45,473 nt of DNA, taken from contig QPMI01000240.1 of the NCBI GenBank assembly GCA_004431415.1, forward strand, positions 1-45,473, in the 5' to 3' direction. Below the pieces are notes generated by a model that saw only the letters and a program-made list of their open reading frames with translations, had not been told where the DNA came from and did no database searches. Below, in pieces: positions 1-45,473 of this stretch (within the stretch, counting starts at the first letter, position 1; each line of letters begins with the position of its first letter). The translations under genes were made by a program, and so were the position numbers. This stretch comes from Cyanophora paradoxa CCMP329. Its lineage: Eukaryota > Plantae > Glaucophyta.

Positions 1-282
1 ATATGTGCGAATGTGCCGGCGAGGCGGGAAGAGGGACGAGAATAGTGACGGGGGGAGGGGTGGGGAGGAGTCGTCCGAAAAAAGGAGTCGGGCATCGGGG
101 ATGTCCATTCCACCAATATAGTGGTAGGGAGCCGAGGCAGAGAACGTCTGCGGGGCGGTAGGTAGGGGGGCAGCTGGTCCGCTGAGGGGGACACGGGGTC
201 GGCGGGGGGAAGAGGGGGCCGGGCGGCGGGTCGTCGTTGGTGTCGGAGCCGTTGCAGGTGGCCGCGGGATGGTCTTTGGTTG

Positions 283-699
283 GTGAGAGGGGACCCACTG
301 AAGCGTGACTTGGAAGTTCGGGTCTTGGGCGATACGAATGGCGTATTGCGTTCGAGCGTTGAGGAGAAGGGCCCCGTCTTCTCGGCGGAGCAGGGTGCGG
401 AAGTTGATGGGATGGGAGAAAGATGAAGGGTCTTGAAAGGCGAAGGCTGTCAGGGCGCGGATGGTGTTCTGACTGTCCGTGATAATTTTCCCGCCCTTGG
501 GCCCGAAATACGTGAATGCTGCGGAGATTGTGCCTGCTAGCTCTCCCAGGTTCACGTTGTGTTGGACGCCGGGGAGGCGGTGGGCGAACTCGATTCTGTC
601 AGGCAGGTCGGGATTATTTTCGAGGGGTGCAAGGCCGGCGTAAGTGGTTCGGACGGAGGCAGAGCCCTGTTTTTGTGTGCTGGCGTCCGTGTATATTAT
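283..699 (-). CDS. RNase H domain of the same retrotransposon (frame runs off the left edge, so it is absent from the ORF track)
   Basis: Manual translation gives IIYTDAS (from 699) ... VNLGELAG ... KIITDSQN ... LQWVPSH (297-283), i.e. three of the four acidic catalytic motifs. Confidence 0.88.
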
Positions 700-1801
700 T
701 CGGGGAGTAGGGCCGGGGGGAGGGGGTGGGGAGTTGAGGGCACGGAGCGTCGGGCAGAGTTTGGCAAAAAGAGCTCGAGAGGTGGTGAAGACGAAATCGA
801 GCCCGGCCGGGGATTCAAAGAATACACGGTCGGCTTGTGAGGTGGGGGTCATCGGGCGTGGGCGTCGCTCAAGGGCAACATTGGTGGCCTGGGCCTCCGC
901 ACGGAAAGAGTCCCACCAGTCAGTTTCCCGGAGCCAGAGATCGATGAAGCCAATATGTGTGATTTCACGGGGGAGGTTGGGAGGGGGAATTTCGGGGTCA
1001 TATTGGGCCGCGGAGGCGTCGGAAGAGGGGTCACGGCGGGCCATTTTTGCTGCTCGTGTGGGCTGAGCGCGTGTGGTCTGCTGCCCTCTGGAGTGGGAAC
1101 ATGTGAAAGCGGAGGCGGAGTCGGGCAGCTGCCGGGAGCGGGTGGGAGCCGGCCTATTTAGGTTGGAGAGGCTCGGAGACCAGCCCTTCGATTCGCACGA
1201 GGAGCCTGCCGGAATTCGCCGAACGTGGGATGCGTATTCGACCCATCTGCAAGCAGTCGTGGAGAGGCCCAGCTCGCGATGTAGTTGTTCAGAGCCGCAA
1301 TACTGTGGGTGGGGACAGAATTGGAATTCCAGTTTGCGTTCACGCCAGGCGGGGTCGAGTTCCAGGGCCGATAGACCGGGGTCGCGCGTGGAAAATCCAT
1401 CGTAAGGGGTGAGGCAGTAATGGACGAGTTCCACCCCATAGTTATACTCTGAATCTCGGGGGCAGTTAGGATCCGCATCGGAGTCCTCCGAGGCTAGTTC
1501 GTCCGGGTTTTCGTCTGGGATAGGGGGTTTCCCCACGACGCGGCCGACCAGGCCTTGGGATGTCCAGACAAAGTCACCAATGTTGAGTCCCGCAAGGACG
1601 GCATTGGCTTGGAGAGAGCGACGAATGTCTGGGATAGAGGGCGGCGGGGGCATAGGGTAGCGGGGGAGGAAAGGAGACCGAATGGAAGGGCGGGAGAGAG
1701 AGAGTTCTTCGCGGACAGCGTCCCACCAGGAGGGGGCACGTTTGTAGTATGCCGGGACACGGCCGTGACTCCAGAGGAGGGACCATTCGGCAAGGGAGCC
1801 G

Positions 1802-4800
1802 TCAGGGGCCGTGATGTCGCGGATTGTGAGGAGGCCGCAGCGATAGAGTCGCTGACCGGCTTGTTGGAGGGTGAGGGGCGACAATTGCGTTGATATAATA
1901 TATTCTCGTCGAAGATGGGATCGGCGGGAGGGGAGGCCATGTGTCCAGATCGCACGTTGTGAGGATGTGATGGGAGGTGGAGGTCAGGTCTGCCGTGATG
2001 GCAAGCGTAATATTTTTCTGTAGTGTGAGGGGCCCCGAGGGGAGGTTCGGATATTCGTGTGGGAGAAGGGGAAGCCCGTATCGGGCCTGGGTGTCGAGGA
2101 CACGTTGTCGGTATATTTGGCCGTAGAGTGATGATGTGTGAGAGGCTAGTTCCTGGCGGAGGCGCTCGTCGACGCACTGCTGTTGGCGTTGGATGACAGC
2201 TATTGAGGGAAGGCGATAGATGGAAGAGAAGGCAGCCGTGGATACGGACTGGGCCAGGTTGGCCGTGTGTTTGGCCGCGGTGAGCCAGACAGCGTCGAGG
2301 GATTGGCATTGGGATGGCGTTAAGGTCATGATGCGGAGAGGGTATGCCAGTTTAGGGAAGAGAACCCGATGTAGTATCACTTGGAATTCGTGAACGGTAA
2401 TCTTCTTTGTGGCTAAAACGGAGATTGCGGACTGGAGCTGGGACTTGAGTAGACGGACTTGGTGGGTCCAAGACAGGTTCGCAGTAAACTGGACGCCGAG
2501 GACGCGGAATGGTGTTGTGGGGGAGAGGATGTGGCCAACTTCAGCTCTGGAATCGCCAACGCCGACATAGTATTTGCTCTTGACTGGCTCTTCGGATCGG
2601 GGGGGTTTCCAGTGGAAAATTTCCGTCTTTTTGGCGTTCAAGTTCATGCCATGGATATGGAGAAATTCGGACAGCCAGTCAAGCATATGTTGGAGACCCT
2701 GAGCCGAGCTGGCAAGCATGGTGGTGTCATCGGCGTATGCGAGCACAGAGACTGTGGGGCAGGGACCGGCGGGGAAGTAGAGGGGTTCGCCAGGGCATGG
2801 TGGGCGGGGGGAACGGGGGCGGGTAGGGTCAGATCGGTGCGGCCCGAGCTGGTAGCCGAAATTGGACTGAGTCGCTCGTTCTTCAATGGCGGTGAGAGCG
2901 GCGTCGAAGAAAATGCACCAGTGGAGAGGGGCTTCGATGCCTCCTTGGGGGAGGCCACAGGGGACTTGAAAATATTCCGTGCGGCCGTGGGGGGTAAGGA
3001 TGCACGCCGTGCGGTGTTGAGCTGCTTTTTTGTGGAGGGCTATATATCGTTTCCCTTCAGGATGGAGGTGGAGTTGGATACGATTAAGGCTGAGCTCTTG
3101 GCTATGCCAGGAGACACTGTCGTAGGCGCTGGCAATATCCCCCAGGCCGCCGAAGATTGGCTTTTTGAACTGGTGCGCGTCCTCGAGGGAGGATCGGAGG
3201 GCGTAGAGAACAGGGTCGGTAGATTCGCGGCGACAAAAACCATAGTTGCGGCCGCGTAGAATGTTATGTGTATCAATGCGGTCTTCCATGCGGTGGGTCA
3301 GGAGGCCCGTGACCAGCTTCCAGGTGACTTCTTGAAGGGTGATGGGGCGGAGATCGGCGAGATCTGCTGAATTATCTCGTTTCGGGATAGCGTAGACTTG
3401 ACCGCGAAGTGCGTGGTCGGGCACGTGGCCGAGAAGAGTGGATTGAACTAGAGCTCGGATGGCGTCGCGCGAGGTGGTCCAGTGGGCCGCGGACTCGAAG
3501 CTGTTTATCTCGTCGGTAGAGTGTGAGGCGGCTAAGGCCTGGCGTTCCGTCTTGGAGAGGCGGAGGGGGGACCAGAGCATTTTAATCATTCCGTTCGTGA
3601 AGCCGGAGGGACCGCCAGCGCCATTGGACAGGGACGAGATGAGGCGATCGAGTTCGGGGTCCTCTGGCATGGCCATTAGCCTGTCCCAGACGGCAGGGGT
3701 GAAGTGGGAAAGGGGTCGGTACTGGCGTTTCCAAAATCTGCCCAACCAGGCGCCGTTTTCAATGTCCTCGAATTTCGTAGCTATGGCATCCAGGTTTGGG
3801 GCAGCCTTGCGGAGTCGCCAGAAATTTGTGAAGTGATCCAGATGTGCGCGTTTAATTTCATTGGGATCAGTGAGCACTTCGGGTAGCCCCGCTGCCGTGC
3901 GGGTAAGGTACAGGCGGGGGGCGGATCGGAAGCGGGAGAGAAGGAGTTGAATAGCCCGACCCATACTTCGACAGTGGGACAGGAGGTGGCGGCGGGTGTC
4001 AATATTGCGAGCAATGTCGGCTTCGGTATATGCACGGCGATGATTGTCCAGGGCGGCCCGCGCCTGTAAGTGCCATGTACTTAGTTGAGTATGGTACTCG
4101 GCGATTTCAGAGCCTGTAATGGTACCATTCTCGAAGTCAGGGTAATTAGGAGGGTCGGGGAAAGCGAGGAGGGAGGGGCAGAATGCCAGTGTGGTGTCCG
4201 AGCCCGCAGATTTTCGGATGTCCGTCACGTCTTTGGGAAGGTCCCGGAGGACAGCCCGGATAGTTTCGTCAGGCGGGTGGTCTGTGGAGCCTTGGTGCGC
4301 CCAGTCGTTTAGGGCCTGTCCAACGCGGCCAACGAGTTGTTCGTCGTCAGCGTCCAGTGCAGATAGGTGGTTGAATTTAGCCATATCTCCCTGGGCAGCT
4401 ACTCGGTGTCGGAGGACTTTTGCGGTAGAGAATTCTGGAGCGTGAGCGACGGATTTGATACTTTGGGTGATTGCGCAGAGGAGGGAGCGGTGGGATTTCG
4501 TGGCGCGGTGGGCGTATTCGGGGCTGCTCTCGGGAGCGAGAAGGAGCTGGATATACCGCTGGCCGTGTTTATTGAGAAAAGCTTCGACAGCGAGCTTGAA
4601 AGCAAGCCGGATGGTTGCAGGCTGGGCGGCATAATTGAAGAGAGGAGGGAGAGGCTGGGGTCGGGGCTGGCGGGGTTCGGTCGGGGGGGCAGAGAGCACT
4701 CCTTCGGTTGTGAAAGTAGCAAGTACTGGGAAGTGGTCGGCTGAGAGCAGGGGAGAAGGTCGTCCAGGGACAGCCAGTGTACGAGTGCCTAGCGATCGGG

Positions 4801-7800
4801 CCGCTAGGGTGGGGGAGGCAAGGGCATAGTCGAGGCGGGCGGCATCCAGGAGAGGGCGGTGGCCTTGCTCATCGATGAAGTCCGCGCGGTGTGAGATGTG
4901 CGTGAAATCGCCGGGGGTACCGGTGTCGCTGAGGCCCCAGGTCGCTCGAAGGAGGGTCCAGATTTCCGCGTAGGAGTTCGGGGGGGTAGTTTCAGTGCGC
5001 GGGTTGCCCCCGGTGATCCGGTCGTTGCACGGAGAGTAGGTGCTATTCATATCGCCGAGTACCAGGAGATGTGTCTGCCAGTCAGGTTCGTGGATGTCGG
5101 GTGCGACCTTTGCGATCAGGTAGTCGGTGAGGTCGTGGAGCTCTTTTTGCAAATTGTCGTGCCCACAGTCCGGCACATAGAGTGAAAGGACAATGAGGCG
5201 CTCGCGCGTGCGCGGGAAGTCAAACCGAGCGCCGGCTACTCGGCCATCAAACGCATAATCCGCCTGGCGGTGCGCTGCATAGCTTGCTGAGATCCACAGC
5301 GCGGAGCCGGCGGTGCCAGGGCGGGCCGCAGATGGAGGGGAGTAGACAAGGTAGCTAGATTTATGGCGGCGGACTGCTGTCTTAATCAGGTGATCGCGGA
5401 TATTGGGCGGAAAGGGTTTCGAGGGGGGACGGTCGACGGGGACCATGTCGACCTCTTGAAGAGCAACGAAGTGACAGTCCCAGTCACGGCGGCCATAGTC
5501 AATGGCGCTGATAAATTTAGTTGCAATATTGTTGCCGCTCGCCTTCCCCTCCAAGCGGCGAATATTCCACGTGAGGGCGCGGAGGTTCAGCTTCGCATTA
5601 GCCGCGTCCGGGGGGTGTGCTAGGACAGGGATCTGGAGCACATCACGATGGCGGCGAGCGTCAATACGGTCAGCGGTGTAAAGAGAGGGAGGGTATAACA
5701 TTAGAAGGGACGAGGCCGCCGTGACTAGTGTCGGAGAGGAGAGGGCAGCGGCGGCGGTAGCGACTGCAGCGGCCGTTGCTGTGCTGGGCTCGATGTCCGC
5801 AAGAGCGGCGGGGACAAGGCCGGCGAGGAGAACACAGAGGAGGAGGCGCGCGGGGAGAGGGGCCGGGCGGCTGACGAACTGTTGGACTTGTGGGGCGCGG
5901 CGCGCAGGCCGGCCCAGGAGTTCGAGACCGGCGTCATGCGGCGCAGCGTCCGTGACGCCGGCGTCGGCGGGGCCAGCGCTGGCGTGCACGTGGGCACTAG
6001 CGCGGGGGCTAACTGCGAGGTACGCGGCCGTACGCATGGCTAGTACGCGTCCGGATCCGTACGCGTGGTTCGTACGACAACTCTCGGCGTCATGCAGCGC
6101 AGCGTCCGAGCTCGAGGCGCCGGCGTTGGTGGGGCCAGCACTAGCGTGGGCGCCAGTGCTAGCTGAGTAACTAGCTATAGAGCGGCTATTCAAGCACTCG
6201 CGGATTGCGGTCCAATTTGCGGAGGCATTGGGCCGCTTCGAATCATTGCCCGACTCACCAATCGCATGAATAAAAAAACCTGTTCGCGTTGGGGTTTTTT
6301 GACGGCACGCGGTGGGGGTACCGGTAGGCGCAGTGTCGTCCGGGGCCCTGAGACGTTCCGACCGGAAGGGGAAACTCCACCGGCTACTGCAGTATGCGAC
6401 GGCTCTGATGGGGCTTCCGTGCTCCAGTCCAGCGATCAAGTTCTGGAGCATGCCGTAGCGCGGTCTAGCGACCGTGGTCCAGGAGGTGCTCCAGATGTAG
6501 ACACGGCGACTGAGCTGTGAAAGTACTTGCGCGGCCTGCTGGATGCCGAGGCGAGCAGCGCGGCGTGGCGCGGCAGCGGCAATAGCATCTCGACTGGGAT
6601 TGACCTCTTGCGACGCGCTCGACGGGCGGGGCGTTGCAGAGGGACCTCCGGGACACTTCTGCAACCTTAGGTTTGCTCTAGGGATCGGACAGTCGGCTCG
6701 GGCGCAGCGCCGAGCCGCCGGGCCGACAGCGTCCTGCAGGTCGCGCGGCGTGGGCGGAGGCGAGACGGGCGGCGCGCTGAGGACCGGCGGCGGCTTCGCG
6801 TCAGGTCCGGGTCCGTCAGCACGGGCGCGGAGCAGGGCAGCGGAAAGGCTGATAGTGTCTTGCAGGTCGCGTGGTGCCGGCGCGGGCGGAGGCGAGACGG
6901 GCGGCGCGCGGGGGCCCGGCGGCGGCTTCACTGCGGGTCCGGGTCCGTAAGCGCGGGTGCGGCGCCGGGCAGCGGTGAGGCCGACAGCGTCCAGCAGGTC
7001 GCGCGGCGCCGGCGCGGGCGGAGGCGAGGCGGGCGGCGCGCTGCAACCCGGCGACGGCCTCGCGTCGGGGCCAGGTCCGTCAGCACGGGCGCAGCGCCGG
7101 GCGGCGGGGAAGTCGACAGCGCCCTGCAGGACTATCGGCATGGGCTGAGGCGAGGCGGGCGGCGCACCGGGGCTCGGCGGCGGCTTGTCTTCAGGTCCAG
7201 GTCCGTCAAATCGGGCGCAGGGCGGGGCGGCGGGGAGGCCGACGGCGTCCCGCAGGTCTAGCGACGCGATCTGGGGCGAGGCGGGTGGCACGCGGGGGCT
7301 CGGCGGGGGCTTCACTTCCGGCCCAGGTCCGTCAGCTCGGGCGCAACGCGGGGCGGGAGGGAGGCCATCAGCGTCCCGCAGGTCTAGCGACGCGAGCTGG
7401 GGCGAGGCGGGCGGCGCGCGGGGGCTCGGCGGCGGCTTCACTTCCGGCCCAGGTCCGTCCGCACGGGCGCAGCGCGGGGCGGCGGGAGGGCCGACAGCGT
7501 CCCGCAGGTCTAGCGGCGCGAGCTGGGGCGAGGCGGGCGGCGCGCGGGGGCTCGGCGGCGGCTTCACTTCCGGCCCAGGTCCGTCAGCTCGGGCGCAGCG
7601 CGGGGCGGCGGGAGGGCCGACAGCGTCCCGCAGGTCTAGCGGCGCGAGCTGGGGCGAGGCGGGCGGCGCGCGGGGGCTCGGTGGCGGCTTCACTTCCGGC
7701 CCAGGTCCGTCAGCTCGGGCGCAGCGCGGGGCGGCGGGAGGGCCGACAGCGTCCCGCAGGTCTAGCGGCGCGAGCTGGGGCGAGGCGGGCGGCGCGCGGG

Positions 7801-7819
7801 GGCTCGGCGGCGGCTTCAC
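1802..7819 (-). CDS. Retrotransposon polyprotein core: APE endonuclease (~5590-4700) and reverse transcriptase (~3400-2480); probably part of a longer ORF broken by frameshifts
   Basis: APE motifs: LTWNIRRL, VALQEVD, VLGDMNS, RLDYALAS, SADHFPV. RT motifs: LRPITLQ, NYGFCRR, DIASAYDSV, GLPQGGIEAP, LAYADD (2737-2726), LNAKKT, RVLGV. Confidence 0.95.
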   Translation of the reverse strand: MKPPPSPRAPPASPQLAPLDLRDAVGPPAAPRCARADGPGPEVKPPPSPRAPPASPQLAPLDLRDAVGPPAAPRCARADGPGPEVKPPPSPRAPPASPQLAPLDLRDAVGPPAAPRCARADGPGPEVKPPPSPRAPPASPQLASLDLRDADGLPPAPRCARADGPGPEVKPPPSPRVPPASPQIASLDLRDAVGLPAAPPCARFDGPGPEDKPPPSPGAPPASPQPMPIVLQGAVDFPAARRCARADGPGPDARPSPGCSAPPASPPPAPAPRDLLDAVGLTAARRRTRAYGPGPAVKPPPGPRAPPVSPPPAPAPRDLQDTISLSAALLRARADGPGPDAKPPPVLSAPPVSPPPTPRDLQDAVGPAARRCARADCPIPRANLRLQKCPGGPSATPRPSSASQEVNPSRDAIAAAAPRRAARLGIQQAAQVLSQLSRRVYIWSTSWTTVARPRYGMLQNLIAGLEHGSPIRAVAYCSSRWSFPFRSERLRAPDDTAPTGTPTACRQKTPTRTGFFIHAIGESGNDSKRPNASANWTAIRECLNSRSIASYSASTGAHASAGPTNAGASSSDAALHDAESCRTNHAYGSGRVLAMRTAAYLAVSPRASAHVHASAGPADAGVTDAAPHDAGLELLGRPARRAPQVQQFVSRPAPLPARLLLCVLLAGLVPAALADIEPSTATAAAVATAAAALSSPTLVTAASSLLMLYPPSLYTADRIDARRHRDVLQIPVLAHPPDAANAKLNLRALTWNIRRLEGKASGNNIATKFISAIDYGRRDWDCHFVALQEVDMVPVDRPPSKPFPPNIRDHLIKTAVRRHKSSYLVYSPPSAARPGTAGSALWISASYAAHRQADYAFDGRVAGARFDFPRTRERLIVLSLYVPDCGHDNLQKELHDLTDYLIAKVAPDIHEPDWQTHLLVLGDMNSTYSPCNDRITGGNPRTETTPPNSYAEIWTLLRATWGLSDTGTPGDFTHISHRADFIDEQGHRPLLDAARLDYALASPTLAARSLGTRTLAVPGRPSPLLSADHFPVLATFTTEGVLSAPPTEPRQPRPQPLPPLFNYAAQPATIRLAFKLAVEAFLNKHGQRYIQLLLAPESSPEYAHRATKSHRSLLCAITQSIKSVAHAPEFSTAKVLRHRVAAQGDMAKFNHLSALDADDEQLVGRVGQALNDWAHQGSTDHPPDETIRAVLRDLPKDVTDIRKSAGSDTTLAFCPSLLAFPDPPNYPDFENGTITGSEIAEYHTQLSTWHLQARAALDNHRRAYTEADIARNIDTRRHLLSHCRSMGRAIQLLLSRFRSAPRLYLTRTAAGLPEVLTDPNEIKRAHLDHFTNFWRLRKAAPNLDAIATKFEDIENGAWLGRFWKRQYRPLSHFTPAVWDRLMAMPEDPELDRLISSLSNGAGGPSGFTNGMIKMLWSPLRLSKTERQALAASHSTDEINSFESAAHWTTSRDAIRALVQSTLLGHVPDHALRGQVYAIPKRDNSADLADLRPITLQEVTWKLVTGLLTHRMEDRIDTHNILRGRNYGFCRRESTDPVLYALRSSLEDAHQFKKPIFGGLGDIASAYDSVSWHSQELSLNRIQLHLHPEGKRYIALHKKAAQHRTACILTPHGRTEYFQVPCGLPQGGIEAPLHWCIFFDAALTAIEERATQSNFGYQLGPHRSDPTRPRSPRPPCPGEPLYFPAGPCPTVSVLAYADDTTMLASSAQGLQHMLDWLSEFLHIHGMNLNAKKTEIFHWKPPRSEEPVKSKYYVGVGDSRAEVGHILSPTTPFRVLGVQFTANLSWTHQVRLLKSQLQSAISVLATKKITVHEFQVILHRVLFPKLAYPLRIMTLTPSQCQSLDAVWLTAAKHTANLAQSVSTAAFSSIYRLPSIAVIQRQQQCVDERLRQELASHTSSLYGQIYRQRVLDTQARYGLPLLPHEYPNLPSGPLTLQKNITLAITADLTSTSHHILTTCDLDTWPPLPPIPSSTRIYYINAIVAPHPPTSRSATLSLRPPHNPRHHGP

Positions 7820-10030
7820 TTCCGGCCCAAGTCCGTCCGCACGGGCGCAGCGCGGGCGGCGGGAGGGCCGACAGCGTCCCGCAGGTCTAGCGACGCGAGC
7901 TGGGGCGAGGCGGGCGGCGCGCGGGGGCTCGGCGGCGGCTTCACTTCCGGCCCAGGTCCGTCAGCTCGGGCGCAGCGCGGGCGGCGGGAGGGCCGACAGC
8001 GTCCCGCAGGTCTAGCGGCGCGAGCTGGGGCGAGGCGGGCGGCGCGCGGGGCTCGGTGGCGGCTTCACTTCCGGCCCCGGTCCGTCAGCTCGGGCGCAGC
8101 GCGGGGCGGCGGGAGGGCCGACAGCGTCCCGCAGGTCTAGCGGCGCGAGCTGGGGCGAGGCGGGCGGCGCGCGAGGGCTCGGCGGCGGCTTCACTTCCGG
8201 CCCAGGTCCGTCAGCACGGGCGCAGCGCGGGGCGGCGGGAGGGCCGACAGCGTCCCGCAGGTCTAGCGACGCGAGCTGGGGCGAGGCGGGCGGCGCGCTG
8301 GGGCACGGCGGCGGCTTCACTTCCGGCCCAGGTCCGTCAGCTCGGGCGCAGCGCGGGGCAGCAGGGGGGCCGACAGCGTCCCGCAGGTCTAGCGGCGCGA
8401 GCTGGGGCGAGGCGGGCGGCGCGCGGGGGCACGGCGGCGGCCTCATCTCAGGTCCGGGTCCGTCAGCTCGGGCGCAGCGCGGGGCGGCGGGAGGGCCGAC
8501 AGCGTCCCGCAGGTCTAGCGGCGCGAGCTGGGGCGAGGCGGGCGGCGCGCGAGGGCTCGGCGGCGGCCTCATCTCAGGTCCGGGTCCGTCAGCACGGGCG
8601 CAGCGCCGGGCGGCGGTGAGGCCGACAGCGTCCCGCAGGTCTAGCGGCGCGAGCTGGGGCGAGGCGGGCGGCGCGCGGGGGCTCGGCGGCGGCTTCACTT
8701 CCGGCCCAGGTCCGTCAGCTCGGGCGCAGCGCGGGCGGCGGGAGGGCCGACAGCGTCCCGCAGGTCTAGCGGCGCGAGCTGGGGCGAGGCGGGCGGCGCG
8801 CGGGGGCTCGGCGGCGGCTTCACTTCCGGCCCAGGTCCGTCAGCTCGGGCGCAGCGCGGGCGGCGGGGGGGCCGACATCGTCCCGCAGGTCTAGCGGCGC
8901 GAGCTGGGGCGAGGCGGGCGGCGCACGGGGGCACGGCGGCGGCTTCACTTCCGGCCCAGGTCCGTCAGCTCGGGCGCAGCGCGGGGCGGCGGGAGGGCCG
9001 ACAGCGTCCCGCAGGTCTAGCGGCGCGAGCTGGGGAGAAGCGGGCGGCGCGCGGGGGCTCGGCGGCGGCTTCACTTCCGGCCCAAGTCCGTCAGCTCGGG
9101 CGCAGCGCGGGGCAGCAGGGGGGCCGACAGCGTCCCGCAGGTCTAGCGACGCGAGCTGGGGCGAGGCGGGCGGCGCGCGGGGGCTCGGCGGCGGCTTCAC
9201 TTCCGGCCCAGGTCCGTCAGCACGGGCGCAGCGCGGGGCGGCGGGAGGGCCGACAGCGTCCCGCAGGTCTAGCGGCGCGAGCTGGGGCGAAGCGGGCGGC
9301 GCGCGGGGGCTCGGTGGCGGCTTCACTTCCGGCCCAGGTCCGTCAGCTCGGGCGCAGCACGGGGCGGCGGGAGGGCCGACAGCGTCCCGCAGGTCTAGCG
9401 GCGCAAGCTGGGGCGAGGCGGGCGGCGCGCGAGGGCTCGGCGGCGGCTTCACTTCCGGCCCAGGTCCGTCAGCACGGGCACAGCGCGGGGCGGCGGTGAG
9501 GCCGACAGCGTCCCGCAGGTCTAGCGGCGCGAGCTGGGGCGAGGCGGGCGGCGCGCGGGGGCTCGGCGACGGCTTCACTTCCGGCCCAGGTCCGTCAGCT
9601 CGGGCGCAGCGCGGGGCAGCAGGGGGGCCGACAGCGTCCCGCAGGTCTAGCGGCGCGAGCTGGGGCGAGGCGGGTGGCGCACGGGGGCACGGTGGCGGCT
9701 TCACTTCCGGCTCAGGTCCGTCAGCTCGGGCGCAGCGCGGGGCAGCAGGGGGGCCGACAGAGTCCCGCAGGTCTAGCGGCGCGAGCTGGGGCGAGGCGGG
9801 TGGCGCACGGGGGCACGGCGGCGGCTTCACTTCCGGCCCAGGTCCGTCAGCACGGGCGCAGCGCGGGGCAGCAGGGGGGCCGACAGAGTCCCGCAGGTCT
9901 AGCGGCGCGAGCTGGGGCGAGGCGGGCCGCGCGCGGGGGCTCGGCGGCGGCTTCACTTCCGGCTCAGGTCCGTCAGCTCGGGCGCAGCGCGGGGCGGCGG
10001 GAGGGCCGACAGCGTCCTGCAGGTCGCATG
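6690..10030 (-). repeat. 126-bp tandem array (~26 units) encoding a 42-aa Pro/Ala-rich repeat
   Basis: GGTCTAGC recurs at 7255, 7381 and 7507. Unit: EVKPPPSPRAPPASPQLAPLDLRDAVGPPAAPRCARADGPGP. Units degenerate toward 6690-7250. Confidence 0.95.
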
Positions 10031-13000
10031 GCGCAGTGGGAGGCAAGGCGCGCGGGGGGCTGGGGCCCGGCGGCATATGTGGCATGCGAGGCGTGATGCA
10101 GCTGGGGCCCCGGCAGGTGGTTAGACCCTGTCCGTCGATCCAACTAGTAGACGTCGGAGTGGTCATGCTCGAGGGCCCCCGCATTTGCGTGCGGCCGCAA
10201 GCAAGGAGGGCAGCGATAGCTCCAAGAGCAATGAGAAGGGGACTGGCCATGGGGAGAAAGGGGATGAGGGGAAGGTGCAGGACGGGATGCGCAGCAGCAG
10301 GTTGAATGTGCCACAAGAGGGCGGCGATGATGGTGAGGAGCTTGGGGGAGTAGTGTGGGTACGGGGCTTTCTTTAAGGGGCCACGGGGGGATATAGTGTC
10401 TAGAGCAGTTTGTAGGGCGTGGCCTGCTAAAGCAGAAACGGTCACTATCGAAATAAATTCTAGGGGTTCTGGAGGATGGCCTAGAAGAAGGAGGAAAGGC
10501 AGGGTAAACGGTGCAGCCAGCACAGCCGGGGCCAGGCCCGGGTCATCTGAGACATAGAGTGCATGCAGGAGATCAGCCCCGAGCTGCCATAGTGCACAGG
10601 AAAGCACATGCCATTCGGCCGCGAGGAAGGCCGGGAAAATAATAGAAAATTCAAGGAGACGGGGTGCGAGAAGGAGAGCAAAGTCGGCGAGGCGGGTCCA
10701 AGCAAACGCTGCCCGGCGGCGTTCCAAAGGGGACAAGGCCGGGGGAGGGCGAGGGGAGGTCGGGGGGGGAGGGACAGGGCAGGTAAGGAGTTGAAGAAGA
10801 GCAGGGCCGGACGAGTTAAGAAACCGCCGGCGGCGCCGGGAGAGGAGTGCGAGCAGAAGGATCCCGGCAGCTGGCGGGGGGAGGGGCAGAGGAGTAGGGG
10901 GAGGCGGGGGCGGGGGGAGGGAGAAGGGTGGGAGGGGGGGAGCAGTTGCTCGGGGTGTCCTAAGAGGAGGGGCGGGGGGAGGGCTGGTCGAGGGGGCCGG
11001 GTACGAGGGATCAATGATCCATAATGGGGATACGGGAACCGCTGCAATAACGAAGCGGAGGGCGTCGATAAGGTGAGGGGCAGTTGTAAGGGGAGGGAGG
11101 GCAAGGAGACAGTGAAGGGAGAGGATAAGGAGGGGGGCCCCGCGGTAAGGGCCTCCACATCGACGCCCGCGGGCTCGTCGCGCATGCTGGGCTTGCCGGC
11201 GGGCGCGAATGAGGAGGGGACGGTGGGCGCTGGGAGCGGGATCGGGAAAAACAAGGTGGCGAAGGAAGCGAGCAGACAGCAGGAGGAGAAGCAGCGAGGG
11301 GAGGGCGAGGAAGGCGGGGGAGAGCTGAAGATAAGACGGGGGCCTGATAGAAGGGGGGAAGAAAGAGGCGGGAGAGGCGGGGAGAGGGGGCGGTGCCCTA
11401 GGGGTAGTCCACAAGGGGAGAGGGGGGGGGTCAGGGGGGGCCGAGAGAGGAGGCGACTCCGCGAAGGACACTGCGGAGGGGTCCAAGGGGGGGAAAGGAG
11501 AGTTCTATGTAAGAGCCGGGCAATCAAAGGGTGAAGTGGGGGGTACTCTGAGAGGCGGGGGGGTAGCTGGAAGAGAGATGAGAAAGGGGGTAGTGAGAGG
11601 GCGAGGAGAAAGGAAAGAAGAGAGAGGAGAGAGAGGGCGGAGAGGGCGAGTAGCTCGGGGGTTGTGATATGGGGCAGGGGAGGGCACGAGCCGTGCAGGA
11701 AGGCATAACGGGGGGAAGTGGAGGCCGTACAGGGGGAAGGGGGGTCAGGGACTGCCGTTAACGGGCGTCGGCGCGGCTCAGGGGCGGGCTGGAGGCGGGG
11801 CTCTCGGGCTGGGCGGCGGCGGGTGGCGTGGCCCTTGAGGCGCCGGGCGAGGAGGGGCGGGCGGGGTCGGGGAATGGAGCGGCCAGACGAGAGCGCGAAT
11901 CGGACCGTGAGGCGGACACCCCGGGGCGGGGCAGGAGAACTGGCGAGGGAGCTGGCCTGCGGAGCCATCGGGCGCGTCCTCACAGCTGCTGGGGGGGGTA
12001 AAGAGGGCCAGCTGTTCCGGAGGGCAAGAGCGGCTGCAACGTTGCAACGTGCCCGCGCCGTCGAGAAGGGAGGGCGCGCGGGCAGGGGCGTCAGCGGGCG
12101 CAGGGTACGGGGGCGTACACGATTGGACTGTGCAGGGCGGAGGCCAGGTAGGGGGAGGTCGGGGCGGGAGGGCGGCGCAGCAGAAACCTGCAGCTCAGCC
12201 GGTAGGGGTGGGGGGGCCCGGGAGCTGAAGAAACGACGGAGGCGACGCGGATGACTCTTCCGCGAGGCCCGGGGCCGGCGAGGCGAGGGTCGGCTCTGAT
12301 AGGGGGAGAAGGGCGAGCGCGGGAGCCAAGGAGTTGCACCAGCGAGGGCCGGGCGGGGTGTAGGGCAAGAGCGGGGGCGGGAGCGGCGAAGGCGTCGGCG
12401 GGCGGACCTCGGCAGGGGCCGCCAGGGCCGGCGACGGCGGCAGGGCGTGGGGCCTAGCAGCGGGGCGGGACGGCGAGGGGGGCGGAGTAGGCGCGGCGAT
12501 CGGGGGCCCCGGCGGAGGCCCGGGGGTCCGGGTTCGACTTCGCGGGGGGCGGGCTCGGCGGCATCGTCTAGGCGCCGGCGTCGTCGGACATAGCCCCGGA
12601 CGCCGATTCCCACGGACAGGCTAAGCGCCATGAGTGTCGCCAAGGCGGCCCAGCTGGGACTAGATAGGAGCCCGAGGATCTCAGAGGCGTAGACGTAGGG
12701 AGGGGAAGCCCAGGTGGAGGGTTCAGCTAGGGGCCCGAGGACCGGGGCAAAGCTAGCCGCCAGCGGGAGGAGGGCGAGGAAAAGAAAAGAAAACAGACCA
12801 AAAGTGGAGACGCCATGCCGGAGACCCAGTTTCCTGCGAGGAAGGTGTGGCATGAGAGGGTCGAGGTGGAGAGGCGGGCGGCGGGCGGGCGGGCGGGAGC
12901 GCGCGCGCGGCGGAGAGCGAACAGCAGGGGGGCATCTTACCCCGGTGAGCCTTGCGGCCCCGGGGGATCGACGCGCGGGTTGCCTATCCTCGGAGAGCCG

Positions 13001-13702
13001 GGCCGCGCGACGACGGCGTGTGGCCCCGTGGCATCGGCGCAGCGGGGGAGACCGGACGGCTAGCCAAACCGCACGACGACGGTGTAAGGCCCCGTTACAT
13101 CGGTTCCTGTGTGGATTGAGGGGGGGCTTATTCATGGATAGCCAAACCGCACGACGACGGTGTAAGGCCCCATGACATCGGCCAGAGCGAGGCATGCCTT
13201 TAGCGTCGGCAGCGAACGCGGGGGGCACGTCGTTCGAACGTCGGCCGCCCGCGCCCGCCACGCAGTGAAAGAGTGGTGATTTGAGAACTGCGGGGCGGGC
13301 GTGAGGCCCGGGCGGGTGGCGCGAACGACGCGCGAGGCGGGGTGATGTCCCTTCGCAAGGGCGCATCGCACGGGGGCTTCTGCAAGCAGAAGGAGCTTGT
13401 TCGGTCGGTCGCCGCCCGGCTCGAGTTCCGTCGCGGGCGGCGTTGGCTTCTTGGTGGTCGCTCGGCTCGAGAGTGAGCGCGGCGCCACATCGTTCGACTC
13501 CCTCTGCACCGCCGAGCTGCGACGCCGCTTGGATTGCATCTTGTTGTTGGCGTTGCGTCGCGAGCCTTGTTTTCGGCTCCGGTGTGCTCGGGCGGTGTCC
13601 TCCAGCTCCGTTTGGTGCCGGGAGGCTGTTTATGCTGCTGGACGATGCGCTAGCATCGCCAGTTTCCCGTACGCGCAGGCCTTCGCGATGGCCTGGGTAC
13701 AT
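10030..13702 (-). CDS. N-terminal hydrophobic, Pro/Arg-rich part of the retrotransposon ORF (one frameshift near 11490)
   Basis: ORFs 10481-14419 and 8820-11486 overlap and switch frame at a G run. They contain several Leu-rich hydrophobic stretches. The first ATG inside the element is at 13702; the true start is uncertain. Confidence 0.55.
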
Positions 13703-13710
13703 CGTTTTTT

Positions 13711-14600
13711 TCCCACCTCGACCTCCCCGGGGCCGCCGTCGCTGCCCCGGCCGGCGCGCAGGCTCCTCCGGCGGACGGGGCGCACCGGCCCTGCGGCAGA
13801 CCAGGACGCACGCACCGGCCTCCTCGCCCCCGTCTTCCGTCCGGGATCCTCCGCGACCTCTGCACCGCGCGCCCCGCCCCGGCCCGCCCCGCCCCGGCGG
13901 CGCGTGATTCGGCGTTGGGCGCAGGTCGTGGAGGGCCGGGACGAGGACCGGAGGGGCTCGCTGCCGACGCGCGCGGCGGGCGCCTCGTCGTCCACAGGCT
14001 GGGGCCTGGTGCGCCCCCGGACCCCCGCCCCGCCCGGCCGCCCCGAGGGCCCCCGCGCCGGCGGGCCCCGGGGACGCTGCTCTGCGGCTGCGGGCGGAGT
14101 GGTGCGGGGCGGGGCCCCTCCGGAGACCTCTTAGGCTCCTCGCCGCGCCCGCGGCTGCAGCGACGCCGACGCGGATCCGGAGGCCGCGCCGCGTCGGCGG
14201 GCGCGCTGCAGGCGCCCCGCCCGCCCCGGCCCCCCGCCCCGGCGACCTCCCCCCCGGCTCGTGGCGGAGTGCGCCTGGCGCCCCTCCCGAACGTCGCGCC
14301 GCTCGCGCCCCTGGCGGGGCGGCGGGGCGCGGCGGGCGGCGGGCTCGACCTCCTCTCCGCGAGGGACCGTCGGACGCCGCCGGCCGCGCGCCCCGCCAGC
14401 GGCAGTCGCACATGTACACCGCCGCTCACGCCGTCGGCGCGCAAGGCCTCCGGATCCGGCACCGTCCCGCAAGACAGCTGGCCACATCGTTCGAGTCCGA
14501 GGGATCCTGGTGGAGTAATTGGAGTCCGGAAGCAGTGTCAAAAGTATTACAGCACCTTCCGCTGGCGTGGGCGCCAGGTGCGACGTTGATCTCGATCTAG
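13711..14600 (+). pseudogene. 3' part of an unknown host gene, cut on its 5' side by the retrotransposon
   Basis: Host-type intron ((CCCCG)n ... GCGCAG at ~13924) and a frame ending ...SWWSNWSPEAVSKVLQHLPLAWAPGATLISI*. No recognisable domain. Confidence 0.3.
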
Positions 14601-15657
14601 CATTGGATCGCTACCTTAGCTTGAGATAATTTCGCACAGATTTCGACTGCAGGTCTTCCAGCAAAAGATGTGAGCGGTGTTCACGTATCTGAATCTGGGT
14701 TACTCTAAATCGCGGACAGGACGCCATCAAGAAACGGGACCGCCTCGCTATCATTTGCGATCACATCGACGCTAGGACTGGGTGGTCACCTCGTCTTTCA
14801 GATGGTATTCTAAATTACCCTCGTTCTGGTGCGTTTGAAATACGCGAATTTATGAATACATAAGGAAAGAGTCTATAGCTACGACTGAATTTGGATCAAC
14901 GCAGAATACGAGGGGGAGGAGTTTTATGCCGCCCTTCAGAGGGGCGAGCTCGATCCAATCGATCACGAAGATATCCACAATCACGTCTTCCGAAGTTCGC
15001 TTTTCTAAAGCGACACGAGGACTCCGGCCGAGTCTCCGCCTTACAAGAGGTCCTTTCAAAAGTTTCTTATTCGCTTTTTCGCAAGCACAAAGTGGCGAAT
15101 TCAAATTTTTTAATGCGCGGATTCCTCGAGTTCGACGTCGAGCCAGGGAGGCATCGGCCGCGGGCTTCCGCGGAGTCTCCCGCTTCGAGGAAGGCTTGTG
15201 GCGCGGAAAGTTCTGCTGGCGGAGTCTCGACTTCTCTTCTGCATCTTCTTGGGATGCTCAGGTGATCGAGATCGTCATGCGCAAGGCGATGAGAGTGCAC
15301 GTGACTCAGTGACATCGACGATGCGTTCTGCGCTTCTTCTCGGGAGGCGGCGCGGTTGACGTTCCGCGACCGAGTTCCGCGACCCTCTGCCGCCAGCGGC
15401 TCGACGAGCGCGAGGGCACATGTACGCCCTCCCCGCAGCGCGCGCAGGACGCTCAGCTCAATTTCGACCCGTCCGGCACCTCTGATCGGATAAAACAATT
15501 CCGGAATTCGAATAGTATTCTTAAAAAATCCGTCCTTTGCATTTCCGGAATAATTTCAATCGACCGCGGATTCCAGGTTTCAAGAACGAGCCGTTCTTCG
15601 TCGACCTGCAAGACGGAAAGCTCAACGGGTACATCGAAGCAGCCTCGAACCCCCGCG
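14043..15657 (+). repeat. Left copy of ~1.6-kb direct repeat (putative giant target-site duplication)
   Basis: Near-identical to 24265-25864. Starts CCGAGGGCCCC and ends CCTCGAACCCCCGCG, directly before retrotransposon sequence. Confidence 0.95.
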
Positions 15658-16189
15658 GCCTGGAAATACGACACCAGCACCTTCCCCACCCAAGCCTGGA
15701 AACATGTCCACACGGGAGAAGACGCCGCAGAGTTCATTGGCCGTGGCGAGGAAGTCCATCTGTACGGCAAAGGACGGGGCCGCCCCATCCCCCTCCACGC
15801 CCCCATCTACCGGGAACGTTGGGCGGCCGCCCTCCTCCTCCGGGACCCTGAGGTCCTCCTGGGGACAATCCAGACCAACGGCCCGGCACTCACAACAAAA
15901 CGGCGACGCACGACCCCACGCACCAGCTCCCGCCCCCCCCAGCACACGGCCGCAAAAGCCCGCCGCCGTGTCCGACGCAAATGTGACCCCACCCCCCCTC
16001 CCTTCCGCCCCCCCCTCCCCCTCGTCCCCCACCCCCCCGGTCTCTCAACTCCCCTCCCCCTCCTCGCAACCCCCCACCCCCCCCACGCCCACTCCCCACC
16101 CCCACGCCCTCCGGCGCCCGAGGACCGCCCAGCTGCCTCCCCAGGCCGAACCCCCGTCCACCCGACTGAATTCCCCCTCCCCCGCCCCC

Positions 16190-16990
16190 TGACGCTGGCG
16201 GAGCAAAGCTGGCTGGGGAATGCCTTCCGGTTTGCAGACAATGATTACTGCGCGGAGCAAACCCTCGTGTCGCAGCCTCCCCTTCCACCTGCCCCCAGAG
16301 CCGACCCTCACTGTTACCCACCCATTCGTCGAGGCGACCTTATCCATCTCCGGCCGAAAGCCGCCCTCAGCCTCCCCCTAGTGGAAGCTTTCCTTGACCT
16401 GCTCTCCTCCCGCGAAGCCGCCCTGGCCTCGCCCCACCCTGCCTACTTCCTGTCGTCCAGCTCATACCCCGCTAGTGCATGCGCAGCCTCCCACTTTGAC
16501 TCCCGCGGCGCCGCTCTCCCCCCCTGCACCAATACCTTCCTCACGGACGCCTTCTCAAAGCCCGCCTCGTTCTCGTTCCCATCCTTACCTATCGCTCCAC
16601 CCAACATATTCCACCGACCCCTTGCCGACCCCCCCTCCCGAAGATCCTGGCACCCCAGGGCCCCCGGGTCACTGGCATCTATTGGTTCTCCTTCCTCAAA
16701 CGCGATCGTTCTACTTCCACAACGGCTCCTCGAAGTCCCCGACCACCTTGTCTCCTTTGCACAAGACCTGGCAGCCACCTGGAATCAGCGCGACTCCGGA
16801 GTCTCCCCCCCTCCCCCAATTTTGCAGGTGGACCTACCTACGTCCGGAGACATCCCTCTCCGTTCTCCAGCCCCCCAACAGCACGGCCTGCGGTCCCCTC
16901 CTTCTCCTTACAGCTGACTTACTCAGTCGCTCCTCCGCACTTACCCCGTCGGACCTGCCCCGCCCCCCGCCTACATTCAGACCGACGCTG
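16190..16990 (+). CDS. Ulp1/SENP-like (C48, clan CE) cysteine protease domain in the retrotransposon ORF, frameshifted in this assembly
   Basis: Ordered motifs across frames: IRRGDLIHLRP...LVEAFLDLL, AYFLSS, RLVLVPI, GHWHLLVL (His 16670), SFYFHNG, LQPPNSTACG (Gln 16868, Cys 16889). Confidence 0.7.
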
Positions 16991-17223
16991 CAGCGCTCCG
17001 CAAATACCGCGAATATATAGCCCTCAGCCTCTGTTACGGGTCCGTCACCCTTGACCCGATATGCTGCAGTCCCGCTCTCCCGGCCCTCAGACCCCCACCG
17101 ACCTTCCCGGGGCGTACCCAACCGCCACGCCGCCCCCAGTCTCCACCGGCGGTACCCTGCCTACGCTAGACTCCCCACCATCCTCCCCCGACCACCCAGC
17201 CCTCCCGCGCTCCCCCACTGTGC

Positions 17224-19940
17224 TTGTGTCTCCCCCGCCCCGCCCCGCAGGGCCTGCCACCCCCCCCCCCTCCCGGCGCTCGCTACGCACAAGAACTCGC
17301 CTCCCAGCTCGCCGACCTGGCTCGCAACGAAGCCTCGGCAACAGCGCGCCGCCTCTTCCGACCGTCCCACGTGACTCCACTTGAAGCGGCAACCATTCTA
17401 GCTGAAGCTGCTCACCGGGACGCCACCCAGCCGCAACCAAGGTCCGCCAAAACATCTAAAGCAGCCGCAAAGAAAGAGACGGCCAGGACCCCGGCCAAGA
17501 ACCGCATCCCGAACCCAGCTTACACCCCCGACAACCTCCACAATGACGCCGTCGACAAGCTTGCCAAATCGGCCCCTAACGCCCCCCTCTCAGCCCTCCT
17601 CTTCGTCCCCACAGTTTCACATGCTTCCTCATCCGCGTCGGCCTCCCACCTCCGCCATCGCACGCCCAGCCCCGGGAGTCGAACCATACCGAGGCCGACT
17701 CCACGCGTACCGCGTCGAAGGAGACCCCGCTCTCACTTCCTAGCCGAAGCCTCCCTCTCCCAATACCTTGACTGGCGCCAGCTTCGCAATGCGGGGGCCA
17801 TCCTCAGTAACCCCCACGTCACCCTTGCCCCGGCCCTCTCTCTCGTATCCGATAAGCCGCCGGATCGCCGAACCCCCACAGGCGACCACCTCCGCAAGGT
17901 CCGATTCCAATGCATTCTCGGAGCTCTCCCCTCCCTCACCGTCCGCCTCCTTCACGACCCCGACCTCTACGGCCCTCTCTTCCCTGACGGCACCGCCCAC
18001 TGCCCTTTCTGCCACCTCTCTCCCACCCCTGCCCCAATCCCGGACGACACTGTCTCCCCCCCCTCCTCCCCTCCCCACCCCCCCTCCCCCCCCCCCTCCC
18101 CTCCGGGGGCCGCAGACCCCGGACCGCCCGACCCACAACCCACCCCCCCGAAGACTTTGCTCACATATTTACTTGCCCCGCCGCTCATCTCCTCCTCCAA
18201 GCTTTCCAGGACGCACTCGTGACCTTCCTCCGCACCCGGGTTCTCCGCCATTCGCCCAAACCCTTAGGACACGACGACACTATCTTTGAACTCTTCCCTT
18301 CCTCCGCCTCGTCTCCCCTGACCCCACCTCCCCCTCCAATCCGCCTCCTCTCTCCCAATGCAAATCCAGCCCTTTTCCGCCCCCCGGTCTCACCGACACC
18401 CTATGGAAAAGCTTAGCCCAGCCCTGGCTGACATGCTCCCCTTCCCTGCCCTGCCCTCCTGCGCCTGGGTACCCCAGCAGGATTGCCCGCCCTCTGCACA
18501 GCCCTGGGCATCAACAAGACCACCACATCGCTAATCCAAAAAGACCGAGCTCTGCTCCTCGACCAACACCTGCGTGCAATCTGGAGGGACCGCTGCACCC
18601 GCAATCACGCTTGGGAGTTCCGTCACGGCATTACGGACAGAACCAAACGCCGGTACCGCAAATGGGCAGGCCTCAACCGCCCACCTCCCGAGCAGCCGCC
18701 TGGTCCCCTCCTCCCCCAATCCTCCCCGCCCCCTCCCTCCATGACACCATCTCCATCACCAACTTCTGCTGCGGATTGAGCTCGGACGGCCAACCTTGGG
18801 TCCTCCTTGCGAATCTCCGCCAAACAATTGCACGACTCCCTGCCGCCCCCCACCCAGGCCCCTCCCTCCCCAGCCGCCGCCGCAGGACCCGCCGCCGGGA
18901 CCTCTGATTTCTCTTGCACCTGCGGCACCCGCTTCCCCTCCGCAGCTGCCCTCCAAGCTCACTCCGACGCCAGAAAAGGAAAATGCCCTGCCCGCCCCGA
19001 GATCATCCCCTGCCCTACCTTCCAACCTGTGGTACCCCTATCACGACCGTCACCCGAGAACCCCGACGATGTTGTCCTGCCCGCCTCACCTGCGGGCCCT
19101 ATGAACACTGCTCAACCTTCCAAACGCCCCGCTACGGGGCCCCCCCTGGCCCTCTCCCCGAAACGCCCACGCCCGTCGCCTGCCTCGCGCAAACGGACAG
19201 CCGATACACCCCTCGCTCCGGCACCCAAACGCCCGTGCCCCGTCATCCCTCCCCCTCCCGCCCCCGCACCTGCCCCGCCCGTCCCTACGACGAAACGAAA
19301 GGCATCCGGCCGCAAGACCCCCAAGCGCAGGACCAAAAAAGCGCGAACGGTGCCGATACCCATGGGACAACCCACAATCACGTCCCTCTTTACACCCGGC
19401 GTGTATAAACCACTCACGACGCCGCACACAGCTGACTCTCCCCCCCTCTCCCCGCCCCAGCCAACTCTTCCGATCGACAACGAAACCCCGCAAGACGCCG
19501 CCCCTCGGCCCCCCACGGCCCCCCCTCCGACCCAAACTAACCCTCACACACCAAACCCCCAGCCGGCCCCAGTCACCACCCAGGCCTCGGCCCCCCCAGC
19601 GGCTTCGGCCCCTCCCCTGGCTTCGGCCACCCCATCGGCTTCGGCCACCCCCCTGGCTTCGGCCAACCCCATGGCTTCGGCCACTCCCCTCGCTCCGCCC
19701 TCCCCCCCTAACCCGGTCGACCCCTCCCGACCCCTCGCGGCCCGTCTCGCCTCCGCACTCCCAGATCTCTGCGCCGCCTGTCAGTGCCCACGAACTCTCC
19801 ACTCTGTTATCCCCGCACCCCTCCCTGCCTTGCCCGCATCCGCTGCCCGCCCCAAACTGCTGCCTCCGCTCACTCCCTCTCCTTCCTCATCTCCTCCTCC
19901 TACCACCTTCTTCACCTTGACAAAACGGGACACCGTCTAA
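17224..19940 (+). CDS. C-terminal part of the retrotransposon ORF (RNase H end, CCHC, zinc-finger-like motifs, basic NLS-like patches); frameshifted
   Basis: Pieces of ORFs 17224-18222, 18483-18779 and 18807-19940, including FSCTCGTRFPSAAALQAH, KRKASGRKTPKRRTKK, QPTITSLF and CAACQCPRTLH. Stop at 19938-19940. Confidence 0.65.
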
Positions 19941-21039
19941 TCGGGGTCCTGGGGCGCAGGTGAGGAGGAGGGAGGAGGCGGAGTGAGGAGGAGGCCGTAA
20001 GAGTCTGCTAGACCCCTAAAAAAACGATTAGCCAAGTCCAAAAACAGGGTACAGCAAAGCCGGGCGCGCGCCGCCGAGCACGTAGCTAGCGTGCAGCTAG
20101 GCCGGCCAAGGCCCTTGAAGATGGGAGAGAAGACCGGGAAGCGCAAGGAGAAGCAGAAGGATCCCAGTCGGCAAGCGCAGGCGAAAGCTACGTGGGACAA
20201 GCGCCGGAAGTCGGGCGCCGATGCAGGGCCCCAGCAGCAAGCAATCGAATCGAGCGGTTCGTGCTGCAACTTCAACAATTGCTCATAATAGGAACCCGGG
20301 CCGAGTATTCCGTGCGGCACGGTTTCGCAGATTTCCAGGGAGCGGGGCCGGCGGGCGCCCCAGCCGCTCCAGAAGCATCTCGAACATCTCAGAATGTATC
20401 AGAGCCACGTACGCGCGCTTGTCCGGGCCGCGAACGGCCCCCGGTCGACTTCCCGCCACGCCGCCCTGACTTAGACGCAGCGGGAGCGAGTTCCACGCTC
20501 CAGATCGAGCTTCCGTGCCTCATGCTGGCTCAGAGCGCATCGTTCTTGCGTGAGCGGCGCCCGTTCCAGCGCCGCACGCGTGCCGCGGCCTCACGCACGC
20601 GCTAGCGCTCGCAGCGGACCCCAGCGCGGAGCACGCGAGCGCCAGCAGCAGCAGCAGCGCGGCGGGCCCCAGCAACGTCGGAGGCATCGCGCAGCACTTC
20701 GGTGAGCCCGCCGGCGGCGCAGCGCGTGCGTGTAGGATTCGATCCGCCCGCGCGCAGAGAGCCCGCCCGAGCGTGGCGGTACGGAGCTCGCTCTCTACAG
20801 CAGCAGCGACGTGCCCTACGATCCATGGACCTCGGTGCGGCCGCCCCGGGCCTCGCCCCGCACGCGCGGCCGCCCGAGCGCCTGCTGACGCCGCCGCGTC
20901 CGCCGCCGCCGCGCAGACATGAACACCTCTCCCGTCGTGGCCTTCTGCCGCTGCCTCCCGGGGCGCAGCCTCCAACGCCGCGCGGCCGCGCCCGCGAGCG
21001 GCGGCCGCGCGGACGGCGCCCCTCGCCCGACGCCCGCCC

Positions 21040-21310
21040 TCGAGGCCCGCCGCCCCGCCCCGCCGCCCCCGCGCTGGCCGCGGAGCTGATCCGCCGCCCG
21101 CAGCGCCTCCGTCTCGCCGGCGCCGTCCAGTGCCGACGCCCGCCCTCGAGGCCCGCCGCCCCGCCCCGCCCGCCCCCGCGCCGGCCGCGGAGCTGATCCG
21201 CCGCCCGCAGCGCCTCCGTCTCGCCGGCGCCGTCCAGTGCCGACGCCCGCCCCTCGAGGCCCGCCGCCCCGCCCCGCCCGCCCCCGCGCCGGCCGCGGAG
21301 CTGATCCCCC
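21040..21310 (+). repeat. ~107-bp tandem repeat, about 2.5 copies
   Basis: GAGCTGATCC recurs at ~21083, 21190 and 21298. Confidence 0.85.
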
Positions 21311-21864
21311 GTACTGGTGCCGTCCCGTACCCCGCTTCAGCGAGCCGGGCCGCTGACCGTGCGAAAACTGCCCGCTGTGCCGAAAGCGACCATCGCGCTG
21401 CATTTTTACTGCACATTTAGACAAAGAATCATCCTAGCGACCTCCGCGCATCCTCACGCGCGGGAATAGGGAGGCGCAGAGGAGCGCGGCGGCCCAGAGG
21501 GTTCTCCAGGCGAGATCTCGGGCCCCGCTCCTCGCTGGCTGCGGCGCCGGGCGCCGCGCTCGGCGTGTGGATTGGCCATGCCAAGACGCGCACGGGAAGC
21601 CGCGCGGAGCCGTCCGTCGCCGCCGCCGCGCCGAGAAAAGAGGACCTGAAGGAAGGTCACTAAGAAATCATGTACCCCCCGGTTGGGGTACGCACCGCTT
21701 GCCCGTACCCGTCGCCGTCGGGCCGCACAAGTCCGGCGGTCCGGCGCGCCTGCGGTGGCCAGGGACGGGTCGGGAGGTCCGTTCTAGGGATAGTGTCAGA
21801 ATAATGTCAGAATAAGGTCAGGCGGGGGCGTTCAGAACCGGGCGATCTAGAAGCACGTCGAAGC

Positions 21865-22790
21865 GCGCATTGAAGAGTCATTTGAGATTATGCAAAGAGC
21901 TTAAGAGCGGCGCCGCGGTCTGGCGAGCGCGCACCAGAAAAGCGCGCAGCTCCTCAGCCGTTTCGCGTGGGGATCTCGCCTGCAAAATCTGAACAAGCAG
22001 AACTCGAGATTAGATGCAGGCTAGTGCGCGGGGAAAGAGAGCGGAACCGCGGCAGCGATTCCCGTGGCCCAGCGGCCGGCAACGGTGCCAGGAAGTCGTC
22101 CCTAAAAGTGAGCTGCCGGGCCCGATACTAGGATCATTTAACTCGTATTGAAGCCCTCTATAAGCCTACGTGGTCGGCCGAAAGTTGATTCTCCCCCCCC
22201 TAAGGTCCCCGCGGACCTGGAGGCGGCGCACGCCGTCGCCGACCTTCACGGCCTCCACGAGGGCGCCAGATCGATCCCCGACAATCTGGGAGGCAAAAAT
22301 ATGTGAGAAGCGCATTGAAGAGACATTTAAGATGATTGATGGGGCTTAAGAGCGGCGCCCTGGCCCTGGCGCTAGATCCGCAAAGGAAGCTCCTCACGGA
22401 ATCGAAGGGGGTCGAAAGGCGGTTCCCCGTACTCTACTCCCTCAGAGGAGCTGCCTCCGCTAAGAAAATTTTGGGAGGAATCGCCGCCCTGGCGAGCGCG
22501 CACCCGAAACGCCCGGAGCTCCTCAGCCGTTTCGCGTTGAGAGCTCGCCTGCGAGATCTGCGAGTTCCAGGATTGAGGTTAGATGCAGATTAATGCGCGG
22601 GATAAGAGAACGCGCCCGCGGCAGCGATTCCCGTGGCACAGCGGCCCGGCAACGGTGCCAGGAAGTCGTCTCTAAAAGTGATCTGCCGGACCGGAGACTA
22701 TGCTTTTTAAACTCGTATTGAAGCCCTCTATAAGCCTACGTGGTCGGCCGAAAGTTGATTCTCCCTCCCTAAGGTCCCCGCGTACCTGGG
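21865..22790 (+). repeat. Diverged internal direct repeat (~21865-22220 vs ~22310-22790)
   Basis: Shared blocks include GGCAACGGTGCCAGGAAGTCGTC and ACTCGTATTGAAGCCCTCTATAAGCCTACGTGGTCGGCCGAAAGTTGATTCTCCC. The second copy has an extra ~110 bp. Confidence 0.85.
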
Positions 22791-24264
22791 CGAGCGCCGC
22801 GACGGGGCGCCGCTTAGCTCCAGCACCGCGAGGGGGAAGGAGCGGCGGAGGACCCGCTCCCGCGCGGTCGTTTCGCGAGCATCTGAGACGAGGATCACGG
22901 CTATGCGCAGCGATTGGGCGGGAGCGCACGGGTGCGGCCGCGCGACCATGAAACTGCGGCGGGGGTCGGTGCTCGGCGCAGCGCGGCAGCGGGCGCGGCT
23001 CGCCTGCAACAGGATCAACCGGAGAGATGTTGCAGAGCGTTGCGCGTGCGCGGTGCGTCGTCCGCCTTCGACGGTGCAAGCAATCCGCACGCCGCCGGCC
23101 GACCTGTGCGAAACAGCTTCAGGACGAGCCCTAAGCATGCGCGATCCTCCAATCATCCTTTTCTGCGCGAGGAACGACGGCGGCGCCGCACCTGGGCGCG
23201 CGGCTGTCGGTTGTCCGAGGTGCGCCGAGGCAGTGAGCGACGAGGCGCGCGGACGCCTGCAAAAGGAGCCCGGGACGCTGTTTCGGCGGCTGTAGGCTAT
23301 CTACGCCGGAAAAGCTCGCCGGCCGAAGGTTGGCTGGCGAATCCAACGTGCCGCCCGGCTGCTGCTGGCCGCTCGACGCGCGGACCGCAAACCCGCATGG
23401 TAGGACAGCCGAGAGGCTCCCCGTGGCATCTACAGGTGCAGTAGCTAGCGGGAGAGGCTCCTGACAGGCGATCGGCCTGCGCGTTCGTCAGCGGCACTGT
23501 TGCGCGCGACCGACTGTTGCCCGCGACCTAAACCAGCGCACCAATAGTGTCCTGCAGGCAGGGAGATGCCGCTGCTGCTCGCTGGGCGCCCGCGCTACGA
23601 GGCTTGCGCGACGCGGCAGGCGCTACGCGGGGCGGTGCGGGTCGGCAGGCGGGAGTGTCTCGCGGCATTCCAGAAAGATCTTGTATGCTATACTATCACT
23701 TCTGGAGGCGTTGCTGCCGCCTGCTGACCGGCACGCCGCTCCGGAGGCTCTCCGAAGGTGCCGGTCGCTTGCCGACCGCCCGAAGCTCACACGCTCGCCC
23801 GGGGACGCGGCGAGTTGCGATCCGGGCATTATCGAACTAGCTGAGAGCGTTGGTCACGCTTGCAGGGCGCCCCCGGCACGCACGCCGACCGAGCTCCTAA
23901 ATCGGACCCGGTCCGGGAATACTGTACCGGGGTCCTAATCGTTTTTTTAGGGGTCTAGCAGACTCTTACGGGCGGGGGGGCGGAGCGGCGGCAAGGGAGG
24001 GCGGAGGACTGCGAGACATTTCACTTCCAGGGCTCATGAGGGATGGAGGAGTTGATCAAGGGGTGGGCGCGCGGGTCTGGTTACGGCCATCACCGAAAAC
24101 CATGGCTCCCCCACTCAGGCGAACCTCCCATATTGAGCGACCATGGCCGGCACCTAGCTAGCACCTTCGGCTAGATAGATGACCGGTCGGAAGGGCACGT
24201 CGCGTAGAACATTGATACATGTGCCGTGTTGTATCAATGCGACGTCCATTTTTGCAAAAAAAAA

Positions 24265-25864
24265 CCGAGGGCCCCGCGCCGGCGGGCCCCGGGGGACGCT
24301 GCTCTGCGGCTGCGGGCGGAGTGGTGCGGGGCGGGGCCCTCCGGAGACCTCTTAGGCTCCTCGCCGCGCCCGCGGCTGCAGCGACGCCGACGCGGAGGCC
24401 GCGCCGCGTCGGCGGGCGCGCTGCAGGCGCCCGCCCGCCCCGGCCCCCCGCCCCGGCGACCTCCCCCCCCGGCTCGTGGCGGAGTGCGCCTGGCGCCCTC
24501 CCGAACGTCGCGCCGCTCGCGCCCCTGGCGGGGCGGCGGGGCGCGGCGGGCGGCGGGCTCGACCTCCTCTCCGCGAGGGACCGTCGGACGCCGCCGGCCG
24601 CGCGCCCCGCAGCGGCAGTCGCACATGTACACCGCGCTCACGCCGTCGGCGCGCAAGGCCTCCGGATCCGGCACCGTCCCGCAAGACAGCTGGCCACATC
24701 GTTCGAGTCCGAGGGATCCTGGTGGAGTAATTGGAGTCCGGAAGCAGTGTCAAAAGTATTACAGCACCTTCCGCTGGCGCGGGCGCCAGGTGCGACGTTG
24801 ATCTCGATCTAGCATTGGATCGCTACCTTAAGCTTGAGATAATTTCGCACAGATTTCGACTGCAGGTCTTCCAGCAAAAGATGTGAGCGGTGTTCACGTA
24901 TCTGAATCTGGGTTACTCTAAATCGCGGACAGGACGCCATCAAGAAACGGGACCGCCTCGCTATCATTTGCGATCACATCGACGCTAGGACTGGGTGGTC
25001 ACCTCGTCTTTCAGATGGTATTCTAAATTACCCTCGTTCTGGTGCGTTTGAAATACGCGAATTTATGAATACATAAGGAAAGAGTCTATAGCTACGACTG
25101 AATTTGGATCAACGCAGAATACGAGGGGGAGGAGTTTTATGCCGCCCTTCAGAGGGGCGAGCTCGATCCAATCGATCACGAAGATATCCACAATCACGTC
25201 TTCCGAAGTTCGCTTTTCTAAAGCGACACGAGGACTCCGGCCGAGTCTCCGCCTTACAAGAGGTCCTTTCAAAAGTTTCTTATTCGCTTTTTCGCAAGCA
25301 CAAAGTGGCGAATTCAAATTTTTTAATGCGCGGATTCCTCGAGTTCGACGTCGAGCCAGGGAGGCATCGGCCGCGGGCTTCCGCGGAGTCTCCCGCTTCG
25401 AGGAAGGCTTGTGGCGCGGAAAGTTCTGCTGGCGGAGTCTCGACTTCTCTTCTGCATCTTCTTGGGATGCTCAGGTGATCGAGATCGTCATGCGCAAGGC
25501 GATGAGAGTGCACGTGACTCAGTGACATCGACGATGCGTTCTGCGCTTCTTCTCGGGAGGCGGCGCGGTTGACGTTCCGCGACCGAGTTCCGCGACCCTC
25601 TGCCGCAGCGGCTCGACGAGCGCGAGGGCACATGTACGCCTCCCGCAGCGCGCGCAGGACGCTCAGCTCAATTTCGACCCGTCCGGCACCTCTGATCGGA
25701 TAAAACAATTCGGAATTCGAATAGTATTCTTAAAAAATCCGTCCTTTGCATTTCCGGAATAATTTCAATCGACCGCGGATTCCAGGTTTCAAGAACGAGC
25801 CGTTCTTCGTCGACTGCAAGACGGAAAGCTCAACGGGTACATCGAAGCAGCCTCGAACCCCGCG
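24265..25864 (+). repeat. Right copy of ~1.6-kb direct repeat
   Basis: Begins immediately after the A9 tail and continues into unique sequence after 25864. Confidence 0.95.
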
Positions 25865-27750
25865 AAGCAATTTGCGAATTCCTCGGGAACCGAGGGGAGT
25901 ACCAGAAGCTCGTGCGCCCCGTTGTTTGTTCACGCGCCGGCTGTGTTTGAAACGACATTTCAACGCCGGCTCCACGTGCACTTCAGACTGGCAAACGCGC
26001 CGGCAAAGTCGGCAGGCGCCTCGAGCTCTAGATCTGCGGGGCGAATTCGGGATCGACGAGCTCGAGGAGGACGAGCTCGATCGCGAGCTCGAGGAGGACG
26101 ATGGCGATCGCGAGGATGAAGAGGCCGCCGACTCCGACACCGCTTCGAATTCTAAAGTCTCAATATTCTGCGTGTACATTCGAATTCCACTTCAAAACAT
26201 GCATTGACATGCACATTCATGTCGCTCACACAAACGTGTGATCATGACGCTGCAGATTGCAGGGCCGGCGAGTGCACGTGCACGTGCGGAGCAAGATCTC
26301 GATCATCGGATCCGGAATTCGAATCAGACCAAGAGGACTCGGACCCGGGCCCGGAGGGCGAGCCCGAGGAAGCCGCCCGCCCTAGCTATAGGCCTGGTGA
26401 GCCAAGCCACCATCATATGGCATCGGACCGGATCGCAGAGGGGGTCTGATCACGGTCGCCATCGGTCGCCATCGCGACCCCCGCCCCTCGCGCAAGGATC
26501 CGCAGAAATTCAGGACGTCGACAAGGCTGTCGACAAGGGCATGTGCACGGGTGCGCGTGTACATGTTTTCTCGCACGAGATATTTCTTCGTGCATCCTAT
26601 TTCTGAATATTAATGCGGATCAAGATCTAGAGATCTAGAGGCGCTGGAACAACCTGCTCAAGCGTGGCCGGGTAATTTTATAAGACGTTCGAACCTTTGC
26701 TCGATCACTGCAATTGATCGCAACGAAGGTGGTCCCCGGCTGCCGCTCCGAGTCGGTGCGGGAGCGGCGGGGCCGCTTCTACGTATACGCCGCCTTCCTC
26801 CTCGGGGACGAGAAGGCGCGCCGCCCGGCCCGCGCCCAGGCTTAGGCCATATAGGGTCGAGCCCCTGTGCGTCGCGGCCTTGTCTCACGGGCCGGGCCCC
26901 GCAGGTCCTCTCCCCGCGCTGGCATCGGCGGAGGCGGCGATGCGCTTCCGCGACCGCTGCATCCTCGCCTGGTTCGGGCCCGCGGGCTCCGCCGCCACGG
27001 CCTCCTCCCCTCCTCCACTTCCCCCCGAGGGTGCGCGCGCTCCCGCGGCCGGTCGCGCGCTCCGGGCTGCGCTTAGCGGCCGGGCCGGGGGCAGAGTACG
27101 CGGGGGAGGGGTGGTACAGGGGCGAGCCGTGGCGCTTCGCGGGGCCCCGGACGGGGAGGTGGGGGGGCGGGGCCGGCCGTGCGGCGCACCGTCGCTTCGT
27201 CGCCGCGCCCTCGGGGTGCCCCGCCCCCGCCCCACCCACGCTCGCGCTCGGCCCCGATATCGATCGCGGCCCGAGCGCGGTCGCGAGCCCCGATTGCAGG
27301 GCGATGACGTGCAGTGACTTTTTGCAGCTCGGAGATCCAGACGATCGCGATGCAGAAGAGTGCGATGAGGAGCTCGAGCCGCATGCGCGGGGGGGCGCGG
27401 AGGTCGAGCCTCCACCGCGAGCCGACGTCGACGTCGACGCGGGCGGGCCCGGGACCGGGCCCGGGGCGGCCAGCCAAAACGACGATCGCGAGGGCGGCCG
27501 CAGGCGGGCCCGCGCCGCCGGCGCCGGCGCCCCCGGCAGGCGTGGCCGGCGAAGAACGCGCGATGACGATCCAGATGCAGAAGAGCGGCCGGCGAAGAAG
27601 GGAAAGAAGGAGCCCAAGAGGCGGAGTCACGATATCGATCCTGCGGCCGCGCCCGCCAGCGACGACCGCGGCGACGCCGACGCCTCGCGATCGCGAGCCG
27701 GAAAGAAGATCGCGAGGAAGAAGGCTGCAGGGGGCGGGAGCTGCGCATGC
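25750..27750 (+). CDS. Hypothetical spliced gene(s) with acidic and basic low-complexity segments; boundaries uncertain
   Basis: Coding-like pieces EFGIDELEEDELDRELEEDD, EFESDQEDSD, AEAAMRFRDRCILAWFG and EERPAKKGKKEPKRR, with GCAG acceptors between them. Confidence 0.3.
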
Positions 27751-27759
27751 CCGCGGGGC

Positions 27760-28616
27760 CGGAGCCGGCGCCCGCCGGGGTTTCCCTTGCAGTTGACCGC
27801 TCGAGCTCGCGCTCGAGCTCCCGGCGCGCCCGCCACGAGGCGCCGCCGCCGCCACGTGCACCACCACCGCGCCGCCGCCGCCCGCGGCCGCTGCGCATGC
27901 TCCCGACCCTCGATCGGCGCGCCCTTCCCCTTGAGCTCGCAGCACCCTCATGCAGCGCCCTTGTCATGACTCATGAGCTTGAAGCTCGAGCTTCCGAACC
28001 CTCTGACGCGTCGCCCCGGCAGGTGCTCGGCTGGCAGCCGCCGACGTCGTCGAGTGGCTCGTCCGCCGCTTCGGCTCGCGGGGCGGCCCCTCGAGTCCGC
28101 CGCGTGCGCGCCCCGCGCCGCTTCGGAGTCGCGCCTGCGCCCTCCGAGGTCCCGTCGGCAGGCGGCGGGTGCTGGGGCGGCTGTGGCTGACGGGGCGCGC
28201 TGCTGCTGCTGCCGGCGGGCGCGCTGCGGGCGCCCCTGCTCGAGAAGCTGCGCGAGGAGGGGGGGGGCGGGGGCGGCGCTGGGGGACGCGCTGGGGCGCT
28301 CCTCGCGAGCCTCGACCCCGAGGCCCGCCCCCGCCCCGCCCCCGCCCCGCCCGCCGGGGCCGGCCGCGGGGCCCTGACCGCCGCGCGCCCCCGCGCAGGT
28401 CGAGCTGCTCGCGGAGGAGGCCGGGCCGCCCGCCGCCGCCGCCCTCCGCGCCCCTCCTCCGCCTCCGCCGCGCCCACGCAGCCCGCTGCGCCCCCGCCGG
28501 CCCCTGTAGCCGGCCCGCAGCCGGGCGCGCGCGCCCCTCCAGAGTGCGCCGTTTTCGCCGCTATTTTCGCAGTCTACGCGTACGTCGCTTTCGAAATCTG
28601 CAGCACCGGCCTCCAT
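27760..28616 (-). CDS. Hypothetical protein with short coiled-coil
   Basis: MEAGAADFESD start, LLAQLLEQG and RARELERELERS segments. Exon structure unresolved. Confidence 0.25.
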
Positions 28617-29323
28617 TTTCGCAGCCTTTTGCGATCGTTGCAATCGCTCTGTTTAATTTAGAATGCGATGGCAAGCGCTTCGAATTCCCCGCGCGGCCTT
28701 CAGCTTGCCCGTCATCCGCTGGCGCCTGTTCAATTTCAGCGTGTCGACGTGTACATGTTGGGGGCTATCCCCGAATTTCGAAGCGGCCGCAGCGGACCGG
28801 CGGGCCCGGCCTCGGGAAAGCCGAGCGGCCGCCGGCGGGGGCCGGGGCCTAGCAGGCGGCGAGGTCGGCGTCCGCGAAGTCCTCCTCTTGCGCGCGCGCG
28901 CGGCACCGCCGGTCGGTCGCGATATCGATCGGATCGGATCGGAGCTATCACAGTATGTCTAGCCCCGGCGGGGCGCCTGAGCCTCGGAGGCTGCACGCTT
29001 TAGATTCATGTTTTATTCGATTTTGCGAGACTGCACTGCAGTCTGCAGTCCGACGGTAATTCGCAACTGCAATATTGATTGGCTTCGGCTTTAAATTCAG
29101 CTCGAGCTCATGATCATGATCAGCAGCTCCGCCGGGCCGCATCCTCGAATTGAAGGACGCAGGCAGCAATTGCAAGCCGCGACGGCGCCAGGCGCGAGTG
29201 CGCGCGGCAAAACTAAACTAGTAAAGAGGCACCGGAGGACGCGCTGGCCCCGGCCACAGTACACATCGAAATTAACAAAAACGCTCGCCGAGTCGATCGC
29301 GAGCAATGACGACTGCTTTGCAT

Positions 29324-30014
29324 CTACTCCTGTCTCTCTGAGAGCGATCCGACCCGGGCGGCGGGGGGCGCCACGGTGCGCCCGCTGGGATCCGCTCCGA
29401 GGCTCGGATTGGTGCGGGCTTGGATCCGATCCGACCCGACGGGAGGCCGGCGGGGCGGGGTCAGATCCAGGCGGCGACGCCGGGCTCCCCGTCGAGCTCG
29501 GGCCCCTCCCCCGCGAGCCACGGCTCGGGCTCCTCGAGGGCGCCCCAGGCGGCCCAGGCGGCCTCCCCCTCGAGGGCCTCCGGGCGAGCTCGAGGGAGAG
29601 CTCCTGCAGCGCCTCCTCCAGCCGCCGCGCCGCGCACTCCTCCGGCTGCCGGGCCCGCTCAGCGCCGGGGCCGGCGGGGCGGGCGGGGCGGGCGGGGGGC
29701 GCACCTGGGGGCGGATCTCGTTCTGGCAGAGCTGGGGGCGGCTGCCCGCGCACGACGCGCACGACGAGGGGCGCCGCCGGCTCGTCCAGCGTCACCGCCA
29801 CCTCCGAGGCCTGTGCAGGCGGGCCGCGGCGCCACGCGTCAGGGCGCGGGCCGGGGGCCGCGGGCCGGGGGCGCGCCTCGATGAAGACGGTCTGCTGGGG
29901 CGCGGCCGCGCTGATCTGCGTCGCCGGCGCGTCGACGTCGACCGCCACCTCCGGGGATCGACACGCTGACGGGGATCTCCCTGCGGCGCCGGGGCGCGCG
30001 CGCCGGAGGCCGGT

Positions 30015-30048
<34 letters not shown>

Positions 30049-32641
30049 CGGCGCACGGCATGGTGATGGCGATGGGGTCCTGGGCAGGTGGACGGCGACG
30101 CGGGCGCCGGGAGGCTGACGTCGACGGCCGGGGCCGGGACCTCCACGCGGATCGGGCCCGCCGGCGCGTCGACGTGCACGGGGTACTCCGGCACGCTCAC
30201 GAGCACCGGCTGCATCGGCACGTTCGCTGCGGCGGCGGCGCCGGCGCCGGCGGCGGTGAGCTCGAGACCGTCGGGTCGGGGCCGGCTCCGCTGGAGGCTC
30301 GGGGACGGGGCGGGGGCGGGGGGCGGGGGGGGGGAGGACCGACGGAGGGCCCCTCGGGGATCTGGACGTAGAGCTCCTGCGGCTCCGGCGAGATCCGCAC
30401 CTGCGCGGGGGCGACCGGCACGCGCTGCTCCCCCGCCACCTCCCCGACGCTCACCTCCGCCGCCGGCACTGCGCCCCGCCCGGTCGCGGTCGGCCGCGGG
30501 GTCGGAGGGGGGAGGGGCGCCGGGGGCCGGGGGCACCGAGGACGTCGACGTGCTGGGCGGGGCGACGGCGCCGACGGCCTCGGCGGCCCCCGCGGCGCGC
30601 ACGGCGACCGACCTGCTCGGGCGCTGGGGCGGATGCGCTCAGCGGGGCGGCGGCGGGAACCGCGGCGGCGAAGGCCTCGCCCAGCGGCAGGCTCGCCCGC
30701 TCGAAGCTGACCTCCGCGACCCCTGCCCCGGGGCCCCCGCCCGCCCCGCGTCGGGGTCGGGGTCGGGGTCGGGGGCGGGGGCGTGGGGGGGGCGGGGAGC
30801 GTCGGGCCCGGGCTCCCCCCCTCCTCGGCGACGGTCTGCGCCCGCCCCGAGGCGGAGGCTCGCGGGGAAGAGCGCCGCCTGCGCCCCCGTCGGCGGGGCG
30901 GGGGGGGGGGGGGACGTCGGCGAGGGCCGGCAGCGCCCCCGCCGCGCCGTGAGGGGCGCGGGGCGGGGCGGAGGAGAGGGCGGGCCGGGGCGGACCGGCG
31001 CCCGGGCGCTCGCGCGGCGGCGCCGTAGCCGAAGTCGCCGTCGCCCGCGCTCGCGGGGCGCCAGAGGCGCGGCAACCCTGCCCCGCCGGCGTCGCGGGGG
31101 GCGGGGGCGGGGCGGGGCGGGGCGGGGCGGGGGCGGGCACCGCCGGCGCTGCACTCGAGGTGGCTGTAGGAGCCGGCGGCGTCCCCCTCGGCCCCCGCGG
31201 GGCCCGCGCCCCCGAGAAGGCGGGGAGGGCCTCGAGGGAGGGGCGGCGGGCGCCGGCCACGAGCAGGTCCACCGAGCCGGCGGGGGCCGCCCGGGGGCCC
31301 CGGGGCGGGGAGGGGCGCCCTCCTCGAGCTCGGGGCCCGCGGCCCCCGCCGGCGTCGCCTCCTCTTTCTCCTCCTCGGCCTACTCGGCGCCGGAGGGGGC
31401 GGGGGGGCGGCCTCGTCGTCGTCCTCCTCCTCGTCGTCCTCCTCGTCGGCAGAGTCCTCCTCGGGGCCGGGGACAGCCCCTCGGCGGCATCCCCCGCCGC
31501 GTCCGCCTCCTCGCGATCGCCGGAGGGGTCCGCGGCCTCCTCCGCCGCCCCGGCCCCCGCGGCGGGGGCGGGGGTGGCGGCGGCCTCGGAGGCGGCCGCG
31601 GGGCCCCGGGGGGGCCGGGCCGGCGAGCCCTTGGCAGAGAGAGAGCGGCGCCCGGGGCAGACGCGGCGGGGCCCGAGCCCGCGGTGGCGCCGGCGGCCCG
31701 GCGGCCCCGGCGGCCTGCGGCGGCGCAGTCAGGGGCGGCCCCGCCCCGCCCCGCCCCGCCCCGCCCCCGCTGCACCGCGTCGCCGTCGCCGTGGTGGTCG
31801 TGGGAGGCGACGGGGCTGACGGCGGCGAGGGCGGCGTGCGCGGAGCTCTGCGACCCGCCGCGTGGGTGGACGCGGCGGGCGGGGCCGGCGCGGGGCCGGC
31901 GGCCGCGCACCTTGAAGACGCCGACGGAGGCGGCGGGGGGGCGGCGGCGCCCTCCGCGGGGCCCGGGGCTACGCCGCCGCCGGCAGCGTAGGCGGGGCCG
32001 GGCGCGGCGGCCTGCGCGGGGGCGTCGGGGCGCGAAGAAGCGCGGGGCGGGCGGGGCGGGCGGACGTGGCTCGCGTCGGGGGCGGCGCCGTCGGCGCAGT
32101 TGCAGCCGCAGACGGTCGGGTCTCGCAGTGGCCGTGCACTTCTGGCCTGCGCGGCGCGCACCTCAGAGGCGGTCCGGCAGCACGGCGGGGCGGGCGAGGC
32201 GCGGAGGGCGCGCGCGGGGGCCGGTTGAGGGCCCGAGGTCGCACTCCTCGCGCCTCCGCGCCCGTCCCCGCACACTGCCGCCCGCCCGTCAGCCGCCGCG
32301 CCGCGCCGTGGAGCGGGCCGGGGGGGGCGGAGGCCGGACCGGCGGAGGGCGCAGCGGCGGTGCAGCCCGAGTGGCGGTGCGTTCAGCGCGCCGCGTCGCT
32401 GGGCGGGAGCGGGGCGGTGAGAGGGCGGGGGCTCGAGCTTCAGAGGCGAGGCGGGGCGCACCAGCCTCCCCGCGTCAAGGCAGCCGTCCCGCAGACTGCG
32501 AGAGGTCGGCGGGCAACGCTGGGCAAGTCAGAGGGGCCCGGGCGGGCGACCGGGGGCGACGACGGCGCAGTCCTCCGAGCAGCCGCTGCACTTGTCGCCG
32601 TTCGCGTCGCCTGCGGGGGCGTCAGGGCGCGGGGCGGGCAG

Positions 32642-32686
<45 letters not shown>

Positions 32687-33145
32687 CGCGGGCACCGATT
32701 CGCACCTCGCCGATCTCCACCGCCGTTCCCGCACACTGCGCCCCGCGCGCCGTGGCCGGGCGCCGGTGGGGGGCGGGGCGGGCGGCGGGCGGACGGGGAG
32801 GTCGCGGCACTCGACGGCCGGCGCCCGCTCGGGCACCGGCACCTGCGCGCGGCCCGCGCCCGCGTCGGGGGGCGCGCAGCGGAGGCCCGGGACCGCGCCG
32901 GTGAGGACGGCCGGGCCGAGCTCGCACACGGCCGCCTGCGGCACTCGCCGTACGCGTACGCGTCGGAGGAGGAGCAGCAGCAGCGGGAGGAGGAGGGGCG
33001 GACCGGTCTGGGCGGCCATCATGACGAAGCCGGCCCCGGGGCCCCCGCCCTCCGCCGCCCCGTGCGCGTCCCCTTGCGGCTGCCGCCCCGCGTCAGGCGC
33101 GGCCGGCGCCGCGGCCGCGCGCGCGGCGAGGGGATGCGCCGACAT
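29324..33145 (-). CDS. Multi-exon secreted or membrane protein with Cys-rich motifs, an acidic tract and Val/Pro/Glu-rich repeats
   Basis: Hydrophobic LLLPLLLLLL near the N-terminus; CGNG..VEIGE / DANGDKCSGCSEDC; EEDSADEEDDEEEDDDE; QRVPVAPAQVRI, PVLVSVPEYPVHVDAPAGPIRVEVPAPAVDV. Many frameshifts. Confidence 0.5.
32644..32686. repeat. Poly-G run (~43 nt), probably intronic
   Basis: Seen directly; length unreliable given homopolymer errors. Confidence 0.9.
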
Positions 33146-33538
33146 GGTCCGAGGTTCGAGCGAACGTTAACGTTACGGTAACCGACCGAGCTGTGCCGTT
33201 CCGGCGTCAGATGTCGACGAAGCGCGCAGCGTCGACTGGGGAAGCTCAAGGGACGCGCGAGGCGAGACGGGCGAGCTGGCTCGCTTGATGTCGACCGCTT
33301 GGCTGATATCGATGCGCGAAGACTAGCGATTCGCGTGAGCGCACCGGTGCGCGAGTTCGAACTTGGAACGCGAAGCCGGTTGAAGGCAAGCGCCGCGCCA
33401 CGTACACGTGCGCGTACACGCAGAGCGCCTCATGCATGCGCAGGCAGCCAGCATGCGCATGCTTGCTGCGACCATCCCCGCCCTCTACCCCCGCCTGTTG
33501 TCCCCCCGGCTAACTCGGCCGGGTACAGGTCAGACACG

Positions 33539-34990
33539 ATGGAGCCGCCAGAAGCCCAGCCACCGCCCGAAGCGCACCAACAATCGCTGGAAATTCAGCA
33601 GCAGCTCCAACCGGACTCGTTTGACGCTTGTCTAGCTCGTCAGATGAAAGCGTCGGTGGGTTCGGCCTGTACCGCGCTCCCGCACACGCCCCATGGCTGT
33701 CTCCATCCATTTGAGCGCATGGGCCTCCTCCGAGTTCTCCCGGCCGAGCTAGCGCGAAGATTATTCTCCGGTTTATCCTCGCGGTCCCACCGCTAGAAAA
33801 CCGCCCTAGAGCTTCTTTCTCTTCACATGAGCGTTGATTGTCCGCGCCATCCGTCGCACGACGTGCTCCGCAACCGGCCTTCCTGCAATCTGCAGTTGGC
33901 CCAGCGATGGCGCACGCCTTTTGCGCCGCTTTTCGCCGGCGTCCGTGTTAAAAGCGCCCGTCACCCTCCGCGACGCCCCAGCCGCCTGCTCCTCGCCCAA
34001 CAAGCGCCGGGCCGCCGCTAACAACGCGGCGCGGAACAGAGGCGGCGGGGGGAGATCTACCGGCGGACGCTGAAGCTGCTGCTGCTGCGGCACCTCTCAA
34101 GTACCGCGGCGCCGGCATCGCCCGCGACGTCTTCGAGGGGTGCCGCCCCGCCCCGCCCGGCGCCGAGGGCGGGGCGGGGGAAGCGCGGAGAAGAGCGAGC
34201 GGATGAAGGCGGACCTGCGGGCGGCGGTGGGCGCGCGCGAGCCTGAGCTCCGCGCCGCCTTCCGCGCCGACTCTCTGGCCCGTCCCGTCCCGTCCCGCCC
34301 CGCCCCGCCCGCCCCGCCCGCCCTGACGCGGCGCAGGCTGCAGGAGCGGTGCGCCAGCGCGGGCGGGGGCGCTCCCCGCCCCCCGCCGACCCGGGGCGGC
34401 GCGCGCAGGTGCCGTCAAGTGGTTCCTGCTGCGGGCGCTGGAGCGCGAGTTCCGCGGGAGGCGGAGGGGTCCTGCGGGAGCTCGTGGCGTGCGGCGGAGC
34501 AGCGTCCCCGCCCTCGCCCGCGCCTTCGAGGCGGCGACGGCCTCGGCGCTCCCTCGCCACCGAGCTCGCCCGCCTCGCGGGCGTCCGCCGCTCTCTCGCG
34601 CCGGCGAGGCCGAGGCCGGGGCTGAGGGCGAGGGCGGGGGCGAGGCGGGCCTGCCGCGGCCGTGGCGCTGCGCGTCGGCGGCAAGCGCGTCCGCGTCCAG
34701 GCGAGGACCCCGCGCCCCCAGCCCCGCCCCGGCCCGCGCCCCTGACGCCCCTGACGCCCCGCGCAGTGCCTCGCCGTGCGGCGCAGGACGCGCGAGGCGG
34801 GGCCCCCCGACGCCGCCGGCGCCCAGGCCTGACCCCCGCCCCGAGGCCCGCGCCCCAGGCCGCCTTTTCCCCTCGATCCTTTGCAGCAGGCAGTGCGTAT
34901 GTGAGGCAGCAGCAGTCGATCCTCCGCCCCGCGGGGCGATGTACAGCAGTCAGTCAGTCAGCTTATTCTCCAGTCGTTTCAGGTTTCAGA
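33539..34990 (+). CDS. Hypothetical multi-exon protein
   Basis: MEPPEAQPPP start followed by a GT donor; exon-like pieces EIYRRTLKLLLLRH, RMKADLRAAV and KWFLLRALERE; introns with CTGAC...GCAG. End approximate. Confidence 0.35.
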
Positions 34991-35562
34991 GCGTATGCAG
35001 CAGGCGCTTTCGTGAGCTTGTGCTTATTCCAGTTCGTGCCTTGCCGGTGTCAGGCTGCCCGCTCCGACGGAGCACTATGCAGTTGGCAGCTAGATGCCTC
35101 GTTTTCATTGTGACCGAAACCGCCTCCGGTCCCGAGAGCGGGTGGGCAAGCGCTAGCAGGAGCTGCGGCTGTCCCCGGGTCCCCGGCTCGCCGCGGTGCT
35201 GCATCTGCTGCGGCTGGCGCTTTGTCCTTGCACGGGACGCGGTGCCGGGGAGAGCCGCCAGCTTGAAGGCCGCCGGGCCGGGCTGAGCGAATCGGAGCCC
35301 ATATGCATCTCTACCCGTACCCCATCTCTCTTTTCTAACCCCGCCATCCTACCCCATCTCTCTTTTCCGCGGGAACCACACCCGTACCCCGTATCTGCAC
35401 CCGTGGACCCGGTACCAATTCTCTTCAAGAATGCCTCGCCCCCCGGGGCCCGCCACCCTGCACGGCCCTCGGCCCGCGTGCGCAGGTGCAGCGGCTTGCA
35501 ATTGGTTCCGAAGACAGAAGCCCGCGCCGAGAGCCGAGCGGGAGGGGCCCGGGGCCGCCCCT

Positions 35563-37176
35563 CAGGCCCTGCTCTCGCTCCCCCGCCCGCCTCAGCCCGG
35601 CCCCGCCGCCCCCTCCCGATCGGAGGCGCCGGGCTGCCCGCCCCTCCGCGCGTCTCCCAGAGCCACCTGGCCCGCATCAGCCCCGGGGCGGGGGTACGGG
35701 GCCGGGCGGGGGTACGGGCACCGGTGGTAGTGGTGAGCATGTGGTCCTCGGGGCGCGCCTCGCGCCACTCGCCGCGGCAGAAGATCCGCCAGCTGTCCTC
35801 CGCGTACTGTACCCCCGTCGGAAGCCGGGGGGGTGGGGGCGAGCCGGGGGTACGGGCCTTGCCGACGCCGTGGAGCTGGGAGGGGGCCGTCCAGGGGAGC
35901 GTGAGGAACTCCCGCGCGAACCGCACCAGCGTCCTGGGGGTACCGCGCTCGGGAGGGCGGGGGTACAGGTCGGGGGGTGGGGTACCTGGCGCGCTTGTTG
36001 TAGAGGCCGAGGGGGGTGACGAGCTCGCGCAGCGCCCCCTGCGTCCCGGTCAGGGGGGTACGGGTCGAAGGGGGGTACAGGGACAAGGAGAGGTACGGGC
36101 CTCGTCGGCTGTGGCGAGCGCGGCGGCTGTGGGCCACCGCTCGAAGAGGACCCACACCACCGCCCGCACCTGTACCCCGCCCCGCCCAAGCCGTCGGCCG
36201 GGGTACACGGGTGGGCAGGGGGGAACGGGGCGTGCCTGGACGCCGCGGGTGCGGTTGAGGAGCAGCGGCGCCACGAGCGTCTTGTACGGGTCCCGCCAGA
36301 TCCGCTCCTGGGGGGTACCCGCTCGGGGCCGGCGGGGCCAGCGAGGAGGCCGGGGCGCGGAGCCGGCGGCGGGGCAGGGCGGGCCGCGCGCCGCTGCCGC
36401 CGTTCGACCCGCCGAGCGTGCCCGCGAGCCCGATGCTGAGGCGCCGCGTCCGCGGGCCGACCGGTACCGCAGCCGGAGGCTGCTCCGCCGGCCCCGGCGC
36501 GCCGGCCCCCGCCCCCTCCGCCTCCTCCGCGTTCCCTCTCCTCCTGCGCGTCGCTTCCCGCGGCCCGCCGCCGCCTCCCGCCGCCGGCGCTCGCGGCCCC
36601 GGGGCGGCGGCGGCCGCGCCGGTGTTGGGCCAGTACGCCGATCGCGTCGCGGGGCCTGCGGTCGCGTCACGGCGCGCGGCGGAGTCGGACGGCGAGCGCA
36701 CCGGCGCGCCTCCCGCGGCCGCCCCTCCCGCCGCGCCGGCGGGCCGGCGGCTCGTCTAGATCTGGCGCGGGCGCCGGCACCGCGTCCGCAGGAAGCGCTC
36801 TCTGACGCCGCGCCGTACGCGCGCCGCTCTGCTTCGTTCCGGCGCTCTGCAGAGATTCTCTTCGCGTCCGCTTCGCGCCCGCCGCCGCTGCTGGCTCCCA
36901 GTACTAGTACGCGGATCGGGTCGCTGCGGCGGATGCGGTTGGGATCGCGCGGCTCGAGGCGCGCGTGCGTAGCGTGCGCACCGGCGCGCTCCTTCAGCTT
37001 CCTCCGCTTCAGAGGCGCGCGCTCCGCCTCCTCGCCACCCTCGCCGGCGTACGGTTCCGCCTCGCCGGCTGCGCTCGAGCGGGGCGATTCAGAGGCTGCG
37101 CTACGCGATCTGCGCCTCGCAATGCACCTTCGGCACGCCCGCGCTTTGCCCGCTCAAGCTTCGAGGAGGAGGCCAT
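35563..37176 (-). pseudogene. MBD4: MBD4-like HhH-GPD DNA glycosylase, disrupted copy
   Basis: Same exons as 38966-40869, but with an in-frame TAG (36906-36904), an inverted segment (36342-36444) and loss of the ..PASPHGLIQ exon. Confidence 0.8.
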
Positions 37177-37426
37177 CCGGGGGAGGAGCCTGTCGCGGGT
37201 ACGCTGCCGTCGCCTCCGCACATCTGATCTTCGCCGCTGCCGCTCCGGTGTGCGAGCGTGTGCGTGCACCGTCGTATCCTGTAGCCTCTCGACCTGCTGC
37301 CGCTGCCAGGAGCCCGCCCGGACGCGAACGTGGACAAGTTTGAATTGCGGCGCCCGAATTCGGGTGCGCATGGGCGAGCCGCGCTTGCGCGTTCCTTTAC
37401 GCGCCTTAAAAGCGTCCTGCAGCGCA

Positions 37427-38660
37427 ATGTCAGGGTGGATCGCCAGGCAGAGGAAGCTTGCTTTACAGAATCAAAATCGGACCGCGTGGCCAACGGCTGA
37501 GATCGAGGAGGCGGGTCCCGCGAACATCGAATGGCTCGTGCTCGACTTCAACTGTCTCTCCAGCATTCCCAGCGAGGGACTGTTGAAGCTGTCGAAGCTG
37601 CGGCAGCTTGACATCGGCAACAATGAACTTTCGAATTCAGCGCTGCCGCCGGAGATCGCGCAGCTCGCAAGCCTGCGGAATCTGGACGTCAGCGGGAATC
37701 GACTGACAACTCTGCCTCGTGCAATTTGCGAGCTTTCCAGCCTGGAGAATCTGCAACTTGAAATGAACCGGCTGACGGCCCTCCCCGGGAGATCGGTGCC
37801 TAGCGGCCTTGCAAGTTCTGGAATTGAGCAACAACCACCTCACGGCGCTGCCGCCGGAGATCGGGCAGCTAGTCTGTTTGAGAGACCTGCAGGTGAGTTG
37901 TAATCAGCTGACAGCACTTCCTCCGGAGATCGGGCAGCTCGTCGCCCTGGAGGAGCTCCACGTGGATGGCAACAAGCTGACGGCCCTCCCCTCGGAGATC
38001 GGGCAGCTCGTCTGCCTGCAGGTTCTGGCCGCGCGCGAGAACTCGTTAATGACGCTCCCGCCGGAGATCGGGCTGCTCGAGGAACTGTACGATCTTGCCT
38101 TGGACGGCAACCCCCTCACGGACATGCGCCTGCCAGAGCACGTTCAAACCGACGACGACATCCTCGCCCATCTCCGCTCCCTTCACGCCCCTCCGGCCGA
38201 CGTGAGCTCACGAGCGCTGCGGCCCGCCCCTCTCTCTTGTCCCCTGACCCTCGCCCAGGACGAGGGGTCGGGCCTCCACGCCTGCTCCGCTTCCGCTTCG
38301 GCTGCCTCGGCAGCGAGCCCGGACACCGCGGGCAGCGCCGCCCCGTCGCCCGTGCGCGTGCCCCGCCGGCCGCCGCCCCGCAGCCTCGCCCGCGGCGCGC
38401 GCGCTCATCCGCGGCGCGGCAGGTGGCGCTGGAGGAGCCCGGGGAGGGGGCGGCGCGGCGGCTGGATTTCGGGGAAGCCGCCTGCGAGGGGCTCGAGGCG
38501 GAGGTCGCGGAGCTGCGCGGGCGCGTCGCGGAGCTGCGCGGCAGCGTCGCGGCGCTCGAGGCGGAGCTCGCCGCGCTGCGCGGGCGCAACGCCGAGCTCG
38601 AGGCCGCGCCAAGCGGCCGCGCCAAGCGGCGGCGCAAGGCGGGGCCCTCGCGCCCAAGTG
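37427..38660 (+). CDS. Leucine-rich repeat protein with C-terminal coiled-coil
   Basis: About eight repeats of the type LxxLxLxxNxLTALPPEIGQL, capped by GNPL, then LEAEVAELRGRVAELRGSVAALEAELAAL. Frameshift at ~37790. Alternative in-frame ATG at 37370; stop approximate. Confidence 0.88.
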
Positions 38661-38965
38661 ACCGGTGCGCCGCCCCGCAGCCCCACGGGCGGGCCCGCCG
38701 CGCCGCCCGACGCTGCCGTCGCAGACCCGCCGGCCTGGGCCCCTCTTCCATCCCTCGTCTCCCGTTAGTCCCTTTGGTCCCTTCTCTCTTTTCCTCGGGA
38801 ACCGCACCCATACCCCGTGTCTGCATCCGTGTACCCTGTACCAATTCTTTTCAAGATTGCCTCGCCTCCCTCGGCCCGCGTGCGCAGGTGCAGCGGCTTG
38901 CAATTGGTTCCGAAGACAGAAGCCCGCGCCGAGAGAAGAGCGGGAGGGGCCTGCGGGGCCACCCC

Positions 38966-40869
38966 TCAGGCCCCGCTCTCGTACCCCCCGCCCGCCTCCG
39001 GCCCGGCTCCGCCGCCCCCCTCCCGATCGGAGGCGCCGGGCTGCCCGCCCCCTCCGCGCGTCTCCCAGAGCCACCTCGCCCTCTGTCAGCCCCAAGGCGG
39101 GGGTACGGGGCCGGGCGGGGGGTACGGGCACCGGTGGTAGTGGGTGAGCATGTGGTCCTCGGGGCGCGCCTCGCGCCACTCGCCGCGGCAGAAGATCCGC
39201 CAGCTGTCCTCCGCGTACTGTACCCCCGTCGGAAGCCGGGGGGGGGCGAGCCGGGGGTACGGGCCTTGCCGACGCCGTGGAGCTGGGAGGGGGCCGTCCA
39301 GGGGAGCGTGAGGAACTCCCGCGCGAACCGCACCAGCGTCCTGGGGGGTACCGCGCTCGGGAGCGCGGGGGGTACAGGTCGCAGGGGGTGGGGTACCTGG
39401 CGCGCTTGTTGTAGAGGCCGAGGGGGGTGACGAGCTCGCGCAGCGCCCCCTGCGTCCCGGTCAGGGGGGGTAACGAGTCGAAGGGGGTACAGGGGCAAGA
39501 GAGAGGGCTGCGGGCCTCGTCGGCGGTGGCGAGCGCGGCGGCTGTGGGCCACCGCTCGAACAGGGCCCACACCACCGCCCGCACCTGTACCCCGCCCCGC
39601 CCAAGCCGTCGGCCGGGGTACACGGGTGGGCAGGGGGGAACGGGGCGTGCCTGGGCGCCGCGGGTGCGGTTGAGGAGCAGCGCCGCCACGAGCGTCTTGT
39701 ACGGGTCCCGCCAGATCCGCTCCTGGGGGTACCCCGCTCGGGCCGGGCGGGGGTACGGGGCCAGGCGGGGCGGGAGGTACCTGGATGAGGCCGTGAGGCG
39801 AGGCGGGGGCCTCCCATCCCGGCGCCGTCTCCTCCCCGGGCCTGCCGGCGCGCCTCAGGGACCGAAGGGGCGGGCGGGGCGGGGGCCGGGGCCGGGGCGC
39901 GCCTCAGCATCGGGCTCGCGGGCACGCTCGGCGGGTCGAACGGCGGCAGCGGCGGCGGCGGGCCCGGCCCGCCCCGCCGCCGGCCCCGCACCCCGGCCTC
40001 CTCGAGCTCTGCGGCCCCGCCGGCCGACCCGCTGCCTGCGCATGCGGGGTTGACGTGAGAGGGCTTCACGGGCGGCTGCGATTCCCGCGCGCCTCCAGGT
40101 GAAGGCTGCGGCGAGGCGGCGGCGCGCCGGCTGCGGCCCCGCGTCCGCGGGCCGATCGCCGCCGGAGGCTGCTCCGCCGGCCCCGGCGCGCCGGCCCCCG
40201 CCCCCTCCGCCGCCTCCTCCGCCCTCTCGCCTCCTGCGCGTCGCTTCCCGTGGCCAGCCGCCGCCTCCCGCCGCCCGCGCTCGCGGCCCGCGGGGCGCGG
40301 CGGTTCCGCCGGTGCGGGGCCAGTACGCCGATCGCGTCGCGGGGCCTGCGGTCGCGTCACGGCGCGCGGCGGAGTCGGACGGCGAGCGCACCGGCGCGCC
40401 TCCCGCGGCCGCCCCTCCCGCCGCGGGCCGGCAGCTCGTCTAGATCTGGCGCGGACGCGGGCGCCGGCGCCGCGTCCGCAGGAAGCGCTCTCTGACGCCG
40501 CGCCGTACGCGCGCCGCTCTGCTTCGTTCCGGCGCTCTGCGAGGATTCTCTTCGCGCCCGCTTTGCGCCCGCCGCCACTGCTGGCTCCCAGTACGCGGAT
40601 CGGGTCGCTGCGGCGGATGCGGCTGCGGTTGGGGTCGCGCGGCTCGAGGCGCGCAGGCGTAGCGTGCGCACCGGCGCGATCCTTCGACTTCCTCCGCTTC
40701 GGGGCCGCGCGCTCCGCCTCCTCTGCATCCTCGCCGGCGTCCGGTTGCGCCTCGCTGGCTGCGCTCGAGCGGAGCGATTGAGAGGCTGCGCTACGCGATA
40801 CTCACCTCGCAAGATTAATGCACCTTCGGCACGCCCGCGCTTCGCCCGCTTCGAGGAGGAGGCCGGCAT
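38966..40869 (-). CDS. MBD4: MBD4-like G:T/G:U mismatch DNA glycosylase without a recognisable MBD domain
   Basis: Spliced reading: PASPHGLIQ|ERIWRDPYKTLVAALLLNRTRGAQ|VRAVVWALFERWPTAAALATADE|GALRELVTPLGLYNKRAR|TLVRFAREFLTLPWTAPSQLHGVGK|YAEDSWRIFCRGEWREARPEDHMLTHYHR|WLWET. This is collinear with the MBD4 catalytic domain and keeps the catalytic Asp. Stop approximate. Confidence 0.9.
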
Positions 40870-40942
40870 CGGGGGGGGGGGAAGCTGGTCGCGGGTACGC
40901 TGCCGCCGCTCCCGCACTTCTGCTACTCTTCGCCGAGAGCAA

Positions 40943-42494
40943 ATGGCCGGTGCGCGCCGTGCGCTCGTACCTGCTAGGAAGAGTCTCAGGATGCGACCGC
41001 CGGCTCTGGTGCCGCTCTCCCTCGCGTTCCCGTTCTCCCTCCCGCTTCTAGATTGAGTGCCGCCGGCCCGCGCCATTAGTCTAAGGCCCGACCGCACCCT
41101 CGCGCACTGCGAATTGACGGCGGCGTCCCGCAGCGCAAGCAGTGATCATTACGGGCGCAGCGAGCGGCATTGGGCGCGCCACCGCGAACCTCTTCGCCCA
41201 CAAGAAGGCCAAGGCTCGTCGCGCGCCCGCGCGACTCTGATCCGAATTCGGACCGCGCGCCCGCGCGATCTCCCGCCGCGCCCCGCGTCTCGGGCCGCCG
41301 CGCGCGCCTCGGGCTGTGCCTGCTTCGCTCCGGATGTCGATATCGATCCCCGGTCTCGCCGCGGCGCAGCTGGGGCTGATCTCGCGGGCCGGGGAGGACC
41401 TGGAGGCGGTGAGGAAGGAGCTCGCCGGCGCGCAGGTCTTCACCGCCGCCGGACGGTGCGCGCGCGCGCGCTCGAGTCCGACGCGCGCGCCGGGCCGGGG
41501 CCGGGGCCGCGGGGCGACGGGGCGGCAGTGTCGAAGCCGGCGGAGGTGGAGCGGGCGGTGAACGAGCTGGCGGGGCGGCTGGGCGGCCTGGACGCCCTCG
41601 TCTGCGCGCCGGCGTCTACGGCACCTGGGCCCCCGTCGAGCAGATCGCCCCCGACGAGCCCGCCCCGCCCCGCCCCGCCCCGCCCAGCGCCCGCCCCTCA
41701 CGCCGCCCCTCACGCCGCCGCAGGTGGGACGCCGTCGTCGACACGAACCTGCGGGGCACCTGGGCCTCCATCAAGCCCGCCCCGCCCCCGCCCCGCCCCG
41801 CCCCCGCCCCGCCCCGCCCGCCAGCCGACGCGCCTCGCCAGGTACGCGGTGCCGCACCTGCGGGCGCGGGGGGGGCGCGTGGTGGTGCTGGGGGACGCCC
41901 TCGGGACGCGCTCCTTCAACGCCCCGGCGCCGCCGCCTACGCCGCCTCCAAGGCCCGGGGGAGGGCCGGGCGGCCGGGCGGGGCGCTGAGGCTCGCGCAG
42001 GCGGCGACGCACGCGATGGCGAAGATGCTCGCCGCGGCCCGCCCCGCCCCGCCCCCGGCCCCCGGCCCCGGCCCCGCCTCACGGGCGGCGGCGGCGGCGG
42101 CGCATGCGCAGGAGCTCGGGCGCACCGCATCCGCGTCAACGTCCTCGTCCCCGGCCCGCCCCGCCCCGCCCCGCCCCGCGCCCGCCCCGCCCCGCCCCGG
42201 GCCGCTGAGGCCGCCGGCGCAGGACGGGTGGAGGGTACGCGACTCTGGAGAGCCGCACGGAGCGGGCCCCCGAGGAGGCCGCCCACCCCGGTACCCTCGC
42301 CCGCCCGACCGCCCCGCCCCGCCCCGCCCGCCCACGGGCCGGGCAGTGAAGTACCGCGAGGGGCGGCGCCGCTGCGGGCGTCGCCGTCGGCGGGGGACGT
42401 GGCGCGGGCGGCGGCGTGGCTGGCGTCGCCCGAGGCGGCGCTCGTCACGGGCGCCGAGCTCGCCGTCGACGGGGGGGAGGCCCTCGTCGCCTGA
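40943..42494 (+). CDS. Classical short-chain dehydrogenase/reductase (SDR), multi-exon
   Basis: VIITGAASGIG (~41142), DVSKPAEV, LGGLDALV, WDAVVDTNLRG, YAASK, IRVNVLVPG, VTGAELAVDGG, stop at 42492-42494. Start codon uncertain. Confidence 0.92.
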
Positions 42495-43426
42495 GCCCGC
42501 CCCTGAGAGCCCTCGGCTGCGCTCCAGATCCGACGCCGGCCTTGACTGGCTTATGTTCGATTATATTAGCTCGTCTCGGCGGCCGCGCGTCGAATGAAAT
42601 TTGAAGACGCCTGCAATTGCCGCGCGGCCGAGGGGTACGGGCACAGGGGTTAGGGGTACAGACCTGAGGGTCGGGGCGCCACAGCGGCTAGGCTAGGCTA
42701 GGCTCAGACTAGCTACCAGGTAGTGCGCCTGCTCGGCCCTTCAGCCGGCGGCGCGCGGTCGGTCACCGGGTCTGCACTGACTCTGCACTGAGTCTGCAGG
42801 CTGCAGCTCAATATTACTAGTTAATTTGTTCAAATGCAAGTTCAAGCCGTTAAACGCTCGCTGCGCGATTCAACTGCGCACGATGAATCGATGATCCGTT
42901 GCCCAATTGCATACCAGTATCCCAGTGATCCACAAGTCGCGCGCGGTCCGATCGATATCGGCGTCGATCGCGACTCGCGAGTCGGCGAGTCGACGACGGC
43001 GACTCGCCGAGTCGGGCCCGGCCGCCCGCGGCCGGGGAGTCGCCGTCGACTCGCCGACTAGTCGACTCGACGCCGAGTCGAGTCACATCAGTCGACTCGG
43101 ACTCGCGCGGCGCGCGCGCCGGCCGCGGCGCGCGCCGCGGCGGCGGCGGCGCGCGCGGTCCTTTTTTAAAAACAAAATCGAAAACAAAAAAAGAGCGCAT
43201 TGAACCAATGGCACAGTTGATTGCTACGGGCAATTTGCTTGGCAGCGCTAGCCGCTGAGCGCCGCTAGGTTCAAGGTTGCCCGTGACTGGCCCCGTGTAC
43301 TGTAAAACGAGAAATGTCCGGCGTCACTTTATTTCGGCAAAACCTGAAAAATGCGCCGAAATTGTGGTTCTACTACCGTAGTACTACGGTACCCGGAGTC
43401 CCGGACTCTACCGCGCAACACTTAAA

Positions 43427-43685
43427 TACTGGACTCACTTAATTAACAGAGTCCCAAATCCTTGAATTAACAGACCGAAATTTTGACATAGTCTAGCTGT
43501 TAATTTGGGACTCTGCTAATTCGCTGCTGTTCAGTCGTCTTATACAATCTACCCCCAACATTACTGCCCCATACAATCCTAAATTTGCATAATCTGTTAA
43601 TTTGGGGCTCTGTTATTTCGCCGAATGGAGGGCCAGATTTTATAACCTGTTAATTAACGGGCTGTCAATTTAGTGTAACCAGGTA
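43427..43685. mobile_element. Degenerate MITE-like element
   Basis: Imperfect inverted ends (TACTGGACTCACTTAATTAACAG / CTGTCAATTTAGTGTAACCAGGTA) and a repeated internal AATTAACAG(AGTCCCAAAT) motif in both orientations. Confidence 0.5.
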
Positions 43686-43819
43686 CCGTGGTACTTACCC
43701 AGGCATTGATACTAGCCGCCCAATAGCATAGACGACATCTGCAGAGATACTATTTAAAGTTTAAACTCCCGGAGTCCGGATCCCTTTAATTTTGAGGGAT
43801 CTTATAATTACATCATTTA

Positions 43820-44172
43820 CTGTAAGTCGGGAAATATTTAGTATACTGGATCTTTATAGTACCAAAGTTTTGAGGCCTGACTACTAAAGTTTTATCGTAT
43901 ACTAAACCGAGGTGCGAGGGGGGTACGTATCCCGCCCGCGCAGCCAAAGATGCATTGCGGGAGAAGCTAGCTATAGTGCGAGGGGGCTTCCGGACTCTCC
44001 AACAGATCATGCAAGACCCCCTGGCCGCCGGGCGCGCCCACCCCCTTCCAAATTAAAGGCCGCTACTAAAGCGCTCCGCGCGGCCAACTCTTAATTATTT
44101 TCAGCCTACTAAACCGACCAAACCCCGGGATTACTAATTATTTTGGGGTCTTAAATATTACCCGAATTACAG
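43820..44172. mobile_element. MITE with TA TSD (Tc1/mariner/pogo-like)
   Basis: Ends TA|CTGTAAGTCGGGAAATATTT and AAATATTACCCGAATTACAG|TA. A second copy starts at 45271. Confidence 0.8.
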
Positions 44173-44256
44173 TACATGACTCCATGATGAAACCGTACCA
44201 GTATCATCCCGGGCCCATTGATTCCCGGGCCCACGGTCCTCAGTGTTATATATATA

Positions 44257-44462
44257 TACCGTGTAACAGAATATTAGTTCGCGCATAATATTAGTTCGGT
44301 ACCAAATTAGTGCGTTTTTTTTGCCGTGAAAACGCACTAATTTGAGACCGCACTAATAAAATGGCGCTAAGAAAATACCGTAGGAGTACAGCGTTTACCT
44401 CCCCGCCTCATTCGCTGACGCTCTAAAACGAACTAATTTGAGACCGAACTAATTACTATGGT
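44257..44462. mobile_element. MITE-like remnant with subterminal repeats
   Basis: TA-rich left junction, ATTAGT(T/G)CG three times, then CG(C/A)ACTAATTTGAGACCG(C/A)ACTAAT twice in the opposite orientation. Confidence 0.5.
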
Positions 44463-45270
44463 CGGGGTCCGGGTGTTAGCGATCACCGGATTCCTAAGCG
44501 AGAATCGACTCGGATATCGCGATATCCGATGATCGGGATTCGCCGAGAGTCGGGACTCGGGAGTCGGGAGTCGGGACTCGGGAATCGGGATATCGAATCA
44601 TATTATCGATATCGATGCGACGATGTCCCGCGCGCGGCTCGCGATCGGCCGGAGTCCGCGGCGCCGATCGCGACGGCCCGCGGCGACGGGGGTCGGGCGG
44701 TACCGTCGGACGGTCCGGACTCCGGAGTCCGGAGTCCGGATCGGGAGCTCGAGTCCGGACTCGGGAGTCCGGACCGTCCGACGGTCGCCGAGTCGGTCCG
44801 GCGTCGGACCGGTACGCCGTGACGGCCGGTACCGCCGTACCGGTAGTAAGTAGGTCCGGTACGGCCGGGCGGTTCAACGGTTACCGGGCGGTACCGTCAC
44901 ACGTGCACAGACCGTAGTACTATACTACCGTGCAGCGGCGTGCATGCGCACGTGCATCACGGTGCATGACAGCTAGGGACTCCGGGACTCTGGGACCGGG
45001 AGTCGAGGACCGGGACTCATGTACATGTACTCTAGGGTAGGGAGTCAGCGACTGGCCGGAACGAGTCCGAACTTACTCCGAAGTTCTCCGAACGACCGTC
45101 GCCGAGTCGGACGCGGTAGTAACCGCTCAGTGGCCTATAGTAGCGGCGGTACGTGACTCAGTGAGTACGTATACTACGGTAACGTGACAGTCATGATCAC
45201 TGACTCTGTGAGCCTCGGAGTAACGTACCGTACCGTAGTACTAGGGTAGATCAGGGCAGGGCTTCTACTA

Positions 45271-45473
45271 CTGTAATTCGGGTAATATTTAAGACCCAAA
45301 ATAATTAGTAATCCCGGGTTTGGTCGGTTTAGTAGGCTGAAAATAATTAAGAGATATCGATACGCGCGGAGCGCTTTAGTATACGTAGCGGCCTTTGGAA
45401 GGGGTGGCGCACCAGGGGTCTTGATCTGTTGGAGAGTCCGGAAGCCCCCTAGCACTATAGCTAGCTTCTCCCG
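45271..45473 (-). mobile_element. Second, inverted copy of the 43820-44172 MITE; runs off the window
   Basis: Its reverse complement aligns to ~43958-44172 with short indels; preceded by TA. Confidence 0.85.

Follow-up and report, generated by a model that had tools for sequence, protein, structure and literature searches.

How LINE particles are organised and how they enter the nucleus, especially with a closed envelope, is an open question, and LINE proteins are regarded as soluble. In single-ORF LINEs, a 2A peptide precedes the APE endonuclease and has been proposed to free the upstream functions (PMC3708506), a precedent for the need to part these functions from APE-RT. Non-LTR elements can carry further modules, such as the Ulp1-like cysteine protease of NeSL and Utopia-1_TSP (PMC4640811) or the N-terminal signal predicted by SignalP in some proteins of the FoTeR telomeric elements (PMC12857005). 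Here, we describe an element in a window of 45,473 nucleotides from Cyanophora paradoxa CCMP329 (contig QPMI01000240.1).

The element is a minus-strand non-LTR retrotransposon with APE, RT and RNase H. The APE endonuclease (4772..5575; Pfam PF03372, E=3.6e-05, 24.1 bits, just under the cut-off of 24.5) shows the motifs TWNIR, LQEV, LGDMN, RLDY and SADH, and lies upstream of the RT in the same frame; the relative P0001 gave E=8.1e-08. The RT (2489..3388, minus strand; PF00078, E=7.9e-19), with YADD at 2737, is of the non-LTR type, its nearest solved structures being R2 proteins and its top relatives APE-RT(-RNase H) proteins. RNase H (280..699, minus strand; PF00075, E=2.7e-04, under the cut-off) retains the first three acidic motifs and the His loop, and its frame exits the window at position 1, the 3' end of the element lying beyond. 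Dispersed copies exist, as in an APE-type non-LTR retrotransposon, including a separate 5'-truncated, frameshifted one of the same group on the plus strand (15654..19990; tblastn with P0001 residues 2844-3716, 37-78% identity). It carries an Ulp1-like protease motif (~16320-16950), a CCHC knuckle and a stop at 19940, and on sequence grounds indicates what the missing 3' part of the window element looks like. The Ulp1/SENP-like domain, with its H, D/N, Q and C motifs, is present in both P0001 and the plus-strand copy; its Pfam C48 match (E=0.0018) is under the cut-off, and a profile that was also built with the clearer domain of P0066 matches SENP2 at 4.5e-09. In relatives, this protease lies after the RT, apparently within a split RNase H. 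As for the restriction-like endonuclease that Dualen/RandI elements carry behind the CCHC knuckle besides APE, P0001 gave no Pfam match, and a crude pattern, PD-x(8-16)-[DE]-x-[KT], was absent after its knuckle. The original prediction had overlooked RNase H, the Ulp1-like protease carried downstream by relatives and the 3.3-kb coding repeat described below.

Contig depths and sequence place the 5' boundary of the element at 13711-13731, with the first ATG at 13702-13700 (13700..13731, minus strand). X1 contigs reach up to 13681 at a depth of 555, the single-copy flank contig from 13702 has a depth of 69.5, and one X15 contig agrees with the element up to 13711 and diverges beyond; as a rough guide only, the depth of element versus flank makes the 5' region multi-copy. 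Since not every copy starts close to APE, the extension cannot be dismissed on that ground. The window copy contains seven small frame breaks, six of a single base upstream of APE and one of two bases at 1947..1949. Once these are read with N, 4,570 codons follow without a stop to the window edge, and the whole polyprotein can be estimated at ~6,400 aa from a 49% relative. The element thus likely encodes one giant protein, of at least 4,570 aa in the window and probably ~6,400 aa as a whole. The predicted polyprotein of more than 4,000 aa fused to APE-RT was borne out in so far as there is one long ORF, but in the assembly the quoted motifs are spread over three frame segments, and a single frame needs six single-base insertions upstream of APE. 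At an estimated ~19 kb, this single-ORF LINE would exceed the longest described ones, which to our knowledge measure ~10-13 kb, whatever mechanism holds. The two-ORF layout of L1 was not found, as there is a single frame without a separate ORF1 bearing RRM or CCHC knuckle. In agreement with the claim that RRM, knuckle and esterase are lacking upstream, Pfam gave no match in the two ORFs upstream of APE, and the knuckle pattern C-x2-C-x4-H-x4-C was absent from the 2,710 residues of the extension before APE, for which sequence searches, including Atlas, found no homologue. This is likely a polyprotein element without a separate ORF1.

Two of the seven breaks were closed by contigs of other copies. 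Behind 11477, all spanning contigs of three runs have one extra base (supported depth 160.7/160.7 in X1, 184.3/184.3 in X7 and 71.4/71.3 in X15; X17 is without cover), which joins the two hydrophobic frames. At 1947..1949 (minus strand), the other copies (X1, X7, X15) have two more bases, and the RT is then in the RNase H frame. The remaining net length differences of these contigs in the coding part are all multiples of three, as in the linker at 5852..6691 (minus strand; four differences of 6 bases, skips of 51 and 69). A 126-bp tandem repeat (6692..10025, minus strand; 26.4 units) encodes in frame a 42-residue Pro/Ala-rich unit. Five of its 22 near-identical units, starting at 8891, 8766, 8137, 8012 and 7887, are 125 bp long and break the frame, each with a C run that is one C too short. 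The repeat is not spanned by any contig, and from unit lengths within the window copy we infer that these five losses are errors or private mutations of that copy. Among 17 full units, 20 of the 39 distinct variants are synonymous, against 32% expected, and none creates a new stop.

Residues 1-297 of the extension (12812..13702, minus strand) form an Arg/Ala/Pro-rich soluble region with no Pfam or Atlas match, which contains three C-[HN]-G-A-x-x-R-R-R repeats (at 13177, 13099 and 13033) and a 46-bp internal duplicate, and is likely an RNA-binding stand-in for ORF1p. Signal-like segment 1, FSFLFLALLPLAAS, follows at 12749..12811 (charge +4 before, -1 after), and then a predicted stop-transfer segment (12569..12655; -1/+2) that precedes RRRRR and includes ALSLSVGIGVRGYVRRRRR at about 12569-12625. 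An Arg/Pro-rich stretch at 11663..12568, with 66 K/R versus 10 D/E in 305 residues, is predicted to be cytosolic. Next comes a cluster of about seven hydrophobic segments (10482..11653), which includes the frame break behind 11477: 11597-11653, 11262-11318, 11085-11141, 11013-11069, 10839-10871 plus RRRRR, 10623-10679 and 10482-10538, with GILLLALLSRRRRR at about 10824-10871. A single-sequence AlphaFold model of this cluster is helical at low confidence (pLDDT 46.5). Signal-like segment 2, LLTIIAALLWHIQPAAA, at 10290..10340 (+4/0) ends in QPAAA with an upstream Pro, and is followed by predicted stop-transfer segment 2 (10194..10259; 0/+2). Signal-like segment 3, LLLCVLLAGLVPAALA, at 5795..5851 (+2/-1) ends in VPAALA, and the DIEPST that follows is in frame with APE and RT. 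Between it and APE, a charge-free stretch of 39 Ala/Thr/Ser/Leu residues (5672..5788; -2/+1) is a marginal stop-transfer candidate, which on a hydrophobicity scale exceeds every window from APE onward, yet is weak. All these features lie on the minus strand, and the five motifs quoted in the original prediction were all found there, at the positions it had given.

Each of the three signal-like segments shows n, h and c regions and has small residues at positions -3 and -1. Scored by a rule-based script, sites 2 and 3 satisfy the strict (-3,-1) rule, whereas site 1 passes only a loose version. In the three signal-like/stop-transfer pairs, which were picked after sequence inspection, the charge bias of all six segments is consistent with a hairpin; the three modules have no detectable mutual relationship (p=0.4-0.7). 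The membrane-rich character predicted for the extension holds for residues 298-1170 plus 2620-2680 and not for the whole, because the 126-bp repeat accounts for ~1,100 of the 2,710 residues.

We compared the front part (13702-10026) with shuffled sequences, defining a hydrophobic segment as 19 residues with a Kyte-Doolittle mean of at least 1.6. It has no stops, whereas shuffles contain 15.7-17.9 (never fewer than 4) and the five other frames 20-43. Of hydrophobic segments it has nine; local nucleotide shuffles give 0.6-1.0, residue shuffles 0.8-3.8 and the other frames 0-1, and nine were reached by 0 of 1,000 shuffles in each of 10 sets. The 1,870 residues from APE onward contain none. Membrane-type segments are therefore far above chance in the front part, and the hydrophobicity is not a by-product of CT-rich sequence, since shuffles reach neither value. 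None of seven listed amino-acid changes within the hydrophobic cores adds a charge, Pro, amide, His or stop (33% expected per change, p ~0.06). As to constraint, among the best 40 rows per table, the 5' part shows 15 synonymous changes out of the 39 listed (31% expected, p=0.2, omega ~0.7), versus 27 of 40 in the enzyme part (omega ~0.2). The 5' part is thus under weak amino-acid constraint, its omega not being distinguishable from neutral.

This weak constraint would fit an extension that is incidental, fast-evolving read-through or a captured neighbour, its hydrophobic patches having no role, or a 5' part that is a separate ORF or element and only looks fused. The lack of homologues agrees with this, as does the fact that most relatives have a normal separate ORF1 and start ORF2 near APE, and the interior of the repeat is bridged by no single contig. 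However, the stops and segments differ from those of shuffles, the frame is maintained between two subfamilies ~10% apart, the linker indels are in frame, and the repeat units favour synonymous change and grade in frame into unique sequence on both sides. No tail or junction was seen between the 5' part and the enzyme part. We consider this explanation improbable, including the unrelated neighbouring element that the original prediction had raised against itself.

The pattern of signals and anchors resembles viral envelope polyproteins, and the segments might serve transfer from cell to cell as an env-like or fusion module; env-like modules were also suggested in the original prediction. Terminons, too, carry ORFs with transmembrane domains (PMC6431247). 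However, the predicted lumenal stubs measure only ~6-32 residues, with no large ectodomain-like region or fusion fold, the charges put the repeat in the cytosol, none of the four sequons of the extension falls in a predicted lumenal stub, and there is no capsid-like part and no family or Atlas match. An env-like role is thus very hard to credit.

Signal-like sites before APE are found again in several distant lineages. Of 30 distant relatives, eight carry a hydrophobic segment directly upstream of APE, in most cases with a (-3,-1) site. Among 31 proteins with at least 35 residues before APE, which span at least five separate RT lineages in a quick tree, uncharged hydrophobic 10-mers occur at 3.4 per 1,000 residues in the 130 before APE versus 0.16 per 1,000 after it, and an [AV]-x-[AG] site accompanies 7/10 upstream segments (6/9 excluding the window element) versus 0/14 downstream (Fisher p=3.5e-4), with thresholds chosen after the sequences had been viewed. 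In P0107, as read by eye, APE is preceded by a signal-like segment, and this in turn by an ORF1-like region fused in frame. The trait is patchy, since in 19 of 23 metagenome relatives the frame before APE is short and closed, and those of their upstream ORF1s that were read have no hydrophobic segment. In five of the seven relatives that have a signal-like site, no return segment precedes APE, and canonical cleavage would then place APE in the lumen.

This last observation agrees with a different role, in which the segment before APE acts mainly on translation, by SRP arrest or a decayed or non-canonical 2A-like pause that limits RT or favours binding of its own RNA, or in which APE-RT enters the ER and is then retrotranslocated. 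Within the extension, D-[VI]-E occurs only once, precisely at site 3, 2A-like peptides can also act as signal sequences, few changes being enough to turn one into the other (PMC4981915), and Ty1 Gag travels via SRP into the ER lumen and back out (PMC3945221). Against this, the site reads DIEPSTA and not D[V/I]ExNPGP, D[VI]ExNPG is absent from the window element and from all 167 fetched proteins, and the other ~ten upstream segments are left unaccounted for. Such a role seems unlikely to us.

The best explanation, to which we give an even chance, is a single-polyprotein element whose three signal/stop-transfer pairs would let host signal peptidase produce four membrane-tethered cytosolic pieces. 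With membrane segments above chance, three of them signal-like, a host ER enzyme likely cuts the polyprotein, as judged from its sequence. Translation would begin at the ATG at the 5' edge of the element, in a frame that the copies were observed to keep open at 11477, at 1948 and in the linker. Segment 1 would be where SRP directs the nascent chain to the ER, and each hairpin would expose a short lumenal stub for signal peptidase to cut. The putative products are an Arg-rich piece (residues 1 to ~317), an Arg-rich multi-pass piece (to ~1138), an anchored piece with the 42-residue repeat (to 2638) and an anchored APE-RT-RNase H-Ulp1-CCHC piece. Such processing could stand in for the ORF1/ORF2 split, with an RNA-protein particle gathering on the ER or nuclear envelope, and APE-RT might reach chromatin through the action of the Ulp1-like protease of the element or by moving laterally to the inner nuclear membrane.

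Alternatively, the segments of the same giant ORF are uncleaved anchors, the whole polyprotein sits on the ER or nuclear envelope, the Pro-rich repeat serves as a long flexible spacer, and the Ulp1-like protease of the element carries out any processing, a reading that we judge fairly unlikely. The hydrophobic cluster and the coding repeat are real, the protease domain is present in P0001 and the plus-strand copy, and a long linker plus a basic signal is an inner-nuclear-membrane route in yeast Heh2. Uncleaved anchors leave unexplained, however, the (-3,-1) sites after hydrophobic cores, both here and in distant relatives, and the excess of positive charge on the N side of the three signal-like segments.

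If cleavage by signal peptidase is correct, structural and enzymatic functions would be parted in a third manner, besides two ORFs and 2A skipping, and one that parallels positive-strand RNA viruses. More tentatively, and with considerable doubt, these elements may be a widespread unnoticed non-LTR branch in which virus-style cleavage by host signal peptidase has taken the place of the ORF1/ORF2 split. The ~19-kb, 6,400-codon element would be its extreme form, with a membrane-anchored replication platform on the ER or nuclear envelope that would carry APE-RT to chromatin without envelope breakdown, to be released by the protease inside its own RNase H.

We did not find the layout of a giant signal-peptide-bearing LINE polyprotein described in the literature searched. 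The closest relatives share APE, RT (25-33% identical), RNase H and the C-terminal CCHC knuckle. In most of them, a separate ORF1 bears RRM-like and knuckle motifs, as read by eye, and an ORF2 of ~1,600-2,400 residues starts near APE, whereas the window element lacks an ORF1 of this kind and is longer by a factor of about three. Flavivirus and hepacivirus polyproteins, which are cut by host signal peptidase, likewise have a basic N-terminal piece, internal signals, stop-transfer segments and lumenal host cleavage, but no sequence relation was found, and here there are no envelope ectodomains and retroelement enzymes lie downstream. NeSL and Utopia-1_TSP are RLE-type with the protease N-terminal (PMC4640811), whereas here it follows the RT, apparently in a split RNase H. 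FoTeR proteins have a single N-terminal prediction without a transmembrane helix (PMC12857005), unlike the window element, and the giant Terminons have transmembrane ORFs but are Penelope-like with separate ORFs (PMC6431247). Finally, as in the single-ORF 2A LINEs (Ingi/L1Tc, Rex1, Crack, L2 and CR1; PMC3708506), one ORF carries a short hydrophobic peptide N-terminal to APE; in contrast to them, the window element has no D[VI]ExNPGP, three sites with ~ten further hydrophobic segments, and a 2,710-residue extension, and its parts would be separated by a host membrane protease rather than by ribosome skipping.

An APE-type non-LTR retrotransposon with RNase H occupies the minus strand between about 13.7 kb and the window edge. 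A Pfam scan of 20 frames recovered the RT domain (E=7.9e-19), together with APE (3.6e-05) and RNase H (2.7e-04), both slightly below the curated cut-offs, and gave zero matches for the ORFs upstream. Parts of the element have protein matches among Cyanophora paradoxa entries, at 92% and 98% identity; the published assembly of this species is PacBio-based, with LINEs making up 2.47% of the genome (PMC6704402). Among the HMMER matches listed, the best relative, P0001, comprises 3,720 aa from APE on and is 49% identical to the element. Given this length, and since the window end aligns to P0001 at about residue 1,850, we estimate that the whole element would reach about 6,400 aa, or 19 kb. The RNase H of the element looks split (window 280-699, minus strand, and P0001 residues 1624-3156): a profile from 11 relatives stops matching after the His loop (WVxSH) and resumes best about 1,080-1,170 residues further, at P0001 2841 or 2926 (19.0 and 17.3 bits vs a median of 5.2). 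A Ulp1-like domain, whose AlphaFold model is of low confidence (pLDDT 39.9), lies in what appears to be an insert within the P0001 RNase H, and other cysteine proteases are found near RNase H or the C-terminus in the relatives P0014 (OTU-like, E=0.0015) and P0066 (Peptidase_C48, 5e-15). Contigs on the element also occurred in two runs guessed to be RNA and were not counted as expression evidence.

The original prediction described five motifs in an extension apparently fused to APE-RT. All five were found where it had placed them, whereas the frame is broken as assembled, with four long minus-strand ORFs counting APE-RT and those upstream of it; once N was put at seven breaks, five of them in a 126-bp repeat, it was open from the ATG at 13702 to position 1 (4,570 codons, 0 stops). 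The frame was checked by comparing short-read contigs of four runs with 10040-15800 and 1-6800. For the 5' part (three runs with cover), the only length difference common to all spanning contigs was a single additional base, located behind 11477 within a G run. This base joins the frame of site 1 (12749-12811) to that of site 2 (10290-10340), two of three signal-like segments; the other coding-region indel listed there was a compensated pair at 12359/12362. Within the enzyme part, other copies carry two more bases at 1947-1949 that bring RT and RNase H into one frame; its other length differences were insertions of 6 bases (four) and skips (51 and 69 bases).

The 126-bp repeat (26.4 units), absent from the original prediction, lies between the 5' part and the enzyme part, and it is coding. 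One C is missing from a C run in 5 of 22 near-identical units, and the 126-bp units yield an identical 42-residue peptide in the preceding and the following ORF. Synonymous unit variants amounted to 20/39 vs 32% expected, a score equalled by the mirror antisense frame, which shares third positions. No contig bridged the repeat among the short-read contigs of the four runs.

Regarding whether the 5' part belongs to the element, single contigs of run X1 over 10.3-13.7 kb had depths of about 250-555 vs 66-70 in the flank (13702-14072), contig depth being a rough guide and no copy count, and the multi-copy sequence ended at 13711-13731. Contigs diverged by about 10% were present in both the 5' part and APE-RT, as expected of what may be two subfamilies. 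Together, the multi-copy depth and the diverged contigs in both parts rule out that all copies start near APE. We infer that in other copies, too, the 5' part is linked to APE-RT across the 126-bp repeat.

The hydrophobicity of this extension is not due to chance. The 13702-10026 frame contains 0 stops and 9 hydrophobic segments, against about 16 stops and 0.6-1.0 segments in nucleotide shuffles keeping local composition, 0.8-3.8 segments in residue shuffles, and 20-43 stops with 0-1 segments in the other five frames; nine segments were reached in 0/1,000 shuffles of any set. These shuffles and the other frames rule out a by-product of CT-rich sequence. The unique 5' part evolves fast, with 15/39 synonymous among the changes listed (best 40 of 254 rows; omega about 0.7, p=0.2); the enzyme part had 27/40 (best 40 of 518 rows; omega about 0.2). 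None of seven amino-acid changes listed within the hydrophobic cores was disruptive (33% expected each). For the hydrophobic region, word-index searches covering near and shorter lengths found no homologues, and those with APE-RT no matches; the Atlas database gave no usable match for either hydrophobic frame, and three scans of viral contigs found no relatives of the element. The AlphaFold model of the hydrophobic cluster was of low confidence (pLDDT 46.5). We regard it as improbable that the extension is incidental or unrelated sequence.

Counting from ATG 13702, residues 1-297 form an Arg-rich region with three short Cys/His/Arg repeats. Three pairs follow (residues 298-378, 1122-1170 and 2620-2690), each with a signal-like segment separated by a short stub from a second hydrophobic segment, after which come basic residues. 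Pairs 1 and 2 are separated by an Arg/Pro stretch of 305 residues and about seven more segments, pairs 2 and 3 by the 126-bp repeat and a linker. Over the 15 flanking residues on each side, net charges were +4/-1 and -1/+2, +4/0 and 0/+2, and +2/-1 and -2/+1 for pairs 1-3, as the positive-inside rule leads one to expect for in-out-in hairpins. The charges thus correspond to a predicted hairpin pattern, in pairs chosen after the sequence was read, and the segment after site 3 (5795-5851) is marginal. No homology was detectable among the three modules, despite EPST and LSSP words in common.

Single-ORF LINEs must separate RNA-binding functions from APE-RT, which a 2A peptide before APE does in several clades (PMC3708506). 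A canonical 2A was rejected for the element, the motif being absent; a signal-like site occupies the position held by 2A. Our preferred reading, to which we give an even chance, is that host ER signal peptidase parts the polyprotein: SRP would take the nascent chain to the ER, the stub of each hairpin would be presented to the peptidase, and the products would be four membrane-tethered, cytosol-facing pieces, the last carrying APE-RT-RNase H-protease-knuckle. By rule-based assessment, sites 2 and 3 show a strict [AV]-x-A with Pro slightly upstream, and site 1 a loose match only. It is rather unlikely, in our view, that the segments are instead uncleaved membrane anchors, with processing by the element's own Ulp1-like protease. 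An env-like module, as originally suggested, is highly improbable; the element failed the env test.

Relatives were taken from the best 150 of 3,872 HMMER matches to APE-RT, leaving out fragments, one repetitive protein and 11 near-duplicates; 31 proteins (element included) had a located APE preceded by >=35 residues. Among the matches listed, 9/31 had an uncharged hydrophobic 10-mer within 130 residues before APE. With thresholds chosen after viewing, and again among the matches listed, 10-mer density before APE was 20-fold above that downstream in the 31 proteins, and a strict (-3,-1) signal-peptidase site was present in 7/10 pre-APE segments vs 0/14 downstream (p=3.5e-4), with endings such as PVEA, PVSA, LVDA, PVVA and FVHG. 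The trait was spread over at least five RT lineages in a quick tree (82 rows) that serves only to show its scatter. By eye, P0107 and P0014 have in-frame fused ORF1-like regions with N-terminal hydrophobic segments, and P0167 several segments upstream of APE.

Against generality of the trait, the frame closed within 150 codons before APE in 19 of the 23 metagenome loci (out of 78) with a located APE and upstream room, and the separate ORF1s of metagenome relatives had no hydrophobic segments; of the other four loci, two were open to the contig start and two had long extensions, one bearing a hydrophobic segment. The metagenome relative L001 (10-1620) has a 536-residue in-frame pre-APE extension containing three short peptide repeats as well as one hydrophobic segment. 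Among seven relatives with a signal-like site, the return segment, a predicted stop-transfer segment, was marginal in two and lacking in five. Relatives that lack a return segment, and DIEP at site 3, are better fitted by translational control (PMC4981915) or by ER transit as described for Ty1 Gag (PMC3945221), an explanation that we nevertheless consider unlikely.

The window holds further repeats. Another copy from this element group, truncated at its 5' end and frameshifted (15654-19990, plus strand), matches the end of P0001 and faces the main element in head-to-head orientation; it has a Ulp1-like motif, a CCHC knuckle and a stop at 19940, after which a short stretch rich in GGA may represent the 3' tail. 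This copy starts exactly at the end of the first unit of a 1.6-kb duplicate (14043-15653 and 24265-25861; 98.6%, one-base gaps), whose contig depth is about 2x that of the flank. Perfect 37-bp inverted repeats (19995-20031 and 23935-23971) enclose about 4 kb of sequence that is probably a non-autonomous DNA transposon, with a 300-bp duplicate (21920/22489) inside. The sequence AAAAAAACGAT at the element's 5' edge (13701-13711) recurs within both inverted repeats (20011-20028, 23938-23955), which may reflect chance or a common promoter word. Larger blocks (35353-36337/38779-39752 and 36435-37236/40130-40935) are duplicated at 87-91%, and the right end carries an inverted pair (43958-45473); these are likely duplicated host genes and a further small transposon.

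The observation itself is real. Our search of the open literature found no description of this layout and no paper on multi-segment or signal-peptidase-cut non-LTR polyproteins; Repbase entries, subscription papers or supplements may hold the family. The element failed the tests for a two-ORF LINE layout and for a 2A single-ORF LINE. Its nearest counterparts in the literature searched are FoTeR, some of whose proteins have a SignalP call (PMC12857005), and Terminons, which have transmembrane ORFs (PMC6431247).

Follow-up and report, generated by a model that had tools for sequence, protein, structure and literature searches.

A 5'-truncated LINE between two copies of a 1.6-kb segment in the glaucophyte Cyanophora paradoxa

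Organisation of the locus

The window, by which we mean the whole 45,473-nt stretch of DNA that was analysed, contains an 8.6 kb insert that includes a 5'-truncated LINE in plus orientation and lies between two direct copies of a segment designated X (Table 1). A BLASTN comparison of the window with itself aligned the two copies at 98.64% identity over 1618 columns, with 1 mismatch, 21 gap positions and a bit score of 2846, a similarity far beyond chance. Copy 1 is bounded on its left by ...GGCCGCC and on its right by LINE sequence from 15658, and copy 2 is preceded by a run of nine adenines (24256-24264) and followed by unrelated sequence from 25865. The repeat adjoins the LINE exactly at both ends, which is the anatomy expected for a target-site duplication, and at 1.6 kb it exceeds the usual length about 100-fold. 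Self-comparison and reading of the junctions bear out the layout of the original prediction, W-X-LINE-A9-X-Y, and place the repeat edges exactly where it had put them, at the 5' junction of the LINE and after the A-run.

Table 1. Features of the locus, with positions in the window
Feature	Position	Strand	Basis
Left flank W, last bases GGCCGCC	14036..14042	.	direct reading
X, duplicated target copy 1, 1615 bp	14043..15657	.	self-comparison, global alignment
5'-truncated LINE body, ~P0001 residues 2310-3720	15658..19994	+	tblastn, protein match
Nested block, 3977 bp, perfect 37-bp inverted repeat at its bounds	19995..23971	.	alignment
Rest of LINE 3'UTR, terminal hairpin and A-run	23972..24264	+	alignment to L001, folding
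X', duplicated target copy 2, 1600 bp	24265..25864	.	self-comparison, global alignment
Right flank Y, first bases	25865..25880	.	direct reading, heptamer search

As had been claimed, the copies differ mostly by homopolymer indels. In a global alignment the copies are separated by a sole substitution (14568 T / 24780 C). A 6-bp indel lies at 14172 between CGGA repeats, and some 15 single-base indels fall within short C/G runs; losses are biased to copy 2 (13/16, binomial p = 0.02). Consensus noise accounts only partly for this divergence of approximately 1%, nearly all of it indels. Differences of this kind are nonetheless those that PacBio consensus errors leave, as would be expected if the genome held a single X and the second copy, or one of the junctions, had been made by the long-read assembler or by polishing. 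Such errors exist in the window, where an LRR gene (37440-38220) carries two one-base losses 20 nt apart, and the published assembly retained unpolished PacBio sequence at zero Illumina coverage (PMC6704402). We consider an artefact improbable, however: both novel junctions (X to the truncated LINE, and the canonical LINE 3' end to X') coincide exactly with points of biological meaning, a precision that a mis-join would not give, the repeat is comfortably shorter than RSII reads, and the copies carry different consensus errors, suggesting that they derive from separate pile-ups. A haplotype join in particular is less likely because the published C. paradoxa assembly, if it is the source of this DNA, rests on long PacBio RSII reads, and k-mer spectra led its authors to consider a haploid organism more likely than a diploid one (PMC6704402).

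A domain search of all ORFs of X and Y found none, which gives no support to X as a gene-bearing host segment. A word-indexed protein search with an ORF inside X gave no useful match, and the exact products of the ORFs in X, of those spanning the X/LINE and X'/Y junctions, and of P0002 are unrecorded. Rfam and tRNA scans of the window gave no match.

The LINE and its 3' end

The identity of the insert as a LINE was found solely by an exhaustive search of representative proteins, a Pfam search of 20 insert ORF pieces having given no match. In the exhaustive search, the pieces matched the last 38% of P0001, an APE+RT protein of 3720 aa encoded on a metagenome contig (E = 8.7e-41). Residues 2328-2882, 2844-3095, 3129-3306 and 3673-3716 of this protein are collinear by tblastn on window positions 15715-19942, so that protein homology begins 57 bp into the insert and stays clear of X. 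The LINE body comprises a degenerate C48-protease-like region, an RNase H C-terminal motif, a CCHC zinc-finger region and a C-terminal extension, followed by the stop codon (19938-19940) and the first 54 bp of the 3'UTR. With homology starting at residue 2328 of 3720 and the canonical 3' end intact, the claim of a 5'-truncated LINE stands. The truncated insert itself keeps neither of the domains that P0001 carries, Exo_endo_phos (residues 13-292, 8e-8) and RVT_1 (733-1037, 6e-18); RT and APE domains also occur in a minus-strand LINE relative within the window, which leaves the window before reaching its 3' end. In-frame stops (16915, 17167, 18414 and 18777) and a single frame change interrupt the coding sequence of the LINE piece, and this damage contrasts with the very young look of the flanking repeats. 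Word-indexed protein searches returned P0001 alone for its C-terminal region and nothing useful for the APE-RT region, and metagenome scans for relatives of the LINE family found none.

The description of the insert as a LINE holds for its outer sequence; the insert is not in one piece, since a 3977-bp block is nested in the 3'UTR. This block, in which no protein family was found, interrupts a GGAGG-rich tract that is unbroken in L001, the relative of the insert, and a 3-bp GGC target duplication possibly surrounds it. The stop codon of the insert lines up with that of L001, and without the block the two 3'UTRs can be aligned over their full length; the last ~35 nt and the length of the A-run (9 nt) are conserved up to the junction, where similarity ends. 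A hairpin lies beside the terminus in both 3' ends when each sequence is folded separately (~24198-24252 in the insert). Judged from this comparison of one insert with one relative, position 24264 is the canonical 3' end of the LINE family; a metagenome scan for the conserved 3'-end pattern found none. The nine adenines, which had been taken for a poly(A) tail, are probably an encoded 9-nt terminus, because L001 carries AAACAAAAA of equal length in their place.

The same comparison bears on whether X could belong to the element, as a 3' extension, a transduced segment or a terminal repeat, in which case the locus would represent two adjacent copies of the element, or an element bounded by repeats. 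In the insert and in L001 alike, the A-run is followed by the 10-mer GGCCCCGCGC, whereas just 0.33% of the GC-rich 30-mers of the window have a 10-mer in common with the L001 flank, so that a few bases past the A-run are perhaps encoded by the element; furthermore, an A-run before a direct repeat recalls the polypurine tract ahead of a 3' LTR. Past GGCCCCGCGC, however, the 81-bp flank of L001 is unrelated to X, UTR conservation is highest at the A-run and then ends, and LINE protein homology stops short of X. Nor does X behave as the terminal repeat of an LTR element: it lacks TG...CA ends (it starts CCGAGG and ends CCGCG), its composition continues into Y, and the outer flanks, GGCCGCC and AAGCAAT, differ, with no short duplication outside the pair. 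Between the copies there is no gag, pol or recombinase, just the 3' portion of a LINE and a block without recognised coding. It is thus very unlikely that X is part of the element.

Origin of the duplication

The features expected of a TPRT LINE, namely RT and endonuclease in the family, 5' truncation with an intact 3' end, and a flanking duplication, are all present at this locus. We therefore favor, as the probable explanation, a single TPRT event in which a giant APE-type LINE was inserted in 5'-truncated form and 1.6 kb of the target became duplicated, with second-strand priming 1.6 kb from the first nick. The bottom strand would first be nicked at the left edge of X (14042/14043, between GGCCGCC and CCGAGGG), and cDNA synthesis would begin at the structured LINE 3' end with its encoded A-run. 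A top-strand 3' end right after CCCCGCG, 1,615 bp downstream rather than at the usual ~10-20 bp, would then prime the second strand. Following unwinding, fill-in of both single-stranded copies of X would leave one on either side of the LINE. The distal 3' end may stem from cleavage by the endonuclease of the LINE at another cognate site, or it may have been an unrelated nick or a replication end.

Two unrelated events could in principle yield the same arrangement, if an older X-X tandem duplication had received a LINE exactly at its junction or had been rearranged later. LINE-independent tandem duplication does occur in the window (35466-37236 vs 38868-40935). Such a history would nevertheless require the LINE to have hit a single exact position within 1.6 kb, without a target duplication or deletion of its own, and the near-identity of the copies speaks against an older duplication; we regard it as extremely improbable.

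A variant of the single event differs in where the second copy of X originates. In this integration coupled to replication, the endonuclease or a stalled integration would cause a double-strand break; break-induced or fork-associated synthesis from the reciprocal end would copy 1.6 kb, and this end would then be joined to the cDNA. This mechanism has been proposed for 1-10 kb tandem duplications with L1 at their junctions (bioRxiv 10.1101/2024.12.14.628481), and replication or repair ends have been suggested as distal primers (PMC5223499). Low-fidelity synthesis could account for the surplus of one-base losses that separates the copies, and a PIP-box-like motif follows a basic run both in the window ORF at 18780-19937 and in P0001. 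The motif was spotted by eye, however, in these two sequences only, and approximately 16 changes over 3.2 kb of new synthesis lie far above known polymerase error rates, assembly noise being the simpler account. An identical heptamer at both ends of the duplication is also not predicted by a repair origin, which we consider unlikely.

This heptamer, CCCCGCG, occurs only twice in X, counting both strands, once 8 nt inside the left edge and once exactly at the right edge. In copy 1 it lies at 14051-14057 and 15651-15657, and in copy 2 at 24272-24278 and 25858-25864, the second position being the last 7 bases of the copy in each case. Across 11.9 kb of L001 there are four CCCCGCG heptamers, and one lies 2 nt past the LINE 3' end; the 10-mer shared by the sequences after the two A-runs also speaks for the favored reading. 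The 5' end of the minus-strand LINE in the window was sought beside a heptamer at 6001-6007 and could not be placed. This placement, observed at three junctions of two elements for a motif defined post hoc, suggests that nicking may be motif-guided; alternatively, the right-edge heptamer could be a microhomology that the target shares with upstream LINE sequence absent from the insert. We put forward, as a tentative and somewhat doubtful proposal, that heptamer positions set the length of the duplication, the first nick falling 2-8 nt upstream of a sense CCCCGCG and the second right after one. Usually, one heptamer would serve both nicks and give a duplication of ~9-15 bp; at times the second nick would fall at the next downstream heptamer, which in this case lies at a distance of 1.6 kb, perhaps with the help of another bound protein. 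If this proposal is correct, sequence-guided nicking of the second strand would yield kb-scale duplications as a programmed by-product, a second endonuclease domain would be unnecessary, and the target sequence would allow duplication lengths to be predicted. The rule of a heptamer at both ends is simple and lends itself to checking on all LINE copies in the genome.

Relation to known LINE duplications

Searches of P0001 against Pfam, whole or sliced, gave only APE, RT and a weak C48 match (Peptidase_C48, E = 0.005, below the Pfam cut-off), and a [KRH]PD-hydrophobic or PD...D motif is absent from all 3720 aa. With this relative as proxy, no restriction-like endonuclease (PD-(D/E)xK) was found in the LINE family at the sequence level. 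The CCHC region resembles zf-RVT, a lead that comes from a language model only, and an AlphaFold model of the region after it (residues 3125-3330) had a pLDDT of 44, too low for use. In a search of PDB sequences the RT of P0001 matched four R2 proteins (best E = 1.6e-10, weakest 8.9e-5). When the RT and APE regions were compared with all PDB chains by phmmer, no L1 ORF2p was returned at E <= 10, human L1 ORF2p chains being taken as present in that set; the RT and APE clearly like those of L1 ORF2p that would place the family in the L1 clade were thus not found.

Target duplications of 5-20 bp, the baseline of the original prediction, give an incomplete picture, as kb-scale LINE cases have been published (PMC9977147, PMC5223499, bioRxiv 10.1101/2024.12.14.628481). 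The locus is a further example of this known rare outcome, reported for Chlamydomonas and human LINEs. De novo insertions of Dualen-4b_cRei in C. reinhardtii mutation-accumulation lines have flanking duplications with a median of 900 bp, and a restriction-like endonuclease besides APE was suggested by the authors to explain their length (Lopez-Cortegano et al. 2023, PMC9977147). The resemblance is considerable: in a GC-rich algal host, a LINE is flanked on each side by a duplicated target of hundreds to thousands of bp, and Dualen carries APE, RT, RNase H and a cysteine protease. Several features that would assign the family to Dualen/RandI were nonetheless not found. Whereas Dualen has a second endonuclease, none was detected in P0001; its protease is Josephin-like and the one here C48/Ulp1-like (weak); and its tail is an (ATT)n or (CTTT)n microsatellite (PMC3747384) in place of the 9-nt A-run. 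Dualen events, moreover, were observed de novo, whereas ours is reconstructed from one assembly.

Human L1 is likewise an APE-only LINE with 5'-truncated inserts and kb-scale target duplications. In NER-deficient cells these range from >100 bp to 5.3 kb, with a median of 1495 bp (PMC5223499, Servant et al. 2017), a distal second nick or a replication/repair end being proposed as the cause; very large L1 target duplications are also attributed to Gilbert 2002 and Symer 2002, as cited in PMC5223499. Those insertions involved engineered elements in cultured repair-deficient cells, in contrast to a natural insertion in an alga whose duplication is bounded by a repeated heptamer and whose family has an RT matching R2 proteins rather than human ORF2p. 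The L1-associated tandem duplications of 1-10 kb found in cancers and L1-expressing clones, regarded as large TSDs, similarly have a polyadenylated LINE piece at the junction; they differ in being somatic or tumor events attributed to break-induced replication, with no end motif reported (bioRxiv 10.1101/2024.12.14.628481). The R9 LINEs of rotifers make a 126-bp target duplication (Gladyshev and Arkhipova 2009, cited in PMC9977147). As represented in the citing paper, this duplication is also unusually long, family-typical and set by two specific nick positions, but it is fixed in length, confined to one rDNA site and made by an RLE-type element, whereas the one described here is of kb scale.

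What is new at this locus is the combination of a family in which no restriction-like endonuclease was found with CCCCGCG at both ends of the duplication. Because both this glaucophyte LINE, with no second endonuclease detected, and human L1 make such duplications, the cause can be argued to lie in the choice of the second-strand 3' end. LINE duplications of kb scale copy whole promoters or exons in one step, and the long direct repeats left behind can recombine later, providing a source of structural change.

The direct repeat and the insert it flanks

Alignment of the window against itself by BLASTN revealed, apart from the satellite array, a single direct repeat that stands out (repeat family D18), formed by 14043-15657 (X) and 24265-25864 (X'), coordinates that the original prediction had given correctly to the base, as direct reading also confirmed. 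Over 1618 aligned columns the two copies share 98.64% identity; there is 1 mismatch, and 21 positions are gaps. X is immediately preceded by GGCCGCC and gives way to new sequence at 15658, and X' lies between nine A (24256-24264) on its left and unrelated sequence from 25865 on its right. The copies differ by this single substitution, by an indel of 6 bp located between CGGA repeats, and by some 15 one-base indels that sit in short runs, mainly of C or G. The published Cyanophora paradoxa assembly (712 contigs, 67.6% GC) was built from PacBio RSII reads with Illumina majority-rule correction, zero-coverage stretches being left as unpolished PacBio sequence, and haploidy was judged likelier than diploidy from k-mer spectra (PMC6704402). 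Since one-base losses occur elsewhere in the window, the indel-dominated differences are most readily explained as noise in the consensus, X and X' themselves probably being nearly identical. Such losses are seen in a continuous leucine-rich repeat unit at ~37780-37810, which is readable only across three frames (2, 1, 0) because of two one-base losses 20 nt apart, which point either to indel error in the assembly or to a pseudogene of very recent origin. Consensus noise accounts only in part for the bias of small losses towards X' (13 of 16; binomial p = 0.02) and for the excess of differences in moderately GC-rich sequence, six of them falling within the 54-56% GC part of X, more than expected from the window's coding regions. 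Misassembly is unlikely, as RSII reads easily span a 1.6-kb repeat and the two novel junctions coincide exactly with points that make biological sense.

No Pfam match was obtained for 20 ORF pieces from the insert (15658-24264), but an exhaustive phmmer search matched the ORF at 17170-18219 to P0001 (E 8.7e-41), a 3720-aa protein encoded by L001, an ENA metagenome contig. The Pfam domains of P0001, Exo_endo_phos (residues 13-292) and RVT_1 (residues 733-1037), identify it as an APE-type LINE protein of unusually large size; it also has a weak Peptidase_C48 match (residues 2624-2729, E 0.005). By tblastn, the plus strand of the insert is collinear with P0001 residues 2328-2882, 2844-3095, 3129-3306 and 3673-3716 across 15715-19942, a match that takes in the stop codon. 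Because this homology starts 57 bp within the insert and is absent from X, the insert holds only the last ~38% or so of the ORF of a giant LINE, as in a textbook 5' truncation, and the 5'-truncated LINE originally predicted is thus borne out by both searches. Motif reading likewise supports a LINE C-terminal region: NDAVDKLAK corresponds to the C-terminal motif of RNase H, and a CxxC...HxxxC finger is followed by a W..R..N region. Leads from a language model, to clusters of RNase_H and zf-RVT, agree with this.

Other features of the window are listed in the table. The minus-strand LINE (76-5608) has one frame change only in 5.5 kb and leaves the window at its left end; upstream of the APE start its ORF continues uninterrupted for a long way, across the 126-bp array. 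The 3.4-kb-period duplication surrounds a leucine-rich-repeat gene (37440-38220, plus strand), and its junction is without a LINE.

Repeats and mobile-element features located in the window
Feature	Position	Strand	Description
Nested block	19995-23971		3977 bp; bounded by perfect 37-bp inverted repeat
Inverted-repeat arms	19995-20031 and 23935-23971		perfect over 37 bp; imperfect continuation inward
Tandem repeat	21027-21311		107 bp x2.7; inside nested block
Direct repeat	21920-22220 / 22489-22789		300 bp, 86%; inside nested block
Second, long copy of the giant APE-RT LINE superfamily	5608-76	minus	P0001 residues 2-1828; 48% and 37% identity (tblastn)
Tandem array	6700-10170		~25 units of 126 bp (first units 132 bp); 80% GC; within long minus-strand ORFs
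Tandem duplication	35466-37236 and 38868-40935		3.4-kb period; 94% and 87% identity

The 3' end of the element

Downstream of its stop codon, L001 has an unbroken GGAGG-rich tract and ~400 bp of UTR ending ...TGCAAACAAAAA at 11861, whereas in the window this tract is interrupted by the 3977-bp block. No protein family was found in the block, which represents either a nested insertion or cargo specific to the family and may be a non-autonomous TIR transposon. A possible 3-bp GGC duplication is seen at the block. Once the block is set aside, the two 3'UTRs align from stop codon to terminus, with conservation highest in the last ~35 nt and similarity ending after the terminus. The A-rich terminus is 9 nt long in both elements and is preceded directly by a hairpin in each (each 3' end folded singly); by eye the loop-proximal stems are alike, whereas the lower stems differ. 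The end-to-end alignment, the 9-nt terminus and the hairpins together mark 24264 as the canonical LINE 3' end. The original prediction had placed a poly(A) here; an A-run does stand at the junction, but it is probably encoded rather than a tail, the L001 terminus also being 9 nt. With this correction, and with the 3'UTR split by the block, the core of that reading, a LINE insertion flanked by a ~1.6-kb target-site duplication, is supported from the assembled sequence alone. The L001 contig stops 81 bp past its LINE 3' end (flank 11862-11942), as could happen if a repeat had broken the contig, and on the 5' side of its LINE (L001 1-296) no short target duplication can be seen.

Candidate nicking sites and the origin of the duplication

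In its anatomy the locus matches a target-site duplication, at about 100-fold the usual length. It was probably generated in one event: a nick in the bottom strand where X begins on the left, cDNA synthesis from the element's 3' end, priming of the second strand by a top-strand 3' end 1,615 bp downstream, and filling-in of both single-stranded X copies. That the LINE landed by coincidence in an older tandem duplication is an unparsimonious alternative to such an origin.

The 10-mer GGCCCCGCGC follows the A-run in both the window element and L001, and only 0.33% of the window's GC-rich 30-mers have any 10-mer in common with the L001 flank. Past this 10-mer the flank is unrelated to X, which, with the absence of LTR features from X and the end of LINE protein homology outside it, disfavours the view that X belongs to the element. 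The heptamer CCCCGCG has only two sites in X, both strands counted, one at positions 9-15 and the other formed by the final seven bases, and the same two in X', near the left edge and at the very end; L001 has four over 11.9 kb, of which one lies 2 nt past the LINE 3' end. As the heptamer was derived from the two 3' junctions, its match at X's right edge provides a test of its own, and its exact placement there by chance has a roughly estimated probability of ~0.001-0.005 (plus-strand density ~1 per kb). This coincidence suggests, from three junctions, that the element's nicks may be guided by CCCCGCG, the second falling at the next heptamer downstream. Alternatively, the right-edge heptamer could reflect microhomology to the upstream part of the LINE, which is missing here.

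A PIP-box-like motif, which may be a PCNA-binding site, lies behind a basic NLS-like run in low-complexity surroundings of both LINE proteins, at window 19374-19409 (ORF 18780-19937, plus strand) and at P0001 ~3530-3545 (GQPTITSLFTPG vs KRKTITAFFPPG). It mildly favours an origin of the X duplication through repair or replication coupled to LINE integration, an explanation that also draws on the break-induced synthesis from the reciprocal end proposed for human L1 (bioRxiv 10.1101/2024.12.14.628481), and that we consider unlikely.

Relation to other long LINE target duplications

Long LINE target duplications are already published, and the present locus adds a further case. Dualen-4b_cRei insertions in Chlamydomonas mutation-accumulation lines have a median target duplication of 900 bp, for which the authors suggested two endonucleases as a possible cause (PMC9977147). 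Human L1 target duplications in NER-deficient cells reach 5.3 kb (median 1495 bp), and those exceeding 100 bp make up as much as 10% of HeLa events (PMC5223499); tandem duplications of 1-10 kb occur at L1 junctions in tumours and L1-expressing clones (bioRxiv 10.1101/2024.12.14.628481). A literature search found no paper on glaucophyte LINE target duplications. The window LINE family differs from Dualen in tail and protease type and, by sequence, is not demonstrably Dualen; in a PDB sequence search the P0001 RT matched R2 proteins, not human ORF2p. Pfam and motif searches found no restriction-like endonuclease motif or domain in the full-length relative P0001. What makes the case worth following is that, in a LINE family in which a second endonuclease was not found, CCCCGCG stands at both ends of the duplication.
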